Shown: piece by piece, positions 1 through 64,000 of the stretch
Position numbering within the stretch: position 1 is the first letter of the stretch
How the letters are laid out: each line of letters begins with the position of its first letter
Assembly (NCBI GenBank): GCA_021463645.1
Contig: JAJTYI010000005.1
Span: 680-64,679 of the forward strand
Direction of reading: 5' to 3'
From: a bacterium
GTDB taxonomy: Bacteria; Patescibacteriota; Dojkabacteria; B142; OLB20
Length of the DNA stretch: 64,000 nucleotides
Translations under genes and position numbers: made by a program
The notes under the pieces: model-generated
Told to the model about the DNA's origin: nothing
Seen by the model: the letters and a program-made list of their open reading frames with translations, nothing else
Databases searched by the model: none

Positions 1-36
1 ACTCCCAAAGATAAGTAAATACCAGTATATCAAATT

Positions 37-906
37 ATGGATTTTACAAGTACACTATCCCGCTTCGAGAAAAACCTAGAACAGAAAGGTCGCTCAAAGT
101 TTACTATTACTGCCTATCGTAAGGACCTAGATCAACTTATCAATTTTCTAAAAAAGAACAAAATTAATAAGTGGTCAGAAACGAGTAGTAAAATTCTAGA
201 AAAATATTTTCAGCAATTACAACAAGAATCAGAATTAACCCCAAAAAGTATATCCAGGAAAATTAACAGTACGAAGACATTTTTTAAATTTTTAATATCA
301 ATCAAGGAAATTGATTCAGACCACTCAAAAGAAATTAAACACCCAAAAATCCAACGTCAAGTTCCGAGGGTGCTAAATCCCCTAGAATATAAAGCCTTGA
401 GAGATACTGCCAAAAGTAATATTCGACTTTACACAATGATAGAGATGTTACTTCAAACAGGTATTAGGATTGGGGAGCTGTCACGTTTGGAGAAGAAAGA
501 CATAAATGATAAATTTACACAAATTCACATAAAAGCCTATTCTTCATATCCTGAGAGAACTATACCAATCAATCTATCACTAAGTGAAGCGCTTGATAAA
601 TATTTTAAAAGCAAGATATTCTTGACCACAAATAGCAAATATGTATTTTTCACGAGGACCGGAAACAAAATTTTAATCCGCAATATAAGATCCACAATTA
701 ACAATGCATTTCGGGCTACCGGAATAAAGGACGCGACAGTCAACGATTTACGTAACACATTTATAATCCATCAATTAGAAAACGGATTAAAGATCGATCT
801 TCTTGCCGAGATCGTTGGACACAAAAGACAAACTACCACCGAACACTATCTGGAATTTATCCAAACAAGAAGCCACAAAACAACTTCACGTATCTCTCCG
901 CTTTGA
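37..906 (+). CDS. Tyrosine recombinase / integrase (XerC/XerD-like)
   Basis: 289 aa. N-terminal SAM-like core-binding region (FTITAYRKDLDQLINFL). C-terminal catalytic boxes TGIRIGELSRL (Arg), LRNTFIIHQL (second Arg box) and GHKRQTTTEHYL (His...Tyr nucleophile). Ends 120 nt upstream of a tRNA gene. Confidence 0.8.
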   Translation: MDFTSTLSRFEKNLEQKGRSKFTITAYRKDLDQLINFLKKNKINKWSETSSKILEKYFQQLQQESELTPKSISRKINSTKTFFKFLISIKEIDSDHSKEIKHPKIQRQVPRVLNPLEYKALRDTAKSNIRLYTMIEMLLQTGIRIGELSRLEKKDINDKFTQIHIKAYSSYPERTIPINLSLSEALDKYFKSKIFLTTNSKYVFFTRTGNKILIRNIRSTINNAFRATGIKDATVNDLRNTFIIHQLENGLKIDLLAEIVGHKRQTTTEHYLEFIQTRSHKTTSRISPL

Positions 907-1025
907 TATTTTGTTATACAAAGTTTTTACGATTTTCCAAACTAATGTTAAAATGACACCAACCCTTACTCCTTGTTTTGAGGAGGATGGACGGAAATTC
1001 CCTTATTAATCAAGATGATTAATGA

Positions 1026-1099
1026 GGGCCAGTAGCTCAGGTGGTTAGAGCACCGTTCTTATAAAGCGGGGGTCGATGGTTCGAGTCCATCCTGGCCCA
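1026..1099 (+). tRNA. tRNA-Ile, anticodon UAU (reads AUA)
   Basis: Hand-folded 74-nt cloverleaf. Acceptor stem GGGCCAG/CTGGCCC, D arm GCTC-AGGTGGTTA-GAGC, anticodon stem CCGTT/AGCGG, loop C-T-TAT-A-A, 5-nt variable loop, T arm GATGG-TTCGAGT-CCATC, discriminator A. No encoded CCA. The body resembles bacterial tRNA-Ile. Confidence 0.8.
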
Positions 1100-1166
1100 T
1101 TTGGCTTTGGCATTCCACGCAGTGGGATGGCAGAGCCATTTTAGTATCGTTGGGACGAGAAGCCTG
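1083..1166 (+). repeat. Direct repeat copy 1: tRNA 3' end (T-loop/acceptor) plus downstream hairpin
   Basis: gagtccatcctggccca (the last 17 nt of the tRNA) is followed by tggctttggcattccac-gcag-tgggatggcagagcca, a roughly 16-bp imperfect stem at 1102-1138. This is followed by ttttagtatcgttgggacgagaagcctg. Confidence 0.85.
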
Positions 1167-1200
1167 CCCCGTAAAATTTCTGTTAAGAAATTTATTCGGG

Positions 1201-1284
1201 GAGTCCATCCTGGCCCATATGGCTTTGGCATTCCACGTAGTGGGATGACAGAGCCATTTTAGTTTCGATGGGACGAGAACCATG
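1201..1284 (+). repeat. Direct repeat copy 2: duplicated tRNA 3' fragment plus hairpin
   Basis: gagtccatcctggcccatatggctttggcattccacgtagtgggatgacagagccattttagtttcgatgggacgagaaccatg. Nearly identical to copy 1 with a few substitutions. It lacks the 5' two-thirds of a tRNA. Confidence 0.85.
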
Positions 1285-1382
1285 TAATGGTTCGACTTGT
1301 CTGCAGTTGCTGAATGAAGTGAAGCATTACTGCAGCATGATACTGCTGCTTATATTCTGTTTTACAGAATTTTGGCAGTAGT

Positions 1383-1493
1383 GAGTCTATCCTGGCCTTT
1401 CCGCTCATGCCTCGGCAAAGGGCGGGATGAGTTTTGGCATTCCACACAGTGGGATGGTAGAGCCATTTTAGTATCGATGGAACGATAAGCCTG
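1383..1493 (+). repeat. Direct repeat copy 3: degenerate, with an insertion of about 30 nt
   Basis: gagtctatcctggcc, then the inserted tttccgctcatgcctcggcaaagggcgggatgag, then ttttggcattccacacagtgggatggtagagccattttagtatcgatggaacgataagcctg. Confidence 0.8.
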
Positions 1494-1509
1494 TTCAATG
1501 AGTTAATCC

Positions 1510-2253
1510 TTATTTCAAAGTAAACCCAGCATCAACATAAATCACCTGCCCTGTCATTGCATCATTCTTTGTTAAGAAAATAAATGCATCAGCGATTTCA
1601 TCCTCAGTAACCCAGCGTTTAAGTTGAGTTTGATTAATGAAAATTTCACATTGTTCTTTGGTCATATTGTCGTAGTTTCTGGTCTTTACAAAACCTGGAG
1701 CTACTGCATTAACCTGTATATTTAGAGGTGCAGCCATTTTGGCGAATGTTCGAGTAAAACTATTTATCCCTGCTTTTGAAGCAGCATAAACCACTGATCT
1801 TCCACCATGTTCCCAACCTCTAATTGAGGAAGTATTTAAAATCTTACCTCCGCCATTCTTTTTCATAATTTCCACAGCTTTTTTCGAACATAGCATTGGT
1901 CCAATTAAGTCAGTATTTACCATTTCATATATTAAATCATCGGATGTTTCTAGAAACGGAACTTTATCGTTTGGAATTGCAGCATTGTTTATTAAGATAT
2001 CTAGTTTCTTAAATTTCTTTTCTATTTCGTCAAACAATCTATTTATTTCATCTCCTTTTGATACATCGGCCTGCATGACAAGACATTCTCCACCTAGTTT
2101 TTCAATTGCCGCCTTCGTTTCTTCTGCACCTTCCTTATTTACTCTGTAATTGATGACTACTTTCGCTCCTTCTTGAGCGAATCTAATTGCGGTTTGTCTC
2201 CCAATACCACTTGAAGATCCTGTAATAAGAACTACTTTGTTTTTTATTTCCAT
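1510..2253 (-). CDS. Short-chain dehydrogenase/reductase (FabG-like)
   Basis: 247 aa. Has TGSSSGIGR (cofactor-binding Gly motif), NNAA, and the catalytic S...YAASK (YxxxK). Confidence 0.85.
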   Translation of the reverse strand: MEIKNKVVLITGSSSGIGRQTAIRFAQEGAKVVINYRVNKEGAEETKAAIEKLGGECLVMQADVSKGDEINRLFDEIEKKFKKLDILINNAAIPNDKVPFLETSDDLIYEMVNTDLIGPMLCSKKAVEIMKKNGGGKILNTSSIRGWEHGGRSVVYAASKAGINSFTRTFAKMAAPLNIQVNAVAPGFVKTRNYDNMTKEQCEIFINQTQLKRWVTEDEIADAFIFLTKNDAMTGQVIYVDAGFTLK

Positions 2254-2295
2254 GGGTGAATTATTTAGAAAAATATTCTAATTATACTTTATTTG

Positions 2296-4794
2296 TTAGG
2301 TCTTTGGCTTGAGTGGTGTATTCATAGCTCCGCCTCCTAACCCAGGCATACCCATTCCACCAATTCCAGTCTTTGGAGCAGGAGCCTCATCATCCATTCT
2401 TGCTCTTTCGCGCATTTCAGCTTCTACTAATGCTCTATCGCGACCGTAGCGATATCTAGATAGATTTTTCACAATATCACCAGTACGTTTATCACCGTCT
2501 TTTGGAATATCAAAAGTTGCGTATTTATAATTTGTGTTAATCGAAAATGCAGGTGGGGATTCTCCTTGGTAGATAATCTTCACGTAAGCATTAACATTCT
2601 CAAGGTTAACCAAATCATTAGCGTCAAAAACTGGCATGAATACGCTTTCCAAAAATTGAGCATCTTGATTACCAACTTTGAAACTGATGACACTACCAAC
2701 ATTACCAAAAACAGCATCACGAATCTTCTCATCAATCTGTGTGATGTACTGATTAGCGACAATTAAGTTTAATCTATACTTTCGAGCCTCGGATAGAATC
2801 TGAGCAAAGTCTTCAGTGGAGAAGTTTTGGAACTCGTCTACATATAGATAAAAGTCTTTTCGATCATCTTGACGCATGTCGGCTCTGCTCATAGCTGCCG
2901 ATAAAATTCTAGGCACTAAAAGTAAACCTAAGAATTGAGCATTTTCTTCTCCTATCAGACCTTTTGATAAGTTGACAATCAACACTTTTTGATTATCCAT
3001 CACCCAACGCATGTTAAAGCCCGACTTTGCTTGACCGAAAATATTTCGAGCTAATTTATTTGTTACAAACCTATCAAACTTAGAAACGATATAGCCCAAG
3101 ACCTCTGACTTATGGAATTCTTGAGTATTAGCAATTTCATCAGTCCAGTATCTCTTTACTAATTCGTCTTTAATATTTGGAATCTTCTTATTCGCATAAT
3201 TTTGGTCACTCAAGATTCTCAATACTTCAACTAAAGTAGTTCCCTCCTCTTCCATCACGGTAAGCATTGCGTTTCGAACTGCTCTTTCGAATCTAGGTCC
3301 TGTAATACCTTGATTGTGAGGGTCGAACATTTTCTGCATCATTCCCAAGATAGCATTCACAACTCTATGTTTATCCTGTTCATCGTAATATTCGATAATA
3401 TTGAAACCGAGAGGTCTTTCGGTATCACTTGGATCCCAATAAATCACATCCTCTATCCTGTGAGGAGGAATTCTCTCAAGTAACCACTCAGCACTATCTC
3501 CGTGAGGATCTAGGAACGCTATTCCCTCACCATTGATAATGTCCTGAAGTGCCATTTGTTGCAACATATAGGATTTTCCAGAGCCAGTTTTACCGACCAT
3601 ATACATATGTCTACGTCTATCCTCCCTCATCATGAATATTGGTTTATTCACATCTCTGTAGAAGTTGTTCCCCAGCCACAAATCTCCCGTTGATGGGATA
3701 CCAGCGGTAGCAGGGGCTCTCTTGGATAAAAGCCAATTAATATGTGGAGTATTTATCATCTTGTTTGGGAAATGCATAATTGTAGCCAATTCTGCTGTAT
3801 TCAATATGGATGTTTCCCTTGGGATTCTATAGATAAAGTCTTCTATAAATTTGTTCTTCATATTCTTCTTCACCGACACTTTTACAAATTCGTTACTACC
3901 CTCTTTTTTAAATTGAGAAAATGAACTTGTCATAGTATTCAATGTTTGAGAGGCTTCTCCCATAGTTCGGGCTACACTTACCAATCTCAAATCTACGTAA
4001 AATCCTCCTTTTTCGCATTTTTTCTCAATAGATGCGAGCATATCTTCTGGTGCATCAATTTTCTTCTTTTCTGGATCTGAGTTATTATGACGAACTTTTG
4101 CGACAAACTTTTTACCTGCTTCTCTCCATCCACTCCCTGCACTTGTTATTACTACTTGGAAAGCAGCGGCTTCACCTAATCTCAACTTGCTCATTGTAGT
4201 CAAAATTGATGATAAGGAATCAGTACTGAGCTCTTCGTATGTACGAATAGGTTTATAACTATCCTTATTGAGTTTTAAGACTGCAAAGTCTACCTTCGAA
4301 CCATCATTAAAAATATTATATTCATCTACCTTGATTACTTCGGCCGTAGGATAGGCACCGTTAATAGCTTTCTCAACAGTATTAGACACACTTTTGCTTG
4401 TTACTACATAAAATCGAATAGTTTCAGGCAATCCTACAACTTCAAAGCTAACAAAGTTATTTGCTCCCACGAATTTTTGCTTGCCCTTTAACTTTTCTCC
4501 AATATTTAACAACCCTGAGAACATTTGATCCGCAGCCTGTATCTCCACTTCATTTGTTTTCGGAAGTCTAACTTCGAAGATTTCGGCATCTAGGGATTTT
4601 TTCTCAATAGAGGCTTCCTTGATACGACTCAAGAATTTAAGGACGAGATGTCTTCCTAAGAAAATCGCTCCAATTAATGCAACAATAGACAATATGAGAA
4701 TAATCCAAAATGTAGGCTCTGCAATGAAGCCAAACATACTACCTCCAGAAGGACTTGGAGCGTTTATTACGGGTCTCGACTGAATTAAAATCAT
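2296..4794 (-). CDS. Membrane-anchored FtsK/HerA-superfamily ATPase, type IV coupling protein-like (VirD4/TraD/TraG family)
   Basis: 832 aa. N-terminal TM helix (FWIILILSIVALIGAIFLG). Walker A VGKTGSGKS, then FLDPHGD. Walker B FYLYVDEFQNF. A Gly/Met-rich tail. Confidence 0.6.
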   Translation of the reverse strand: MILIQSRPVINAPSPSGGSMFGFIAEPTFWIILILSIVALIGAIFLGRHLVLKFLSRIKEASIEKKSLDAEIFEVRLPKTNEVEIQAADQMFSGLLNIGEKLKGKQKFVGANNFVSFEVVGLPETIRFYVVTSKSVSNTVEKAINGAYPTAEVIKVDEYNIFNDGSKVDFAVLKLNKDSYKPIRTYEELSTDSLSSILTTMSKLRLGEAAAFQVVITSAGSGWREAGKKFVAKVRHNNSDPEKKKIDAPEDMLASIEKKCEKGGFYVDLRLVSVARTMGEASQTLNTMTSSFSQFKKEGSNEFVKVSVKKNMKNKFIEDFIYRIPRETSILNTAELATIMHFPNKMINTPHINWLLSKRAPATAGIPSTGDLWLGNNFYRDVNKPIFMMREDRRRHMYMVGKTGSGKSYMLQQMALQDIINGEGIAFLDPHGDSAEWLLERIPPHRIEDVIYWDPSDTERPLGFNIIEYYDEQDKHRVVNAILGMMQKMFDPHNQGITGPRFERAVRNAMLTVMEEEGTTLVEVLRILSDQNYANKKIPNIKDELVKRYWTDEIANTQEFHKSEVLGYIVSKFDRFVTNKLARNIFGQAKSGFNMRWVMDNQKVLIVNLSKGLIGEENAQFLGLLLVPRILSAAMSRADMRQDDRKDFYLYVDEFQNFSTEDFAQILSEARKYRLNLIVANQYITQIDEKIRDAVFGNVGSVISFKVGNQDAQFLESVFMPVFDANDLVNLENVNAYVKIIYQGESPPAFSINTNYKYATFDIPKDGDKRTGDIVKNLSRYRYGRDRALVEAEMRERARMDDEAPAPKTGIGGMGMPGLGGGAMNTPLKPKT

Positions 4795-4853
4795 ATCTGA
4801 TAAATATTCTTTACTTATTATAGTACAGTATTTAAATCAGGAGAAACAGAAGT

Positions 4854-5618
4854 TTAGTCTTGATAGGTTTGCCTTTTTAGCAATTTATCAAGCAGTACAT
4901 AAATCCAAGTTCTAGCATCATCTGGATTTCCAGTACCCTTTCTTTCACGAATCGCAGTTATATTTGTAGTTATTGCTTGAGGTATATGGTAGCCAAAAAT
5001 CTTAGGCCCTTGTGGTTTTGCCGAAGGTATTTGGGCAACTGGCATCTTTGCCTTCTCAGCTTGTTGATCGTCATTTTGAGGATTCCTTGTTTCTTTGTTT
5101 TCAATTTGTTGTAAGTTTTCACTCGCTCTTTCAAGTTGTTTAAGTTTTTCATATCCATACTCTACGCTTTGGTTTGATTGTTCCGGAGCAACTGGGATAG
5201 GAGCAGATTCTGGAGATCCTGTACTGACCGAAACTGGTTGTTGAGCAGGAACAGTATTCGAGTCAATTCCTTGTTGGTCATCAGCTGGACTCGTAGGTTG
5301 TTGCTGATTTGGATACTGATTACCTTGTGTATTTACATACGGCATCTGATTGCCGTCGTTTGGATAATTAACAGGCTGAGAACCTGGGTTATCTTGATAA
5401 TTTTGATTGTACTGTTGTTGCTGATTAGGGTTCGCCTGATAATTCTGATTGTATTGTTGCTGAGGATTAGGGTTAGCTTGATAATTCTGATAGTTTCCCG
5501 GCTGCTGCGGTGCATAAGGCATGAATTGTGGATTTTGCATAGCCGGATTGTATTGGGGTTGATTACCACCATTTGGATCGTTTACAGGTTGTTGTGTTGG
5601 TTGTTGATAGTCTTGCAT
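4854..5618 (-). CDS. Q/N/P-rich low-complexity protein with a conserved-looking C-terminal globular end
   Basis: 254 aa. Repeated NQNYQANPN(P/Q)QQQY units. No TM helix. Starts 2 nt after the smpB stop. Confidence 0.5.
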   Translation of the reverse strand: MQDYQQPTQQPVNDPNGGNQPQYNPAMQNPQFMPYAPQQPGNYQNYQANPNPQQQYNQNYQANPNQQQQYNQNYQDNPGSQPVNYPNDGNQMPYVNTQGNQYPNQQQPTSPADDQQGIDSNTVPAQQPVSVSTGSPESAPIPVAPEQSNQSVEYGYEKLKQLERASENLQQIENKETRNPQNDDQQAEKAKMPVAQIPSAKPQGPKIFGYHIPQAITTNITAIRERKGTGNPDDARTWIYVLLDKLLKRQTYQD

Positions 5619-5620
5619 AT

Positions 5621-6076
5621 CTAATTATAACCCAGATGTTTAAGATCGCGGTCAATTTGTCTAATTTGATCCTTTTCCTTCAATCTTGCCCTTTTGTCAT
5701 ACTTCTTCTTGCCTCTTGCAAGTGCAATTTCAAGCTTTATTTTGTTTTTATCTAAATATAATTGGAGTGGAACAATTGTTTGACCTTTAATTTTCGTCCC
5801 AGAAATTAAGTTATTAATTTCTTGTTGATGTAATAATAATACTCGATCTCGGTCAAAGTCGGGGTCGGTATCTTTGTGCATTCCAGGCCATTCCGAGATG
5901 TGCATCTTTTCGATTATTGGTACTCCATCCATGATTTTCACATAGCTTTCCTTCAAACTCACTCTTCCAGTTTTAATTGATTTAACTTCCCATCCTTTCA
6001 ATACTAAACCAGCCTGAAATTTCTTCAAAACCTCATAGTTGAATACTGCCTTTTTGTTATTTGCGAGAATTTTCAT
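5621..6076 (-). CDS. smpB: SsrA-binding protein SmpB
   Basis: 151 aa. N-terminal ANNKKAVFNYEV...GLVLKGWEVKSIK signature and a basic C-terminal tail. Confidence 0.9.
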   Translation of the reverse strand: MKILANNKKAVFNYEVLKKFQAGLVLKGWEVKSIKTGRVSLKESYVKIMDGVPIIEKMHISEWPGMHKDTDPDFDRDRVLLLHQQEINNLISGTKIKGQTIVPLQLYLDKNKIKLEIALARGKKKYDKRARLKEKDQIRQIDRDLKHLGYN

Positions 6077-6098
6077 TATTTACAAGAAATGCATATCT

Positions 6099-8348
6099 CT
6101 ATAACTTATTCAAGCCAGTGAGGTCAAGTTCATAAAGAACGGACTTATCTATTGTATAGATTTTCCCTTGAGCGACTACTGATACAACATCTAATAATTC
6201 TCCGAACATCTCTCCGTCTCTCGATTTGTATTGACCTTTAAATTTTGCTGTCTGAACACCTTTATCGAACACTGCAACTCTTTTGTTTTCAGGGTCTGTG
6301 AAGTAAATATTGGTTCCATCTACAAACATTCCTGTACTTTTGTTCATATCCTCACCCTCAGGTAAACCAATCAACTCTGGTGAATCATCTTGACCATTTA
6401 AGAACCTGTATAAACCCTGATTAATTTCAGCTAAAACGTATATCTTGTTATCGATTATGTAGATGTCCTTTCCTGTTGCAAGTCCTGCAAGCTCGAAACG
6501 AGAGGCAGGCAATCCGTAGTTGTCGCCTGACTTCTCAAGATACATGACTTTTTTATCTGTTTTATTAACTAGATATACTCTCCCTCCTGAAATCTCCGCA
6601 AATTCAATCGAACCAACTTCACCTATACGCGATGTAGATGTCCCTGCAAGTCTTTTTGTGGTCTTTGTTGTCGGATCGAAAATACCAATTCTGTTTTCAG
6701 ATGAATCATCCAGGAAAAACACTTTGCCCTGTGTATCAACTGTAAGTGATGTTGGATTTGTTAAATCTGAAACGATTTCCTGTAAGTCTGTACCATCAAA
6801 ATTTACAGAGTAAATTTTTCCCAATCCGCTATCTGATAAGAAGATCTTCGTGCTCGAAAATGCAACATCACTTAAAGAAGCATCTGGGAAAAAACTTGCT
6901 ACATCGACAAGCTTATTGTCTTCACTAACTGGAACGATTCTATTGAAATAATCTTCGGCTACTTGAACTCTTGCTGAGAATGCCTCCACTTCCGTTTTCA
7001 CTTGCTCAAAATCTTTCACTTTATCGATTTCCGCTCTAGCTAAAGCGACTTCATTAATTCCTTGTTGTCTTTTCTCGGTACTATCATTTAACTTTATTTC
7101 CGCAACTAGGTTTTCCAATGTTTCGACTTTTTGAGTCAAAACTTCTAGCGAGACTTGTGCTTCTTCTGTTTGAACCTTTTCGGTATTGTTTTTGATTGCT
7201 TGTCTAACACCAATATATAGAGCTCCACTTAAAAGGAACAAAACCAATACAATAATTATCACTTTTTGTTTTGGTTTGTTACCAGATGGGACCAACTCCG
7301 GTTGTGATTTGTTCATTGAAGATTTAACTCTCTTGGGGAGTAGCTTTAATTTGTTGGTAAGCTTGGTTAACAATACTTTGTAGGTTTTTTCTTCCTTGAT
7401 TGTGAGCGGTTTTCTATCATCCTCTTTCACAACATCTTCGGGAGATTTTTCGATATCTTCAGTATTTTCTTGTATTTCCATTTCCTCAGTTTTTATTTCA
7501 TCTGTCTCCACTAGTGGTTCATCCAGATTAGGATTATCAGCATCTTCCATGGCTGAAGGCACATCTGAGGTAACAACAGGTTCGTCCAAAAACTCACTTT
7601 CGACAAGAACTTCTTCATTCTCGGAAGCGATTAATTCACCTAAAGTCTTGTCATCTTCCTCAGGATCTACTGTGTTCAAAAGTTTTTCTTCCATTTTCTC
7701 ACCCAATTTATATCCAACTATCATCAATGCATGTTCATAGCTGTTTTTTTCTTTTTTTGGAAAATCGTCGACTTCAAACTCGTTTAATAATTTCTCAGTC
7801 TCATCTTTCTTCAATAACTTAGAAACTGCCTCTGTACTGATTAAAATCCGATCGTCAGGCATTAGTTCCATACTTGCAACCTCGACCATACCCTCTCCAC
7901 TCGGGTCTTTAAGCGCAGATTTGATATCAACCAATTCTCCTTCACGCAACACTTTTACTGCAGAAGAACCAGCATTAACAAAATATGCGACATTATCAAC
8001 GATTGACATCGCAATCAAATCCATCTCGATCCCAGTCTTACCGACTTTGTTGTCATTATCGATTAATTTGGCTAGATGTTTACTAGACGAAATAACAGTT
8101 TTTTCTAATGCCAGTAATGTACTGGATTCTTGTATTTCGAAATATGTTTCATGGAAATAATCTAATAAAATCCCCCCAGCGGTAATCAAGTCAAAATCGG
8201 GGTCTGATTTTAAACGAAGGACAGCAAAAACTTCTCCTTTTCGAGCGAGGATGTTTTCGTTTCGGGGTTTGTAATTATAGACAGTAGCAAGAAATCCTTT
8301 TTGGATGTCTTTGCTAAAGTAGAATTTTCGTGAGACAGATTCGTTCAT
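6099..8348 (-). CDS. Single-pass membrane protein: N-terminal PP2C-like (degenerate) domain, acidic linker, TM helix, coiled coil, C-terminal beta-propeller (NHL/YVTN-like repeats)
   Basis: 749 aa. The N-terminal stretch reads like a PPM fold without clear metal-binding Asp boxes (DLIAMSIVDNVAYFVNAGSSAVKVLREGELVDI...DDRILISTEAV). TM helix VIIIVLVLFLLSGALYIGV. C-terminal repeats include IYSVNFDGTDLQ, VFFLDDSSENRIGIFDP and IYFTDPENKRVAVFD. Confidence 0.4.
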   Translation of the reverse strand: MNESVSRKFYFSKDIQKGFLATVYNYKPRNENILARKGEVFAVLRLKSDPDFDLITAGGILLDYFHETYFEIQESSTLLALEKTVISSSKHLAKLIDNDNKVGKTGIEMDLIAMSIVDNVAYFVNAGSSAVKVLREGELVDIKSALKDPSGEGMVEVASMELMPDDRILISTEAVSKLLKKDETEKLLNEFEVDDFPKKEKNSYEHALMIVGYKLGEKMEEKLLNTVDPEEDDKTLGELIASENEEVLVESEFLDEPVVTSDVPSAMEDADNPNLDEPLVETDEIKTEEMEIQENTEDIEKSPEDVVKEDDRKPLTIKEEKTYKVLLTKLTNKLKLLPKRVKSSMNKSQPELVPSGNKPKQKVIIIVLVLFLLSGALYIGVRQAIKNNTEKVQTEEAQVSLEVLTQKVETLENLVAEIKLNDSTEKRQQGINEVALARAEIDKVKDFEQVKTEVEAFSARVQVAEDYFNRIVPVSEDNKLVDVASFFPDASLSDVAFSSTKIFLSDSGLGKIYSVNFDGTDLQEIVSDLTNPTSLTVDTQGKVFFLDDSSENRIGIFDPTTKTTKRLAGTSTSRIGEVGSIEFAEISGGRVYLVNKTDKKVMYLEKSGDNYGLPASRFELAGLATGKDIYIIDNKIYVLAEINQGLYRFLNGQDDSPELIGLPEGEDMNKSTGMFVDGTNIYFTDPENKRVAVFDKGVQTAKFKGQYKSRDGEMFGELLDVVSVVAQGKIYTIDKSVLYELDLTGLNKL

Positions 8349-8575
8349 ATTTCGGGCAGTAATATGATTAGTAATAATATTGCGACCAATAGTATAACAT
8401 GCACATACGCAAATAATAATACTTTGCGATTGCCATCGATTACTACTACTCTGCTTGCAAGAACCGACTGTCTAATCAGAACTATTATCGCAAGTATGTG
8501 AATTAACATGAACACTACTATTGTAATTTTACCTACTACAAAAGCTATATCACCAAGTGAAAAATTAAAAATCAT
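8345..8575 (-). CDS. Small two-TM membrane protein
   Basis: 76 aa and hydrophobic. Has 4-nt overlaps with both neighbours, suggesting translational coupling. Confidence 0.4.
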   Translation of the reverse strand: MIFNFSLGDIAFVVGKITIVVFMLIHILAIIVLIRQSVLASRVVVIDGNRKVLLFAYVHVILLVAILLLIILLPEI

Positions 8576-9288
8576 GGCTCACCTCCTTCTTCCTCTTCCA
8601 TAATTGTAGGTGCTTCATAGACAGTATCAGCATGATTACCATAACCTCTTTCTCTTTTGCCTTTTGCCAAATTAGATAAATCAGTTATAACATCCCTGAA
8701 CCAGCTTGGACTTGGCAAGGAAAGCAAGTTGAATTTAGCTTTCTCAGCAGCCGTTTGAACAAGCACATCACCATAATCAAAAAACGATGGTAAAAATCCG
8801 ATTATGTGAGTTGAAACATCTTCGATATTGACTAGTGCAGCTTCGGCAACAAATTTCCCTGTAAACACTCTGAAATCCACATGTAGAATTCTGAGATTAG
8901 TTACTAGATATACATCAAAATACCAGTCGAGGAAATTAGCTAATGCATATGAAACAGCTAATGAATAATAAAATAACACTATCATTAACCAATTAGAGAC
9001 AGGCAACAAGTCACTAATCTCGATTGGGGGGATTCCTCTGGATGTTAAGACTGAATTGAAGAACATCACTAAAATCGTAAGAACAATTGGGGCTAATAAA
9101 CCTACGAAAAATCGAATAACCCATCCCACATTAACTGCAATGTGACTTCTCATCAAGATATAGATACTTTCACCTGGATCTTGCGAATTGAAAGAAACAT
9201 GTTCTGGATATACCTGAAGTGCTCCAAGAGATTTGCGTTCTCTTTTTGGTAATATAGTGGACAGACTGTCCGGAATTCTTGGAGGCAT
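8572..9288 (-). CDS. Membrane protein with bacterial PH (YdbS/YdbT, DUF304-like) domain
   Basis: 238 aa. Two TM helices followed by YLVTNLRILHVDFRVFTGKF...IEDVSTHIIGFLPSFFDYGDVLVQTA, the typical bPH_2 pattern. Confidence 0.45.
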   Translation of the reverse strand: MPPRIPDSLSTILPKRERKSLGALQVYPEHVSFNSQDPGESIYILMRSHIAVNVGWVIRFFVGLLAPIVLTILVMFFNSVLTSRGIPPIEISDLLPVSNWLMIVLFYYSLAVSYALANFLDWYFDVYLVTNLRILHVDFRVFTGKFVAEAALVNIEDVSTHIIGFLPSFFDYGDVLVQTAAEKAKFNLLSLPSPSWFRDVITDLSNLAKGKRERGYGNHADTVYEAPTIMEEEEGGEP

Positions 9289-9360
9289 ATAGAATAGTGA
9301 TTAAACAGTAAATTCTAACAACGTGGGGAATAAAAGTCTATCAAATTTCAATCTTTAGGA

Positions 9361-11154
9361 TTACTCTTTCTTTTGGAAATTCCAAGTAAGGCTGTTGATG
9401 TAGTCGTACTGTCCTGAAGGGCTTTTTTCAGAGATCCAGGTGTTCCAAATAGCTTTAAAATACCAGCCTGCCATGTTGATGCTACCCTTGTCACCCTGTA
9501 GTGTTACGAACTTCACTCGCCCAGATGGGTCTTTCGCGAAACTTAAGCTCGAAATATTACCGACAGTGTTTACAGTTCTAATTGAGTGTGTATTTGCAGG
9601 ATTTGAAGCTGCGTGTTTAACCATGTCGTTAATTTGCCCCATGCTATATCCGTTTGTTCTCCATTGCCAATTTGTCCAATGCGTTTTTTCTGCATGTTGA
9701 TTATCATTCACACTCCTTAAGTATGCATATACAGTGCCTTGTCCATAAACGTTTGACCAAACGGTATCGTTGTTGGCGGTACCCATTCCTTGATTATTAT
9801 CTGAAGAATATACAGCTGTTATCAAATTCCCATTGTGTTTAATTACTTTATTCTTTGTCTGCAATGTCACATCGAGGTCACCATCATGGAAGAAGTCATT
9901 ATCGTTCCCACCATCTTTTAGGTAATTTACTTGACAACTTTGAGTTAAACATATTGGTCTATCTTCACTTCCATTATTAGTATAGTTTACAGCATATGTT
10001 CTAGCACCAATCAGTTGCGCTTTCCTAGCTTCAAGAGGCCAACTTTCAGGCATTTCACCAAGCCCTCCTAGGTAATCATCAAAACCCACTCTTTTCTTTA
10101 CGGAGTTCGGACAAGGTGGAGTCTTCGTAGTGGCTTCTCCAGGACAATAAATAATCCAAATATGAGTATTGATTGGATAATCAACCACTTCAACGCCAGT
10201 ATAATATAGTTTTAAGATTTGTTCGGCACTCCAACCTGCATTTGCATATCCTTTAGCTCCATATTGGGACATTCCAACACCGTGACCTTGCCCCATCTTC
10301 CACTCCTCGTCCTTATAACACTTTTCTCTGTCACATCCTTGTCCACTAAAATAAAACTGTCCACTGGTAATATCTAGTGTTCCGGCAGGACCGTCTCCTT
10401 TAGTTGCTTGTTTCTCTAAATTTTGCAGAGCTTGTTGTTCAGCAGATATTAAACTAATTTTTTGTTTAATATTTCCGACACTTGATTTAGCCGAAGCGAT
10501 GTTTGAATCAATTTGTGAAATCTGCTTTTCAAGAGAGGCTTTTCGCGCGGTGAGCTCAGTATTGTCGGTTGCCAGTTTGTCGATTTGCACTTTATATTCT
10601 TCGTTTGATTTAGTTAGTGTTTCGAGTTCAGATGTAAGTCCTTTGATGGAATTCTTTGATACCTCAGTAACGTAATCATAGTAAATCGCATTCTTTAATA
10701 CATCGTTACCACCTAAAACTAAAGTAGTATCGTCTTGAGTCTTCCATGAGATATACGATGTAGCTATTTGAATATCTTGAAGTCTCTCGGTTTCTTCTTT
10801 CTCAAGTGATTTAAGACCAATTTCCTTTTCAAGTTGTGCTTGAGTAAGTTTATTCACCTCTAACTGCGACTCGATTTCAGCTAATTCCGCCTTAATACGA
10901 TCGATTTCATTCAGTGAGGATGATTTCTTGTAAATATTAGACTTTAAGGTTTGCTCTGCTTTTTTCAAGTCCGCATTTAAAGCATCAAGTTCTTTTTGTT
11001 TTTCGGTTTTTTCTTGTGTAATCTCATCCGCAGTCCTAGCATACAGAACCACAGGATGCATGATTGCCAATAATGTGAAAATTATTACAAAAGAAGTTAG
11101 TAACTTTTGAGCAGGTTTAATTATCGCGTACATAATATATTGTACTATATTCAC
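9361..11154 (-). CDS. SpoIID/LytB-domain cell-wall protein with N-terminal anchor and long coiled coil
   Basis: 597 aa. N-terminal hydrophobic anchor, about 200 aa of heptad-like coiled coil, then the GQGHGVGMSQYGAKGYA signature of the SpoIID/LytB domain. Confidence 0.75.
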   Translation of the reverse strand: MNIVQYIMYAIIKPAQKLLTSFVIIFTLLAIMHPVVLYARTADEITQEKTEKQKELDALNADLKKAEQTLKSNIYKKSSSLNEIDRIKAELAEIESQLEVNKLTQAQLEKEIGLKSLEKEETERLQDIQIATSYISWKTQDDTTLVLGGNDVLKNAIYYDYVTEVSKNSIKGLTSELETLTKSNEEYKVQIDKLATDNTELTARKASLEKQISQIDSNIASAKSSVGNIKQKISLISAEQQALQNLEKQATKGDGPAGTLDITSGQFYFSGQGCDREKCYKDEEWKMGQGHGVGMSQYGAKGYANAGWSAEQILKLYYTGVEVVDYPINTHIWIIYCPGEATTKTPPCPNSVKKRVGFDDYLGGLGEMPESWPLEARKAQLIGARTYAVNYTNNGSEDRPICLTQSCQVNYLKDGGNDNDFFHDGDLDVTLQTKNKVIKHNGNLITAVYSSDNNQGMGTANNDTVWSNVYGQGTVYAYLRSVNDNQHAEKTHWTNWQWRTNGYSMGQINDMVKHAASNPANTHSIRTVNTVGNISSLSFAKDPSGRVKFVTLQGDKGSINMAGWYFKAIWNTWISEKSPSGQYDYINSLTWNFQKKE

Positions 11155-11178
11155 AAGCTAGATTGAATATGTTTGGAA

Positions 11179-13344
11179 TTAACCCCTAACAGGCAAAACT
11201 ATAGTATTCCCCCAATCCGAATAATCGAAGTCGTTCGTGAAAAGAATTACTTGATGTTGTTTTGCAATTTCAGTTACAACTTCACGAAGTGATTCTTTTC
11301 TATTCGCGTCAGCAGTAACAAATGGATCATCAAGAATAATCGGGATATTTCTATTTTCAGTTATAAGCTTCAGAAAACCGAGCCTCACTAAGAAATATAT
11401 TTGATCAATTGTCCCCCGAGACAGTTCTTTAATTGGATCAACCCAATCATTTTTTTCGCTCGAGTATACTTGGATAGTCAAGTCTGGTTTAACCTGAATT
11501 TTTGTATAATGGTTCAAAGTGATTTTTCCAAGCTTTTCACTAATCGTTTTTTCTAAGATTTTGTTTGCCAATTTCGAAACTTCAATTACAGCTTCCTGCA
11601 TCGTAGAGATAGTTAATTGTAAAACTTTCTGTTTTTGAATTAGATCAGACATATTTTTCTTAGAATTTTCTAACTCTTCTTCTAGGGATACGATTTCAGA
11701 ATACTCGACATTACTATCAGAGACTCGTGTCATAGAAGCTACTAGCTCTTCTTTAAGATTACTTTGCTGAATTTCGAGTTTGTCCAATTCACGACTTTTT
11801 TCAAGATATTTCTCAGGACTTAATTGCGAATTCAAGACTTTTTCTGTAAGTACATTTGTTTCTAATTCTTTTTTGGAATACAACAGTTCAAGTTGTTGTT
11901 TTTTTACTTTTTCAATCCCCTCTCCACCCAAGACAACTTTACGTTGAGAAAGTAAGTCGGAATACTTTGTTTTTATCGAAACGTAATTAGCTTTTAATGA
12001 ATAAAATTGATTTGCGTCATCTACGTCATACTTTGCTAATACGGTATATAGTTCATCTTGACCAGTTTTGATTCTCGTTTTTAGTTGATTTTCCAATTTA
12101 GTCATAGAATCCTCATATGACTTATTCGGAAAAATATCATTACTTTTGGAACTTAATTTCCCCCAAAGGAAAATTGCTATATTAACAAAAATGCCAAGGA
12201 TGAAAATTATCAACGGAATAAATACACCTTCCTGAGTTAAGAATGCAAAAATTGTTAATACTAGAAATACTAGAAATACAATTAGATGACCCGCAAGAAC
12301 AACAGGGAATTTCCTTTCATTAGTCGTTTTTATTGGCTCAAGATTCTGCTGATTGATTCCACTCTCCTCTCCGACATTCTGCAACTCTTTTTCAGCTATT
12401 TTAATGGACTGTTCTAAACCAATTATTGTTTTCAGGTCATTTTCAAGTTGTGGATTTTCGAATTTCGAATACTTCTCGCTTTCCTCTTTTAATTGTTCAA
12501 TCTCCTGAGTTAATCTATCTACTTTCTGTAATCTGTCTTCAATAGATTTTATTTCATCGACAATCTTTGCCAAGTTTGCTTTTCCTTCCTTTGCAACTTT
12601 GTAATTCTCCAATAGCTCTTCAATTTCTTTTATTTTGGTAGTAACCTTATCCAGTTCACTTCCCGATTCATCTTGTGAATTAGATGCTGATTGCCTTTTC
12701 TCCCATTGTGACTTCTTATCCTTTAAGTAATCAGAGATCTTTTGAATCCTGTCCTGCTGTAATTTTATAGGACCTGGATTGTTGGCTGGTCTCTCCAAAC
12801 CTCTGGTTAGTGAAGCAAGTTCAGATTGTAAATTTTTAATAATTTTCTGCACTCCACTTTGACCTCCGGAAGATGGTGACATATCAGTTATCTCGTGCAA
12901 CAAATCATCGCTAGAATCTACTAGCGCAACATCACCCTGATTTATAAATGCTGTTTTTCTATATATTTGTTCGGACGACACCCCAATTATTTTCTTCAGG
13001 TTCTCCAAGCTTTCTTTGTAGGTATCGACTTGTTTTTTGGTGTCCAGATTCTTTAATACTATGGTTTTCTTTTGGAAATCTTTGCTTAATGTAAACACGG
13101 ATTGCAATGCATGAAAAGTCATCTCAAGTTCTGGCATATGACTAGTTCCCCATGATTTTCTTGTATTGACGAAACTTACTGCTTTTGTTGCCGGATCTAC
13201 ATAGAGCAAATCCATAATCGCCTGAGCAAGTGTTGATTTTCCAGCTTCGTTATCACCTACAATGACATTCACACCAGGATCAAACTCTAGTGAGAGATCT
13301 TTGAATTTTTTATATTTTTCAATTTTTATGTTTTTTATTTTCAT
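11179..13344 (-). CDS. SbcC/Rad50-like AAA ATPase of the YhaN type (TM hairpin inside the coiled coil)
   Basis: 721 aa. N-terminal VIVGDNEAGKSTL (Walker A), long coiled coils, C-terminal PIILDDPF (Walker B/D-loop region). Central hydrophobic segments VVLAGHLIVFLVFLVLTIFAFL and FIPLIIFILGIFVNIAIFLWG. Overlaps the upstream phosphoesterase gene by 1 nt (TAATG). Confidence 0.7.
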   Translation of the reverse strand: MKIKNIKIEKYKKFKDLSLEFDPGVNVIVGDNEAGKSTLAQAIMDLLYVDPATKAVSFVNTRKSWGTSHMPELEMTFHALQSVFTLSKDFQKKTIVLKNLDTKKQVDTYKESLENLKKIIGVSSEQIYRKTAFINQGDVALVDSSDDLLHEITDMSPSSGGQSGVQKIIKNLQSELASLTRGLERPANNPGPIKLQQDRIQKISDYLKDKKSQWEKRQSASNSQDESGSELDKVTTKIKEIEELLENYKVAKEGKANLAKIVDEIKSIEDRLQKVDRLTQEIEQLKEESEKYSKFENPQLENDLKTIIGLEQSIKIAEKELQNVGEESGINQQNLEPIKTTNERKFPVVLAGHLIVFLVFLVLTIFAFLTQEGVFIPLIIFILGIFVNIAIFLWGKLSSKSNDIFPNKSYEDSMTKLENQLKTRIKTGQDELYTVLAKYDVDDANQFYSLKANYVSIKTKYSDLLSQRKVVLGGEGIEKVKKQQLELLYSKKELETNVLTEKVLNSQLSPEKYLEKSRELDKLEIQQSNLKEELVASMTRVSDSNVEYSEIVSLEEELENSKKNMSDLIQKQKVLQLTISTMQEAVIEVSKLANKILEKTISEKLGKITLNHYTKIQVKPDLTIQVYSSEKNDWVDPIKELSRGTIDQIYFLVRLGFLKLITENRNIPIILDDPFVTADANRKESLREVVTEIAKQHQVILFTNDFDYSDWGNTIVLPVRG

Positions 13345-14459
13345 TATTTGTTTTGCAAGTGGCGTACACCGAGCTGTATCGCTTCGTCAATTATTTTATT
13401 CTGAGAATAATCCTCACCTTTTTTCAACTCAAGTAATCGAATATATTTCCCAATTAAAAATTCCTCAGGATAATCATCAAGTTCATCTTGGGACAATTCT
13501 AATTTTGATGTATCTTTTAGTTTGAGATAGTAAATCTTGTCTTTAAGAATTTCAAAGATTTCCTCTGTGCGAAAAGATGACTTCAGATTTCGAAGACCAG
13601 TTAAAGTTAATTCGACAAATTTCTTATCAATATCTTTAAGTGCTAATTCTCGAATTTTTTGATTTATTTCGTTAAGGGTTTTCAATCCAGTGACATCAAG
13701 GTTAACTTTTAATACATCAATGCTTCCGACCTTGGTCTCTTTGACATTTACTGCACCATCTATTACAACTTCTAGAACATTACCACAACCAGCTTGATCA
13801 ATATTTATCAATTCTGGAGATCCTGAATACCAAACTGCAGGTTTATCTAATATCTTTTTTGTACTATGCCAGTCACCCAATGCTACATAATCAAATCCTA
13901 CAGATTTTAGTTTAGAAAGTTCTAATGGATTATTTGTGTTGTCATTACCCATCTCAACAGAACCATGTAAAAGCGCGACGTTATATTTCGTTCTGTTGGA
14001 TTTTGAAATTTTATCTAATGGTGATGAGTTGTCTTTTTGTTTAGTTAAAGAGACTCCATGAACAGTCAGATCAAGTGCAGGAATTTCCCATGTAGTTTTA
14101 TTAGGTTGATTGAATATCTGAATATATTCAGGATTCAACTTTTGATAACTATTATCTAAATAAACCGAGGCTTGTTCAAGCCTATCATGATTTCCAGCAA
14201 TTATTGCAACATATATTTTATTGTCGACTAATTTATTGAGTTATTCGAAAACAGCTATTTTTACTTTTTCACTCGGAAATGGTGTGTCAAAAAGGTCTCC
14301 TGCAATTAAAAAAATGTCAAATTTTTCAGAAATAATTTTCTCAATAATTTTGCTAAAAGTTTGTAATTGCAACTTCCGATGAGCATCAGCCTTCTCACCA
14401 AGAAACGCTAATCCCGCTTCCAGGTGGACATCTGAGGTGTGAAGTAGTTTTATGGGCAT
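13344..14459 (-). pseudogene. SbcD/Mre11-family (YhaO-like) metallophosphoesterase interrupted by one in-frame TAA (14241-14243)
   Basis: The ORF-track pieces 14241..14459 and 13344..14138 are in the same frame. The 102 nt between them translate without a stop as LNKLVDNKIYVAIIAGNHDRLEQASVYLDNSYQK. All phosphoesterase motifs are present across the stop: SDVHL, GDLFD | GNHD, LLHG, GDWH. Confidence 0.7.
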
Positions 14460-14584
14460 GGGTTAGTAACTATAATAAAGTTTGCATTAAATTATAGCTT
14501 ACCATAAATCATTCTACACCTTGAAATCATAGGAAATTTTATATTTTTATCTTTTGCTGTTTATCAAAAGCAGGACACATTGAC

Positions 14585-15283
14585 TTATGAATCTAATTTC
14601 GCACACAATACAAAAGCTTGTCCTGCATATGCACTATCTGTAGAGAATGTATTAAAACCAAGTGCAGTTAAATCTTCTATCCATTCATCAGAAGTTCTTT
14701 TTAGCGCACCTTCAGATAGTGATTTTTGTTGAATTAAGAATTCTCGATTTCTTATTAAATCACCTACTAATGTTAGTAAATCGGTTAATCTTCCTCCTCT
14801 CAAATTCCATTCTTCTTTAATGATTTTATTGTTATTAGCGTTTGGTATTGGATTTGTAATAATTATCTGCCCACCTGGCTTTAAAACTCTTCTTATTTGA
14901 GGCAGAATATCTCTTTTTAATTGTTCTTGTGTAAAATTATATAAGAAATTCGTTGCCAAGACTATAGATACCGAGGATGACGCTATAGGCAACCCCCCAT
15001 CAAGGACATTAACTTGTAACAAATTATTGTTTCCTTCTCTACTTGCAGCTTCATTAAGCATTCCCTTGCTTAAATCCATCCCGATATAATTATATCCCAT
15101 TCCTTCTATTGGTAGTTTAATTGTAGAGAGTCCAGATCCCAAATCTAATACAAACATATTACCTTCATTAGGTAATGGAACGAAACTTAGGACTTTCTCA
15201 TATAACCTAATTTTTCCTAATAATCCGTCCTCCATTTCTCTGTAGGAAGATACAAACTTTGGGTCTCCCCATACATCTAACAT
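14585..15283 (-). CDS. Class I SAM-dependent methyltransferase
   Basis: 232 aa. Motif I VLDLGSGLS, post-I acidic residue (GMDLS), and LKPGGQIIITN. Confidence 0.75.
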   Translation of the reverse strand: MLDVWGDPKFVSSYREMEDGLLGKIRLYEKVLSFVPLPNEGNMFVLDLGSGLSTIKLPIEGMGYNYIGMDLSKGMLNEAASREGNNNLLQVNVLDGGLPIASSSVSIVLATNFLYNFTQEQLKRDILPQIRRVLKPGGQIIITNPIPNANNNKIIKEEWNLRGGRLTDLLTLVGDLIRNREFLIQQKSLSEGALKRTSDEWIEDLTALGFNTFSTDSAYAGQAFVLCAKLDS

Positions 15284-15368
15284 TCTCGTTATGTAATATA
15301 TATATATAAGATTATATCATGGATTCCTATTACATAATGGTATATATATGTTATAATTAATCGGTAAA

Positions 15369-16172
15369 ATGAATAGTATGGACTCAGTTTTTGGAGAAAC
15401 ACCAACGCTTCAAGATGTTATCGTTAGACACAAGAAGGAACAAGTCCTGATATGTCCTTACGACCCCAAATTGCAAATCACTACAAACATTTCGTTGTCC
15501 GATTTGATAGATGCAGGATATAGTAGATTCCAAGCAACACGAGATGTTCTACCCCCAACATTAAATGGTGAAGGAGAAGGGTTAGATCATTATGTATTCA
15601 TATATAAGTCCCCTGATGAAGGTGTTCTCGGTACACTTTCATTAATGTATTCAAAAGGAGTGAAGACAGGGATAGATCGTTTCTTTGAACCCATGGATCC
15701 CAATTCAAATGTTCAGGATTTGGTGAAACAAACGACAAACTTACTTCCTCCTTTCGTAACAATTGGTCGCCTGACAATTGCTAAAAATTTAACCGGCAAT
15801 CCTGCAAATTTAAAAGTAAAACAAGATGGATCAGCATTTATGCATTTGTCAAATGCGGCAGCACACCATGTCGAAAGTTCCTTAGGTCACCCAAGTAGTG
15901 GGGTTATGATTGCAAGACCCGGACTAATTAAAATCCTAAATCAACAAAATTTAAGATTTTTACCAGTTCAAGGACTCAAAGGGGTTAATGATCCTGAATT
16001 GAATGTCTACAAGGAATTTTACTCTAGATATTGGTTGTTAAGAGGAGGACCATCAGTTTATGCAACATCATCATCAGATATAATTAATGCTACTGAAGAG
16101 TACGTCAACGGCGGGAACATGACAAGGAAAAGAATAATGGCAAAAACAATGTTTCGTATGATATTTTCCTGA
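15369..16172 (+). CDS. Hypothetical protein, possibly a GNAT-fold N-acyltransferase (N-acyl amino acid synthase-like)
   Basis: 267 aa. The spacing pattern GTLSLMY...VTIGRLTIAK...GVMIARPGLIKILNQQNLRFLPV loosely resembles FeeM/autoinducer-synthase-like acyltransferases. The evidence is weak. Confidence 0.3.
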   Translation: MNSMDSVFGETPTLQDVIVRHKKEQVLICPYDPKLQITTNISLSDLIDAGYSRFQATRDVLPPTLNGEGEGLDHYVFIYKSPDEGVLGTLSLMYSKGVKTGIDRFFEPMDPNSNVQDLVKQTTNLLPPFVTIGRLTIAKNLTGNPANLKVKQDGSAFMHLSNAAAHHVESSLGHPSSGVMIARPGLIKILNQQNLRFLPVQGLKGVNDPELNVYKEFYSRYWLLRGGPSVYATSSSDIINATEEYVNGGNMTRKRIMAKTMFRMIFS

Positions 16173-16260
16173 TACTGCAATCTTCACAATCAAAGTATTT
16201 AGAATCGTTTCCTTTGTATCGAATTTTCTGAAATAATAAAAACTATAATGTATTTCAATT

Positions 16261-18498
16261 ATGGATTTCTTTTCGTACACATTTTATTTTGCTGTTATCT
16301 TTATTGTTCTACTGAATCTATTACTATTAAACGTCCTTACCAAAAATAAACAAGCAAGGATTTTTTTATTAATGTCTATATTCTTAATACTTTGGTTAAC
16401 TTCGATCAAAGTTTTGTACTTCCCTCATGAAATCAATTTAACAACAGAATCAATCCTATTAGTAGGCAGAATCGGCTTTTTATCCCCTCTCACTTACTTA
16501 GTCTTCTTCAGCTTATTTACTTTTAGCCTAAATGAAAAACCATTACGATTACAAAAACTTTTATTATTCTTAAGTATCATAATTTCATCGGTTACAGTGC
16601 CTCTCCTATTTTCCAAAGGTTTCATTAGTAATATTGTTTATTTAAATAATCAACCTACCCAGGTTAGGGGTGTATATGCTAACTTTGTTCTAATTTCTTT
16701 CCTACTGGTAGTAATTATTTCACTGGTAAATCTTGCGATCTCATACATCTTTGTGGGAGGTCAAATACGTAAGCAAATTAAATACATTTCAATTGGATTC
16801 CTAATAATTACGATCATTACCTTAATTACTAATTTAATTATCCCCTTTTTTACGAATATTAACTCGAGCTCGACATTATTACCAATTTCAACATCAATAC
16901 TAATGTTGAGTGTATTTATCTCTATGCTCAAATACCAACTCTTTGATGTCAGACTATTATTGGGAAAGTTTATATATTATTTCGTAGTATCACTTCCTCC
17001 CTATATAGTTTATTTTCTGTTAGCTTTTATATACGAAGGTATATATGGAACCTCATTCAATAATTACGCATACATCATTGGTATACCAGTTGCATTTATT
17101 TTTACATACTTCATCAATACATTTAATAAATATATCTCTGAATATACTGATTCCCATCTTATTAACCCAGGATACAACCCTCTTGTAGTTTTAGAACAAC
17201 TTAGACAAAGGCTCACCACTAGCTTAGATATTGAGAAAATAAGTCAAGAATCATTGTTTATGATCTCTAGAACACTACGCCCTGATTCTTCTGGCGTAAT
17301 TATTATGACGAATAATCAGACAAATGAGCTCCTTTCATTCAATTACAAGAAAGATCCTTATCCTTCATCTCAGGATTTTAATATATTTTTACAGTTTTTT
17401 ATATCCAAAAACATAAGAACCATAACCTCAAATGATTTAAAGGACCCCCAACAATACACTTCATTAGACCGTATGTTAAAAAGCCACATACTAAGTCAAA
17501 TGGAAAAATACGAGTTAGAAGTTATGATAGCTTTAAAGGAAGAACAAAAAGTACGGGGATTATTATTAGTGGGGTACAAAGAAGCAAAAGCTCCTTATAA
17601 TTCACAAGAACTGAAATTACTAATAAGCATCGCCGAAACTATGAGTCTCGGAATCGGTAGAGCTCTACTTTACAAAGAGATACAACAATTTAATGAAACT
17701 CTTCAAAAGAAGGTCAAAGATGCTACAGCCCAGTTGCAACAAAAGAATAAAGCCCTAGAAGAAGCTCTATTAAAGTTAGAAGAAGTCCGCAGACAAGAAA
17801 AAGATATGCTTGATGTAATGGGACACGAACTAAGAACTCCAATATCAATTGCTAGAAATTCCGTAGTAACCTTGCAAAAACATATTAGTAAAAATGATAC
17901 TAATCCCGAAAAACTCGCAAAATATACTAAAATGGCAGTTGAGTCAATTCGTAGAGAGATAGCATTAATTGAAACTTTTCTTTCAACTACGAAACTAGAA
18001 GGTGGAAGAATGCAGGTAAACAGTGAGAAAGTTTCCCTAAAAGATGTAATCCACGAAAGTCTTGAGGGTCATAATGACCTTTCGAAAAGAAATAATACCA
18101 AAGTAATTTATACAGAACCCGAAAATGATATTTATGTTATTGCTGACAAGATCAGGATACAAGAGGTGATGGATAATTTTCTTAATAATGCGATAAAATA
18201 TACTGGTGAAGGGAATGTAGAAATCAAAATGTATGAACAGGAAAGTCTTGGTTGGATAGATGTAAAAGATGATGGAATTGGGATATCCGCTGAGAATCTT
18301 CAAAAATTAGGTAGGAAGTTCTTCAGAGCACAGACTCTTTATAACCAATCAAATAATGTAGTAAATCCAAGTGGTACAGGGTTAGGATTATTTGTAAGTT
18401 TTCAACTGATTGATTTAATGCATGGTAAGAGAAAAGTTACTAGTCAGGAAGGTCAGGGGTCTACCTTTTCCTTCGGCCTACCCTTGTTTTCAGAATGA
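16261..18498 (+). CDS. Sensor histidine kinase with a large polytopic N-terminal membrane domain
   Basis: 745 aa. About 8-9 TM helices, a central GAF/PAS-sized region, a coiled coil, the HisKA box MGHELRTPIS, and HATPase_c boxes NNAIKYT, DDGIGI and GTGLGL. Confidence 0.85.
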   Translation: MDFFSYTFYFAVIFIVLLNLLLLNVLTKNKQARIFLLMSIFLILWLTSIKVLYFPHEINLTTESILLVGRIGFLSPLTYLVFFSLFTFSLNEKPLRLQKLLLFLSIIISSVTVPLLFSKGFISNIVYLNNQPTQVRGVYANFVLISFLLVVIISLVNLAISYIFVGGQIRKQIKYISIGFLIITIITLITNLIIPFFTNINSSSTLLPISTSILMLSVFISMLKYQLFDVRLLLGKFIYYFVVSLPPYIVYFLLAFIYEGIYGTSFNNYAYIIGIPVAFIFTYFINTFNKYISEYTDSHLINPGYNPLVVLEQLRQRLTTSLDIEKISQESLFMISRTLRPDSSGVIIMTNNQTNELLSFNYKKDPYPSSQDFNIFLQFFISKNIRTITSNDLKDPQQYTSLDRMLKSHILSQMEKYELEVMIALKEEQKVRGLLLVGYKEAKAPYNSQELKLLISIAETMSLGIGRALLYKEIQQFNETLQKKVKDATAQLQQKNKALEEALLKLEEVRRQEKDMLDVMGHELRTPISIARNSVVTLQKHISKNDTNPEKLAKYTKMAVESIRREIALIETFLSTTKLEGGRMQVNSEKVSLKDVIHESLEGHNDLSKRNNTKVIYTEPENDIYVIADKIRIQEVMDNFLNNAIKYTGEGNVEIKMYEQESLGWIDVKDDGIGISAENLQKLGRKFFRAQTLYNQSNNVVNPSGTGLGLFVSFQLIDLMHGKRKVTSQEGQGSTFSFGLPLFSE

Positions 18499-19268
18499 TT
18501 TATACTATCTCTAATTGATTCAAAGACTTTGAGAGTTCTAGAGTCCTTAGGGTAGTATTTAACTATTATAAATCGATTATCACTACTAAATCTGTTCAGC
18601 AGAATGTCGATGTTTAGTATATTATTGCCATATTTCAGATGAAACTCATTTTTAATCGGGAAATATTTCAATTCACTTTCTGTTTTCCATGCATTCTTGA
18701 AAGATACATCCTTTAGCAATTCTCTAATCTCGGAATTTGTAAATGACTCGTTCCTATATTTATTAGACACATATTTATATGTATCTACTTGTTGTTTAAT
18801 AATCTTTCCTAATTTTTCTTTTGGAATTTTGTTACGAATATTAAATTCTGAAAAAAATAACAATCTCATACATGTATAACCTCTATATTTTTCAGCCGAA
18901 TTATCATCTGCACCAATCAATTTCAATATCATTTTGTTCCAATCCCACACGCGTAATTTTGTATCAATTAAATAAGCTGGAATTCTTTCGTTTTTAATTT
19001 CTTCCGAAACCAACCCCACCACCCTTTCAATCTCATCAACATCCGGGCTGGATTTTTGCAAGCTAATCAAATAGTTGAATTCGTCATCGTGCAAGTCCAA
19101 CACTTGAGCGATTTTGATGATAGTTTCTTTTGTGGGATTGATATTTCCGTTTTCGATTCTGGATAGTGTACCAAATGAAAGCCCGGCTTCGACTTCAAGT
19201 TTTGTTTGACTGAGAGAGCGATCTTCTCTCAGAACATAGATTTTCCTGCCTAATGGTAGTTCATCCAT
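18453..19268 (-). CDS. XRE-family HTH regulator with an MmyB-like C-terminal domain
   Basis: 271 aa. N-terminal HTH LSQTKLEVEAGLSFGTLSRIENG. C-terminal PAYLIDTKLRVWDWNKMILKLIG resembles MmyB-type ligand domains. Its 3' end overlaps the kinase 3' end by 46 nt in convergent orientation. Confidence 0.6.
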   Translation of the reverse strand: MDELPLGRKIYVLREDRSLSQTKLEVEAGLSFGTLSRIENGNINPTKETIIKIAQVLDLHDDEFNYLISLQKSSPDVDEIERVVGLVSEEIKNERIPAYLIDTKLRVWDWNKMILKLIGADDNSAEKYRGYTCMRLLFFSEFNIRNKIPKEKLGKIIKQQVDTYKYVSNKYRNESFTNSEIRELLKDVSFKNAWKTESELKYFPIKNEFHLKYGNNILNIDILLNRFSSDNRFIIVKYYPKDSRTLKVFESIRDSINHSENKGRPKEKVDP

Positions 19269-19345
19269 GGTAAATATTTCTTTCGGGGTAATTATACTAC
19301 ATTTATAGAGGATTTCTTTGCGTTAGAACGCAATAAAACTTATAC

Positions 19346-20140
19346 TCAATTATCAAAATTTTCCAACAGCTTATTTAATTCTGAATCATTTCTAACAAAC
19401 TCTTTCAGATACTTACGTTCTTTATCCGAAAATTTTCTAGCTTCTTTTTCTAAATATTTTTGAAAGTCTTTACCGGCTGGGTCAATTTTATATTGAAGTT
19501 TTAGAGATGTGATAATTTCAACAAAATTATCTATAATTACATCTCTGCCGTCCAACTCAATTTTCAATAACATTGGAAGGATTTTGTGGAAATACTGAAC
19601 GTATCCGTTCATTGTGTGGAGTGCAGTCTTGTAAACTATCTGTTTACCATTCAAAATGCAATATACATTGGATGCCCAAGCGTATGCATCAGCCATATTC
19701 CTATCTAACCGAGCTTTGTCACCAAGAAATAACAAACATGAGAATTTATCTAATTTCTGACTTTGTTTCCATTCATCTGAAAGTGCATATTTAAATTTTG
19801 TTACGAAGTTGGCTTCAGATTTTAATCCCTCTAAAATCTTCAATGCTAATTCATAACTCCTTTGATGATGATCTTCCTGCCCATCTTTTCCTTCTGCTGG
19901 TCTGTAAACATCATGAAGTAGACCTGCAATGAATAATTCTTCAGGTTTTTCATATTTATTTAATAGAGCTAGTTCATAGCTTTCCACTGCCACCTCTAAT
20001 ACATGACCAAATCCATGACCTATAGAAGGAGGGCTAGTATCAATCCATAATCTGAGGAGTGATTGGACATAGGGCTCCAAATCATGGCTATGTATGATTT
20101 CTTTCGCTTTTAATAAATAATCAGTATTATTCTTATTCAA
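19346..20140 (-). CDS. HD-domain phosphohydrolase
   Basis: 264 aa. GHGFGHVLEV and GLLHDVYRP (the H...HD metal ligands). Confidence 0.65.
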   Translation of the reverse strand: MNKNNTDYLLKAKEIIHSHDLEPYVQSLLRLWIDTSPPSIGHGFGHVLEVAVESYELALLNKYEKPEELFIAGLLHDVYRPAEGKDGQEDHHQRSYELALKILEGLKSEANFVTKFKYALSDEWKQSQKLDKFSCLLFLGDKARLDRNMADAYAWASNVYCILNGKQIVYKTALHTMNGYVQYFHKILPMLLKIELDGRDVIIDNFVEIITSLKLQYKIDPAGKDFQKYLEKEARKFSDKERKYLKEFVRNDSELNKLLENFDN

Positions 20141-20155
20141 GATAGATATGATAGT

Positions 20156-21250
20156 TTAAAGTTTTCTTTCAATCATATAATCCGCAATCCCTTCCAGGTA
20201 ATTCACTCCTTCTTCAGTCCAGCCAGCCTCGTCTTTGTATTTCAGAAGAGCATTTTTTGCCTCTATAACTAAATCCAAAGCTTTTTTCTTCGAAATTTCA
20301 AGTGAACCAGTTTCTATCATAATTTCTCTAACCTTATCGACATCACTCTTTGTTGCCGTAGGGTTTCCGATTACCTCGTCTAAAACTTTTTTCTGGTTTT
20401 TTGTAGCTTTATTATATGCATGATAAGTTAAAAGTGTTTGTTTTCCTTCTACAATATCCCCATCAGCTGATTTACCAGTACTTTCTTCATCTCCAAATGT
20501 TCCTAGAATATCATCTTGTATCTGAAAAGCTACACCACCAGGAATAGCATATTTAGCAAGCATATCTAATTTTTCATCAGACGCACCAGCTAATATTGCT
20601 CCTACCTGAATCGGATTGTTGTAAGTGTAGATTCCAGTTTTCCAATACAGAACATTAATAATATCTTCTTCCGTTAGCTCTGAACGCACTTCATTCAACA
20701 TATCATGTATTTGCCCATGACCAGTGATGATGATTTGATTGTTCAGTTGATTAACTGCTCTCTTAATTAATTCGAGATCGAAACTTGAGTTATTAATGAC
20801 ATTCAAAGCAATGTGATCACATATCAAACCTACATTCACAGCTATTGTATTACCAAAATGTGTACTATCTTTCTTGTAGATATTTTTTGCATGCCAAACT
20901 CTGTAAGTTTCATTAATTGTAGGATATCCTCGTCTTTTCGAAGCGATATCCATAAAATCGTCTTCAACTAGTAAGAAAACATGCACCAATTCTATTGCAG
21001 CTGCGATTTTAATGATTTCTTCTTCATTTCTACCTCCACTTAGTTTGTAAGTGTAGTATACGAATGAAGGTCTTAGACGCTTCCCGCTGACTAAACTGAT
21101 GTTTTTTAGTTCAGTCATATAGTCAACTGCAAGTTTTGTGTAATTTTCAGCTTCCTTGATTTCTTTGTCCAATATTTCACCCAAGACATTGTCGACCTTT
21201 TCTTTGAAAATCCCTAAAGATTGTTTGGCAAGTTGTGCTTTCGAATTCAT
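20156..21250 (-). CDS. Polyprenyl diphosphate synthase (trans-isoprenyl, GGPP/FPP synthase family)
   Basis: 364 aa. First Asp-rich motif LLVEDDFMD...RRG and second motif FQIQDDILGTFGD. Confidence 0.85.
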   Translation of the reverse strand: MNSKAQLAKQSLGIFKEKVDNVLGEILDKEIKEAENYTKLAVDYMTELKNISLVSGKRLRPSFVYYTYKLSGGRNEEEIIKIAAAIELVHVFLLVEDDFMDIASKRRGYPTINETYRVWHAKNIYKKDSTHFGNTIAVNVGLICDHIALNVINNSSFDLELIKRAVNQLNNQIIITGHGQIHDMLNEVRSELTEEDIINVLYWKTGIYTYNNPIQVGAILAGASDEKLDMLAKYAIPGGVAFQIQDDILGTFGDEESTGKSADGDIVEGKQTLLTYHAYNKATKNQKKVLDEVIGNPTATKSDVDKVREIMIETGSLEISKKKALDLVIEAKNALLKYKDEAGWTEEGVNYLEGIADYMIERKL

Positions 21251-21398
21251 TGAAATAAAAGGAAATTAAAGCCAATTATAAGGCTTTTAACAGAACTTGG
21301 CAAAGCATAAATTGTTACAATCTTGTGCCATGGCACGAAGTAAAATCTGAATAATTTAACTAGAATCTTCTCATAACTATTTATTAAAGATTTAATAC

Positions 21399-22709
21399 AT
21401 GAGAAGCCTAATATTGATACCCTTTTTATTGCTGATTCTTGGAATAACTCCAATCTTGTTCATCCAAAAAATATCGACACAAGCTCAAACTGTTTCACCT
21501 CCAAATTATAAGCTGGAAGTTACTTCAGAGAATAGTAGTCAAATCCCACCAGAAGTCGTCAACTCAATCTTAGATACAATTACTAACCGTTGGCAGGGTG
21601 ATACTCCCTTAAACAATATATTTTTTGTCCCGAGCATTCGTTGGGAAAATGATTGGGCTATTGCGGACATTCATTACAAGAAAAGTAGTGTCGACTATAC
21701 TAATCCAGAGAACTCTCCAATCAATAATTCCGTTTCGATGATTCTGGCAATAAACTCAAGAGGTGCTTGGCAATCTGCATTTACCGACGAACCACAGGCA
21801 GCTGACATTGCAAGGTTAATTCCTGATGAAGAGTTGTCCTACGAGGCCAAAACCACTCTTCTTACCCATTTCCCCAGTCAGTACAAAACGATGGCTTTAA
21901 ATATTGATTATAAATTACCGTGGTCGAAATCTGGAACAAAGTTTTTCTTCTCGGGAGTCAGAACTACAAACACTCAACCATGTCCAAATAACTCAGGCTG
22001 GCATGGAGCACTGCCATATTTAGGTGGCGAGCCTTGTCATGCACTTGATTTCGCCCCAAGGCTCAGTTCTACAGTGACGAATGCAGACATTCTTTCTCCC
22101 GTTACAGGTTATGTTTATCAAATCTGCAAAAACCCAGGCTCACAAAAACAATCAGCCCTTGCAATCAAAGCTACAAATAGTAACCAAATTATAGGAATCT
22201 GGCATCTTGATAAAGATACAATTCCCTCACGAATCAAACAGGGTGAACTAATTAAACAAGGAGAATTTCTCGGTCAGATGGTCGAAGGATCTGTGAACGA
22301 ATCAAAATCAACATGTCCCCTAGTCTCCCAGGGAACTCATATTCATATTGTATCCCCATATAGACCCTTTACTATTGATTCTTATACTTTTACCCTTGAA
22401 GACAAAGTAATATTTAACGAGTCTGAACATACTATGAGTGCCTTCCAAAACACAAATATGGTAAGTACTAATGAAAATGATTCAAATAACCCTACAACTT
22501 GCAGACCACCTATATCTGGAGACTGGGTGATTTTAGAGAATTGTGATTTGTCATCCTCTGCCTCCGTTCCCAATAATCTAATAATTAACGAGGGAAAATC
22601 GCTAACAATAAATAGCAATGTTACACTTGATATGGATTTAGGATATTATAAAATTCTTATAAAACCCAACGCTAAATTACTAGTTAACTCCAATGCTAAA
22701 ATCATTTAA
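21399..22709 (+). CDS. Secreted protein with an M23 (LytM)-like peptidase core and a C-terminal beta-helix-like tail
   Basis: 436 aa with a signal peptide. CHALDFAP...ILSPVTGYV...IWHLDKD...IKQGEFLGQ...GTHIHI follows the order of M23 motifs (H-x-x-D, HxH). The first motif's spacing is atypical. Confidence 0.45.
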   Translation: MRSLILIPFLLLILGITPILFIQKISTQAQTVSPPNYKLEVTSENSSQIPPEVVNSILDTITNRWQGDTPLNNIFFVPSIRWENDWAIADIHYKKSSVDYTNPENSPINNSVSMILAINSRGAWQSAFTDEPQAADIARLIPDEELSYEAKTTLLTHFPSQYKTMALNIDYKLPWSKSGTKFFFSGVRTTNTQPCPNNSGWHGALPYLGGEPCHALDFAPRLSSTVTNADILSPVTGYVYQICKNPGSQKQSALAIKATNSNQIIGIWHLDKDTIPSRIKQGELIKQGEFLGQMVEGSVNESKSTCPLVSQGTHIHIVSPYRPFTIDSYTFTLEDKVIFNESEHTMSAFQNTNMVSTNENDSNNPTTCRPPISGDWVILENCDLSSSASVPNNLIINEGKSLTINSNVTLDMDLGYYKILIKPNAKLLVNSNAKII

Positions 22710-23316
22710 CAAAAAACCTATGAAAAGATTCATCATAATAATTTTTGCGACAATCCTCCTTGTATATGCTGGAATGAATGCTCAAGAATTAATTCAAAAA
22801 GAAAAAACCACTTCACAAGAGGATGTTGTTACGATTACCCCATCACCAACTATTAAAATTCCCACAATCTCAAACACATTCGTTCTTTCAGAAAACACAG
22901 ATTCATCGCAGACCACTCTAACACTAGAAAGTATTGGAAAATATAATGATGAAATTATTAAATCGGAAAAGACATCTTCTCAGTGGAAGTTATCTCAAAA
23001 TGACACATTGCTTCAAATTTCAATAAATCCTAGTGACACATCACCCTTTGGGGCTGACTTAGAACCTGACATAACATTATTAAATTCCCGACTCACGGCT
23101 AATCAAATCTATAGAGTCAAAGTCGATGAGAACTTCTACTTTTACACAAATAGATACTACAACGACTCATGTGGACAGCGATATTGTTCTAATGGTCTTT
23201 TGAGCACCGATAGTGGCGAAGACCTGTCAATATATTGTGTGCTTGGGGAAAGTAGTCCGGACGAACTCAGCTTCTGTGACAATATCGTAGTAAATCTAAA
23301 CGATAAAAGTATTTAA
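22693..23316 (+). CDS. Hypothetical N-terminally anchored or secreted protein
   Basis: 207 aa. N-terminal hydrophobic segment FIIIIFATILLVYAG and C-terminal cysteines. No recognisable domain. Confidence 0.35.
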   Translation: MLKSFNKKPMKRFIIIIFATILLVYAGMNAQELIQKEKTTSQEDVVTITPSPTIKIPTISNTFVLSENTDSSQTTLTLESIGKYNDEIIKSEKTSSQWKLSQNDTLLQISINPSDTSPFGADLEPDITLLNSRLTANQIYRVKVDENFYFYTNRYYNDSCGQRYCSNGLLSTDSGEDLSIYCVLGESSPDELSFCDNIVVNLNDKSI

Positions 23317-23771
23317 CCTGTGCATACATCTGGGAAGAAGAACGTAAACCCAGGGGTTCCGTCAAATTGTAGATAACAATTACTAGTACCAGAGATCATG
23401 GTCGCCATTACTGACGAGATTATCATTCTGGATAAGTAGAACAATACTATTCCAATCAACCACCTACCAAAGCGACTTTTCGCGTCTTCGATTTTATTTG
23501 TGTCACTCGTAAAGAACGAATAAGCGATAAGAATGAAATACGCCAACCATAAAAAACCACCCAATGCCCAAGCAATATATATGAATCTCACCAATACAAA
23601 TTCAAATGTTTGAAGTGTAGGTGGTCTGCAATCAGGATCTATACTATCTACGGGGCAATCATTTAAAAAATCAGTCTGGCCACCTTGTGCTTGAACAGTT
23701 ACGACCTGGGTGGATACAATCATAAATGTAATTGAGATAGTAATCAAAATTGATATTATTTTATTTTTCAT
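23313..23771 (-). CDS. VirB2/TrbC-like two-helix pilin-family protein (divergent member 1 of 9)
   Basis: 152 aa. Signal peptide ending VQAQ, a short Cys-containing N-terminal region, then helix - SDTNKIEDAKSRF loop - helix. Confidence 0.5.
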   Translation of the reverse strand: MKNKIISILITISITFMIVSTQVVTVQAQGGQTDFLNDCPVDSIDPDCRPPTLQTFEFVLVRFIYIAWALGGFLWLAYFILIAYSFFTSDTNKIEDAKSRFGRWLIGIVLFYLSRMIISSVMATMISGTSNCYLQFDGTPGFTFFFPDVCTG

Positions 23772-23933
23772 GACTCACAAACTTAATATATTCTATAGTA
23801 GCGCAGAACAAATATTTAATCTAGTTAAGGGATACGAATAAATAATTCTTGTTATTGTTTAAGTCTATATGAGGCTATAACCTTTATAGGCACTAATTGA
23901 ACACCTAATCATGTACTACTCTATTTAACACAT

Positions 23934-23960
23934 AAAAAAGGCTACTTTTGTAGCCTTTTC
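23934..23960 (-). terminator. Rho-independent terminator (bidirectional hairpin) after pilin paralogue P1
   Basis: aaaaaaGGCTAC-tttt-GTAGCCtttt. On the minus strand the stem is followed by a T-run. It lies 27 nt downstream of the stop at 23987. Confidence 0.65.
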
Positions 23961-23986
23961 ATTGTCAATCATGCTTTTGCTATTAA

Positions 23987-24610
23987 TCAAGGTGCTGGTG
24001 GTACTACACCTCCATCTGGAGTTCCTAATGGAGTTCCTCCATTCAATGGATCTTTACAATCTCCAGGGATAGCAGTTTCTGGTTGTGTTCCTGCAGCATA
24101 AGCAGCATACCAAGCGTTACAAGCAGTACATTGCGAATTTTCTACATCTGCCTTACAAATTTCACAACCATTACTATTTGGGGCACTCAAACATACCTGA
24201 GTAAGTGTTGGGTCTACTCTTCCTGCTCCAAAGAAAACGAATACTAGAACTACACCTACTATTCCTATCAACATTGCTGCTATTCCCATAAATATCGCCT
24301 TGATTGCTTTCTGTGCTTCTTCAATTTTACCAGGGTCACCTTGTGATTGGATATATTTAAATGCTGCAATCAACGCATAAACTACTGCTACAAGAATTAT
24401 TAATCCAAGTGCTATGTACAATCCTGTACGAACTCGACCTGAGATGAATGATGCTGTTCCTGAGCCATCCTCTCCGAAAAGGTTAAAAATTTCATTAATT
24501 TGTTCTGGAAGTAAATTCGAAGTTTGTGCAGAAACTGCTGTTGGTAGGATTAACACAATCCCCAACATTATAAATATACTAATGACGAACCTTAATGACA
24601 ATTTATACAT
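23987..24610 (-). CDS. VirB2/TrbC-like pilin-family protein, tandem paralogue P1 (six-Cys C-terminal tail)
   Basis: 207 aa. Signal peptide (…AVSAQ). An 82-aa core identical to P2 (ASFISGRVRTGLYIALG…SQGDPGKIEEAQKAIKA…FFGAGRVDP). A variable Cys/Pro-rich tail. Confidence 0.65.
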   Translation of the reverse strand: MYKLSLRFVISIFIMLGIVLILPTAVSAQTSNLLPEQINEIFNLFGEDGSGTASFISGRVRTGLYIALGLIILVAVVYALIAAFKYIQSQGDPGKIEEAQKAIKAIFMGIAAMLIGIVGVVLVFVFFGAGRVDPTLTQVCLSAPNSNGCEICKADVENSQCTACNAWYAAYAAGTQPETAIPGDCKDPLNGGTPLGTPDGGVVPPAP

Positions 24611-24716
24611 ACATGTAAAGTAATAATTATAAAAATTTGTAAGTTGTTAAATACTGATTAAAACTTTAAATATCTGCAATCAACTAATTTCATATCAAGA
24701 CCTTTATTCAATTATT

Positions 24717-25346
24717 TTAAGGTATATCTGTTGGTATAACCGGGTTCGGGGTAGTTCCCAACGGAGCACCTTCATTAAGCGGATCCTTACAATAATTTAG
24801 AGTATCGTCAATTACGTTTGCACTATCTCTAGCATAATCAGCGTATGCATCTTCACATGATAAACAAATAGCACTGCTTGTGTCTTCCTTACAAGCTTCA
24901 CAACCCACACTGTTTGGAGCACTTAAACACACTTGGGTAAGATTTGGATCAACTCTTCCTGCACCAAAAAATACGAATACCAATACAACCCCTACTATTC
25001 CTATTAACATCGCTGCTATTCCCATAAAAATCGCCTTGATTGCTTTCTGTGCTTCTTCAATTTTACCGGGGTCTCCTTGTGATTGAATATATTTAAATGC
25101 AGCTATCAAAGCATAGACTACTGCAACAAGTATTATTAATCCTAGTGCTATATAAAGGCCAGTTCGTACTCTACCTGAGATAAAAGAGGCTGCACCAGAA
25201 CCATCTCGACCAAACAAATCAAATATCGCTTGAATCTGTTCTGGTATGAGACTTGAATTTTGTGCACTCACACCACTAGGCAATAGTAATAATACTGTCA
25301 ACACTCCCATAAAACTAATTGTTAAATGGCTAAATTGATTTTTCAT
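24717..25346 (-). CDS. VirB2/TrbC-like pilin-family protein, tandem paralogue P2
   Basis: 209 aa. Same architecture as P1. Shares with P3 a 79-nt identical DNA stretch covering the SAPNSVGCEACKEDTSSAICLSCED segment. Confidence 0.65.
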   Translation of the reverse strand: MKNQFSHLTISFMGVLTVLLLLPSGVSAQNSSLIPEQIQAIFDLFGRDGSGAASFISGRVRTGLYIALGLIILVAVVYALIAAFKYIQSQGDPGKIEEAQKAIKAIFMGIAAMLIGIVGVVLVFVFFGAGRVDPNLTQVCLSAPNSVGCEACKEDTSSAICLSCEDAYADYARDSANVIDDTLNYCKDPLNEGAPLGTTPNPVIPTDIP

Positions 25347-25451
25347 AATTAATTATTAAATAAATAATTTAGGTTATTAATTTTTACTATTAGTAAGTTA
25401 TAGGTAGGCAATACAAAGTTTATTATTTTCAAATACTTTTTTATTAATCTA

Positions 25452-26096
25452 TTAATCAGGATCTGGAACATTTGCAGGTACTGTGCCTAACGGATCTCCT
25501 CCATCTAGAGGATCTTTGCAGAACTTATAGTTAGTATCCAAATCAGCAATTTGTGCGGCAGCATTTGCAGCAGCTGCAGCAGCCACGTCAGCATAGATAT
25601 CTTCACATGATAAACAAATAGCACTGCTTGTGTCTTCCTTACAAGCTTCACAACCCACACTGTTTGGAGCACTTAAACATACCTGAGTAAGATTTGGGTC
25701 AACTCTTCCTGCACCAAAAAATACGAATACCAGGACTACGCCGACTATTCCTATTAACATCGCTGCTATTCCCATAAAAATCGCTTTGATTGCTTTTTGT
25801 GCTTCTTCAATTTTACCGGGGTCTCCTTGTGATTGTATATATTTAAATGCGGCAATTAATGCGTAAATGACAGCTACCAGTATTATCATACCAAGAGCGA
25901 TGTACAAACCAGTACGAACTCGACCAGAGATAAATGATGCAGTTCCTGTTCCGTCTCTACCGAATAAGTCAAATATTGATTTAATCTGATCTGGTAGTAG
26001 TCCAGAATTTTGTGCTTCAACACTTAGAGGTGTTATGAACATTAATAACAAGAATGAGAAGACAACACCCAAACCGATAGTTAGTAAATTACGCAT
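25452..26096 (-). CDS. VirB2/TrbC-like pilin-family protein, tandem paralogue P3
   Basis: 214 aa. Same core as P1 and P2. The tail has an Ala-rich insert (ADVAAAAAANAAAQIADL). Confidence 0.65.
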   Translation of the reverse strand: MRNLLTIGLGVVFSFLLLMFITPLSVEAQNSGLLPDQIKSIFDLFGRDGTGTASFISGRVRTGLYIALGMIILVAVIYALIAAFKYIQSQGDPGKIEEAQKAIKAIFMGIAAMLIGIVGVVLVFVFFGAGRVDPNLTQVCLSAPNSVGCEACKEDTSSAICLSCEDIYADVAAAAAANAAAQIADLDTNYKFCKDPLDGGDPLGTVPANVPDPD

Positions 26097-26124
26097 TTCT
26101 GATATTAATTAATAAATAAATATT

Positions 26125-26694
26125 TTATTGACATAAATTGTTAAATTGAATTTGCTCTCCAGGATCAAGTGTTCCACCTCTTGCGACTTCTGCAAATAGA
26201 CCTTCACAAGTTCTGCAATCTCCACCATTGATACCCTCTGCTCTACAGCTATCACAACCGACACTATTTGGTGCACTTAAACAAGTTTGATAAAGATTTG
26301 GTTCAACTGGACTAGTTCCAAAAAATACGAACACAAGAATAACTCCTACAATGGCGATCATCATAGCTGCGATACCCATAAATATTGCCTTGATGGCTTT
26401 TTGGGCTTCTTCGATTTTTCCTGGGTCACCTTGTGATTGGATATATTTGAAAGATGCTAGTAAAGCATAAATTACCGCAACTACAATAATCACACCCAAA
26501 GCTATGAACAACCCTACCCTCACTCTACTGACAATAAAAGAAGCAGTACCAGACCCATCTGGTCCTAAGAGATTGAACAGACTTAAAATTTGATCTGGTA
26601 AAAAGGAGGGATTAGTCTGAGCACTTACTCCGACCGAGAGTAGTACTAATATAATTGGAGTCAGTAAAAGACTTGATAATACTTGTTTTTTCAT
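26125..26694 (-). CDS. VirB2/TrbC-like pilin-family protein, tandem paralogue P4 (most divergent of the four)
   Basis: 189 aa. The core is conserved (…SQGDPGKIEEAQKAIKAIFMGIAAMMIAIVG…). The six-Cys tail has different spacing and ends NNLCQ. Confidence 0.65.
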   Translation of the reverse strand: MKKQVLSSLLLTPIILVLLSVGVSAQTNPSFLPDQILSLFNLLGPDGSGTASFIVSRVRVGLFIALGVIIVVAVIYALLASFKYIQSQGDPGKIEEAQKAIKAIFMGIAAMMIAIVGVILVFVFFGTSPVEPNLYQTCLSAPNSVGCDSCRAEGINGGDCRTCEGLFAEVARGGTLDPGEQIQFNNLCQ

Positions 26695-26762
26695 AATTTA
26701 TTTATTAAAGATAACAAATTTTAAACTAATTTTATTTAAATAGCAAAACAATTACAGCAACA

Positions 26763-27500
26763 TTATTCACATCGAAAACTGTTGGGATTGTTATTAACAC
26801 TACCAGTACAAGTTAGTCCTGCACAGCATGACCCAACTGGATTCCCATTAATATTACATAACTGACCACTCGATAAGCATACATTTGAGACGTTACTGTT
26901 CCCGTGTGTGCTGTTCAGTGCACATTCACTTGGTATAGCACTTTGAAATTCAATGATATCGATATACTCCGTATCGCCATCTTCACAACAGACTACATAA
27001 TATTGAGGTCTGGTTGATCCTGCAGACTCAAGGTAATCGTCTAGAAGTTCTATATAAGATTTTCTAATCACTTTCGTAGGATCATTGGGATCGGGTTCAA
27101 ACTTGCCTTGGAAATAAAACCTTCCAGAGGCAGGACCACCTTGATTACATTGCCTTAAGTTCTCAGCCCAATTCCAAGGTGCACCAACTCCCATAAATAC
27201 AGCAGCAAAAGTAATCACTAGGAAAAACAACAGGAAATACGATATTCCGATCCATACACTTTTAATAGTTTTCCAGCCTTTTTCAATCTTCTGTGGATCT
27301 CCAAAACTTGATGTAATGCTAAATGCTCCATATATAGCAAATCCTAGCCATGCGACTACAAGAATTGCTAGGAAAAGGAACATTAGGAAACCGATAGCAG
27401 AAAAGATACCATTCGAGAAAAAACCTCCATAGGACGGTAGGTCAAAGACAAATTCAGTACCTGGAATGTAGAATTGATTTGATATTAAGCTAAAATTCAT
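26763..27500 (-). CDS. Pilin-family hairpin protein with a ~150-aa Cys-rich C-terminal ectodomain ending in a knottin-like motif
   Basis: The track ORF runs to 27656, which would overlap the upstream gene by 119 nt. The internal ATG at 27498-27500 (MNFSLISNQ…) is more plausible. The core is helix - SFGDPQKIEKGWKTIKS - helix. The C-terminus is CLSSGQLCNINGNPVGSCCAGLTCTGSVNNNPNSFRCE. Confidence 0.55.
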   Translation of the reverse strand: MNFSLISNQFYIPGTEFVFDLPSYGGFFSNGIFSAIGFLMFLFLAILVVAWLGFAIYGAFSITSSFGDPQKIEKGWKTIKSVWIGISYFLLFFLVITFAAVFMGVGAPWNWAENLRQCNQGGPASGRFYFQGKFEPDPNDPTKVIRKSYIELLDDYLESAGSTRPQYYVVCCEDGDTEYIDIIEFQSAIPSECALNSTHGNSNVSNVCLSSGQLCNINGNPVGSCCAGLTCTGSVNNNPNSFRCE

Positions 27501-27537
27501 TTGGTTAAACTTATTATTAATTATATTACAAGCTTTT

Positions 27538-28257
27538 TCACATACATTTCTTGAAACCGGCCACAGGATCAAGTACGCAGGAATCTTGTGGGTCAGCACA
27601 AACCGTATATCCTCCACAATTTCCACCTCTTGGAACAACCCTAGGCTGAGGTACAATACTTATATCAAATAAACTTCCCGTCAGTCCTAAAAGTAATGAG
27701 ACAAGTTGGATAATACCTATGAATGAGAGACTCAATATCACACCTACAACTGCATTTCTAAAAATTTTAACAGCCTTTTCGATTTTTTCTGGATTATCCG
27801 CGGCTGTTGATCTTTCCCAGACACCCCATAGTCCCATAATTACGGTGGCAAATATGATCAAACTTATCATTGCGTAGAATCCCAGCCGCACCAAAATAAC
27901 TGTACAATACGGATCGTCAGCTGGTCTATCAATCGTCTCCGGATCTGGACAAAGCTCTAATCCAAAAATATTAAATGCCTCTCTATATCTCCCAGGAATA
28001 TCGTCATACATAATTTCAAAGGATAGATTATGACAGTTAACTTGATCTGACTCGAGACAGTTTAAACCCTGGTCTACACAAGCTTTATTACATAGCGAAC
28101 TACACACAATCGGATCATTTGGAGATCTTGTTGCGAGATATTTTGAACATTCCGGATCAATTACCAGTTCTACATTAGCCCCTTGCGCATTAACACTAAA
28201 GCCCTGAATAAAAGTAACGATTAAGATTCCAAATATTAAAAATAGTAGTTTCTTCAT
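27538..28257 (-). CDS. Pilin-family hairpin protein with Cys-rich N-terminal ectodomain and 4-Cys C-terminal tail
   Basis: 239 aa. Signal peptide (…SVNAQ). A Cys-rich region of about 110 aa. The core is helix - AADNPEKIEKAVKIFRN - helix. The tail is GGNCGGYTVCADPQDSCVLDPVAGFKKCM. Confidence 0.55.
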   Translation of the reverse strand: MKKLLFLIFGILIVTFIQGFSVNAQGANVELVIDPECSKYLATRSPNDPIVCSSLCNKACVDQGLNCLESDQVNCHNLSFEIMYDDIPGRYREAFNIFGLELCPDPETIDRPADDPYCTVILVRLGFYAMISLIIFATVIMGLWGVWERSTAADNPEKIEKAVKIFRNAVVGVILSLSFIGIIQLVSLLLGLTGSLFDISIVPQPRVVPRGGNCGGYTVCADPQDSCVLDPVAGFKKCM

Positions 28258-28613
28258 GAAGGATTGGTGATTAATAAATCAATGCCAAAAATTGCCCCGA
28301 TAGTCGCAATTATCAATGGTGCAAGCATAATTAATGCAAAACCAGTCGTGGAATAACCTATTATTAAAATAGCTTTTTTCGCTTTTTCCGGATCAGCACC
28401 AGCAGTCAGCCTCATATATCCAGCATACAAAAGCATAGCCAAATAAAGCAATACAGCTATAGGCCGTATCCAACGGGAAATTGTACTAATTGAGGTTTCC
28501 AAATCTTTAAAAGCTTCACTTACAGGATTTATAATCCCCACTGCGTGACTTTCACTAGGGAAAAGGATAAATAAGACCACTATTGAAATTAATACTAAAT
28601 ATGCTTTTTTCAT
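28254..28613 (-). CDS. Minimal VirB2/TrbC-like pilin (no Cys-rich domain)
   Basis: 119 aa. Signal peptide (…SESHA). The core is helix - AGADPEKAKKAILI - helix. It has the size and topology of canonical T-pilin/TrbC. Overlaps the next gene by 4 nt. Confidence 0.6.
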   Translation of the reverse strand: MKKAYLVLISIVVLFILFPSESHAVGIINPVSEAFKDLETSISTISRWIRPIAVLLYLAMLLYAGYMRLTAGADPEKAKKAILIIGYSTTGFALIMLAPLIIATIGAIFGIDLLITNPS

Positions 28614-28620
28614 TTTGATA

Positions 28621-29784
28621 TTAGCCTAAGAAATTAATTGGTAGTAATTGTAAAAGATTGATACCCAAGAATCTCAATAATGGGATGGTAACAGCTAATG
28701 TAATCAACGCCCAGATAGATGAAGTTATCATGTCTTTTCCTTCTTGGATTTTAGCTGGATCGGTACTCTGTCTCAGAATCGATCCCCACATAATCCTCAA
28801 TACACCAAATCCACCTAACATTCCGAAACCTATTTGGAACAGTCTAGTGATGAATTCATTTTGCCTTGTATCTACACACCCAATAGAGCTATAAACGAAT
28901 GCTTTAGGTGCGTTTGGATTATTTGGGTCGATGTTCTTCATGAAGCACTCCAGACAATTTTGTCGCTCTGCTAAATCATCTATCTCTTGACATGAACTTA
29001 TATCTGGGTTGATACTGACAAGAGTTAATACTACGGGATCCACTGCTTGTTGGTATGAACAGAATAGGTCCTTCAAATCTTCACCATCTGGACCATAGAC
29101 TCCAACCATGCTTGCCCCCTGAGGTAGACAAATATAGTCAAGTGTTTGAGATTGTGTCAATGGATAACTATTTGTATTATTGTCCTCTAATAAGGTCTTC
29201 CTCTGAAAAGTAGGATTGTCAACCAAACATGCATCAGATGGGCATGTAAATAGAGGTGCTCCGAGTTTATATGGAAAACTTGAGGCTGTTGCAGTAACAT
29301 CAGTAAAAGGTGTAGACATTACAGGGTTAACACTACTATTATTATCTAAAATACATTTCCCTCCCTCATCAGATACAGTATTTCCAGGACAGCAAGTTGT
29401 CCTATTTTGATATCCTAACAAACCGATTTCTCCTATTGCACAACAACCACCCCCAGAATATTCTCCTTCAAACTTCAAATAAGGAATTGCCTTACCACCT
29501 GGACAGTATCGAACATATCGTTCATTTGCCCAACCAACTGGATCATCTATTTTTTGTATATGTAATGATCTGTCTGTCGTACATATCTTGAAGCTTTCTG
29601 CCTCTATCATCGAAGCAGTCACACTCCCACTATCCGAGTTTTTTATCATATCCCTAGTGATTTTATACTCGCCAGTCGCATTATTACAATAGTCAGACTC
29701 AACCCACGCTTGCTGTGCTCTTACTCCCTGAGGAAATACCGCAATTAACAGAAACACCCCTATGATTAATCCTAAGATTTTCAT
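28621..29784 (-). CDS. Large Cys-rich ectodomain protein with a C-terminal pilin-family hairpin
   Basis: 387 aa. Signal peptide (…GVRAQ). An ectodomain of about 300 aa with 16 Cys by my count (includes GGGCCAIGE and TTCCPG). The C-terminal core is helix - QSTDPAKIQEGKDMITS - helix. Confidence 0.55.
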   Translation of the reverse strand: MKILGLIIGVFLLIAVFPQGVRAQQAWVESDYCNNATGEYKITRDMIKNSDSGSVTASMIEAESFKICTTDRSLHIQKIDDPVGWANERYVRYCPGGKAIPYLKFEGEYSGGGCCAIGEIGLLGYQNRTTCCPGNTVSDEGGKCILDNNSSVNPVMSTPFTDVTATASSFPYKLGAPLFTCPSDACLVDNPTFQRKTLLEDNNTNSYPLTQSQTLDYICLPQGASMVGVYGPDGEDLKDLFCSYQQAVDPVVLTLVSINPDISSCQEIDDLAERQNCLECFMKNIDPNNPNAPKAFVYSSIGCVDTRQNEFITRLFQIGFGMLGGFGVLRIMWGSILRQSTDPAKIQEGKDMITSSIWALITLAVTIPLLRFLGINLLQLLPINFLG

Positions 29785-29787
29785 AAT

Positions 29788-32364
29788 TTATTTAATTGTA
29801 TATTTATTTAAACTTTCTATGAATATTGTGCTCCCGCTTTGAATTTTCCTCTCTATAATTAATTGAGCAACTAGGTCTTCAATCGTGTCTGTCACTACCC
29901 TTCTTAATTCTCTCGCTGCGTATAAATTATTGTATCCTAAATTTGCCAACTCTTGTAGCAAGTTCCTACTATATTCAAGTTTGATACCTTTATCAAATAA
30001 CCTATCTGCAACCGACTTCATCATTAAATTGGCTATTTCTTCTACCTCCATTCTAAGCAAAGGCTTGAACATAATCAACTTATCAAATCTATTGAGGAAC
30101 TCAATCCTCAAGAAATTTCTTAAAGTTGGCATAATTGCTTCCAGAACTTCACTGTAACGACGACCTTGTGAAATTAAATCTGCAATTTCTTTCGATGCGA
30201 CATTGGAAGTTGCAATAATTATCGTATTGGTGAAAATTACCTCTCTTCCCATCCCATCGGTGATTTTTCCCTCGTCCAAAATTTGCAAGAACAAGTCAAG
30301 AACACGCGGATTTGCTTTTTCAATTTCATCAAGCAGAATTAATGCGTATGGTTTTGCTTTTACAGCTTCCGTCAAATATCCTCCAACAAATTCCTCACCT
30401 TCTTGCATTCCAATCAATCTTCCTAGATTTCTATCCTCTTGATATTCTGACATATCGAGCCTTATCATTTTATCTTCATCACCAAAGTATAGCTCAGCGA
30501 CTGTTTTTGCCAACTCGGTTTTACCAACTCCAGTTGGTCCGAAAAATAGAAAACTCGCCACAGGTCTATTTTTATTGGTAAGACCAGCTCTGGATCTTCG
30601 AAGTGCGGCTGCCACAGCGTCTACTGCTTGATGTTGACCGATAACTCTTTTATGAAGTTCAATTTCAAGTTTATTGAGAAAATCTGATTCTTTCATACTG
30701 ATACTTCCGATTTCTACACCAACTTTTCCTGCTACTAATTTATCCACAACCTCTCTGTCAACGATAGTTTTACCTCCTGCAAGTGCACGAGAAATTGCTT
30801 CTTCTAATAAATTAATTGCTTTGTCAGGTAACACCCTCTCAAAAGCGAATTTATGTGATAACTCGACAGAACGATCTGCAGCTTCAAAAGCAATTTTGAC
30901 TTTGTATGTTTTTTCAAGTTCAGGAATGAAGTCAAATAGTATTTGAAGTGCAATTTCATCAGTAGGCACCTCCATTTTCATTTTATTAAACAACGCGTCA
31001 AGAGCTTTGTATGGTTTTATGTGTCTCGTATACCCTTCAACAGAACTAGTGGCTATGATTCTGAGTTTATGGACATCCATTGCATCAGTCAAAAGATTTA
31101 TAATCTCTGCACTCAACTCTTTCTTCACATTGACCAACTCATCTAAATCATCAATCACAAGAATAATATTTTTAGCTTTTGCCACTTCTTGGACTATATT
31201 TTCGACCGTGGCTTTAAATTGTTGTTCGTTCTCAGCCAATGCGTATGCCCTATTGAAATCAAAACCAACTAAGCGCATATCTTGAATTATTTTGGGGACG
31301 TCCTCTACCACCATTTTGATCGCGAAGTTTTTGATAAATGTGGTTTTACCAACACCCGGTTGCCCCAGAACTAAAGATGCACTTGATTCTCCTGAAGTTA
31401 CCATTGCGATTAAGTTCTTTAGTTCATTTTCTCTTGCGTAAGATAATTCGAAATTACCCTGGACAATTTCCGCGGTGAAATCACGTGAAAATTTAACCAA
31501 ACTTGGGGAGAACACTGAAGTGTATGCACGATTAACCGTTGAAGTTGGTTTAAGCATACTTTTTGTTCTGATGATTTGGAGATACCTGGCTCTCTTACTG
31601 AGGTTCTGCGCCCATAGTCTCATTGCATCAACTTCATTCTCTCCTACTTCAAGTTTCAGTAGTTCGTTTTTAAGGTCGGTTTTGCAAAGATGGATAAATA
31701 GAGACAACTCGTCTGCCTTCTTGAATCCATTCTCTATTGCAATAATAAAACTCTCTCGCAAAACCAATGCTAATTTCTCTTCATCAAAATTGACATTATT
31801 AACCGTATGAATCAGATTATTTAACGTCTCAACACTCAACCCTAATCGAGTACTAGCTGTTTTGACAAGTTCGAGATAACTTAGCTCCTCTAGAATTTTC
31901 TCTAATATGTTACTTCCATCTTTCCTTGCAAGGACTTCATCAATTAAATTTATTAAATCTTTATCAAAATAGTCAGTTATATCAATCTCTGATGGATTCT
32001 CGGCCTTATCAAACTTAATGCGTAATCCATCTAAATCTCTTTGACCAAACTTGTCTAGAAAGATATTTCTATCTCTAACTAAATAAGCACCATACGAAAT
32101 CAGACCGAGTCCAAAATATAGAACTAATTTCGCAAAGGTGTCTACATAAATAATTTCGGACAAAATAAATCTAGAATTGAAATAAGCTTCGTACAAAGCG
32201 AAAAGACAAATTATCACAACTGTGAATGAAATTAATGCCCATCCAACTATGAACTCAATCTTTTGGAGTTCTTTTCTTAATCCAAACTCTTTCGATAGAT
32301 AACCAAAGTTAATTTTTAATTTTGTTTTTCTATACTCACCAAGTGAGTTGATACTTTTAAGCAT
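29788..32364 (-). CDS. Membrane-anchored Clp/Hsp100-family double-AAA+ ATPase (ClpB/ClpC-like, no obvious ClpP-docking loop)
   Basis: 858 aa. Two N-terminal TM helices (IVGWALISFTVVIICLFALY, LVLYFGLGLISYGAYLV). D1 has LGQPGVGKTT and IILVIDDLDE. D2 has VIGQHQAV…FFGPTGVGKTELAK, LILLDEIEKA and ARELRRVV. Ends 3 nt before the first pilin-family gene. Confidence 0.75.
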   Translation of the reverse strand: MLKSINSLGEYRKTKLKINFGYLSKEFGLRKELQKIEFIVGWALISFTVVIICLFALYEAYFNSRFILSEIIYVDTFAKLVLYFGLGLISYGAYLVRDRNIFLDKFGQRDLDGLRIKFDKAENPSEIDITDYFDKDLINLIDEVLARKDGSNILEKILEELSYLELVKTASTRLGLSVETLNNLIHTVNNVNFDEEKLALVLRESFIIAIENGFKKADELSLFIHLCKTDLKNELLKLEVGENEVDAMRLWAQNLSKRARYLQIIRTKSMLKPTSTVNRAYTSVFSPSLVKFSRDFTAEIVQGNFELSYARENELKNLIAMVTSGESSASLVLGQPGVGKTTFIKNFAIKMVVEDVPKIIQDMRLVGFDFNRAYALAENEQQFKATVENIVQEVAKAKNIILVIDDLDELVNVKKELSAEIINLLTDAMDVHKLRIIATSSVEGYTRHIKPYKALDALFNKMKMEVPTDEIALQILFDFIPELEKTYKVKIAFEAADRSVELSHKFAFERVLPDKAINLLEEAISRALAGGKTIVDREVVDKLVAGKVGVEIGSISMKESDFLNKLEIELHKRVIGQHQAVDAVAAALRRSRAGLTNKNRPVASFLFFGPTGVGKTELAKTVAELYFGDEDKMIRLDMSEYQEDRNLGRLIGMQEGEEFVGGYLTEAVKAKPYALILLDEIEKANPRVLDLFLQILDEGKITDGMGREVIFTNTIIIATSNVASKEIADLISQGRRYSEVLEAIMPTLRNFLRIEFLNRFDKLIMFKPLLRMEVEEIANLMMKSVADRLFDKGIKLEYSRNLLQELANLGYNNLYAARELRRVVTDTIEDLVAQLIIERKIQSGSTIFIESLNKYTIK

Positions 32365-32692
32365 TCAATAAAAAAGATGCGAATCCGTAAATCGGAATCA
32401 CAGGTAAAATCAGATAAATTATGAAAATTATCAAAATGATCGGAAGAAGAAGTAATTCAATAAATAACCCTATCAAAACCCATGTCAAACGTATAGGAAA
32501 AGCAATAATACGACCCATCCTGGTGTAGTCCTGATAAAGTGGCTGAAATAGATTTTTAAGCATCGGTGGGACATTCAACAAATTCATCAAGAACATCCAT
32601 CCACCAAAAACTTTACCCAAGACAATCTTGGATTGAACAAGGTACCACCAAATAAAATAATTTAGAAAATATCGATTTATTAAATTGAGCAT
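32357..32692 (-). CDS. Small polytopic membrane protein
   Basis: 111 aa with 2-3 hydrophobic helices. Overlaps the Clp-like gene by 8 nt. Confidence 0.4.
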   Translation of the reverse strand: MLNLINRYFLNYFIWWYLVQSKIVLGKVFGGWMFLMNLLNVPPMLKNLFQPLYQDYTRMGRIIAFPIRLTWVLIGLFIELLLLPIILIIFIIYLILPVIPIYGFASFLLNA

Positions 32693-32767
32693 TTTTAGAG
32701 TTATTTCTCTAATTGTAGTTGAATTTGGTTACTCTATCAATGAAAAATCTAAACTACTATTTACACC

Positions 32768-32796
32768 AAAAAAGATCCCGCACTAAATGCGGGATC
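32768..32796 (-). terminator. Rho-independent terminator downstream of groEL
   Basis: Minus strand: GATCCCGCA-tttag-TGCGGGATC (9-bp stem) followed by TTTTTT. It lies 27 nt after the groEL stop. Confidence 0.8.
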
Positions 32797-32822
32797 TAAC
32801 ATTCTTAGTTCGTTGGATATAA

Positions 32823-34761
<1,939 letters not shown>

Positions 34762-34803
34762 ATGATTATTGGATTAATAAATAATTTAAATAGTTGAGAG
34801 AAA

Positions 34804-34830
34804 TTAGCACTCTCGGACTTTGTGTGATAA
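34804..34830. promoter_or_regulatory. CIRCE-like inverted repeat (putative HrcA operator) in the groES leader
   Basis: TTAGCACTC-N9-GTGTGATAA against the consensus TTAGCACTC-N9-GAGTGCTAA. The left arm matches 9/9 and the right arm 7/9. Confidence 0.6.
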
Positions 34831-34837
34831 GTGTGAA

Positions 34838-34867
34838 ATTTTATGATAAATTTGTCACCTGTGTCAA
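34838..34867 (-). promoter_or_regulatory. Putative sigma-70-type promoter of groES-groEL
   Basis: Minus strand TTGACA (34867-34862), an 18-nt spacer, then TAAAAT (34843-34838), directly upstream of the CIRCE-like element. The -35 sits inside a GTCACC…GGTGAC inverted repeat. Confidence 0.45.
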
Positions 34868-34905
34868 GGTGACCAATCGAACTACTTATCCTGCAAGGGA
34901 TTATA

Positions 34906-36774
34906 TCATTTGAAAATGATATTTTCTCTTTTAGAAGGAATTTTTCTCATATTCTCGGGGATGTAGTCAGGTTTGTATGTGATATTGACTTTCTCAATCT
35001 GTTCTAGTTCCTCTAAATATTTCTTAGCTTCATCAATAGTTTTTCCTGAGATTTGATCTTTCTGTTCTTCCAATTGTAGATTTTCATTGACCTCGCCTTT
35101 TGCCACTAACTCGAAAGTGATTTTTGTTCCCTCTACTTTTACATTCTTTACTTCAAAATCGTCTACTTTGATTTCGGCTTGATCGGTAGCTTTTTCACTT
35201 TTCTTGATGATTTCTTCTGCCATAGATTTAATATCCTCTTCCTGCAACTTCACAGCAGTAACTTTCATCTTCAGGTCCACCGAGAAGTTCTCTGCTTCTT
35301 CATCATTCTGAACAGTTTGTTCAAGACTGACTTGCTCATACTTCTGTGAACCTTCTAGTAAAATCTCACCTTTAGATAACTGGGATTTTAGATTTGTTTG
35401 AAGATTGCCTTTAATTGCAGTTTCGAGACCCTGTTTAACTTTTGCAACGTCATCTGCTGTTACTACAGTAATTTCTTCAGTTTTGCCTCCAGTAATATCT
35501 CTAAAGCCAAATCCTATTAGTTGATCTGTAGTAAAACCCTGGATACGGAATGTTGCAGGTTCAGTGATATTGTAGTTGTCTCCAAAGCTTTTAGCCTGTA
35601 CAGGAATATCTTTCTCGTATGAATCAATTGCAATTGTAGTGTTCTCTATCAACTCATACTCTAGATTTGTTGAAATATCTATTACTACCTGGCCTTTCGC
35701 TAGATTAACTGCCGATTCTTCGCTTTTGTTCCTCATCTCAATAATACCCTTAGCGTACTCTCCTGTTTCTTTTTTACCTGTCGCTACACCATCTCCAGAG
35801 GACGATTCTTCAAGTCCAAGTTCAGTTCCAGGAATAATCAAGTTTTCACTATCAATCTCTGTGGCGAGAGTGGAAACAGTAATAATTTCATTTATATTAC
35901 CTTCGGATTGGTTGAACTCTACTTCAATCTCAACCTTGGCCATATTTTTGTAACTATATGCAAATGCACCACCAAAGAGCAATAGTAGTAATAATAAGGC
36001 TAAACCGACAATTATAAGTAGTTTTTTAATATTTCTTTTTTTCTTGGGACCGCTTTCTTTTAACCTTCGTGTTGCAACATTTGCAGATTGTTTCTCTTCT
36101 GTAGATTTTTCGGGCTCAGCAATAATTTCAGGTTTTTCAGCTTCTGATTCTTTCTCGTCTTTTTTAATCTCAGCTCCTGTAACTGGTGCACTTAAGTCTT
36201 TTAATTCATTAATATCACCACCTGAAGCAATCGCGATACCTCCCAGAGTAACAATTTTCGGACTTAGTCGAGGCTTTTCCCCGAATATCTCTTTTTCCGT
36301 ATGTTCGATTGGTTTAGTTATCTCTGGTTCTTTCTGTTCTTCGATTTTTTCGGCAACCTCAGGTTTCTCTTCTTCTACCACTTCTGGGATGACTTCCTCT
36401 TCGATTACCTCTTCGGGCATTCTAGAAGTAAGTAATTCTTTCTTAATTCCCTCCTTATGTTCTCTGAGCTCATTCTTAATTGCCAGAGCTTCATCCCAAG
36501 CAGATTTATCCACTAGACTAATTTTGTCGCGAACCACTAAATTGGCTTTACCTGCTAATTTGATGCCTGTAGGATTGTCCGTTACCAGGATTAATAATTT
36601 ATTAGAGTCAATCAATTGTTTCGATAGAAGTTTCAAGCTGGTAACACTGCTTACCACACCGCTTGTTGCCGGAATTACAAGTATCACACGCGATGTTGCT
36701 GCACGCAAAATCTTCTCAACGACGAATATGATTTCGTCATCCTGATCAACAAATATTTTCTCTATCGTCTGCAT
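34906..36774 (-). CDS. Hypothetical single-pass membrane protein (cytoplasmic N-domain, E/K-rich linker, large extracytoplasmic domain)
   Basis: 622 aa. TM helix LLIIVGLALLLLLLLFGGAFAY. The start overlaps the ftsA-like stop (TAATG). No recognisable domain. Confidence 0.4.
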   Translation of the reverse strand: MQTIEKIFVDQDDEIIFVVEKILRAATSRVILVIPATSGVVSSVTSLKLLSKQLIDSNKLLILVTDNPTGIKLAGKANLVVRDKISLVDKSAWDEALAIKNELREHKEGIKKELLTSRMPEEVIEEEVIPEVVEEEKPEVAEKIEEQKEPEITKPIEHTEKEIFGEKPRLSPKIVTLGGIAIASGGDINELKDLSAPVTGAEIKKDEKESEAEKPEIIAEPEKSTEEKQSANVATRRLKESGPKKKRNIKKLLIIVGLALLLLLLLFGGAFAYSYKNMAKVEIEVEFNQSEGNINEIITVSTLATEIDSENLIIPGTELGLEESSSGDGVATGKKETGEYAKGIIEMRNKSEESAVNLAKGQVVIDISTNLEYELIENTTIAIDSYEKDIPVQAKSFGDNYNITEPATFRIQGFTTDQLIGFGFRDITGGKTEEITVVTADDVAKVKQGLETAIKGNLQTNLKSQLSKGEILLEGSQKYEQVSLEQTVQNDEEAENFSVDLKMKVTAVKLQEEDIKSMAEEIIKKSEKATDQAEIKVDDFEVKNVKVEGTKITFELVAKGEVNENLQLEEQKDQISGKTIDEAKKYLEELEQIEKVNITYKPDYIPENMRKIPSKRENIIFK

Positions 36775-38030
36775 TATTTTTTATCTAATTCAAAATACAT
36801 TCTAGCAAGTGCAAGAGGCGCTATGTCCTCAGGACCAGTTATACTTCGAGATACATCATTAATATCTTCAAGTTGCTTAGGATACAAATACTCAATCTTT
36901 GGATGTTTAGCAAAAGGTAGTGTTTGTAACCATGCATATTCTTGAAGGGATTCTTTGATTTCAGGTAAACCCGAGCCTCCTCCGCAAAGATAAAATACGG
37001 TAGGATAATTATCGATATCTTCGATTTCTGAAAGTGATAACTCAACACCTTGTGCCCAAACTAAGCAATCCTTAGTTAACATTTCTCGTATTGCTCTTGC
37101 TTGTGTTTCATTTACTGCACCGTTACTATAATCAATTTTGATTTTTTCAGCGTCTTCGATTTGAACTTTTAATTTGTTTGAAATTCTCTTTGTGAAAACC
37201 TTCCCTCCGTAAGCAAACATTTTGGTAGCGATGACACTCCCTCGGTCAACCACAGCAATATCGGTTGTACCTCCACCAATATCTATAATTACAGCTGAGA
37301 ATTTCTCGTTTTTTGCGTCTTTGACTGCTCTAGCTACAGCATATGGCTCAACTTCGATTGATAAGATTTCCAATCCAAGTTGAGATGCAATTTCCTTGAG
37401 GGAATTTAAGTGCAAAGAAGGAGCAAAAGTTGAGAATACTCGATAACTGATGTTCTCGCCTGTCATACCTAGTGGACGATCAACTTGAACACCATCTATG
37501 TATGTAGCATTAATTTTTGTGTTAATTTCTTGAAGTCTTTTGGTCTCAATTCCAGTTTCCTCAGAGATATCATTGATCGCTTGATTAAATGAGTATTCCT
37601 TTATACTGGTAATTACTTCGTCAATTTCTTTTTGTTCAATTTTTACGTCAGGCTCTTCTCTCGAATAATCAGCGATAATAGTCACACCTTTTACAAGTTC
37701 TCCAGCAATACCTAAAAGGGCTTTTTCAGGTGCGGGAGTAACGTACTCAACACCTAATTCCTTGCTCATGATTTCATCGGCATGATTTAGTGCCTCTCCG
37801 ATGGCTTTGTCACAAGCGTTTACAACGTGTTCGATATTAATGACCATAGCGCCTTTCATGGCAGATCCATGCTGTCTACTACGGCCATAGCCAAGAACTT
37901 TTATAGAGGTATCACCTTCTTCAACTGTGAAGATAACAGCTTTTACGAATTCAGTACCGACGTCAAGCGCCAAAAGCACTTCGTTATCTGTTTTATTTGT
38001 TTTGTTGAGAAATGGCAGCTTCATTTTCAT
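36774..38030 (-). CDS. ftsA: Actin-like ATPase, FtsA-like cell-division protein
   Basis: 418 aa. LALDVGTEFVKAVIF (phosphate 1), MKGAMVINIEHV, VIIDIGGGTTDIAV (phosphate 2), and LCGGGSGLPEI (adenosine motif). Confidence 0.6.
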   Translation of the reverse strand: MKMKLPFLNKTNKTDNEVLLALDVGTEFVKAVIFTVEEGDTSIKVLGYGRSRQHGSAMKGAMVINIEHVVNACDKAIGEALNHADEIMSKELGVEYVTPAPEKALLGIAGELVKGVTIIADYSREEPDVKIEQKEIDEVITSIKEYSFNQAINDISEETGIETKRLQEINTKINATYIDGVQVDRPLGMTGENISYRVFSTFAPSLHLNSLKEIASQLGLEILSIEVEPYAVARAVKDAKNEKFSAVIIDIGGGTTDIAVVDRGSVIATKMFAYGGKVFTKRISNKLKVQIEDAEKIKIDYSNGAVNETQARAIREMLTKDCLVWAQGVELSLSEIEDIDNYPTVFYLCGGGSGLPEIKESLQEYAWLQTLPFAKHPKIEYLYPKQLEDINDVSRSITGPEDIAPLALARMYFELDKK

Positions 38031-38172
38031 AGGTTATAGTTTAGCAGGAAATTATAATTTGTTTAAGTTTATAATGGGATTATTGGAGATACATATTTCA
38101 TTGTAATATATGTAGCGATATCTTTAGTGCAATTATAATGATATAATCTTTTGAATTTTATTACTAAACTCT

Positions 38173-39093
38173 ATGAGTAGCATATCTTTAGAACGAGAAG
38201 AACTTTCATTTAACGACGAAATTGGAAAAGAATACATAAGATTACGAAGAGTGAGCCTAAAAACTGGAACGAGTAAAAGTATAGCTATCTCATACGCTAT
38301 AAAATACCTTTCAGAAACTAAAATTAAGCGTCCACTGCACATAGCGGATTTTGGTTGTTTTGATGGTGAATTTCTCTCACAATTCAAAGACATGAGCGGT
38401 ATTGATAAAGAGAGTAGATTATATGGATTTGACTATAACGAAAGTTTGCTCGACCTAGGGAGAAAAAACATCCCTGGTATAGAGTATTATAAGAAAGACC
38501 TCTTCACAGATAGTTTTAACGAATATAAAGACCTATTTGACATAGGTTTCTGTGTAAATACTCTTCATGAGATATATAGTTTCCATAGCAAAAACGGAGT
38601 CTTTAACCATAAAAAAGGAATAAATTCGGTTATGAAGTCAATTGAGAACATGACAAGCACAATAAAAGATGGAGGTATATTAATTATCTTCGATGGAGTT
38701 GCAAGCATCCATAGGGATAAAATGGTTACAATTGGGATTAAATCAGAGAAGGATTTAAAACTTTTTAATAAATTTTTTAATGAATATCAATTTAATAAGA
38801 TTGATTATAAACAGGTAGATAAATTCACCTTTAGTATGAAATACTCCACGTTTACAAAATTTATAACTAAGTACAGGTTCTTGGACAACATAGTCTGGCA
38901 AATAGAATCAGAAGAATGTTATCAATACTTTACTCCTTATGAATTTAATGACGCACTCAAGAAAGTAGGATTACAGACATACGAGATGTCTTTGTTGTCA
39001 CCAAATACTGGAAAATGGTCGAAAATAGTGGATATTATAGGTGAAAAGTTCAATTTTCCCGATGAACATATATTAATTATTGGGAAAAAGTGA
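38173..39093 (+). CDS. SAM-dependent methyltransferase (class I-like)
   Basis: 306 aa. HIADFGCFDGEF (motif I-like), GFDYN, and IKDGGILIIFDG. Confidence 0.55.
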   Translation: MSSISLEREELSFNDEIGKEYIRLRRVSLKTGTSKSIAISYAIKYLSETKIKRPLHIADFGCFDGEFLSQFKDMSGIDKESRLYGFDYNESLLDLGRKNIPGIEYYKKDLFTDSFNEYKDLFDIGFCVNTLHEIYSFHSKNGVFNHKKGINSVMKSIENMTSTIKDGGILIIFDGVASIHRDKMVTIGIKSEKDLKLFNKFFNEYQFNKIDYKQVDKFTFSMKYSTFTKFITKYRFLDNIVWQIESEECYQYFTPYEFNDALKKVGLQTYEMSLLSPNTGKWSKIVDIIGEKFNFPDEHILIIGKK

Positions 39094-39129
39094 TATTATT
39101 GATATATATTATATCGTATTATATAAACT

Positions 39130-39723
39130 ATGAAAGTATATTTCTCCGCAACCATAACTGACGATGAACAATACAAATCTTCCTACAAAAAAATTCTCAA
39201 TATATTAAAACAAGGGAAACATGACATTTATGAGTACGGTTCTGATCAACTTGACACAAGCAAAATCCTCTCACAAAGTGATGACGAAATACTAAAAATT
39301 TACAGGGAACTCGATAAATTTCTGAAACAAGCCGATGTGTATATTGCTGACATTTCCTTACCGAGTGTTGCAATAGGTTATGAAATATCACAAGCAATCG
39401 TATTGAGAAAACCAGTACTTGCCTTAATAAACGAAAAGTCGTCTTTCCAGCCATTGGCTACAATTAAGGGCAACAAGTCTCGTTATCTAGAGTTGGAAAA
39501 GTACAACGTAAATACCCTACCGAAAATACTAAAGGATTTCATGAAGAAATCGAAAAAGAAACTTGACTCAAAGTTTATATTAATTGTATCTCCAGAGATT
39601 GATAGCTACCTTACTTGGTCTTCACAGGAAAACCGCATGCACAAAGCTCAAATTGTTCGAGATGCAATCGAAAAAGTGATGAGTAAAGATACAGAATACA
39701 AAAAATTCTTGGAGACTGCTTAA
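39130..39723 (+). CDS. Nucleoside 2-deoxyribosyltransferase-like domain fused to a C-terminal ribbon-helix-helix (CopG-like) motif
   Basis: 197 aa. MKVYFSATI…ADVYIADISLPSVAIGYEISQAIVLRKPVLAL follows the NDT-like Rossmannoid pattern with a conserved Glu. The C-terminal FILIVSPEIDSYL…RMHKAQIVRDAIEKVM looks like an RHH. Confidence 0.4.
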   Translation: MKVYFSATITDDEQYKSSYKKILNILKQGKHDIYEYGSDQLDTSKILSQSDDEILKIYRELDKFLKQADVYIADISLPSVAIGYEISQAIVLRKPVLALINEKSSFQPLATIKGNKSRYLELEKYNVNTLPKILKDFMKKSKKKLDSKFILIVSPEIDSYLTWSSQENRMHKAQIVRDAIEKVMSKDTEYKKFLETA

Positions 39724-39732
39724 CAGAGGGAA

Positions 39733-41022
39733 TTAAGAATAAACACCAAAATCCTCAGGAAGATACTGTCTGAAATTCTCGGGAGTAATTTCAAATCGAC
39801 TACCCTGCCCTTCTACCATTTTTTTAGCAATTTTCCGCACCAGAGTAGTGATATTTCTCTCTAATTGTCTAATTCCCGCATCGAAACCTAGAGGGCGAAT
39901 CAATAATGGCCAGACACTTTCACTGAAGACGATAACATTCGGGTCAATTCCTGTGGCTTCTATCACTTTTGGAAGAAGATAGTCCTTGGCGATGTGCATT
40001 TTCTCTTCATCGGTGTAACTAGACATACGGACAATCTCCAAACGATCAAGAAGTGCAGCACTAATTCCTCCAAGGTTATTCGCAGTACACACGAACATGA
40101 CCTTCGATAAATCAACGGGGTAGTCAATGTAGTGGTCTCGGAATGTCGCGTTCTGCTCAGGATCTAGAATTTCGAGTAATGTAGCCATGACGTCAGCTCG
40201 CACACCACCAAAATCACTAACCTTGTCAATTTCGTCCATCAATATAAGCGGATTCATCACATCAGTTCGAATGAGAGATTTGACTACTTGTCCGGGTTCA
40301 GAATCAATTTCACTTCGAGATCTACCCCTCAACTCCGAAACATGGGCTATACCTCCAAGTGAAATCCTAACAAACTGACGTCCCATTGCAAGAGCGATAG
40401 ACTTGGCAATCGAAGTTTTACCGATACCTTGTACTCCAACCAAACAAATAATTGGTGCATGAGCTGAACTTCCCTCTAGTTTCACCATTTTCTCAATTTG
40501 CGTAGGTACTTGCTGGACTTGTTGATTGACAGGCATCGGGGGGGATGTTTGTGGAATTTGTTGATTAACAGGCATCATGGCAGTCGTTTGTTGTGCCTGT
40601 TGTTGAACTGGATTCATTTGGACCTGAGGATTAATTGGATTCGATGGAACACCTCCACTCTGTTGGAGTCTTTGTAGATGCAAGATTGCAATATACTCTA
40701 AAATTCTCTCTTTTACTTGTTGCAAACCGAAATGAGTTTTATCAAGCTGATTTTTTGCGTTATTAAGGTCAAGATTATCCACTGAATACTTTTCCCATGG
40801 TATCTGGCAAATCCAAGATACATATTTAGCGATTGGTTCGTATTCTCTGGAAAAATATCCATACTTAGCAACTCTACGGAGTCTAGAGACCATAGTTTTG
40901 GTTTTTTCTAGTAAATCCTCAGGTAATTGTGCCTCAGAGAGTTCTTTCTCGAGCTGTAGAATCTCCCCCACTTCCTCTGAAGCTAGATTGGCAGTATTGT
41001 TAGTGATTTGTTTTTCGTCCAT
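39733..41022 (-). CDS. Lon-like AAA+ ATPase module without a peptidase domain
   Basis: 429 aa. LPEDLLEKTKTMVSRLRR…YVSWICQIPWEK…HFGLQQVKERILEYIA matches the pre-AAA segment of Lon. A Q/P-rich insert follows. The AAA+ module reads CLVGVQGIGKTSIAKSIALAMGRQFVRISLGG…LILMDEIDKV. The protein ends where the Lon S16 domain would begin. Confidence 0.7.
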   Translation of the reverse strand: MDEKQITNNTANLASEEVGEILQLEKELSEAQLPEDLLEKTKTMVSRLRRVAKYGYFSREYEPIAKYVSWICQIPWEKYSVDNLDLNNAKNQLDKTHFGLQQVKERILEYIAILHLQRLQQSGGVPSNPINPQVQMNPVQQQAQQTTAMMPVNQQIPQTSPPMPVNQQVQQVPTQIEKMVKLEGSSAHAPIICLVGVQGIGKTSIAKSIALAMGRQFVRISLGGIAHVSELRGRSRSEIDSEPGQVVKSLIRTDVMNPLILMDEIDKVSDFGGVRADVMATLLEILDPEQNATFRDHYIDYPVDLSKVMFVCTANNLGGISAALLDRLEIVRMSSYTDEEKMHIAKDYLLPKVIEATGIDPNVIVFSESVWPLLIRPLGFDAGIRQLERNITTLVRKIAKKMVEGQGSRFEITPENFRQYLPEDFGVYS

Positions 41023-41097
41023 AGAAATAGTAACTTCAGTATAAAGCTATTCCAAATGGAACTCAACTTAAGGATGTAAGACGACCGAGAATATGAA

Positions 41098-41754
41098 TTA
41101 TTCCTCTTCTTTGGTCTCTTCACTAACACCTTCTTTGGTTTCTTCACCTTCAGTTTCTTCGCCTTCTTCTGCGACCTCTTCTGGTGTTTCTTCCTCGATT
41201 GTTTTCTGAGGAGCTGCTATGTAAGCTACTGGAGAGTCTGGTGCTACATCATTAGCGATTTCAACACCCTCTGGTAATTTAATATCAGCTACAGTAATGG
41301 AATCACCGATCTCGTTAAAACCATCAATACTGACCTCCAAAGATGCTGGTAAATCGCTAGGTAGACAAGTTACCGACACAGACTGTAATGGATGTACCAA
41401 AAGTCCGATATTGTTTTTAACTGCGAATGATTCCCCAACAAATGTAAGTGGGATTTCTGCTGTAATCTCTTTTTTCATATTCACCTGATACAAGTCAATG
41501 TGTGTAAACTCGTCTGTCAAAGTGTTTGCTTGCAAATCTTTAACCAAAACTTTCACTTTATCTCCTTCTAAATCCAAATCGAACAACTTTGAGTATCCAA
41601 CATCCTTGAAAAGCTTTTTGAATTCAAGAGGATCAATAGTAATATTTGTAGATTCTCTGTTTGGTCCATAAAGAACTGCAGGTAATTTTTTTGCACGCCT
41701 GAGTTGACTAACTTTTTTGCCTGTAATTTCGCGCTTTGTAGCTTTGAGTAACAT
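41098..41754 (-). CDS. rplY: 50S ribosomal protein L25 / general stress protein Ctc form
   Basis: 218 aa. REITGKKVSQLRRAKKLPAVLYG…, a two-domain length and an acidic tail. Confidence 0.9.
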   Translation of the reverse strand: MLLKATKREITGKKVSQLRRAKKLPAVLYGPNRESTNITIDPLEFKKLFKDVGYSKLFDLDLEGDKVKVLVKDLQANTLTDEFTHIDLYQVNMKKEITAEIPLTFVGESFAVKNNIGLLVHPLQSVSVTCLPSDLPASLEVSIDGFNEIGDSITVADIKLPEGVEIANDVAPDSPVAYIAAPQKTIEEETPEEVAEEGEETEGEETKEGVSEETKEEE

Positions 41755-41771
41755 AGTATTTATTTAATAGA

Positions 41772-42278
41772 TTATTTAGATTTTGGGGATATTACTACCC
41801 TTCTGTTTTCACCCTCTCCAGCACTAGAAGTGACAATCCCTTTTGTTTCCTTGAGTGCCATATGCACGATTCTTCGTTCGGATGGTTTCATTGGAGATAA
41901 TTCCATAGGTTGTCCTGAATTCAATACTTCATCAACAGCTCTTAAAGCATACGATACGAGGTAATCAGCTCTTTGTTTACGGTAGTCATTAATATCTAAT
42001 ATTATTCTATATTTCTCAGTAACATCTTCTTTTGAAAGAGTTTTTGTGAGAATCAATCCAAGAATTGTTTGAATGGAATCTAACATATTACCTCTAAATC
42101 CAATCAATTCTCCAAGGTTTTCCCCTGTCAAAGTTACATTTAGGTAACTGAAATCCCCACTCTCTGTAGTGTTAACAGGTTCTCCAATAGTAATCTCTGC
42201 ATCAAGACCCAATTGAGTCAGGAAATCTTGAATTAGCGATTCTGTTATTTTTTTAAGGTCATTTTCTTTTTTTGCCAT
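41772..42278 (-). CDS. jag: Jag/KhpB-like RNA-binding protein (KH + R3H)
   Basis: 168 aa. C-terminal R3H motif SPMKPSERRIVHMAL. Lies directly downstream of yidC in the conserved synteny. Confidence 0.8.
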   Translation of the reverse strand: MAKKENDLKKITESLIQDFLTQLGLDAEITIGEPVNTTESGDFSYLNVTLTGENLGELIGFRGNMLDSIQTILGLILTKTLSKEDVTEKYRIILDINDYRKQRADYLVSYALRAVDEVLNSGQPMELSPMKPSERRIVHMALKETKGIVTSSAGEGENRRVVISPKSK

Positions 42279-43584
42279 TTGATGTGTTGTCTTTTGTTTT
42301 ATTAATTTTATCTAGAAATTTAGTTTTATACTCAAGAAAACTTTGTTTTGTCTTTTCTTTATTAGTTATTAACTCTTGGATTATAACAAAGCTATTCTGT
42401 CCAGTCCAGAAAAGGCTTACTCCCGTGGGGAAAAACGCTCCAAAAAATCCCAGAGACCACACAATAGTAATCAATGGGAAAATATAGGTCATCTGCTTAG
42501 AGGATTGGGCTAGAATTTCCCCAAAATCCATATCATCTTCTTTTTTGTCTTTGTTCTTGGATGACTTTGATTTAGAATCTTTTTTCTCTGTTTTTTCTTT
42601 CTTCGCTTCAGCCATCATTGGGTTCATCCCCATTTGTACTTTTGATGCAAAGATTTGAGTGATACCAACTGAAATTGCAATTAATACATAAGGAGTGACC
42701 GTAGAAATATCAGAGAAACCGAAATCGGTAGCAACCTTAGACAAGTCTGCCCCTAGAAATGAGAAATTAAGTGGCTCACCTTTTGATATTTCTAGTGAAT
42801 CGACTTCAATTTTTCGACCATTTAAAGCAACTTCACTTTTTTCGTAATTGATTTTGGTATTAGATGGTGGACGTATGTAGGCACTAATTTTATCTAAGTC
42901 TTCTAATATAATAGGATTATCATTTTTGAATTCATAAAATTCTTCGACATAGAGCGAGATACTTGAAGTTCTCTCCTCTGAATCGTTCTCAGCTTTTTCT
43001 TCTTCACTTATTTCTCCTCTTTTCTCGTCTAATTGTTTTGTTAATTCATCTCTATTTTCATCATCAACTAGTGCGAAGTGATACGTCTTGTTTAACTCGT
43101 AACCATTCGAAACAACTTTGTAGTCAAGTGTGTACACACCAGATTCAAGTTCTGCAGTGTCATATTTTATTGAATCTTCTGGAAGTTTCTGGCTTTCGCT
43201 ATAAGCAACAGTATTAAATGCGTGTACTCCTTGATCGACAAGATTGATAATGACGTTTCTAACTTGAATTAAAAGAATCAGTGCCAAAATCATATTCAAA
43301 CAGCCACCCAGTTGACCTGGTAGATATTTTGCTTGTACTTTTGCTAATTCCTGTGCTTGTTTTTCTTGGTTTTTCTTGTATTTCTTTTTGATTGCTTCAA
43401 CTTCTTTCTGGAAGACCTTATTCTTCTCAGCGTTTTTCATTTGTCTACGTGTCAGTGGCAATGTTATCAATCTAGAAACGACAGCCAAAAGGAGTATAGC
43501 AACACCCAAGTTTCCTACGATGTCATAGAAAAACATCAATAGATTAAATGTAGGCTCGTAGAATATAGTTCGTATTATTTCCAT
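42259..43584 (-). CDS. yidC: Membrane protein insertase YidC (Oxa1 family) with a large inserted extracytoplasmic/acidic region
   Basis: 441 aa. GVAILLLAVVSRLITLPLTRRQMKNAEK…KYLPGQLGGCL and a C-terminal basic tail. Confidence 0.8.
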   Translation of the reverse strand: MEIIRTIFYEPTFNLLMFFYDIVGNLGVAILLLAVVSRLITLPLTRRQMKNAEKNKVFQKEVEAIKKKYKKNQEKQAQELAKVQAKYLPGQLGGCLNMILALILLIQVRNVIINLVDQGVHAFNTVAYSESQKLPEDSIKYDTAELESGVYTLDYKVVSNGYELNKTYHFALVDDENRDELTKQLDEKRGEISEEEKAENDSEERTSSISLYVEEFYEFKNDNPIILEDLDKISAYIRPPSNTKINYEKSEVALNGRKIEVDSLEISKGEPLNFSFLGADLSKVATDFGFSDISTVTPYVLIAISVGITQIFASKVQMGMNPMMAEAKKEKTEKKDSKSKSSKNKDKKEDDMDFGEILAQSSKQMTYIFPLITIVWSLGFFGAFFPTGVSLFWTGQNSFVIIQELITNKEKTKQSFLEYKTKFLDKINKTKDNTSNGKKRK

Positions 43585-43595
43585 AGTGAGAATGT

Positions 43596-43958
43596 TTAAG
43601 TAAGTTGCGATTCTTTGGCGATGGCGTCTTTTGCAAGTCTAAGCACTTCGTCAAAATTCTTTTGTTGAAGATGATTGTCAATTTTTGAATTGATTTCTTC
43701 TCTAAACTTTTTTTCATAATCGACCATTACAGGAACGATTACTTGTCCGAGTTCTTCGAAATGATCGTCTAGTTTGGGAAGTATTTGAATCAATTCTTCA
43801 AAAGTATAACTACCGGAGAGCTTATCCAAAATCATTTTAGCGATTTCCTTTGCTCTATCAGGCGACATCTGTCCTGTTTCTAATTTTTTTGTGATTAATT
43901 CAACGATTTTTGCTTGAACTTCAGATTTGAGTTCGTCTGGGTTTGTATTGTCTATCAT
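43596..43958 (-). CDS. Hypothetical small helical protein
   Basis: 120 aa and soluble. No recognisable motif. Confidence 0.35.
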   Translation of the reverse strand: MIDNTNPDELKSEVQAKIVELITKKLETGQMSPDRAKEIAKMILDKLSGSYTFEELIQILPKLDDHFEELGQVIVPVMVDYEKKFREEINSKIDNHLQQKNFDEVLRLAKDAIAKESQLT

Positions 43959-44003
43959 TATTATTATGCTAACTCAAGATTATAACAGATATACAAGTTT
44001 TTC

Positions 44004-44936
44004 TCAGCTTTTCAGCGCATCTTGGATATAACCTACCAACCTAGCCTTATCTAGTTCACCCTTAATATTAAATCCACACGCCCCTTTGTGACCACCCGCA
44101 GTATCGGGACTCATTTTCTTGGCAATTTCTAATAGATTTATATCGTTTTTTCCAGGGTAAAAATTATTTCTATATAATCGAATTTTACTCCAACCTTCAC
44201 GTTCGTGAGGTTTCTCGACGACAATTACCTTTGAATCTGTAAACTCAGCAGTGTAAACGTAGCTAGTCATCTTTTCCTCTAATTTATAATTATTCAAACT
44301 CACGAAAACGGTATCTTTTACTTTTTCACTGTTTTGCCTAACGAATTCAGACATTTTCCCTCTCAGTGCCAAATATCTATCAATTCTTTCTTTTATGAAA
44401 GGATGCTCACAGACTTTTCCCAAACTCATTCGAGATAATAATTCGATGAGTAATAAATTAAAATACTTTTGATCGCGACTGATTACTAATGCTAATTTGT
44501 AAGTATCGTTTGGATTTAGAAAATCCTCGAGAGAGATATTTCCAGAATCAAATTTATTAATATCGTCAATTAGTGGCTCAAAGTCTGAAAAATCAGCGAC
44601 GTCTCGAAAATACGAATACACCACTTGTGCAGCACTATCCACTGGCATCCATCCCCCTATAAATGAAGATGTGGGGCGATTACTCTCATGATGGTCAAAA
44701 AAGTAGCCACATAATGGTGAATATCGCAAATCTGCCATCAATGTCTTATCAGTTATTAAATGGTCAATTTTCCCCTCTTGAATTTCGGAAGCTTTACTTT
44801 GGATGATTTCTACTTTTGGAAAGACTTTTCTCAATAATGCACCACAAATAACACCATCAAAATCACTATCAACTATTATTCTTTCAACAATGTAATTCTC
44901 AACAAAGAATTTACCTTGGGATTTTGTTTGTTTCAT
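44004..44936 (-). CDS. DHH/DHHA1-family phosphoesterase (NrnA-like)
   Basis: 310 aa. SDFDGVICG (DxD), FFDHHES (DHH), and AGGHKGACGF (the GGGH motif of DHHA1). Confidence 0.65.
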   Translation of the reverse strand: MKQTKSQGKFFVENYIVERIIVDSDFDGVICGALLRKVFPKVEIIQSKASEIQEGKIDHLITDKTLMADLRYSPLCGYFFDHHESNRPTSSFIGGWMPVDSAAQVVYSYFRDVADFSDFEPLIDDINKFDSGNISLEDFLNPNDTYKLALVISRDQKYFNLLLIELLSRMSLGKVCEHPFIKERIDRYLALRGKMSEFVRQNSEKVKDTVFVSLNNYKLEEKMTSYVYTAEFTDSKVIVVEKPHEREGWSKIRLYRNNFYPGKNDINLLEIAKKMSPDTAGGHKGACGFNIKGELDKARLVGYIQDALKS

Positions 44937-45007
44937 CTATGTTTCTAACAGATTTTGTATTATATTCTCATCCGTAACAACTGTAAAGAAGAAACCTGTA
45001 CAGTTAA

Positions 45008-45760
45008 TTATTCCTCTTCCTCACCAGGGAGAGCTTGTCTGAATTTTATTGACTCAATCACATTCATTACATCCTCTTCCATTGAATCTGCAGTTTGACC
45101 ACCCCATAGGATAATGTATTCTCCTCTGAAACCGGTATAAAAAACCTGTTTGGTCATTCCTAGTTTTGCCTTATAAATTTCAGTAATTACTGCTGGTCTA
45201 TAATCAACTTGATAATCTTCTCTACTATAAAGAAAGTCTCTTATTGGTGAATATCGATTCGCTTCTTTATCAATTCTTTCTAGATAATCTTCATAGGTTG
45301 TAGGTTTTTCTGGGGCAAAAGGAGAATCGTTGAGAAAAGGTAAGATTGCAATTAGTGTGCCGGTATAATCCGTCAAATTCCAAAATCCTTCCATTTCTTC
45401 AGTACTTAGAATTCCACATGTACCCAAATACCCCTTTGTCGATGAAATCCATTGAGAACCTGCTAGGAGCTCAATCTCGCAATCAGGAAAAATATATTTC
45501 TGCGAACTTATTACTGAACTAGTGGGGCTGGGAGTATTATTTCCTTCACTAATTGTTGGTGAGACTTCAAGCTTTATCGTGGATGTTGGAATAACAGTTG
45601 GTCGAACAACCGCTTGATTGTCATCCTCCATCAAAGATAATGCATAGTAAACCAAAGCTATGACTATCAATAATAATAAAAATAAAATTGCTAAATATTT
45701 TTTAATTGGGCTTTTCTTGCCCACAACGATTATTTTTTTATCATTTGGATTATCTTGCAT
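45008..45760 (-). CDS. Hypothetical N-terminally anchored extracytoplasmic protein
   Basis: 250 aa. TM helix LAILFLLLLIVIALVYYAL. No recognisable domain. Confidence 0.35.
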   Translation of the reverse strand: MQDNPNDKKIIVVGKKSPIKKYLAILFLLLLIVIALVYYALSLMEDDNQAVVRPTVIPTSTIKLEVSPTISEGNNTPSPTSSVISSQKYIFPDCEIELLAGSQWISSTKGYLGTCGILSTEEMEGFWNLTDYTGTLIAILPFLNDSPFAPEKPTTYEDYLERIDKEANRYSPIRDFLYSREDYQVDYRPAVITEIYKAKLGMTKQVFYTGFRGEYIILWGGQTADSMEEDVMNVIESIKFRQALPGEEEE

Positions 45761-45860
45761 TATATTTAAGTATCAAAACTAAAGAAGAGCTATATTGATT
45801 TGAAACATAGCGTTTTTTACTCTAAACTATAGTAACATTTTAAATCATTCACTGCCCAAA

Positions 45861-48218
45861 TTGAACAACGATCAAATCATCACTGAATCCCTTTTGGTTG
45901 CAATCTCAAAATATATGCGACTTGTAAACTACATTGGAGCAGCTCAACTTTATCTCAAAGACAACTTCCTATTTGACCGTCCACTAGAAAAATCTGACAT
46001 AAAAGAAAGAGTGTTGGGTCATTGGGGTACAGTTCCTGGAATCAACTTTATCTATGCAAATCTTAATATTCTTGCGAAAAGACACAGTCAAGAATTTATG
46101 TTAATCGCAGGACCAGGACATGGCTACCCTGCTCTTCTAGCGAATCTTTATGTAGAGGGTACTCTTGGGAAATTTTATCCCAAATACAACTACTCGAAAG
46201 AAGGTTTTTCTAGCCTAATTAAGAACTTCAGTTGGCCAGGAGGTTTTCCAAGTCATGCAAATCCCGAAACACCAGGTGTCATCCTAGAAGGTGGTGAACT
46301 TGGATATTCACTTTCAAGTGCTTTTGGAGCATGTTTTGATAACCCAAATTTGATGGTCGCATGTATAGTGGGTGATGGCGAAGCTGAATCAGGTCCACTT
46401 AGCGCAGCTTGGCAAAGTGCAAAGTTCTTAAATCCCGCTGAAGACGGTGCAGTTTTACCAATCGTCCATGTCAACAAATACAAAATTTCTGGTCCCACAA
46501 TTTTTGGAACCATGTCCAATGAGGAACTTTATGATTACTTCAAAGGTCAGGGTTATCTTCCATTGATTGTTTCTGGAGATTATCTGTATGAAGGAATGCT
46601 AAATGCAATGGAAGAGGCATATCAACAAATTAAAAATATTCAAAAGAATCCAGATCAATCTAAACCCAAATGGCCAGTAGTTGTCTTAGTTAGCAAAAAA
46701 GGTTGGACAGGTCCCGAAATCGTGAAAGGAAAAATGAACGAGGATTCTTTTAGATCTCATGGTGTTCCGTTGGAGCACATCCATGAAGATAATAGTGAAT
46801 TCTTGGAATTGTCAGAGTGGTTGGAAAGCTACAATGTTTCAGAATTATTAGATGAAAATTATCGACCAATCCCCGAGATTATGGATTTAATTCCTGATGA
46901 CAAATATAAAATTGGTATGAATAAGAATTCAAACGGAGGAGAAGTTAGCAAAAAGTTAATTCTCCCGAATCTTGGATCCTTAAAGATTCAGGAAGATTCA
47001 CTTCTATCCTCTACACGAATTAGCAATATGATGGTACTTTCGGACTACTTGAGGGATGTTATCGTAAAAAATCCTAACAATTTCAGGGTGATGTCACCTG
47101 ATGAAACAGAATCAAATAAATTGGGATCACTTTTCGAAGTCACAACTCGAAGGTACAATTGGCCAGTTCCGAAAGGCTCAGAAAATCTTTCGCCCAACGG
47201 ACGAGTCATGGAGATACTTAGTGAACACACACTTCAAGGATGGCTCGAAGGATACACCCTAACTGGGAGGCACGGAATTTTCATCACATACGAAGCATTT
47301 GGAATGATTGTGGCAAGTATGATTGACCAATACACAAAATTCCTTAAGCAATCAAAAGCCGTAGAATGGAGGAAACCTGTTCCTTCATTGAATATAGTTT
47401 TAACAAGCAGTAGTTGGAGACAGGACCATAATGGTTATTCCCACCAAAACCCTGGTTTGATTACCTCGGTATTAAATGATTATTCAAACTTTGTCCGAGT
47501 TCATTTCCCAGTCGATGCAAACATGCTCCTTGCAACTGCAGAGGAAGCATTCTCAACAACAAATGTTGTCAATCTAATTATTGCAGCGAAGCGAGAACTT
47601 CCTCAATATCTATCTATCGAAGATGCAAAACAACAAATGACTACAGGAATGCACGCATGGGACTTCATAGGGAACAATAATGACAATCCAGATGTAGTTT
47701 TCACTGCGACTGGAGATTATCCAACAAAAGAAGTGATTGCAACCATCCAAATATTAAAAGAGGATTTGCCAGAATTAAATACAAGGTTTGTAAGTGTTTC
47801 TGAGATTACTTGTTTTGGTATTGGTGATCACCCTGTGATTAGCAAGATGAATGAAGAACAATTTGATGAAGTATTTACAACTCACGCCCCTATTATCTAT
47901 GCGTATCATGGCTATCCAGAAGACATTAAACAACTAATTTTTAATCATCCTTCAAGTAGACGATTTTTCATTAGAGGTTATAGCGAAAAAGGCACAACAA
48001 CTACTCCATTTGATATGCTTGTTCAGAATAATTGTAGTCGGTTCCAAATGGCAATTGACGCAATAGAGAAAGCTATGGAGAACAAAACAGAGCTGAAAGA
48101 GAAAGGAACCGAAATAATTAACAAATACAAACAATTGCTAGACAAACACCAAGCTTATACAAAAGAACATGGAGAAGATATTCCCGAAGTTACAAATTTC
48201 GTTTTTAAATTCCGATAA
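45861..48218 (+). CDS. xfp: Xylulose-5-phosphate/fructose-6-phosphate phosphoketolase
   Basis: 785 aa with a TTG start. YMRLVNYIGAAQLYLKDNFL…GHWGTVPGINFIYANLN…GPGHG…EGGELGYSLS are the family signatures. Confidence 0.93.
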   Translation: MNNDQIITESLLVAISKYMRLVNYIGAAQLYLKDNFLFDRPLEKSDIKERVLGHWGTVPGINFIYANLNILAKRHSQEFMLIAGPGHGYPALLANLYVEGTLGKFYPKYNYSKEGFSSLIKNFSWPGGFPSHANPETPGVILEGGELGYSLSSAFGACFDNPNLMVACIVGDGEAESGPLSAAWQSAKFLNPAEDGAVLPIVHVNKYKISGPTIFGTMSNEELYDYFKGQGYLPLIVSGDYLYEGMLNAMEEAYQQIKNIQKNPDQSKPKWPVVVLVSKKGWTGPEIVKGKMNEDSFRSHGVPLEHIHEDNSEFLELSEWLESYNVSELLDENYRPIPEIMDLIPDDKYKIGMNKNSNGGEVSKKLILPNLGSLKIQEDSLLSSTRISNMMVLSDYLRDVIVKNPNNFRVMSPDETESNKLGSLFEVTTRRYNWPVPKGSENLSPNGRVMEILSEHTLQGWLEGYTLTGRHGIFITYEAFGMIVASMIDQYTKFLKQSKAVEWRKPVPSLNIVLTSSSWRQDHNGYSHQNPGLITSVLNDYSNFVRVHFPVDANMLLATAEEAFSTTNVVNLIIAAKRELPQYLSIEDAKQQMTTGMHAWDFIGNNNDNPDVVFTATGDYPTKEVIATIQILKEDLPELNTRFVSVSEITCFGIGDHPVISKMNEEQFDEVFTTHAPIIYAYHGYPEDIKQLIFNHPSSRRFFIRGYSEKGTTTTPFDMLVQNNCSRFQMAIDAIEKAMENKTELKEKGTEIINKYKQLLDKHQAYTKEHGEDIPEVTNFVFKFR

Positions 48219-49360
48219 TGGAACATTTACTCTCTGTAAATGCAGGTAGTACCTCAGTTAAATATAAATTGTTTGACGCTAAATTACACGAGGTTCTTTT
48301 CGGACATATTGAGAATATTAAAGGAAAATTTGTCTCGAAACTTGTAAAAAATGAGGAGAAATATGTTTGGGAAATCACTGAGAGTGAATTTAAAAAACCA
48401 CATCTTCTAGTCGCAAAAGAGATTTCTGGCTATGAGCTTTCAAAAATTGGTTTTAGAATTGTACATGGGGGTGAGAAATTCACAGAACCTACAAAACTCA
48501 CAAATAAGGTGATTGATGATCTCGAACTGCTAAATGATATGGCACCTCTACATAATCCACCCGCTATCAGGATTATTCGACTGTTCAAGAAGATTTTCCC
48601 AGAAATAAAAATGTATGGAGTGTTCGATACGGCTTTCCATTCGACCATAAATCCAGAACAATTTCTGTACTCTCTTCCTTATGATTTATACCAAAAGCAT
48701 AAAATCAGAAAATACGGTTTTCATGGAATTTCCCATCAATACATCTACGAACAAATCTCCACACTTGAGAAAAAGAACAAGAAAGTAATTTCATGTCATC
48801 TAGGAGGTGGCGCAAGCATCACGGCTATCAAAGATGGAAAAAGCTACGACACCTCAATGGGTTTTACTCCTCTAGAAGGATTAACAATGGCAACAAGATC
48901 TGGAGATATCGATTCGGGAATTATATTTTACCTAGTTGAGCGGAAACTCTACCCCCTTAAGGAACTCAAAAATCTGATGAATCATTTCAGCGGACTGATG
49001 GGAATCTCAGGAATCACATCAGATATGAGGAAATTACTCGAACTGGAGAAAAAAGGCAACAAACGAGCGCACTTAGCTATTGAAATATATATTTATGACA
49101 TTGTGAGATACATCGGTGCATATATCGTAGCTCTTGGTGGGCTAGATGTTTTAGCATTTAGTGGCGGAGTTGGTTCAGGCTCCGATGTCCTCAGAGAACG
49201 TATTTGTGAAGCACTCACTGCTTATAACATACGTATATCTAGCAAAAACAAAGGAAAAATTAATGTTGAAGAGAATCTGAAAATTAGTTCTAGAGGTTCG
49301 CTACCTGTTTGGATAATTCCAACGGACGAAGAAAAAATGATCGCTAAAAGCATTATTTAG
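48218..49360 (+). CDS. ackA: Acetate kinase
   Basis: 380 aa. LSVNAGSTSVKYKLF, GFRIVHGG, FDTAFH, YGFHGISH and the CHLGGGASI motif. The start overlaps the xfp stop (TAATG). Confidence 0.93.
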   Translation: MEHLLSVNAGSTSVKYKLFDAKLHEVLFGHIENIKGKFVSKLVKNEEKYVWEITESEFKKPHLLVAKEISGYELSKIGFRIVHGGEKFTEPTKLTNKVIDDLELLNDMAPLHNPPAIRIIRLFKKIFPEIKMYGVFDTAFHSTINPEQFLYSLPYDLYQKHKIRKYGFHGISHQYIYEQISTLEKKNKKVISCHLGGGASITAIKDGKSYDTSMGFTPLEGLTMATRSGDIDSGIIFYLVERKLYPLKELKNLMNHFSGLMGISGITSDMRKLLELEKKGNKRAHLAIEIYIYDIVRYIGAYIVALGGLDVLAFSGGVGSGSDVLRERICEALTAYNIRISSKNKGKINVEENLKISSRGSLPVWIIPTDEEKMIAKSII

Positions 49361-49376
49361 TCTTCATATCCCACCA

Positions 49377-50183
49377 CTATCTTCCTGTTTTTCCGCGTCC
49401 CTTAGTAGATTGCCTGCCCTGCCTCAAAGTAGGGGTCATGGAGCTTCCTCTTGTAATCCTTGAAGCTATCTCAGATTTATTCGTTATTAATTTCTCAGGC
49501 TTTGGTTTTCTGGAGAGAGAGATTTGCATCACAAGTCTTAGTAATAAAATTATTACAATGTATACAGCTATTAAAGAACTCATTTGAGGTAATGTATTTG
49601 CACCCTCATTGAACCAATTAATCCAAATTTCGAAGTTTTTTACTGTAAAATGAACCAATGCAAAAAGCAAAGCGATATACCCTACTCTCAGCAATTTTCG
49701 CCATCTGACACCACCAATTTTCTTGGTAGAATAATTATTTGAAATTAGTGCCATAAGGGTGAAAATTATCAACGATAAAGCACCGAGTACAAAAGGTATT
49801 CGATTATTAATTGTGAAGTTTAACACTAACCAATCTTTATGGAGTACAAACTTTTCTAAACCTGTATTTGCTAGGAAATAAAAATATAGTGAGTTTAAAC
49901 CATGCCAAAGAACAAAAAAATAACCCACCAAACCTAGATATTTTCTATAAGGGACTTTTCTGTCGAGGAAATCCCAGTAATAACCTAAACCACTCAAAGC
50001 AAAGGACAACCCCATCAGGATGATTGCTGTTGATGCAGTAGCTTTGTTAATCATCTCAAGGGAAAAATTATCACCTTGGAAGAAATAGTAATAGCAGACG
50101 AAGAGAAAAACCAAACCGCCAAAGCTGAGAGTGTTTAACCAATACTTCAGAATTGGTTTTGATTCTATTTTGGAGTCTTTCAT
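49377..50183 (-). CDS. Polytopic membrane protein, ferric-reductase-like TM domain (MsrQ/YedZ-like)
   Basis: 268 aa. RKYLGLVGYFFVLWHGLNSLYF and LLFALVHFTV resemble the His-bearing helices of the MsrQ family. A basic C-terminal tail. No msrP is nearby. Confidence 0.4.
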   Translation of the reverse strand: MKDSKIESKPILKYWLNTLSFGGLVFLFVCYYYFFQGDNFSLEMINKATASTAIILMGLSFALSGLGYYWDFLDRKVPYRKYLGLVGYFFVLWHGLNSLYFYFLANTGLEKFVLHKDWLVLNFTINNRIPFVLGALSLIIFTLMALISNNYSTKKIGGVRWRKLLRVGYIALLFALVHFTVKNFEIWINWFNEGANTLPQMSSLIAVYIVIILLLRLVMQISLSRKPKPEKLITNKSEIASRITRGSSMTPTLRQGRQSTKGRGKTGR

Positions 50184-50187
50184 TAAC

Positions 50188-50940
50188 CTAGATTAACAAA
50201 AAAGAGCTAACAACCATACCTGCAGTTTCTGTCCGCAATACCGGTAAGTTCAGTTTTACCAATTTGAATCCACTTTTTAACGCAGAGTTGACTTCTTTTT
50301 CGGAGAAGCCACCTTCTGGACCGATTAATATTAATATTTCGTCATCCACTCTAATTTTTTCTTTAATTTGCCTAAGATCAACTTTTGTACTATCTTCTGA
50401 GTCAGTATGAAGTATTAGTTTGTAATCTGCCTTTAGATTCAACAACTCATTGAAACTTACTGCTGGTGCAACCTCAGGAATGAAATTGTTTACACTTTGT
50501 CTGGAGGCTTCTTGAACCACTTTCCCAAGTCTTTGCATCTTTTTCTCATCATAATGTTTGGCTTTTACGACACTATAATCACTCTCGAATAAGACAAATT
50601 TTCGAACGCCGACTTCGGTGTTCATTCGTAGTATCGTGTCAATTTTTCCAGCTTTTGGGAGTCCCTGAGCCAAGATAATGTGCGGTCTCTCCGGGATTTC
50701 TTCAACATTCTTCTCTAACACTTTCGCAACCATTACTTCTTTACTTAATAATTCGACTTCGGAAAGATATGAAGTACCTTCTCCATCGAACAATATTACC
50801 TTGTCACCTTTCGTAATTCGTAATACCTTTCTGGCATGCTTTAATATCTTCTCTTCATTAAGATAATACTTACCTTTTGCGTATTCATATTCAGAAAGAA
50901 AAAATCTAGGTAATGATTTCATATTATTGTTCTTTGACAA
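50188..50940 (-). CDS. rsmE: 16S rRNA (uracil1498-N3)-methyltransferase RsmE
   Basis: 250 aa. LPRFFL…, a PUA-like N-terminal domain, and LIGPEGGFSEKEV…LPVLRTETAG (SPOUT knot). Confidence 0.85.
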   Translation of the reverse strand: MSKNNNMKSLPRFFLSEYEYAKGKYYLNEEKILKHARKVLRITKGDKVILFDGEGTSYLSEVELLSKEVMVAKVLEKNVEEIPERPHIILAQGLPKAGKIDTILRMNTEVGVRKFVLFESDYSVVKAKHYDEKKMQRLGKVVQEASRQSVNNFIPEVAPAVSFNELLNLKADYKLILHTDSEDSTKVDLRQIKEKIRVDDEILILIGPEGGFSEKEVNSALKSGFKLVKLNLPVLRTETAGMVVSSFLLI

Positions 50941-51763
50941 CTGATGAATTTAAAAGGCTTGTCACCATCCTGGCTTCAAAGTGCTGCATATATACTGTCC
51001 CCACAGACAAGGCAACCGGAAACAAGAATAACCCCACACATAGAAGTATGAAGAATGCGGACATATAAATCGCAAACATCACAATTGTTTGTGCAAGAAA
51101 GATAAGTCCACCAACTATTAGAATTTCTTTGAAATTCAATTTTATGGCATTTAAGACTGCACTCATATTTATTGTATCTGCAATTCTACCCTCATTATTT
51201 ACAAATCTGGCTGTTAAAAGTGGAAAGAAAAGAAGTCTTGTTAGGAATTGTAAAAACGTTCCAAGCCATATAACCGCATTTCCTGAAATTAAAAATATCC
51301 AGTATTGTGCATTAAGTGGATCTCCGGTAGTTTCCATAAATTGCGATGAGAAACTATTCACGAATGATCCAACAAGAAGGACAAGTGTAGGAATTAGAAT
51401 ATATGCCCACAATGACAAATTTAATTTAAAGCCTTGTGTAATCCTTCTCCCAAAATCTGTTAGATGTCCAACACTCTCAATTTGTCCATTATTCTGCATA
51501 ACATTAATCAAATCTAGCTTATAACCTGCTAAATAGGACTGTAAAATGAGATGAGTCACTAGCAATATTAGTCCAATAAGGAAAAATAATAGGAATGCGA
51601 ATAGTACACCACCTAACATGAGAAATATTGTTAATGCAAATAATGCCATACCCAAGACGCTGATTATCAAATACATGCCTCCAATGCCTATACTCCTCTG
51701 CTTCCAATCACTAAGTTTAAAAAATTCAGTAAATATTACATTTGTATCTATTTTGACTTTCAT
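50924..51763 (-). CDS. Hypothetical polytopic membrane protein
   Basis: 279 aa with 6 or more TM helices. No recognisable motif. Confidence 0.35.
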   Translation of the reverse strand: MKVKIDTNVIFTEFFKLSDWKQRSIGIGGMYLIISVLGMALFALTIFLMLGGVLFAFLLFFLIGLILLVTHLILQSYLAGYKLDLINVMQNNGQIESVGHLTDFGRRITQGFKLNLSLWAYILIPTLVLLVGSFVNSFSSQFMETTGDPLNAQYWIFLISGNAVIWLGTFLQFLTRLLFFPLLTARFVNNEGRIADTINMSAVLNAIKLNFKEILIVGGLIFLAQTIVMFAIYMSAFFILLCVGLFLFPVALSVGTVYMQHFEARMVTSLLNSSVVKEQ

Positions 51764-51783
51764 TTTGTTTTAAATAAAGTTAA

Positions 51784-52134
51784 CTAAATTACTGCTGGGT
51801 GTTTTTTTGAATTTTTATTAAGCTTTTTACTTATAATTTCAGATACATCCATATCAAGATGATCAGCAAGCTCAAGAGAATATATTAATATATCTGCTAA
51901 CTCCTCTTCGATTCTCTCTCTTAAATGAGATTCAGTTTTTGCCTCCTTTTCTACTGAGCCGTGAGATTTGAACAAAAATAACTGTAATAGTTCACCTGCC
52001 TCAACGATAATTGCCTCACTCAGATTTACGGGATTATGATGTCTCTTCCAATCACGTTTTGACACAAAGTCAGAAATCTCTTTTTGGATTGATTGGATGG
52101 TTCTCTCGTTGTCATTGTTACTTTTCATGCCCAA
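51784..52134 (-). CDS. MazG-like nucleotide pyrophosphohydrolase
   Basis: 116 aa. IVEAGELLQLF and EEELADILIY (EExxE…D metal-binding helices). Confidence 0.7.
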   Translation of the reverse strand: MGMKSNNDNERTIQSIQKEISDFVSKRDWKRHHNPVNLSEAIIVEAGELLQLFLFKSHGSVEKEAKTESHLRERIEEELADILIYSLELADHLDMDVSEIISKKLNKNSKKHPAVI

Positions 52135-52221
52135 TTATAACTAATTAATCAAACAATATAAATGTAATTTGTTATTGATAAACAAATCCCATATACTAAA
52201 ATAAGTAAGTTATTACCAAAT

Positions 52222-52563
52222 ATGCAGAATCCAAATTCAATACAAAATCCAGTTCCAACAGTAAATCAGAGTCAACAACAAACTCAACCTGAAACACCCG
52301 TTGCTAGTAATCGACCTGGACCGTATGACAATTACGCACTTACATCATTTCTCATGGGGACTCTCTCTATCATCACTAGTTTGGTTATATATCCAGGTCT
52401 GGCATTCGGAATAATGTCTATCGTATTTGGTCTTAGGGGCAAACAATCTACTGCCAAGTCCAAATTAGCTAAAATCGGAATTATTTTGGGTGTAATTGGA
52501 TTGATTTCATCAATATTCTGGGGCATTTTGAATCTGTATCTATCGGTAGTTGGAAATTCTTAA
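52222..52563 (+). CDS. Small membrane protein (DUF4190-like) with a Q/P-rich N-terminus
   Basis: 113 aa. Two TM helices and a GLRGK loop, typical of DUF4190. Confidence 0.45.
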   Translation: MQNPNSIQNPVPTVNQSQQQTQPETPVASNRPGPYDNYALTSFLMGTLSIITSLVIYPGLAFGIMSIVFGLRGKQSTAKSKLAKIGIILGVIGLISSIFWGILNLYLSVVGNS

Positions 52564-52577
52564 ACTTCTGGGGAACA

Positions 52578-53006
52578 TTAGAAAATCAATCTGAGCAACT
52601 CAGTCAAAATCATCAAAACGATAAACACAATTATCAGCAGAGTTAGGATTATTAATATCTTCAAAGCAATATCAATTGGTTTATAAGGGACTAATTCAAA
52701 GTAATAGATATCATAGACTTTCGCATATAATGCAGGATATTGAACAGTTTTAAAATAAATCCATCTCTCCTTTAAATTCTTATTAAATTTCACATAATTT
52801 TCCCTAGTTAAAACACTTTTTCTTGGCCCCCTCACCTTTTTCTTCCTTGTTTCTGGTTTACTTGTTACCTTTTTCACATCATATGAAGGAGTTATAGCCG
52901 GGGAATAGTTTTCATCCGGAGCTATATCTTCACCACTAACACCTACAGGCTCGGGTTCGGTGCTTATGTATTTTTTGTTAGAGACGTCTTCTGGTAAATC
53001 GAACAT
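52578..53006 (-). CDS. Hypothetical C-terminally anchored protein
   Basis: 142 aa with a basic middle region and a single C-terminal TM helix. Confidence 0.3.
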   Translation of the reverse strand: MFDLPEDVSNKKYISTEPEPVGVSGEDIAPDENYSPAITPSYDVKKVTSKPETRKKKVRGPRKSVLTRENYVKFNKNLKERWIYFKTVQYPALYAKVYDIYYFELVPYKPIDIALKILIILTLLIIVFIVLMILTELLRLIF

Positions 53007-53106
53007 TTTTTTAATTAACTTTCTATATTCTATAATTTCCCAGATGCAAGGACAAATTACAAGAGAAATGTTATTATGAGAATCTGTTATTTTTTAGCTT
53101 GAAGTA

Positions 53107-54339
53107 ATGACCGATAAAGCTAGTAAAAGACTTCTCAACAATATCACCTTCTTTGGAGACTCAGCTATACCAGAAGAAAGCCCTATTTACAAAGACATTT
53201 GGAATGCAGCACAATTTTTAGCACAAAAGGGATACACAATCGTAAATGGAGGTGGTCCAGGTGTTATGAAAGCAGCCACAGACGGAGCAGAATCAGTAGA
53301 TGGCAAAACAATCGCAATTTATTGGCAACCCAAATTAGCCTCATTTTTTGAAGGACGTAACTTAGCAAATGTTACCGATGAATACGAAACAGCTTCAAAC
53401 TATATGACTAGAACGTTGGGATTGATTGAGAAAGGTGATGCATATCTAGTGTGTAAAGGTGGAACAGGAACTGTTTCTGAGTTTGGTATGGTCTGGGCAT
53501 TGGCAAAACTTTATTATGGTTGTCACAAACCAGTTATCTTGTATGGTGATTTTTGGGACCCCATCATAGAAAGTCTTCAAACGAACATGAACATTGACGA
53601 GACGGAATTAGCAGTACTCTATCAGGCAAACACACCAGAGCAAATTCTATCTATCCTCGAAAAACACGAGATGAAAATCGGTCACTGCGCAGACAAACAA
53701 ATAAGTGGGGATGAATCCGCTTTCATTTTGAGTCCTAGACATCTGACTAATATCGTTGCCTATAATCAAGAAGCTAGTTCATATGACGAACAATTTGCTG
53801 GTAAACCTGTATCACACATTCAATTAGATGAGTTTATTTCCATGGTGCACCCACCTGCGAAAGTTCTCGATCTCGGAACTGGGTTTGGACAAGACGCAAA
53901 ATATTTATCAACAAAATATACTGTTACTGGTGTCGAAATCTCTCCTAAGTCTGCAATGATTGCTAAATTCGAGAATCCCGATATGGAATTGATAGTTGAT
54001 GATATGGTTAAATACGATTTTGGAAAAGAAAGATTCAAAGGAATCTGGGCTCGAAATTCACTACATCATATCGAAGAACAATATCAAGATTTGATTTTCA
54101 AAAAAGCATTCGATGCACTAGTAGATGACGGAATCTTCTACTTGGTAGTTCGTGAAGGAGATGGTGAAAAAGTGGAAATCGATGAAAGAGGATATCAAAA
54201 AATAGAAAAGTTCTATCACCTATATTCAAAAGATGAAATTATCGAAAGAGCTAGAAAAGCGGGCTTTAAGGTTGAAAAAATCGACACTGTAGTCAGGAGT
54301 CATAAATGGCTTAATATAATTTTAAGAAAGAAGAATTAA
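53107..54339 (+). CDS. LOG/TIGR00730-family (Rossmann 'lysine decarboxylase-like') domain fused to a class I SAM methyltransferase
   Basis: 410 aa. N-terminal half: VNGGGPGVMKAATDGA and CKGGTGTVSEF (PGGxGTxxE-type). C-terminal half: VLDLGTGFGQDAKYL, GVEISP and LVDDGIFYLVV. Confidence 0.65.
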   Translation: MTDKASKRLLNNITFFGDSAIPEESPIYKDIWNAAQFLAQKGYTIVNGGGPGVMKAATDGAESVDGKTIAIYWQPKLASFFEGRNLANVTDEYETASNYMTRTLGLIEKGDAYLVCKGGTGTVSEFGMVWALAKLYYGCHKPVILYGDFWDPIIESLQTNMNIDETELAVLYQANTPEQILSILEKHEMKIGHCADKQISGDESAFILSPRHLTNIVAYNQEASSYDEQFAGKPVSHIQLDEFISMVHPPAKVLDLGTGFGQDAKYLSTKYTVTGVEISPKSAMIAKFENPDMELIVDDMVKYDFGKERFKGIWARNSLHHIEEQYQDLIFKKAFDALVDDGIFYLVVREGDGEKVEIDERGYQKIEKFYHLYSKDEIIERARKAGFKVEKIDTVVRSHKWLNIILRKKN

Positions 54340-54340
54340 T

Positions 54341-55246
54341 ATGAAAGGGATAAAAAATATTTTTGACGGCATTATTATGGGAATCGCAGAAATAGTTCCT
54401 GGGGTAAGTGCCTCAACCGCTACACTCTTACTAGGAATCTACGATGACTTCTTAAATTTACTTGAAGGAGTTACGAATTTCGTCAGAGATTTCTTGCATT
54501 TCATTATCAAAAAGATTTCAAAAGATAAATTAATTAAATCATTTAAAAAAATTAATTTTTCTTATGGTATTCAACTATTCATAGGAATGGTTATCGGAAT
54601 TGTTCTCTTTTCTAATATCGTTGACTATTTCTACGAGAATAATAAAACGGTGGTACAAGCAATATTTTTTGGAATCATCCTTGCTTCAATTATCATCCCA
54701 GTTAAAGTTGTAAAAAAACCTAATCTCACTGATTTATTATTTTTAATTATTGGATTTGTGACATTTTTTTCGGTATTGAAGATGGGCCAGGTAAGCGATG
54801 CAGATTCTATTCCACTTTGGTTAATTTTCATCGGAGGTACAATCAGTGTCTCGGGTATGGTACTGCCTGGAGTAAACAGCTCCTTCGTTTTGATTCCATT
54901 GGGAGTTTATGAATTGATTCTAAAAATTGTAAAAGAATTTAGTAGACTCAACTTCACCTTTGAATTAATCACTCAGGCGTTAGTTTTTGGTTCGGGAGTA
55001 GCATTTGGATTAATTAGCTTTGTAAAGGTTCTAAAATACGCTTTTAAAAATCATATCACTAAACTATTCTCTCTAATTGCTGGAATTATGCTTGCATCCT
55101 TGATTAGTCTATGGCCTTATCAGAATATTGATTATACGAGCAAAGATTCATTAATAATCTCAGTATTACTAATCATTTCACTCTTGTTGACTTCGGTGTT
55201 CATTTTAAAGACAAAACCTGAAGAGGAAGTTACATTAAAACGTTGA
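54341..55246 (+). CDS. DUF368-family polytopic membrane protein
   Basis: 301 aa. GIAEIVPGVSASTATLLLGIYD and VLPGVNSSFVL are the characteristic duplicated DUF368 motifs. Confidence 0.7.
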   Translation: MKGIKNIFDGIIMGIAEIVPGVSASTATLLLGIYDDFLNLLEGVTNFVRDFLHFIIKKISKDKLIKSFKKINFSYGIQLFIGMVIGIVLFSNIVDYFYENNKTVVQAIFFGIILASIIIPVKVVKKPNLTDLLFLIIGFVTFFSVLKMGQVSDADSIPLWLIFIGGTISVSGMVLPGVNSSFVLIPLGVYELILKIVKEFSRLNFTFELITQALVFGSGVAFGLISFVKVLKYAFKNHITKLFSLIAGIMLASLISLWPYQNIDYTSKDSLIISVLLIISLLLTSVFILKTKPEEEVTLKR

Positions 55247-55301
55247 TTTGTGATTCTCTAGTGTATTCAATATAATAAGTTAATAATTATTCTCATTTAA
55301 G

Positions 55302-55640
55302 ATGGAACCTGCCAAATCCTCAAGTAGCTTGTTGTTGAAACTTTCCGTTGCTTTTTTCTTTTTTTCTCTCATTACTACACTACTAGTAGTCGGATTATTA
55401 ATCTCAAGGAGTACGGGTAAAACCTGTAACTATAACGGAACAATTTATAACGATGGTGAAGGTTTTATGGATGACTGCAATAGTTGTAGTTGTAATGACG
55501 GAGATGTCACTTGTACACTTATGGCTTGTGAAGCTGGTGATGATGATATCTTCTACCCAGAATCTGACTACGAAGATGACGAGGATATGGTTGATAATGA
55601 ATATCCTGAAGTTACAGAAGCATTATCAGAAACCCCTTAA
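55302..55640 (+). CDS. Small N-terminally anchored protein with a VWC-like Cys-rich module and an acidic tail
   Basis: 112 aa. A TM helix, CNYNGTIYNDGEGFMDDCNSCSCNDGDVTCTLMAC, and a D/E-rich tail. Confidence 0.5.
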   Translation: MEPAKSSSSLLLKLSVAFFFFSLITTLLVVGLLISRSTGKTCNYNGTIYNDGEGFMDDCNSCSCNDGDVTCTLMACEAGDDDIFYPESDYEDDEDMVDNEYPEVTEALSETP

Positions 55641-55642
55641 TT

Positions 55643-56014
55643 TCAAATAAACAAATCCAAAATTTTCGGAAGAAAGATTAAAATTGCCACATTAACAGAG
55701 AATATTGCTGAGATAAGTACTGCCCCAGCAGCTAGGTCTCTTGCATTTTTTGTAGAGTCATAACTCAAACCCAGATCATCTCTTAATTTATTACAGATAT
55801 CCTCTAAAACTGTATTTACAGTTTCTAGGCTCATTACGAGGCTGAAACAGAGAAACACAGTAATCCATTCCATTAATGAAATATTGAAAAATAGCCCGGC
55901 TATAGTGACCACTACCACTGCAATAATGTGGACACGCATATTCCTCTCTTTCGAGACCAACGAAAGACCTCTTATTGCATGTGGAAAGCTTTTGAAGACT
56001 TTTTTAATATCCAT
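55643..56014 (-). CDS. dgkA: Diacylglycerol kinase / undecaprenol kinase (DgkA family)
   Basis: 123 aa. SFPHAIRGL…ERNMRVHI, three TM helices, and LETVNTVLEDICN. Confidence 0.8.
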   Translation of the reverse strand: MDIKKVFKSFPHAIRGLSLVSKERNMRVHIIAVVVVTIAGLFFNISLMEWITVFLCFSLVMSLETVNTVLEDICNKLRDDLGLSYDSTKNARDLAAGAVLISAIFSVNVAILIFLPKILDLFI

Positions 56015-56023
56015 AGAAAATAT

Positions 56024-57391
56024 TTAGTCTGGAACGGTTATCTGTTCGACATCTTTTGTACTATTCTTTGGGAGCCAACCAGTTTGGCCATTCGATAATT
56101 CAATCCTGTACCATTCAGCTGTTTCTTGAATCATTTTAAATTGTTCCCCCTCTTCGGCTAGGTATATAACATTTGCACTCAAGCTATTCGTCTCGTACAC
56201 ACGATATTTTGAATCCTGAGTGGTCAAGCCAACATTTAGCTCATCAAAAGTGGTTTGTGACTCATCAGTTTTCTCAGTCTCGGCTCCTTGCACTGATGAT
56301 GAAGGCTCTACTAATGGAACACTTGTAGCTTCTGGTTGTTTATCCTCAGAATTCTGAGTAGGTGGAACGAGCTCCATCCAGCATTTCCTCTCCATAACAC
56401 CAATTACATCTTGTATGAAGACTAGATACATTATGACTAAGAAGAATATGAATACCAGTAGATTAATTAATTTTTTATTCTTTTGCATTTTTTTGTTTTT
56501 TTGCATTTCTTTGTATGTGTAGTATGCGGTTAATGCTAATCCTAATAATGATACTCCGATAAATATTGGTAATCTATTATTACTTATTACCTCGGGAGCA
56601 CCTGAACATACTTCTTCGAAAACCTTCTCAGGAAGGACATTGAATACCACTTTATTTTCATACCGAGATTCTCCACCAACGAAAACCTTTATGTTTCCAT
56701 AATATTCCCCAGCAACCAATCCATGATTTTTAATTATTGCTTTGACGTCAGAGAATACATACGCTGGTGCTTGTTCAATTATATCCGTCTCTAACACAGC
56801 AATTTCTTTCTCGAGTAGATTTTGAACCGTAACTTCAACTTTCGATGGAGCAAGGTTTGTATTTCCGTTATTTTGTATCTTCAAATCAACAGTCATTTCC
56901 TCTTTCTCGTAAGTATCTGGGATGCTTGCAGCTCTAATTTCTAGGTCAATTAAACTATCTTCCGTAGTGGCCAATTTAATATCCACCCTAGCTCCTTTTA
57001 CAATTGAAACTCCTTTTACTTTTTCTTTCGGTGTGGCTAAAATTCTAAACAACCCTGTATAATTTTTGGTAGCAGCGTCGGCTGGAATATTAACAATCAC
57101 TTTTATTGGCACCCTTGTTTCCCCTACAGGTAATGTAACGTTCATACTCGGTTCGAATGTCACCCAACCATTCAATTCACCTAAGTCAGGTTCTATTATC
57201 GCTACAAGCTCTTCATCTGGATCTGACCGGGAGATAATCATGTCTTGAACGTATTGCGTACCTTTCTTAAGCGAACTATTTGTGATACCAGCTGGTGATA
57301 TTCCGAAGCCCGCATGTACTGTCTCGGGCAAGAATATAAGCAAACTTAAACTTAATACTATTGTAAATAATAATTTTTTCATATTTACCAT
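56024..57391 (-). CDS. Surface-assembly accessory-like protein: signal peptide, chaperone/DUF916-like beta-sandwich, CARDB-like domain, TM pair, C-terminal SH3b
   Basis: 455 aa. GFGISPAGITNSSLKKGTQYVQDMIISRS…VPIKVIVNIPADA. LEIRAASIPDTYEKEEMTVDLKIQNNGNTNLAP (CARDB-like). Two TM helices flank KNKKMQKNKK. C-terminal AEWYRIELSNGQTGWLPK (SH3-like). Overlaps the upstream gene by 7 nt. Confidence 0.45.
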   Translation of the reverse strand: MVNMKKLLFTIVLSLSLLIFLPETVHAGFGISPAGITNSSLKKGTQYVQDMIISRSDPDEELVAIIEPDLGELNGWVTFEPSMNVTLPVGETRVPIKVIVNIPADAATKNYTGLFRILATPKEKVKGVSIVKGARVDIKLATTEDSLIDLEIRAASIPDTYEKEEMTVDLKIQNNGNTNLAPSKVEVTVQNLLEKEIAVLETDIIEQAPAYVFSDVKAIIKNHGLVAGEYYGNIKVFVGGESRYENKVVFNVLPEKVFEEVCSGAPEVISNNRLPIFIGVSLLGLALTAYYTYKEMQKNKKMQKNKKLINLLVFIFFLVIMYLVFIQDVIGVMERKCWMELVPPTQNSEDKQPEATSVPLVEPSSSVQGAETEKTDESQTTFDELNVGLTTQDSKYRVYETNSLSANVIYLAEEGEQFKMIQETAEWYRIELSNGQTGWLPKNSTKDVEQITVPD

Positions 57392-59109
57392 TGAACTAAT
57401 TCTCCAAGTACTGATAATACGGTATTTGTTCCATTATATACACCTGGAGGAATACCCGTAGGAATTTCTAGACCCCACCAGATATTTTCTATTTCAGGTG
57501 AAGATGAAGATGTGGTTTTTAAAATATTAATTTCGTATTCTGTTGCTGTAGTACTTAATGCAGACCCACTAGCATAAGCAGTACTGGCTGCAAGTGCGTG
57601 TTTTTGATATCCTACACCTATTACTCCACTTCCACCATCTGTCATATCAGTTCCAGACAAATCCGTATCAATACCTGTATTTCCAGTGTTTGTAACTGCT
57701 GTAATTTTATCCAATGGATCATTTTTCTGGCCTACGTCCAATGAGCCGTAGTTTATACTGCTGGTTACATCTAAACCTGAAACTGTGGCCACCTCTACTC
57801 CTGCACCAACTTGTACTGCATGTGTTGCTGCATCATCATCGATTGCATTCACTGTGTTTAACCAATTTTGTGCTGGATACTGTGAATCCGCATCTGTAGG
57901 ATCAGCATGATATTGGACAACCACCGTACAGGTGTAATCTGCAAATTCATCAGTACTTCCAGTACAAGTCCCACCAACGACTGAACAACTTACTTGAGCA
58001 TAACAATAGTTATCGTTATCTTCTGCATTCGTATCGCATCCAGAATATGCGATAGCACTTCTATAAAGACTTGTCTCGACAGTAGTCAAATCTTGACAGC
58101 TATTTTTATCTTGAACGGTTGCTGTGACAGGAACGTTCAATGTATCACCTTCAGGAACTGAAATATTTGCTGCTCCATTAAGCGTTACAGAACTAACCAC
58201 AGGTGCGAGATTGTTTATAATATAAGCACCTGTTCGATAGTTCGAAGCAGAAGCCAAACTATGACTATCGAATACGTACGCATAATAATTAACTGTTGTA
58301 TCAGGAGCAACCGCTGCAATACTTATCTGACAACTCGGATTCGAAGCTGTATTTGATGAGGTACAGATTTGTGTTCCTACACAACCAGATACTGTTGCTC
58401 CGGATGTGTCTGCACAAACCACTAATTTCACTGTATCTTGAACAGTATCACTATCCCCATCAGATGCTGTTGCTGTGAAGGTCATCGTTCCTCCTGGATC
58501 TGCTCCTGAATCTGCTCCTCCTCCTCCGTTATCTGAAACAGCCGAGAATGAAGGGTCATGGTTGACTTTGAATGGGGAACCTGTAGCACCACTTCCTGTG
58601 TTTCCTGTTAGAGAACAACTAGCAGATGATGAGTTATTGTCGCAAACGAATGCATACCAGACATTGCTCTCTGCATCAGTTCCTTGAGTTGTGTATGTAC
58701 ATGAAGCCTGGACACCTGAATCAGTCGCCGTAGAGACACACCAAGTGCTACTTGCAGCACAAGTTGGTGCAGCGCCTCCAACTCCTGCAGTAATTGCATC
58801 GGTTTTACAAATTGCAAGATAATAATCTTCTGCATTGGAGTCTGTCGCTGTAGCTTGGAATACTATATTCGAGCCTTCATTTGTGGGAGTAGTCCCATCA
58901 CTGGCTGTACTCTCTGCAGGACCTGCAGTAATTGTCGGTGCTGAGTTACCAACTGTAACACTCGTGGTTACAGTCTCTGCATGTACTAAAATCTTGAAGC
59001 TTAAAAGCAATACAACTAAAAAGACAAAAAGTCCAAGGGAAATATACACAAAATTTCTTATCTTCTCGGTCGTCATTGAAATAAATATGTGTGAACAAAA
59101 ATGTACCAT
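57385..59109 (-). CDS. Large Cys-rich surface protein, paralogue A (three Ig-like repeats plus a WxL/SCPU-like C-terminal beta-sandwich)
   Basis: 574 aa. A more likely start is the ATG at 59076 (MTTEKIRNF…). N-terminal anchor or signal. Repeats begin GNSAPTIT, VNHDPSF and NNLAPVV. The C-terminus reads INYGSLDVGQ…NIWWGLEIPTGIPPGVYNGTNTV. Confidence 0.55.
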   Translation of the reverse strand: MVHFCSHIFISMTTEKIRNFVYISLGLFVFLVVLLLSFKILVHAETVTTSVTVGNSAPTITAGPAESTASDGTTPTNEGSNIVFQATATDSNAEDYYLAICKTDAITAGVGGAAPTCAASSTWCVSTATDSGVQASCTYTTQGTDAESNVWYAFVCDNNSSSASCSLTGNTGSGATGSPFKVNHDPSFSAVSDNGGGGADSGADPGGTMTFTATASDGDSDTVQDTVKLVVCADTSGATVSGCVGTQICTSSNTASNPSCQISIAAVAPDTTVNYYAYVFDSHSLASASNYRTGAYIINNLAPVVSSVTLNGAANISVPEGDTLNVPVTATVQDKNSCQDLTTVETSLYRSAIAYSGCDTNAEDNDNYCYAQVSCSVVGGTCTGSTDEFADYTCTVVVQYHADPTDADSQYPAQNWLNTVNAIDDDAATHAVQVGAGVEVATVSGLDVTSSINYGSLDVGQKNDPLDKITAVTNTGNTGIDTDLSGTDMTDGGSGVIGVGYQKHALAASTAYASGSALSTTATEYEINILKTTSSSSPEIENIWWGLEIPTGIPPGVYNGTNTVLSVLGELVQW

Positions 59110-59145
59110 AATTAATAATGAACTTCAATCATCTAAATACAATAA

Positions 59146-60828
59146 TTACCATTCTGCCAACTCACCTTTAACTGCAGTCACAGTGTTGGTTCCTGTATAT
59201 ACTCCAGGCGGAATTCCCAAAGGAATTTCCAAACCCCACCAAGTATTTTTTGTCTCAGGTGCTACTGAGGATGTGGTTTTGGGAACGTTTAACTCGTACT
59301 CTGTCAATACTGTTGTAAGGGATATTCCACTTGCATAGGCAGTTCCAGAAGTCAAAGAGTGTTTTTGATAATTTACTCCTATAACTCCACTGCCCCCATC
59401 TGTCATATCTGTACCTGCTAGTTCTTGATCCAATCCGACATTTCCAGTGGCAGTTACAACTGTGATTTTGTCTAATGGGTCATTTTTGTCTCCAATATTT
59501 AATGAGCCATAATTAATAACACTCGTGACATCGAGAGCATTCGTTGTCAGTACCTCCACACCTGCCGAGACTTCCAAATCATGACTCTGTGAATTATCAT
59601 CGATAACTTTTACCGTACTTAACCAGTTCTCTAATGGGAATAAGCTGTCTGTAAAAGTGGGGTCAGCGTGATATTGCATATCTACACTACAATTATAATC
59701 AGCAAATTCGTCAGTACTCCCTGTACAAGTACCTCCAGTAACAGTACAAGTCACTTGCGCGTAGCAATAGTTATCATTATCCAGAGCATTAGTATCGCAA
59801 GCAGGATATCCAATATCCGACCGATAAACGCTAGTCTCTGCTGTCGTAATATCCTGACAACTATTGTAGTCTCTTACAGTAGCGGTGACCGGAACAGTTG
59901 TAGTAACTCCCTCTGCTAATGAAATATTTAACGAATTGTTTAAAAACAGAGAAACAACTGTAGGTGCAACGTTGTTAATTGTGTATGTTCCAGTTACGTA
60001 GTTTGACAATGACGCGAAGCCATGGCTATCAAACACATATGCATAATAATTATAATTTCCATCAGGAGCTACATTTGGAATATTAATCTGACAGGTCGGA
60101 TTTGATGCGGTGTAAACCGAAGTACAGAGTTCAACTCCTGAACAACCAGAAGCTGTTGCTCCCATCGTGTCGGCACATACTACTAGCTTGACAGTATCTT
60201 GGAGTGAATCGACATCGTCGTCATTGGATGTGCCTGTGAATGTGATTGTTCCTCCAGGGTTCGAGCCAGAGTCTGCCCCACCTCCTCCATCATCAGTAAT
60301 CGACGAGAAATTTGGATCATGATTAACTTTAAAAGGTGAACCAGTACTTCCTGTTCCCGTCGCTCCAGGTGAAGAACAACTGGCATAGGTTGCGTTGTTG
60401 TCACAAACGAAGGCATACCACTCATTACTTTCTGGATCGCTATTTTGTGTGGTGTAGGTACATGATGCCTGAACACCAGAATCTGTCACCAGAGAAACAC
60501 ACCAGCTTCCACCACTACATGTTGGAGGAGCACCACCTACTCCAGGAACAACTGCATCAGTTTTACAAATTATTAGATAGTAATCCTCAGCGCTAGCATC
60601 AGTTGCAATCGTTTGGAACGTTAAATCAGCTCCGACATTTATAGGATTATTTCCATCACTTGGCGTACTTGTTTCTGGTCCAGAAGTTATTACTGGTGAA
60701 GCATTCCCAGCAGTCACAATTGTAATAACCGTCTCTGCGAAGACCACAGCTTTAAATCCAGCTAAAAACATACCTAAGATGATTAGATTCGTTAGTAGAT
60801 TTAATTTGTTAATTCTCAAATTTCTCAA
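59146..60828 (-). CDS. Large Cys-rich surface protein, paralogue B
   Basis: 560 aa and collinear with paralogue A along its whole length. It has long identical blocks, for example NDNYCYAQV, GTCTGSTDEFADY and GTDMTDGGSGVIGV. Confidence 0.55.
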   Translation of the reverse strand: MRNLRINKLNLLTNLIILGMFLAGFKAVVFAETVITIVTAGNASPVITSGPETSTPSDGNNPINVGADLTFQTIATDASAEDYYLIICKTDAVVPGVGGAPPTCSGGSWCVSLVTDSGVQASCTYTTQNSDPESNEWYAFVCDNNATYASCSSPGATGTGSTGSPFKVNHDPNFSSITDDGGGGADSGSNPGGTITFTGTSNDDDVDSLQDTVKLVVCADTMGATASGCSGVELCTSVYTASNPTCQINIPNVAPDGNYNYYAYVFDSHGFASLSNYVTGTYTINNVAPTVVSLFLNNSLNISLAEGVTTTVPVTATVRDYNSCQDITTAETSVYRSDIGYPACDTNALDNDNYCYAQVTCTVTGGTCTGSTDEFADYNCSVDMQYHADPTFTDSLFPLENWLSTVKVIDDNSQSHDLEVSAGVEVLTTNALDVTSVINYGSLNIGDKNDPLDKITVVTATGNVGLDQELAGTDMTDGGSGVIGVNYQKHSLTSGTAYASGISLTTVLTEYELNVPKTTSSVAPETKNTWWGLEIPLGIPPGVYTGTNTVTAVKGELAEW

Positions 60829-60892
60829 TTTTATAATTTCTTAATTTCTAAATTCCTTCATTTTTTCCTCATTTCTAAATATCTACATTTTA

Positions 60893-63800
60893 TTACGGAA
60901 TATTATCATTCTTGGCTAATACCGTATTCATCCCATCATACACCCCTACATCCTGTCCAGGATCTAACCCCAGTCTCCAATACAAGTTTTTGGTTTGAGA
61001 AGATGGTGAAGATGTCGGTTTTGCAAGATTGAATTGAATCCTGAATGCCGAAGATGTTAAGTCTGTTCCACTTCCGTAAGTGAAAGTACTCATAGAATAT
61101 TCCTGCTGTCCCACTGCGATTGAATCTCCAGCACATGTAGGATAATCAGTACACATACTATCCCCTAATAATTCTAAATCAATGATTATATTCCCTTCGT
61201 TCGTAACCAAAGTTGTTTTCTCCAAACTACTGTCTCCTGCCAACATCAAACCATAGTCAATTGAGGTAACAATATCGAGAGCCGAGAGACTCTCGACATC
61301 AGGAGCGTTTGTAGCACTGAATTCACTTCCTGTGTCGCTATGACTATCTGTTGCCTCCATCCATCCTCTCCAATATTCAGAAGGCATAGTGCTGTTGGCG
61401 TCAGTAGCGTCTGCATGGAAATACATGGATACAGTACAAGTAGCCGTACAGATATTCCCAGAACAACCTGATAAATCACAAACTGCGTCTGCATAGCAGT
61501 TATTATTATCAGGAGTACAGCTCTCAGCTCCAGCAACTCCTGATCTATATAATTTCCCTGTCACACCAGCAATTTCTGCATTACCATCCAAATCAGTTAT
61601 TGTCGCTGTCCAGCTAACATTATGAGTTGACCCTGCAGAAAGGCTTATATTTGAGGCTCCGTTAACAACAACATTTTCTACTGTAGGTACATTGTTAGTT
61701 GATCCGGACAACACAGTTTCCCAACCAATATTATATGGTGATAGATCTCCTATTGAGTAAATCGCTCCTACTTTTCCATTTCCTGTGTTATTTGCATTGT
61801 AATTTGTATATATCTCTGTTGAATCTGTAACCAAAGTACTACTTGTTCCCCAGGACCAGCTCGGACCTGCAGAATATGTCGCTTTTTTCGTAAAAATATC
61901 ATCGCTAGTAGAGCCAATATATCCAAGGTAGAGATCACTTGTGGCGGTATCTTTAGAAAGGCCCAAATAAGTGTTATCCGTATTGGTATCGAGCGAAGCG
62001 TTTGTGAAATCCCAATCCCCGTCATATCGGTCATAATAAATATTCCCTGAAGAATTAACATAAGCTAAGTGAACATAATCGATAGTGCTGATAGTTTGGC
62101 CTACAGTTGAGATATTTTTATGTAGACCTGTCGAGAGTCCTGTCACAATGGAATCCTGGACTCCCGGGACTGAACCAGCACTTAGTAGGAGGCGGTTATA
62201 GAATACATCTGTGCCGTCGGAGTAGAGGTAGTCGATTTCGGATTGAGATGTAGTATTTGTGGATTCAACTAGAATTTCAACCATACCGAGTTCTGGAATT
62301 AGGTCAAAGCTTCCTAGAGTTATGTCATTATATATTACAGCTTCTAACGAACTAATCTTTTCTTCTGACCACCCACCCGAGGGTGCAGTTAAAGTCAAAT
62401 AATCTGTCCAACCAGAATTAGCATCTCTCTTAGTAATTCTTCCCAAAAATTGTCCTGAAGAAGTACCACCATCAGTATAAATGTCTACCAAGAGATCCAA
62501 AGCTGAGGAAAAATCGTTAGTATAACCCGATTTACCATGGAATCTAAACTTAACACTCATAATACTTCCCAGACCCGACACGTTTGTTCCTTCAATACTA
62601 ATATGGTTAGTAAGACCATTATCTTCAGACTTTGTTGTACTGGTCGCAACCGTCGAAAAATCGCTATCGTCCGCATTGGTTTCATTTGTCCAAACTCCAT
62701 TGGGATCTGATGCTGCTACATCAGACCCGTCAAAATAATAAGTATTCGTTTGCACCGGAGCCACTCCTGTCGAGTCGTAATTGTTGATATAACTCCACCT
62801 TGGCTTCACATCCTGCAAAGCTCCGTGCATTTCAAGTACTGTTTCTCCACTCCAAGTCTGTGCTACTGAATCATATTTATCATAGACTATATCATCTTGA
62901 TCGTCTTCGTAAAACACATATACATCTGATCCAATTATTGAGATGGAAGGCTCAATGGCAATGTATGTGGTTTCTATTACCGATTGCCATGTTGTCCAAC
63001 CATCAGAATCATTATGTTTTACTAGATTTAAATAATCACTTGTACCATCTTCGTCTGTATACGCAATCCAAGTATTACCGTCCACATCAACAGCCATTCC
63101 AATATTTTGATAATCATACTTTACGCTTGAGTCAATAGTATAAGAATCCGTAAAGGATGAGGCATCATTTTGATCAGCTCTCTTAATAATTAATTCTCCA
63201 CTTGTATTAATATACGCAAACTCAACAAGATCTTCATCGTTCATGATCATGTTGAAGTTAAAATAATCACCAGTGTAGATTGTTACAGGTGTTGGATTCC
63301 ACCCTCCGCCTATAAAATTCGAATATTTAAGATAATTCTGAGTAAGACTATCAACATAATGACCGAATGATATATGTGGTACTTGATTAGAATCTAAGGC
63401 AACATTCGCGTTAAAGATCTCGTTTAATGTCGCCCCTGAAGAAAAAACTATTGGTAATGTATTGGATATCTGGTCATTTACTACCTCCACTAAGTATAAT
63501 CTTTGTTGTAAAACGAAATTCGAAGCAGTGAAATATATTTTGTCAGATGCATCGATTGCGATAGACAGATTAGTGTTCCCATCACAACTTGGTGTATCTG
63601 CAGGATCAACTTGTGTCCAAAAACCCCCATTGTCTGCCGATTTCCATATCTGACAATTGCCAGATACATACAAAACTGTATACAGAGTTCCATTAGAAGA
63701 TCTTACAATGTGTTGACCAGCTTGCATCATCTCACTGAAATTACTAGAATCGTTTATATTAGTTGGTGTCCTCCTCAAATAAAGTGAATCATAATAAACA

Positions 63801-64000
63801 TCTGTCCCATCAGAATATATGTAATCAATTTTATTTGGACCGTAGTTGTTCCATTCGAAAGATGATTTGACTTTGACGTCTTGGAAAGTGCCTTCATGCA
63901 ACACGGTTTCGCCTGCCCAATTCGTACCATCAAATATATCGTAAGCAATATCATCCTGATCGTTTTCGTAAAAAACATAAATAGTACCTCCAATAGGTAC
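60893..64000 (-). CDS. Very large surface protein (5'-partial, open to the window edge): BNR/Asp-box-like propeller repeats plus the same C-terminal Ig/WxL-like module as paralogues A and B
   Basis: The frame stays open upstream of the track's GTG at 63904 (…VPIGGTIYVFYENDQDDIAYDIFDGTNWAGETVLHEG…). That sequence repeats an internal unit (YVFYEDDQDDIVYDKYDSVAQTWSGETVLEMHG). Asp-box SADNGGFW. The C-terminus reads SIDYGLMLAG…NLYWRLGLDPGQDVGVYDGMNTV. Confidence 0.55.
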   Translation of the reverse strand, partial: VPIGGTIYVFYENDQDDIAYDIFDGTNWAGETVLHEGTFQDVKVKSSFEWNNYGPNKIDYIYSDGTDVYYDSLYLRRTPTNINDSSNFSEMMQAGQHIVRSSNGTLYTVLYVSGNCQIWKSADNGGFWTQVDPADTPSCDGNTNLSIAIDASDKIYFTASNFVLQQRLYLVEVVNDQISNTLPIVFSSGATLNEIFNANVALDSNQVPHISFGHYVDSLTQNYLKYSNFIGGGWNPTPVTIYTGDYFNFNMIMNDEDLVEFAYINTSGELIIKRADQNDASSFTDSYTIDSSVKYDYQNIGMAVDVDGNTWIAYTDEDGTSDYLNLVKHNDSDGWTTWQSVIETTYIAIEPSISIIGSDVYVFYEDDQDDIVYDKYDSVAQTWSGETVLEMHGALQDVKPRWSYINNYDSTGVAPVQTNTYYFDGSDVAASDPNGVWTNETNADDSDFSTVATSTTKSEDNGLTNHISIEGTNVSGLGSIMSVKFRFHGKSGYTNDFSSALDLLVDIYTDGGTSSGQFLGRITKRDANSGWTDYLTLTAPSGGWSEEKISSLEAVIYNDITLGSFDLIPELGMVEILVESTNTTSQSEIDYLYSDGTDVFYNRLLLSAGSVPGVQDSIVTGLSTGLHKNISTVGQTISTIDYVHLAYVNSSGNIYYDRYDGDWDFTNASLDTNTDNTYLGLSKDTATSDLYLGYIGSTSDDIFTKKATYSAGPSWSWGTSSTLVTDSTEIYTNYNANNTGNGKVGAIYSIGDLSPYNIGWETVLSGSTNNVPTVENVVVNGASNISLSAGSTHNVSWTATITDLDGNAEIAGVTGKLYRSGVAGAESCTPDNNNCYADAVCDLSGCSGNICTATCTVSMYFHADATDANSTMPSEYWRGWMEATDSHSDTGSEFSATNAPDVESLSALDIVTSIDYGLMLAGDSSLEKTTLVTNEGNIIIDLELLGDSMCTDYPTCAGDSIAVGQQEYSMSTFTYGSGTDLTSSAFRIQFNLAKPTSSPSSQTKNLYWRLGLDPGQDVGVYDGMNTVLAKNDNIP

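Follow-up and report, generated by a model that had tools for sequence, protein, structure and literature searches.

In the solved VirB2 and TraA pili, both termini of the pilin point outward. Tandem arrays of VirB2-like pilin genes have been described from Patescibacteria, with 441 arrays of 2 to 11 genes each in 383 assemblies (PMC12102498; Quinonero-Coronel et al. 2025), and in Southlakia the pilin array is essential (PMC10633639; PMC12857230) and lies, as a homologous array, inside a VirB4-type cluster (PMC10633639). In this study, we analyzed a 64-kb stretch of Dojkabacteria DNA (the window) and compared its nine-gene tandem array with those of "Ca. Southlakia epibionticum" ML1 and Nanosynbacter TM7x (PMC12102498; Wang et al. 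2023, PMC10633639). The array is a VirB2-like type IV secretion pilin array. The preliminary description had suggested that the system may be uncharacterized; this does not hold for the array, since arrays of this kind have already been published as part of the Patescibacteria type IV secretion system (T4SS) (PMC12102498, PMC10633639, PMC12857230). The novel part of the locus is apparently a small membrane partner paired with a membrane-anchored Hsp100 ATPase, a pair for which we found no published description. Our favored reading, which we hold with some confidence, is that two modules, a T4SS pilin array and a general membrane chaperone pair that is not a pilus motor, are joined as one operon in Dojkabacteria.

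Organization of the operon

Eleven tightly packed minus-strand genes occupy positions 23313 to 32692. Their products are a small membrane protein (111 aa), a Clp/Hsp100-like protein with two AAA+ modules (858 aa), and nine proteins with a common helix-loop-helix module (Table 1). Their reading frames and tiny spacings are as first described. The 111-aa and 858-aa genes overlap by 8 nt (32357-32364); the Clp gene is followed after 3 nt by the 387-aa gene and this after 7 nt by the 119-aa gene, which overlaps the 239-aa gene by 4 nt. Later gaps in the array measure 37 (taking the ATG at 27500), 68, 28, 105, and 106 nt, and a gap of 215 nt, holding the terminator reported earlier, precedes the last gene (152 aa). 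A second strong terminator closes groEL, and the sole CIRCE-like operator in the window precedes groES (34804-34830). By these sequence features, the partner-Clp-pilin operon is a transcription unit separate from groESL and without a CIRCE operator. Neighbors in the window are groESL, polyprenyl synthase, and similar genes, with no phage context among them. The array is ordered and ancient: across loci, positional orthologues run 387, 119, 239, 245, paralogues, 152. It is more than a chance assembly, since its gene set is found again, in order, in relatives with only 33 to 69% Clp identity.

TABLE 1 Positions of the operon genes and associated features in the window
Feature	Position	Strand	Evidence
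832-aa VirD4/TraG-like type IV coupling protein	2296..4794	-	TraG-D_C 23.4 bits (cut-off 22)
152-aa pilin-like protein, last member, behind terminator	23313..23771	-	PF18895 E 0.0021; hhalign 90.7%
Intrinsic-terminator-like hairpin, 3' of 207-aa gene	23935..23960	-	Hairpin sequence
207-aa pilin paralogue	23987..24610	-	PF18895 E 0.002
209-aa pilin paralogue	24717..25346	-	PF18895 E 0.02
214-aa pilin paralogue	25452..26096	-	Hairpin nearly identical to paralogues'; no PF18895 match at E <= 0.1
189-aa pilin, expanded paralogue group	26125..26694	-	Paralogue-group hhalign to bare-pilin group 96.2%
245-aa pilin-like protein, no signal peptide, long Cys-rich C-terminal domain	26763..27500	-	PF18895 E 0.0019; hhalign 96.5%
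239-aa pilin, N-terminal Cys-rich extracellular domain and short Cys-containing C-terminal tail	27538..28257	-	PF18895 E 0.0031; hhalign 97.4%, E 1e-11
119-aa bare VirB2-like pilin, candidate major subunit	28254..28613	-	PF18895 39.1 bits (cut-off 26.6), E 8e-10
387-aa protein, signal peptide, ~290-aa Cys-rich extracellular domain, C-terminal pilin-like hairpin	28621..29784	-	PF18895 E 0.0046
858-aa membrane-anchored divergent Clp/Hsp100	29788..32364	-	Pfam, ClpC 6em8 alignment, motif table, AF2, Foldseek
111-aa small polytopic membrane protein, conserved Clp partner	32357..32692	-	ORF; homologues upstream of Clp
Upstream edge of unit	32712..32797	-	groEL terminator (32797-32773), then promoter-like site (32740-32712) before 111-aa gene

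Identity of the hairpin module

On sequence criteria, the hairpin is a T4SS pilin module of the VirB2/TrbC type and belongs to Pfam family PF18895 (T4SS_pilin); the Pfam profile search and profile-profile comparison agree on the identity proposed earlier. PF18895 was matched by eight of the nine proteins, above the curated cut-off in the 119-aa protein only, and ranked best in seven; the 189-aa paralogue scores better with Serinc and PIG-F. In the 387-aa protein, it is the sole Pfam match (residues 310 to 364), and the 119-aa protein also matches TrbC (PF04956, E 0.0066). Orthologues in relatives match PF18895 or TrbC: one in locus L135 matches PF04956, and the positional orthologue of the 152-aa protein in L005 (157 aa) has a precomputed PF18895 match. 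When ortholog-group profiles were compared with that of the 119-aa (bare-pilin) group by hhalign, four of the five other groups gave probabilities of 90.7 to 97.4%, always over the hairpin; the 387-aa group, at 52%, is a weak link. The AF2 model of the 119-aa protein has a signal helix and a two-helix hairpin, and its Foldseek match to the Aeropyrum pernix conjugation pilus 8dfu (prob 0.87, E 2.1) is not significant. It is very improbable that the nine are holins or generic two-TM membrane proteins with a merely compositional likeness to pilins, as weak matches of some members to Phage_holin_3_6 (E 0.02 to 0.1), DUF1418, PIG-F, and Serinc might suggest. PF18895 outranks such matches in most members, the profile-profile matches have E values of 1e-11 to 1e-6, and signal peptides, extracellular Cys-rich domains, and a nonphage neighborhood all speak against it. 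The Pfam and profile-profile results thus largely refute this identity.

The individual features of the array proteins were also borne out. All nine share the loop, and the six loop strings quoted in the preliminary description occur verbatim. Judged by eye, eight of the nine start with a hydrophobic leader whose last residues are V/S-x-A-Q or H-A, and the 245-aa member has none, as had been stated; the start of the 245-aa gene is called identically in L001 to L004. Fused Cys-rich extracellular domains or tails, roughly 70 to 290 aa long, are confirmed in seven members, the Cys-containing extensions of the 152-aa member are short, and a bare 119-aa member is kept in every array. The 387-aa protein has positional orthologues in L005, L006, and L007. 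In the four-copy paralogue group, the hairpin is kept and the exposed tails vary: the hairpins are nearly identical in protein and 72 to 85% identical in DNA, and the tails are 46 to 66% identical in DNA. The near-identical protein with many synonymous changes indicates strong purifying selection on the hairpin.

These features bear on a reading in which the hairpin is a membrane anchor only and the nine are pilin-derived, tethered, disulfide-rich surface proteins (adhesins or receptors) that form no filament. Domains of this size in most members would leave little room for tight helical packing, seven members match PF18895 below the cut-off (the 119-aa protein exceeds it, and the 214-aa paralogue has no match at E <= 0.1), and an assembly ATPase was not found nearby. 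We regard this reading as unlikely, however, since the bare member in every array resembles a canonical pilin and purifying selection on the hairpin is more in line with packing between subunits than with simple anchoring. Moreover, the outward termini of the solved pili mean that fused domains can be accommodated.

A membrane-anchored Hsp100 and its small partner

The Pfam matches of the 858-aa protein (AAA_2, 5e-51; AAA_lid_9; ClpB_D2-small) and its matches to PDB ClpC and ClpB structures (1e-107 to 1e-105) uphold the earlier assignment to double-AAA+ Clp/Hsp100 proteins with a membrane hairpin. An N-terminal TM hairpin (helices at about 30 to 63 and 77 to 95) is followed by a Clp_N-like domain (about 110 to 270), a degenerate D1, and an intact D2. 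In the AF2 model (pLDDT 81.8), the N-domain has the Hsp101 N-domain as its best Foldseek match, with those of ClpA and ClpC also found. Motifs were read by alignment to Staphylococcus aureus ClpC 6em8; neither the M-domain nor the ClpP-docking loop is present. D1 has lost the pore-loop tyrosine (KYR), and its Walker B glutamate is replaced by Asp or Asn; D2 has intact Walker A and B motifs and an altered, shortened GYVG pore loop. The D1 ring probably binds ATP but hydrolyzes it poorly, and the D2 ring looks active. An aromatic residue persists in the D2 pore loop of the Dojkabacteria subfamily (39 of 42 sequences). This subfamily no longer has the N-terminal zinc ribbon or the Clp_N signature that Pfam detects in its relatives; these losses and the kept aromatic could reflect specialization on a new client.

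The 111-aa partner matched no Pfam family and carries the motif WWY...NLFxP(L/M)(Y/F)xDxxxxG..I.F..R. In L005 to L008, L010, and L012, a homologue immediately precedes the Clp gene, and in L009 the partner is fused to the Clp N-terminus. It was found upstream of Clp in at least 87 GTDB loci and in 95 cluster representatives among 1.84 billion proteins.

Distribution of the pair and its relation to T4SS genes

Scanning GTDB genomes for a linker motif gave at least 120 loci, and this Clp type was present in 113 of the 120 matches listed; the partner and the membrane-anchored, degenerate Hsp100 form a Patescibacteria-wide pair. Among the matches listed, 74 loci had at least 700 nt downstream of Clp, where we found a WecA-like glycosyltransferase (GT4) in 35, GtrA in 1, other genes in 36, and pilins in 2, both Dojkabacteria-type. 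Outside Dojkabacteria, then, Clp is followed by GT4, GtrA, or unrelated genes, and by pilins in none of the matches listed. Within Dojkabacteria, the pilin array directly follows Clp in all eight loci of other species with enough downstream sequence (L005 to L008, L010, L093, L120, and L135), and the stop/start spacing, a 3-nt gap here, is a 4-nt overlap, 4-nt gaps, or a 17-nt overlap in relatives. The Clp-pilin linkage, which the preliminary description had put forward for checking, thus holds throughout Dojkabacteria by gene-neighborhood comparison; invariant adjacency and few-base spacing are stronger than expected for functionally unrelated neighbors.

The claim that canonical T4SS machinery is missing stands in part. 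Neither VirB4 nor VirB6 was found within the 64-kb window, but a VirD4-like gene is present, on the strand of the array and about 18.5 kb away from it. Its 832-aa product also gives weak TrwB_AAD_bind, DUF87, and AAA_10 matches, a homologue lies directly upstream of the partner-Clp-pilin genes in L008, and by sequence it is a possible T4SS component. Beyond the window the claim probably fails, since Dojkabacteria assemblies are listed as VirB4 positive and Dojkabacteria are named among T4SS-bearing groups, neither statement being specific to this genome.

The Hsp100 had been proposed as the pilus assembly motor. The locus would then form a new filament or display system complete in itself, in which the Hsp100 and its partner extract pilin hairpins and drive assembly, replacing VirB4 and VirB11. 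Hsp100s dedicated to secretion machines are known in ClpV (T6SS sheath recycling) and Plasmodium Hsp101 (PTEX translocon), and the strictly conserved Dojkabacteria operon with near-zero intergenic distances, its separation from groESL and CIRCE, the lack of VirB4 and VirB6 in the window, and a model in which the ATPase would be tethered where the pilin loops are exposed are in keeping with such a role. The replacement of VirB4 is nonetheless not supported, because the pair occurs Patescibacteria-wide without pilins elsewhere, a VirD4-like gene is in the window, and VirB4 is reported in Dojkabacteria. The D1 losses, the altered D2 GYVG loop, and the VirB4-type setting of the Southlakia array (PMC10633639) also count against a motor, and we consider this reading quite unlikely.

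Model for the locus

We therefore return to an operon of two joined modules. Each hairpin protein would be exported by Sec and then form a two-helix membrane hairpin, with its short charged DPxKIE loop in the cytoplasm and whatever Cys-rich domain it carries, at either terminus, on the extracellular side. If VirB2 and TraA pili are a guide, the main subunit would be the 119-aa protein, and the domain-bearing members would decorate the surface as minor or alternative subunits. Assembly would most likely be carried out by VirB4/VirB3/VirB6-type machinery of the Patescibacteria kind encoded elsewhere in the genome. The small partner and the Hsp100, tethered by the TM hairpin at the inner face of the membrane, are probably a general membrane chaperone, not a pilus motor, and would act as a membrane-proximal unfoldase whose clients are membrane and envelope proteins. 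The Dojkabacteria pair would be cotranscribed with pilins, perhaps abundant clients, and a Dojkabacteria-specific role in pilin handling is possible.

Comparison with known systems

FtsH and Msp1/ATAD1 are AAA+ rings held by N-terminal TM helices so as to face cytoplasm-exposed segments of membrane proteins. The 858-aa Clp is likewise tethered through N-terminal TM helices, a functional analogy only, but it belongs to the Hsp100 clade and has two rings and no protease domain. With the class I Hsp100s ClpC, ClpB, and ClpA it shares two AAA+ modules, AAA_lid_9, D2-small, a Clp_N-like N-domain, and intact D2 Walker A and B motifs; it differs in its TM hairpin and obligate small membrane partner, in lacking the M-domain, ClpP-docking loop, and D1 KYR, in its D1 Walker B Asp/Asn, and in a shortened D2 GYVG loop that keeps the aromatic residue. 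Like ClpV and Hsp101, it is an Hsp100 without the ClpP loop; unlike these recruits to secretion machines, the pair also occurs with no secretion genes nearby, and the pilins are only candidate clients of the ATPase.

The array proteins resemble VirB2/TrbC/TraA pilins (PF04956) in their signal peptide, two hydrophobic helices, short charged loop, and, in the bare member, small size (119 aa). They differ in their monoderm host and in a fold match to solved pilins that is not significant, and no evidence was found for cyclization or for VirB5, VirB7, VirB9, or VirB10 partners of the Dojkabacteria array. As in the published Patescibacteria arrays, divergent PF18895/TrbC-type pilin genes stand in tandem in a monoderm genome, and the members are structurally alike. 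One subgroup of the array members here is 58 to 77% identical, compared with a maximum of 54% in the published arrays. Unlike those arrays, the Dojkabacteria array does not lie beside virB4 but, class-wide, behind a membrane-anchored Hsp100 pair, and most of its members carry Cys-rich extracellular domains.

Results

Operon organization and boundaries

Eleven consecutive minus-strand genes, from 23313 to 32692, make up the packed operon that the preliminary description had drawn, and the ORF list reproduces the gene lengths and spacings recorded there (see the table). The genes for a 111-aa membrane protein, here called the small partner, and for an 858-aa membrane-anchored Hsp100, here called Clp, are followed by an array of nine pilin-like genes named by the lengths of their products. 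A consensus scan recovered the previously noted terminator within the array and found a stronger one directly after groEL, with a promoter-like site downstream of it. The sole CIRCE-like operator of the window, where chance would give none, is an inverted repeat (TTAGCACTC-N9-GTGTGATAA, two mismatches) that lies between a near-consensus promoter and groES, which suggests HrcA regulation of groESL but not of the Clp-pilin unit. Given the groEL terminator, the promoter-like site, and a CIRCE-like site only before groES, the eleven genes form a unit of their own, apart from the adjacent heat-shock operon, and heat-shock co-regulation with groESL is rejected.

Two plus-strand genes for secreted proteins that belong to no Pfam family run toward the last pilin gene, and the stop codon of the one with the 207-aa product shares 4 nt with the 3' end of the 152-aa gene; homologues of both hold the equivalent position in the related locus L005. 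Upstream of groES lie an FtsA/PilM-like gene and a gene whose 622-aa product has no Pfam family, and in L001, L006, L007, and L008 both show conserved synteny with the groESL-Clp-pilin block.

Positions of genes and predicted sites in the window
Feature	Position	Strand	Source
Tyrosine recombinase/integrase gene	37-906	+	
tRNA-Ile (anticodon TAT)	1026-1099	+	
VirD4/TraG-like coupling protein (T4CP), 832 aa	2296-4794	-	
SMC/RecF-like AAA_27/AAA_15 protein, 721 aa	11179-13344	-	
Two secreted-protein genes, 436 and 207 aa	21399-23316	+	
152-aa gene	23313-23771	-	ORF list
Terminator	23960-23935		Consensus scan
207-aa gene	23987-24610	-	ORF list
209-aa gene	24717-25346	-	ORF list
214-aa gene	25452-26096	-	ORF list
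189-aa gene	26125-26694	-	ORF list
245-aa gene, counted from the ATG at 27500	26763-27500	-	ORF list
239-aa gene	27538-28257	-	ORF list
119-aa gene	28254-28613	-	ORF list
387-aa gene	28621-29784	-	ORF list
858-aa gene	29788-32364	-	ORF list
111-aa gene	32357-32692	-	ORF list
Promoter-like site	32740-32712		Consensus scan
Stronger terminator, after groEL	32797-32773		Consensus scan
CIRCE-like inverted repeat	34804-34830		
Near-consensus promoter	34867-34838		
FtsA/PilM-like gene with 622-aa gene	34906-38030	-	
FtsA/PilM-like (PilM_2) gene alone, 418 aa	36774-38030	-	
AAA+ protein with Lon lid domain, 429 aa	39733-41022	-	
SH3-domain protein	56024-57391		
Three large ORFs, 574, 560, and 1003 aa	57385-63904	-	

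The array proteins match a type IV secretion pilin family

An alignment of the nine proteins confirmed the common module of helix, DPxKIE-type loop, and helix, together with the loop sequences quoted earlier; the signal peptide, the two hydrophobic helices, and the short charged loop are all present, except that the 245-aa member has no signal peptide. The preliminary description had read this module as VirB2/TrbC-type, and a Pfam profile search agrees, placing the hairpin in PF18895, "Type IV secretion system pilin." The 119-aa protein, which is the bare pilin, passes the curated cut-off of that family (39.1 bits against 26.6) and also matches TrbC/VirB2, PF04956 (E = 0.0066). Seven other members match PF18895 under the cut-off (E = 0.002 to 0.08), and it ranks first in six of them, the seventh being the 189-aa paralogue, in which Serinc and PIG-F outrank it. 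The 214-aa paralogue gave no PF18895 match in this search, but its hairpin hardly differs from those of the other three paralogues. Holins and the other weakly matching Pfam families are thus outranked by PF18895 in seven of the nine proteins (not in the 189- and 214-aa members), and the context is not phage-like, which speaks against placing the hairpin in a holin or generic DUF family.

An HMM built from the 119-aa orthologues alone scored the other eight members barely above background. Single-sequence scores are weak for short hydrophobic modules, and we therefore built one profile for each group of positional orthologues taken from related loci and compared these with hhalign, taking the 119-aa group as reference. 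Matches were obtained for the 239-aa group (97.4%, E = 1e-11), the 245-aa group (96.5%, E = 7.5e-10), the four-copy paralogue group (96.2%, E = 2.2e-9), the 152-aa group (90.7%, E = 1.3e-6), and the 387-aa group (51.8%, E = 1.5e-4), and all five cover the hairpin. AlphaFold2 predicted a leader helix and a long two-helix hairpin for the 119-aa protein (helices 2-17, 33-70, and 75-108; pLDDT 74.7). A Foldseek search of the PDB with this model returned 8dfu, the Aeropyrum pernix conjugation pilus (probability 0.87, target TM-score 0.73, rmsd 2.5, E = 2.1), and no match with E <= 0.001; because helical hairpins are poorly discriminated, this result counts neither for nor against the assignment. 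Unlike type IV pilins, with their class III G/FxxxE prepilin leaders, these proteins carry leaders of the Sec type (AxA or AQ, judged by eye), and no PilB, PilC, or PilD gene was found nearby, where the FtsA/PilM-like gene is the only type IV pilus-like Pfam match. Judged by their sequences, the nine genes form an ordered array and encode pilin homologues of the PF18895 type. It is quite unlikely, in our estimation, that the hairpins only anchor surface proteins and form no filament.

The array is old, with differentiated members

The order of members is kept across relatives: first the large Cys-rich protein, whose hairpin is C-terminal, next the bare pilin, then the 239 and 245 types, the paralogues, and finally the 152 type. 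The number of paralogues varies from array to array. The array is an old one whose members are differentiated, and recent expansion is confined to one type. The hairpins of the four paralogues (189 to 214 aa) are nearly identical in protein yet only 72 to 85% identical in DNA, and the leaders and Cys-rich C-terminal tails share 43 to 66% DNA identity. Purifying selection rather than recent gene conversion therefore holds the core, and the exposed parts diverge. Fixed positional types, most of them with Cys-rich domains, suggest division of labour among the subunits rather than simple redundancy.

Published arrays and secretion system context

Tandem VirB2-like arrays have already been published (PMC12102498, PMC10633639, PMC12857230), and the earlier designation of this locus as an uncharacterised surface-filament system does not hold. 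In a search of 3,035 Patescibacteria genomes with PF04956 and PF18895, Quinonero-Coronel et al. (2025, PMC12102498) found VirB2-like pilins in 1,948 VirB4-positive assemblies, near virB4 in 1,135 of these; the pilin lay away from virB4 in about 40% of pilin-bearing assemblies, and 441 arrays of 2 to 11 pilin genes each occurred in 383 assemblies. An array in that sense is at least two VirB2-like genes in tandem or one gene apart in a Patescibacteria genome, and the nine consecutive genes described here are a new member of the class. The organism itself belongs to the Dojkabacteria, as its nearest relatives bear the name Candidatus Dojkabacteria. The pilin series of the Southlakia type IV secretion system (T4SS) cluster is essential (Wang et al. 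2023, PMC10633639), as a 2025 review repeats (PMC12857230).

Among the window ORFs scanned against Pfam (all those of at least 230 aa and several shorter ones), none matched VirB4 or VirB6 within these 64 kb. The same window encodes a VirD4/TraG-like coupling protein, with TraG-D_C above its cut-off and weak matches to TrwB_AAD_bind, DUF87, and AAA_10, so the earlier statement that canonical T4SS machinery is missing stands for VirB4 and VirB6 only, and within the 64 kb only. Two rows of Table S1 of PMC12102498 give Dojkabacteria assemblies as VirB4-positive, and a passage in its preprint version names Dojkabacteria among the T4SS-bearing groups.

Several other genes of the window deserve mention. 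The 429-aa AAA+ protein has a Lon lid domain without the Lon protease domain and is conserved in L001 and L002, and the 721-aa SMC/RecF-like protein shows a weak Intein_splicing match near its C terminus (E = 8e-4). The integrase gene is followed by the only tRNA gene of the window. Three consecutive large ORFs, after which comes the SH3-domain protein, gave no Pfam match at E <= 0.001 and are possibly surface proteins.

A membrane-anchored, partly degenerate Hsp100

The 858-aa protein matches AAA (in two stretches), AAA_2 (5e-51), AAA_lid_9, and ClpB_D2-small (7e-17) in Pfam, and Staphylococcus aureus ClpC (6em8) at 7.5e-107; it is, at the level of primary structure, a class I Hsp100. AlphaFold2 modeling of residues 1 to 320 with 43 sequences (pLDDT 81.8) gave a short beta-hairpin, two long helices (30-63 and 77-95), and a helical domain. 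The two long helices form the N-terminal transmembrane (TM) hairpin that had been noted along with the double AAA+ architecture, and both features were borne out. Clp_N was not among the Pfam families of this protein or its Dojkabacteria orthologues; residues 240 to 270 align with the second N-repeat of ClpC in HMMER, and the best Foldseek matches of the helical domain were all Hsp100 N-domains (Plasmodium Hsp101, ClpA, and ClpC; probability 0.97 to 1.00, E = 0.16 to 0.43). The protein is an Hsp100 tethered at the cytoplasmic face of the membrane.

We compared it residue by residue with S. aureus ClpC and 18 to 42 family members. In D1, Walker A is intact, the pore loop is ENEQQFK or similar where ClpC has KYRGEFE, and Walker B reads VIDD, following a family pattern of hhhhD(D/N) rather than hhhhDE. 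In D2, both Walker motifs are intact, and GYVG is replaced by a shorter G-x-x-F/Y-x-G-G loop (GEEFVGG here) whose aromatic residue is kept in 39 of 42 family members. Threading Hsp100 unfoldases have tyrosines in D1 KYR and D2 GYVG and both Walker B glutamates, a set that is incomplete here. Unlike the ClpB/ClpC subfamily, with its coiled-coil M-domain in D1, the protein has no counterpart for about 57 ClpC residues (404-460) in the alignment. Unlike ClpA, ClpC, and ClpE, it has also lost the ClpP-docking (I/V/L)GF loop, which falls in a 7-residue gap against ClpC (HMMER) and an 11-column gap against P0119, a canonical relative. There is probably one working ring, and the protein cannot feed ClpP.

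Linkage of Clp and pilins in Dojkabacteria

Clp relatives were collected by full-length search, since a word-indexed search with residues 1 to 320 was too insensitive (three matches). The order small membrane protein, Clp, and pilin array with PF18895 matches recurs at L005, L006, L007, L008, L010, and L135, where the Clp orthologues are 69, 52, 44, 43, 37, and 33% identical, respectively, to the window protein, and at two further GTDB loci, L093 and L120. Dojkabacteria genomes with the operon include GCA_964607415.1 and GCA_048615025.1, and the organisms occur in samples such as SRR32799347 and JGI 3300009868. The next gene often starts within a few bases of the Clp stop codon, and groES-groEL precedes the unit at most of these loci. 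At L008 a T4CP gene and another gene stand between groES-groEL and the unit, with Clp and pilins still adjacent. The linkage proposed in the preliminary description is therefore without exception among the sampled Dojkabacteria, down to 33% Clp identity.

T4CP homologues occur directly upstream of the partner-Clp pair at L008, L035, and L038, not generally. A general T4CP-Clp linkage was rejected: of the 58 scanned GTDB loci whose upstream sequence extends for 2.5 kb or more, just L035 and L038 have such a gene there, and L008, obtained separately, is a third case.

The partner-Clp pair outside Dojkabacteria

Distant relatives retain the small membrane protein without pilins. In a Daviesbacteria genome (GCA_016176465.1, L009 10001-12511) it is fused to the N terminus of Clp, evidence of physical cooperation between them; at L012 it is separate, ahead of a Clp with a zinc ribbon, a TM hairpin, and a Pfam-detectable Clp_N. 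For a wider sample, one genome per GTDB species was scanned for a degenerate DNA pattern of the linker motif KPxxx[VIM][ND]RxxT...L...D.T, which occurs once in the window, where none is expected by chance. The scan gave at least 120 loci, at least 113 of the TM-anchored type. Those listed come mostly from ABY1-type lineages (Uhrbacteria, Falkowbacteria, Kerfeldbacteria, and Komeilibacteria) and from other Patescibacteria, and the small partner is upstream in at least 87 of the loci listed. A single-sequence search for the partner returned 95 cluster representatives, nearly all of 100 to 150 aa, and no Pfam family was found for it.

Downstream sequence of 700 nt or more was available at 74 of the listed loci. 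The gene after Clp encodes a GT4 (WecA/MraY-family) transferase at 35 of these, GtrA at 1, a pilin-like protein at only 2, both of them Dojkabacteria-type, and something else at 36. An iterated pilin HMM had no match in the non-Dojkabacteria loci among those listed, and none of the small multi-TM downstream ORFs, 21 inspected by eye and ten of these also through Pfam, was pilin-like (VanZ, DUF5684, and ABC-membrane proteins were among them). The possibility that Clp sits beside genes other than pilins in most relatives is borne out beyond Dojkabacteria and fails among the sampled members of that class, where the linkage is invariant.

The GT4 gene follows the partner and Clp genes with gaps of a few bases (for example, L018, L067, and L100). 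This other conserved arrangement hints that the pair has a part in envelope biogenesis. At L042 and L095 the gene directly downstream of Clp encodes an odd combination of GT4 and a C-terminal QueH (epoxyqueuosine reductase) domain (520 to 542 aa). Seven loci (L031, L040, L072, L096, L097, L102, and L109) have a second Clp-like ORF (HMM scores of about 660 to 730) adjoining or overlapping the TM-Clp gene; this ORF may represent a canonical paralogue of Clp or else an artefact of reading frame.

Discussion

The ATPase encoded ahead of the array is an Hsp100, partly degenerate and tethered to the membrane, and its small membrane partner is obligate; the pair is Patescibacteria-wide, and it is joined with pilins in one operon in all the sampled Dojkabacteria and in no other group sampled. 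A literature search for membrane-anchored Clp/Hsp100 proteins in Patescibacteria found nothing relevant, and both the pair and its class-wide operon link to pilins appear undescribed in the literature searched. In the reduced cells of Patescibacteria the pair is a candidate for a general role in handling membrane proteins.

We infer that the pilins belong to a VirB4-type T4SS encoded elsewhere in the genome and that the Hsp100 pair would act as a general membrane-proximal chaperone or extractase. The preliminary description had instead cast the Hsp100 as the pilus assembly motor, taking the place of VirB4 in Dojkabacteria. The class-wide operon would fit such a motor; the same module is also widespread without pilins, its pore loops are degenerate, and VirB4 is reported in the class, and we accordingly regard a motor role as very unlikely.

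Patescibacteria depend on host cells, and a T4SS with a pilin array is essential for epibiotic growth in the one genetically tested system. The joining of pilins and a AAA+ unfoldase in a single operon of one class provides a concrete, testable hypothesis that ties pilin biogenesis to such an ATPase; if the link is merely syntenic, the locus is an ordinary member of the published array class. A more specific proposal, speculative and on balance unlikely, is that the Hsp100 and its partner were recruited in Dojkabacteria for pilin handling, with the pilins as main client. The tethered D2 ring would take hold of the hairpins by their cytoplasmic DPxKIE loop, and the captured pilins would be dislocated for delivery to the T4SS, or else recycled or cleared. 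Were this so, it would be the first case of an Hsp100 linked to a conjugative-type pilus, and the proposed counterparts of this activity would be VirB4-mediated pilin dislocation or ClpV-type recycling.

Follow-up and report, generated by a model that had tools for sequence, protein, structure and literature searches.

The locus raises the question of what a Clp/Hsp100 ATPase would do at the head of a run of pilin-like genes when its own N-terminus carries a hydrophobic hairpin. To our knowledge, all of the characterised bacterial Hsp100 proteins are soluble and work with ClpP, with DnaK or, in the case of ClpV, on one dedicated soluble substrate. The gene lies in what we call the window, the whole stretch of 64,000 nucleotides of Dojkabacteria DNA that was analysed, and its 858-aa product was assigned from the ORF list, Pfam, AlphaFold2 and Foldseek. 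The ORF opens with an ATG codon, and the domains follow in the order TM hairpin, Clp_N-like domain, degenerate D1, active D2 and D2-small. The whole gene and its N-terminal features are located as follows.

29788..32364, minus strand: membrane-anchored class-I Clp/Hsp100 ATPase, 858 aa
32185..32256, minus strand: TM helix 1, aa 37-60 (Kyte-Doolittle; AlphaFold2 helix 30-63)
32080..32136, minus strand: TM helix 2, aa 77-95 (Kyte-Doolittle; AlphaFold2 helix 77-95; positive-inside rule)
31552..31989, minus strand: Clp_N-like helical N-domain, aa 126-271 (Foldseek on the 1-300 model)
31516..31554, minus strand: clade-specific linker motif LKPTSTVNRAYTS, aa 271-283 (alignments A1 and A2)

The original prediction described two strongly hydrophobic helices within the first ~110 residues and a protein tethered to the membrane, and both descriptions hold. 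TM helix 1 has a Kyte-Doolittle value of 2.68 (family mean 2.17) and TM helix 2 a value of 1.74 (family mean 1.43), and the hydrophobic character of both is kept in 85 full-length homologues. AlphaFold2 models both segments as helix with pLDDT values of ~90, in a model with a mean pLDDT of 85.5 and with 10-residue blocks ranging from 75 to 94 along the helix (30-63) that contains TM helix 1. The counts of Lys plus Arg around the hairpin (3.55 in the N-flank, 1.13 in the loop and 5.05 in the C-flank) obey the positive-inside rule and thus fit an N-in/C-in hairpin. This hairpin keeps the Clp_N-like domain and both AAA+ rings tethered at the cytoplasmic side of the membrane. The hydrophobicity of TM helix 2 is just moderate, a property that in itself counts against an anchor.

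A more deflationary account would treat the hydrophobic N-terminus as a mis-called upstream region and the true protein as a soluble chaperone of the ClpB/ClpC type, an account that would suit the lack of an obvious Shine-Dalgarno sequence before the Clp ATG. However, there is no in-frame alternative start ahead of residue 50, and the start at residue 50 falls within TM helix 1. The hairpin is also retained in 90 of 91 clade representatives besides the full-length homologues above, AlphaFold2 is confident over it, and the Clp start codon is coupled to the upstream gene, whose stop it overlaps. We take the ORF to be real as called and consider an artefact of this kind to be very improbable.

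Behind the hairpin, the predicted Clp_N-like helical region is borne out by its fold and not by its sequence. The best Foldseek matches to the 1-300 model are Hsp100 N-domains (probability 0.85-1.0, TM-score 0.5-0.64), with PfHSP101 (4iod) at the top and ClpA (1lzw) and ClpC (2y1r) also among them. Pfam Clp_N finds no match in the 858-aa protein, and a profile of the N-terminal region searched against PDB sequences returned only ClpC N-domains at a nonsignificant E of ~0.5, so the assignment depends on the fold search. Pfam Clp_N does match in more distant TM-type relatives. The N-domain leads into the linker motif LKPTSTVNRAYTS, in which alignments A1 and A2 show K272, P273, N278, R279 and T282 to be invariant or almost invariant; the motif recurs in other TM-type CPR Clps and is absent from canonical ones.

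Placement of the rings within the Hsp100 proteins is straightforward. Pfam recognises AAA, AAA_lid_9, AAA_2 (5e-51) and ClpB_D2-small (7e-17), and the tandem AAA+ modules, with AAA_lid_9 behind D1 and an AAA_2-type D2 followed by D2-small, are those of a class-I two-ring Clp/Hsp100. Foldseek aligns the rings to ClpC and ClpB with E=1e-51 and a TMt of ~0.86, and chains of the ClpC hexamer are the best structural matches. Assignment to a named family is another matter, as the NCBIfam models for ClpB, ClpA, ClpV, ClpK and ClpG all score far under their cut-offs. The best of them is ClpB (TIGR03346) with 444.8 bits against a cut-off of 1232 bits; ClpA (TIGR02639) reaches 374 bits against 993 bits, and ClpV (TIGR03345) 374.4 bits against 885.

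Two elements that connect Hsp100 proteins to their usual partners were looked for by alignment to ClpA, ClpB and ClpC, and neither was seen, as the original prediction had anticipated. The first is the M-domain of ClpB, a long coiled coil inserted in D1 that couples the chaperone to DnaK. The spacing from one Walker A to the other is 275 aa here, as compared with ~338 in ClpC-like proteins and 402 in a true ClpB (at locus L088). ClpA aligns to the protein in one ungapped stretch, with a D1-D2 junction of ClpA-like length, and alignment to ClpC-like proteins leaves a gap of ~60 residues. Lack of the M-domain implies a lack of coupling to DnaK. The second element is the ClpP-docking tripeptide. 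The D2 helix-loop-helix has the same length as that of the aligned T. thermophilus ClpB and reads ISQGRRY, with no IGF or LGF, and the region at the position of the ClpP loop reads ..ADLISQGRRYSE... In contrast, S. aureus ClpC and P0116 carry an insertion (..AGF../..IGF..) at this helix-loop-helix. A scan for the pattern [LIV]-G-[FL] across the 91 clade representatives was positive in only 2. Genome pipelines name such genes "ATP-dependent Clp protease ATP-binding subunit ClpC", a label that is misleading because the protein is predicted to be unable to dock ClpP.

The details of the two rings determine what kind of motor could be at work. The motifs of D1 and D2 are placed as follows.

30775..31479, minus strand: degenerate D1 AAA+ module, aa 296-530 (alignments to ClpC, ClpB, and canonical and TM-type homologues)
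31339-31365, minus strand: D1 Walker A GQPGVGKTT, aa 334-342, retained (alignment)
31207-31242, minus strand: D1 pore-loop equivalent without Tyr (alignment)
31138-31167, minus strand: D1 Walker B-like IDD, no catalytic Glu (alignment)
30985-31005, minus strand: D1 Arg-finger equivalent without Arg fingers (alignment)
30055..30687, minus strand: catalytically complete D2 AAA+ module, aa 560-770 (Pfam, alignments)
30505-30540, minus strand: D2 Walker A GPTGVGKTELAK, aa 609-620 (alignment)
30367-30411, minus strand: D2 shortened pore loop (alignment)
30313-30342, minus strand: D2 Walker B LILLDEIEKA, aa 675-684 (alignment)
30133-30198, minus strand: D2 ClpB-type helix-loop-helix without IGF/L (alignment)
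30082-30102, minus strand: D2 Arg finger EFLNRFD (alignment)
29821..30054, minus strand: D2-small domain (Pfam ClpB_D2-small)
29893-29919, minus strand: sensor-2 AARELRR, in AARELRRVV, within D2-small (alignment)

Both AAA+ modules had originally been called intact, which is correct for the catalytic motifs of D2 and incorrect for D1. Throughout the family, D1 has IDD in place of IDE in its Walker B, ENEQQFK where canonical proteins have KYRGEFE in the pore loop, and ALDALF where they have ALERRF, so that neither the catalytic Glu nor the pore-loop Tyr nor either Arg finger remains. D1 retains its Walker A and is a degenerate ring that probably binds nucleotide but does not hydrolyse it. D2, which has TSN as its sensor-1, keeps all of its catalytic residues invariant in the Dojkabacteria family. 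As read from these motifs, the protein is not a two-motor machine and has one working ATPase ring.

The pore loop of that ring is itself noncanonical, being 2 aa shorter than usual with its aromatic residue in EEFVGG rather than GYVG. Outside the Dojkabacteria the loop measures 7-9 aa and 17 of 18 sequences have no aromatic residue, which makes canonical threading uncertain clade-wide. One could imagine a scaffold or regulatory switch in which D2 nucleotide cycling remodels or gates a membrane complex and no polypeptide is translocated. The dead D1 with its missing Tyr, the loss of the D1 Walker A in about half of the non-Dojkabacteria relatives and the loss of the D2 aromatic in most of them would all be in keeping with such a switch. 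Within the Dojkabacteria family, however, the aromatic residue is present in 84 of 85 sequences and the invariant catalytic residues of D2 are what a working translocase needs, and we regard a nonthreading role as improbable.

The protein is far from alone. Its N-terminal module matches 546 representative clusters at E<=1e-3 (291 at the stricter E<=1e-10), and every member that bears a name comes from the ultra-small Patescibacteria (CPR). Among 91 full-length representatives, 90 have the N-terminal hydrophobic segment, none has KYRGEFE, and the Walker A spacing is 268-285. In one set of search hits, the 18 TM-type proteins from outside the Dojkabacteria family lack both KYRGEFE and ERRF and have either a spacing of ~277 or no D1 Walker A, whereas in the 12 canonical ClpC-like proteins both motifs are present, the spacing is ~338 and there is no hydrophobic segment. 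Across these sequences, the membrane anchor, the dead D1 and the loss of the M-domain co-vary as one trait set. We define here a clade of CPR membrane-anchored Hsp100 proteins by the TM hairpin, the LKPxxTVNRAxT linker, a D1 without the Glu, Tyr or Arg fingers, the lack of an M-domain and a small upstream gene with WWY and FxPxYxD motifs, and the 858-aa protein has every one of these features. In the literature searched, we found no published description of a membrane-anchored Hsp100 in CPR, and as far as we could find this widespread class-I clade is undescribed.

The small upstream gene was missed by the original prediction.

32357..32692, minus strand: ~110-aa membrane partner protein (conserved position directly upstream of the Clp gene; profile search)

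Its product contains the motifs WWY and LKNLFxPLYQD..G..I.F..R followed by a hydrophobic tail of ~37 aa, and there is an 8-nt overlap between the stop of the small gene and the Clp start. Wherever the upstream flank was present (15 of 15 loci, drawn from the window, L001-L005, L007-L011, L087-L090 and L092), the gene sits directly upstream of the TM-Clp gene. Typically the two genes overlap by or are separated by 0-8 nt, and they are usually predicted to be translationally coupled. In a Daviesbacteria homologue (L006) the partner is fused into the Clp ORF, where it was detected at E=1.3e-10. A word-based search with the single protein found Dojkabacteria only; a profile search reached further and returned 514 clusters, with a functional name in none of the 120 matches listed. 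No Pfam family was found for the partner at a cut-off as loose as E<=1, nor for any of four diverse members. The invariant genetic partner of the TM-Clp is this protein and not the pilins.

Constant pairing with a small polytopic membrane protein, fused in one case, invites comparison with PTEX, in which HSP101 works with EXP2. By this analogy the ATPase would unfold cytoplasmic proteins into a channel formed by the small protein and twelve anchor helices. That the N-domain of HSP101 is the best Foldseek match to the N-domain, and that CPR bacteria are epibionts in need of protein delivery, would also speak for export. The geometry does not. Hsp100 proteins take in their substrates at the N-domain/D1 face and release them at the D2 face; with the anchor on the entry side and only ~30 residues of linker, the D2 exit face would point away from the membrane. 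In addition, the partner is only ~110 aa long and Pfam found no secretion-related domains. An export motor is therefore doubtful in our judgment.

What lies downstream of the Clp gene brings in the pilins.

32797-32773, minus strand: intrinsic-terminator-like hairpin after groEL (consensus scan only)
32740-32712, minus strand: promoter-like site before the small gene (consensus scan only)
23987..29784, minus strand: eight VirB2/T4SS_pilin-like secreted hairpin proteins (Pfam, gene spacing)
23960-23935, minus strand: next strong terminator, past the last pilin gene (consensus scan)

The stretch 32712..32797 on the minus strand is a predicted operon boundary. The gene at 28254-28613 scores 39.1 bits with Pfam T4SS_pilin and the others score lower. 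The Clp gene is followed by a 3-nt gap, a 7-nt gap and a 4-nt overlap, and it is predicted to be cotranscribed with all eight hairpin genes. In the neighbourhood survey proposed with the original prediction, pilin genes stood behind the Clp gene at all eight evaluable Dojkabacteria-family loci (the window and, with homologous arrays, L001-L003, L007 and L090-L092, loci that span 33-97% identity), and elsewhere none were detected: not beside the pair in L004-L006 and L009-L011, nor among the Pfam-annotated genes tabulated for L004-L006 and L087-L089. Among these loci, a search for related loci with alignment A3 contributed L007-L011; its generic Walker A pattern dominated and otherwise brought in mostly actinobacterial Clp genes.

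These neighbourhoods bear directly on the earlier proposal of an unfoldase or extractase dedicated to the adjacent hairpin proteins. The shared predicted operon and the linkage at every evaluable Dojkabacteria-family locus favour the connection, and the idea of a one-off dedicated pilin factor does not survive, as other CPR lineages have this architecture among housekeeping genes. The small-gene and TM-Clp pair is present in Nomurabacteria, Magasanikbacteria, Daviesbacteria and other Patescibacteria, where its neighbours are mraZ/rsmH/ftsL, TGT/recO or MreC/PBP genes. The lack of pilins beside the pair in these lineages indicates that a pilin role is not the ancestral function, and linkage within one class could be inherited synteny rather than function. 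The pair might instead be a housekeeping disaggregase or extractase for membrane-protein quality control, acting on any misfolded or mis-inserted client and possibly passing it to FtsH, and the usual position of the Dojkabacteria pair behind groES-groEL would suit such a role as well. Against this, the pilin-type genes downstream are tightly coupled (gaps of 3 nt, overlaps of 4-17 nt), the coupling is still there at 33% identity and without coupling of groEL, and a strong terminator parts groEL from the pair in the window. In L092, a reverse-strand gene uncouples groEL and the Clp gene overlaps the next gene by 4 nt all the same. We rate a purely housekeeping role as somewhat unlikely.

The reading that we prefer, to which we would give an even chance, is a ClpP- and DnaK-independent, membrane-facing unfoldase or extractase that works with the small partner and has the pilins as likely lineage-specific clients. 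The hexamer would sit with its N-domain/D1 entry face towards the bilayer, given an N-terminal anchor and a linker of just ~30 residues. Assembly would fall to D1, a ring stabilised by nucleotide, and D2 alone would drive the machine. With its partner, the ATPase would grip and pull membrane-embedded or membrane-proximal polypeptides, extracting or unfolding them without proteolysis and without DnaK. In Dojkabacteria, where the pair heads the operon of VirB2-like two-helix pilins, these are the most probable clients, and dislocating pilin subunits from the membrane may serve their assembly, recycling or quality control. Both the unfoldase/extractase activity and the pilin clients are what we infer from architecture and gene order. 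A bolder version, in which a CPR-specific, two-component, protease-free dislocase was recruited in Dojkabacteria as the pilin assembly/retraction motor of an unusual monoderm T4SS-like surface apparatus, strikes us as rather unlikely. In classical systems, pulling of pilins from the bilayer is attributed to VirB4. A preprint on CPR T4SS describes VirB2 arrays and makes no mention of Clp, AAA or chaperones.

An anchor, a pseudo-ATPase D1 and a small membrane partner, found together in hundreds of clusters, would add an operating mode to a textbook chaperone family. They would also reveal a conserved, probably important and wholly unannotated membrane machine of the CPR/Patescibacteria, whose cell envelope and epibiotic interface biology are largely unknown. 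For pilin handling in a monoderm T4SS, the link to the essential VirB2-like pilin arrays offers a concrete, testable hypothesis. A defence role was also considered and rejected; PADLOC returned only generic D2-type AAA matches (DolB, PDC-M37B) with no defence-system context.

Comparison with known systems helps to place the protein. For the pilin-operon context, the nearest functional analogy is ClpV/TssH, another Hsp100 without the ClpP loop, whose gene is dedicated to a secretion apparatus and which recycles the structural subunits of that apparatus. Unlike the protein here, ClpV is soluble, has a middle domain and resides in T6SS loci; no T6SS genes were found among the ORFs scanned against Pfam. 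Plasmodium HSP101 is likewise an Hsp100 at a membrane with dedicated membrane partners and supplies the top N-domain match, but it has no TM segment of its own, retains its M-domain and active rings, and docks to its pore by the D2 face. In Msp1/ATAD1 and FtsH, an N-terminal anchor sets the pore entrance at the bilayer for membrane-protein extraction, and Pex1/Pex6 combines an inactive D1 ring with an active D2 motor, with a small membrane protein (Pex15/Pex26) retaining it at the membrane. The likeness to Msp1 and FtsH would lie only in the geometry of N-terminal anchoring, and that to Pex1/Pex6, with its inactive D1, active D2 and small membrane protein, only in the likely mode of action. 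These proteins belong to other AAA+ clades (classic-clade single rings or type-II rings), and no sequence relationship to them was found beyond the AAA+ fold, the rings here being of the Hsp100 type. FtsH also has a protease domain, of which none was found in the 858-aa protein. ClpA, ClpC and ClpE share the Clp_N-like fold, with a D1-D2 junction of ClpA-like length and the ClpC hexamer as the best structural match. The protein here differs from them in being membrane-anchored, in its dead D1 and in lacking both the ClpP tripeptide and a UVR or short M-domain. ClpB/Hsp104 shares the class-I order of N-domain, D1, D2 and D2-small, and ClpB also the length of the D2 helix-loop-helix and its lack of the IGF/L tripeptide. 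It differs in having an M-domain, an intact D1 and no membrane anchor, and ClpB carries a pore-loop Tyr in both D1 (KYRGEFE) and D2 (GYVG) where this protein has ENEQQFK and EEFVGG. A canonical ClpB adjoins the pair in L088, and this coexistence argues that the function of the membrane-anchored protein is not redundant with that of ClpB.

The window has a GC content of ~36% and belongs to Candidatus Dojkabacteria (WS6), a CPR/Patescibacteria lineage; a second Candidatus Dojkabacteria locus, L007 (JAGQLL010000019.1), is 97% identical to it over the matched region. The pair of genes discussed here is as follows.

29788-32364, minus strand: anchored Clp, 858 aa, ATG start
32357-32692, minus strand: small membrane partner, 111 aa, immediately upstream of the anchored Clp

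The AAA+ motifs quoted in the original prediction were located in the anchored Clp sequence, and Pfam matches were obtained for AAA, AAA_lid_9, AAA_2 (5e-51), and ClpB_D2-small. NCBIfam equivalog models were scored against their own cut-offs, and none was reached, with all scores falling far below.

Scores of the anchored Clp against NCBIfam equivalog models
ClpB: 445 bits (cut-off 1232 bits)
ClpV: 374 bits (cut-off 885 bits)
ClpA: 374 bits (cut-off 993 bits)
ClpK / ClpG: ~360 bits (cut-off 1900 bits)

The anchored Clp belongs to the class-I Hsp100 superfamily; it fails the tests that define ClpB, ClpA/C/E, and ClpV.

The two N-terminal hydrophobic helices proposed for this protein are real. 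Kyte-Doolittle peaks reach 2.68 (aa 39-57) and 1.74 (aa 71-89), and across 85 aligned full-length homologues (33-92% identity) the segments vary in sequence and keep their hydrophobicity (family means 2.17 and 1.43). Lys+Arg residues number 3.55 ahead of TM1 and 5.05 beyond TM2, with 1.13 in the 16-residue loop between them, a distribution that fits an N-in/C-in hairpin with the ATPase left in the cytoplasm. An AlphaFold2 model built from a 75-sequence alignment (mean pLDDT 85.5) places helices at residues 30-63 and 77-95 with pLDDT ~90. These observations also bear on whether the start codon was mis-called, with the true start downstream. The earliest in-frame alternative is residue 50, inside TM1, and an 8-nt overlap joins the ATG to the stop of the upstream gene; together with the conserved hairpin, the charge pattern, and the modeled helices, this start-codon evidence contradicts a downstream start.

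A Clp_N-like helical region had also been proposed, and here fold and sequence searches gave different answers. A separate model of residues 1-300 (pLDDT 82) found its best PDB matches among Hsp100 N-domains (P. falciparum HSP101 4iod, ClpA 1lzw/1r6o, ClpC 2y1r, and Hsp104 5u2u) with probabilities of 0.85-1.0 and target TM-scores of 0.5-0.64, but with E-values of 0.25-1.6. The N-terminal sequence profile did not match ClpC N-domains significantly (E ~0.5), and a Pfam scan of the 858-aa ORF gave no Clp_N match, so the model supports a Clp_N-like N-domain at the level of fold only. Pfam Clp_N is present in more distant relatives.

Alignment to ClpA, ClpB, and ClpC bore out the predicted absence of both an M-domain and a ClpP-docking tripeptide. 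E. coli ClpA aligns in a single stretch (query 303-845 to ClpA 183-729), the alignments to ClpB and ClpC are interrupted at the D1-D2 junction, and the anchored Clp has a gap of ~60 residues relative to ClpC-like proteins. The two Walker A motifs are 275 aa apart, compared with ~338 in ClpC-like proteins and 402 in true ClpB. The helix-loop-helix after sensor-1 equals that of T. thermophilus ClpB in length (ADLISQGRRYSE vs ..LQKGWPYE..) and lacks the AGF/IGF-type insert found at this point in S. aureus ClpC (..FAGFGG..) and in the homologue P0116 (..GIGFDF..).

The claim that both AAA+ modules are intact, in contrast, did not survive alignment, since D1 has lost the following elements.

D1 motifs by alignment
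Walker B: canonical ILFIDE; anchored Clp ILVIDD
Pore loop: canonical KYRGEFE; anchored Clp ENEQQFK
Arg fingers: canonical ALERRF; anchored Clp ALDALF

Across the family, the D1 catalytic position is D, N, G, or similar, no conserved Arg occupies the finger positions in the alignment, and the D1 Walker A GxPGVGKT is nearly invariant. D1 should bind nucleotide without hydrolyzing it or gripping substrate. D2 keeps Walker A, Walker B, sensor-1, the Arg finger, and sensor-2, each with little or no variation. Its pore loop has 11-12 residues vs 13 in canonical forms (consensus xQEGEEFxGGY), with an aromatic residue in 84/85 sequences. Threading may not be universal across the clade because relatives outside Dojkabacteria have a D2 pore loop without the aromatic residue.

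The clade is large: in a search of 1.84 billion representative proteins with a profile built from the N-terminal 300 residues, 546 clusters matched at E<=1e-3, with 291 remaining at E<=1e-10 and 63 at E<=1e-30. An N-terminal hydrophobic segment occurs in 90 of 91 full-length representatives and KYRGEFE in none; Walker A spacing ranges over 268-285, and in about half the D1 Walker A is also gone. Database homologues split cleanly: KYRGEFE and ERRF are missing from TM-type proteins, whose Walker A spacing is short, and both motifs are kept by canonical homologues in the same set, in which the spacing is long and a hydrophobic segment is absent. The source names are Dojkabacteria, Daviesbacteria, Magasanikbacteria, Nomurabacteria, and 'Patescibacteria group', and a literature search found no published description of the clade. 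Many forms of 900-930 aa have, ahead of the anchor, a DnaJ-type CxxCxGxG zinc-finger motif or two of them. Non-Dojkabacteria members with such motifs are P0090, P0092, P0101, and P0104 and many of the representatives (e.g., P0170, P0174, P0188); the Dojkabacteria form has a short beta-hairpin at this position instead.

The small partner has no Pfam or NCBIfam match. Its homologues share the motifs WWY and LKNxFxP(M/L)Y(Q/G)D..G..(S/A)F..R, with a ~37-residue hydrophobic tail after them, and lie directly upstream of TM-type Clp in the window and in the homologous loci L001-L005 and L007-L011; unannotated ORFs of 107 aa (L090) and 109 aa (L092) occupy the same position. Spacing mostly runs from a 26-nt overlap to a 6-nt gap. 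A profile search returned 514 clusters, and among 120 matches listed, every informative name was 'hypothetical protein' except one JGI label, 'small-conductance mechanosensitive channel'. Walking in reverse from three small proteins (Nomurabacteria CP060223.1, OW818634.1, and Magasanikbacteria) led each time to a TM-type Clp of 880-904 aa as the next gene. The Daviesbacteria protein P0109 has the partner domain at its own N-terminus (HMM, E=1.3e-10) and, on this match, is a Rosetta-stone fusion of partner and TM-type Clp. In the CPR locus L088 (OW818634.1), a canonical ClpB with Walker A spacing 402 and KYRGEFE and ERRF kept is divergently adjacent to the pair (3210-5849, minus strand, beside 6001-9052, plus strand); the anchored Clp is thus not just what CPR bacteria have in place of ClpB.

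The predicted transcription unit is bounded as follows, with a promoter-like TTGATA-17-TACAAT before the small-partner gene.

32797-32773, minus strand: predicted terminator after groEL, 11-bp stem
23960-23935, minus strand: next strong predicted terminator, after the last pilin-like gene

From the Clp gene to the following genes there are gaps of 3 and 7 nt and one 4-nt overlap. The eight proteins encoded downstream are secreted two-helix proteins; of the 7 covered by the Pfam scan (all but 23987-24610), PF18895 (T4SS_pilin) matched 1 above threshold and 4 more weakly, with 2 unmatched. In L001-L003, L007, and L090-L092, the Clp gene is followed on its own strand by pilin-type genes, so that linkage holds in 8/8 evaluable Dojkabacteria-family loci including the window, down to 33% identity. 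In L092, groEL is cut off from the pair by a gene on the reverse strand, but the 4-nt overlap between the Clp gene and the gene after it persists. Outside Dojkabacteria, no pilins were detected beside the pair with a pilin HMM built from the window, which may miss distant VirB2 relatives. CPR VirB2 arrays, one essential in Southlakia, have been reported in a study that makes no mention of Clp, AAA, or chaperones (bioRxiv 10.1101/2025.01.22.634366). The shared Dojkabacteria neighborhood includes a VirD4/TraG-like coupling ATPase (2296-4794, minus strand), and in L002 a VirD4-like ATPase (6714-9056, plus strand) is directly upstream of the pair; no VirB4 was found among ORFs scanned against Pfam. 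Four tandem pilin-like paralogues (23987-26694, minus strand; 207, 209, 214, and 189 aa) have a nearly identical signal peptide and hairpin core and differ in their Cys-rich C-terminal tails, as would be expected of variable surface tips. As listed, the pilin-like ORFs at 26763-27656 and 27538-28257 (both minus strand) share 119 nt; the downstream one has a TTG start that was probably called too far out, and a likely true start is its internal Met at MNFSLISNQ.

With the architecture, motif states, partner, and predicted operon structure established, a mode of action can be proposed. The protein would form a hexamer at the inner face of the membrane; given its N-terminal anchor and a linker of ~30 residues, the N-domain/D1 entry face would be turned to the bilayer. 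D1 would form a structural nucleotide-binding ring and D2 the sole motor, acting without ClpP or DnaK and, with the small partner, on membrane-embedded or membrane-proximal polypeptides; in Dojkabacteria, the pilins are the probable clients. The likely mode of action resembles those of ClpV, a secretion-system-dedicated Hsp100 without ClpP, HSP101 in PTEX, the N-anchored extractases Msp1 and FtsH, and Pex1/Pex6, with its dead D1 and small membrane anchor protein.

Several other genes of the window deserve mention. A 429-aa protein (39733-41022, minus strand) has AAA and Lon_lid domains with no Lon protease domain detected, making it a possible second stand-alone AAA+ unfoldase close to the locus. 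A 721-aa SMC/RecF-like AAA protein (11179-13344, minus strand; AAA_27, AAA_15, AAA_23) has a weak Intein_splicing match (E=8e-4) at residues 558-699. The 163-position profile of a YidC/60KD_IMP homologue (42259-43584, minus strand) is spread over residues 27-409, which implies that the insertase contains a large insertion. A pair of genes for phosphoketolase (XFP) and acetate kinase (45861-49360, plus strand) indicates a phosphoketolase-based fermentative core metabolism. Most bacteria read AUA with a lysidine-modified CAU tRNA, and a UAU tRNA-Ile is the minority way; the sole tRNA of the window (1026-1099, plus strand) is a tRNA-Ile with anticodon TAT (UAU).
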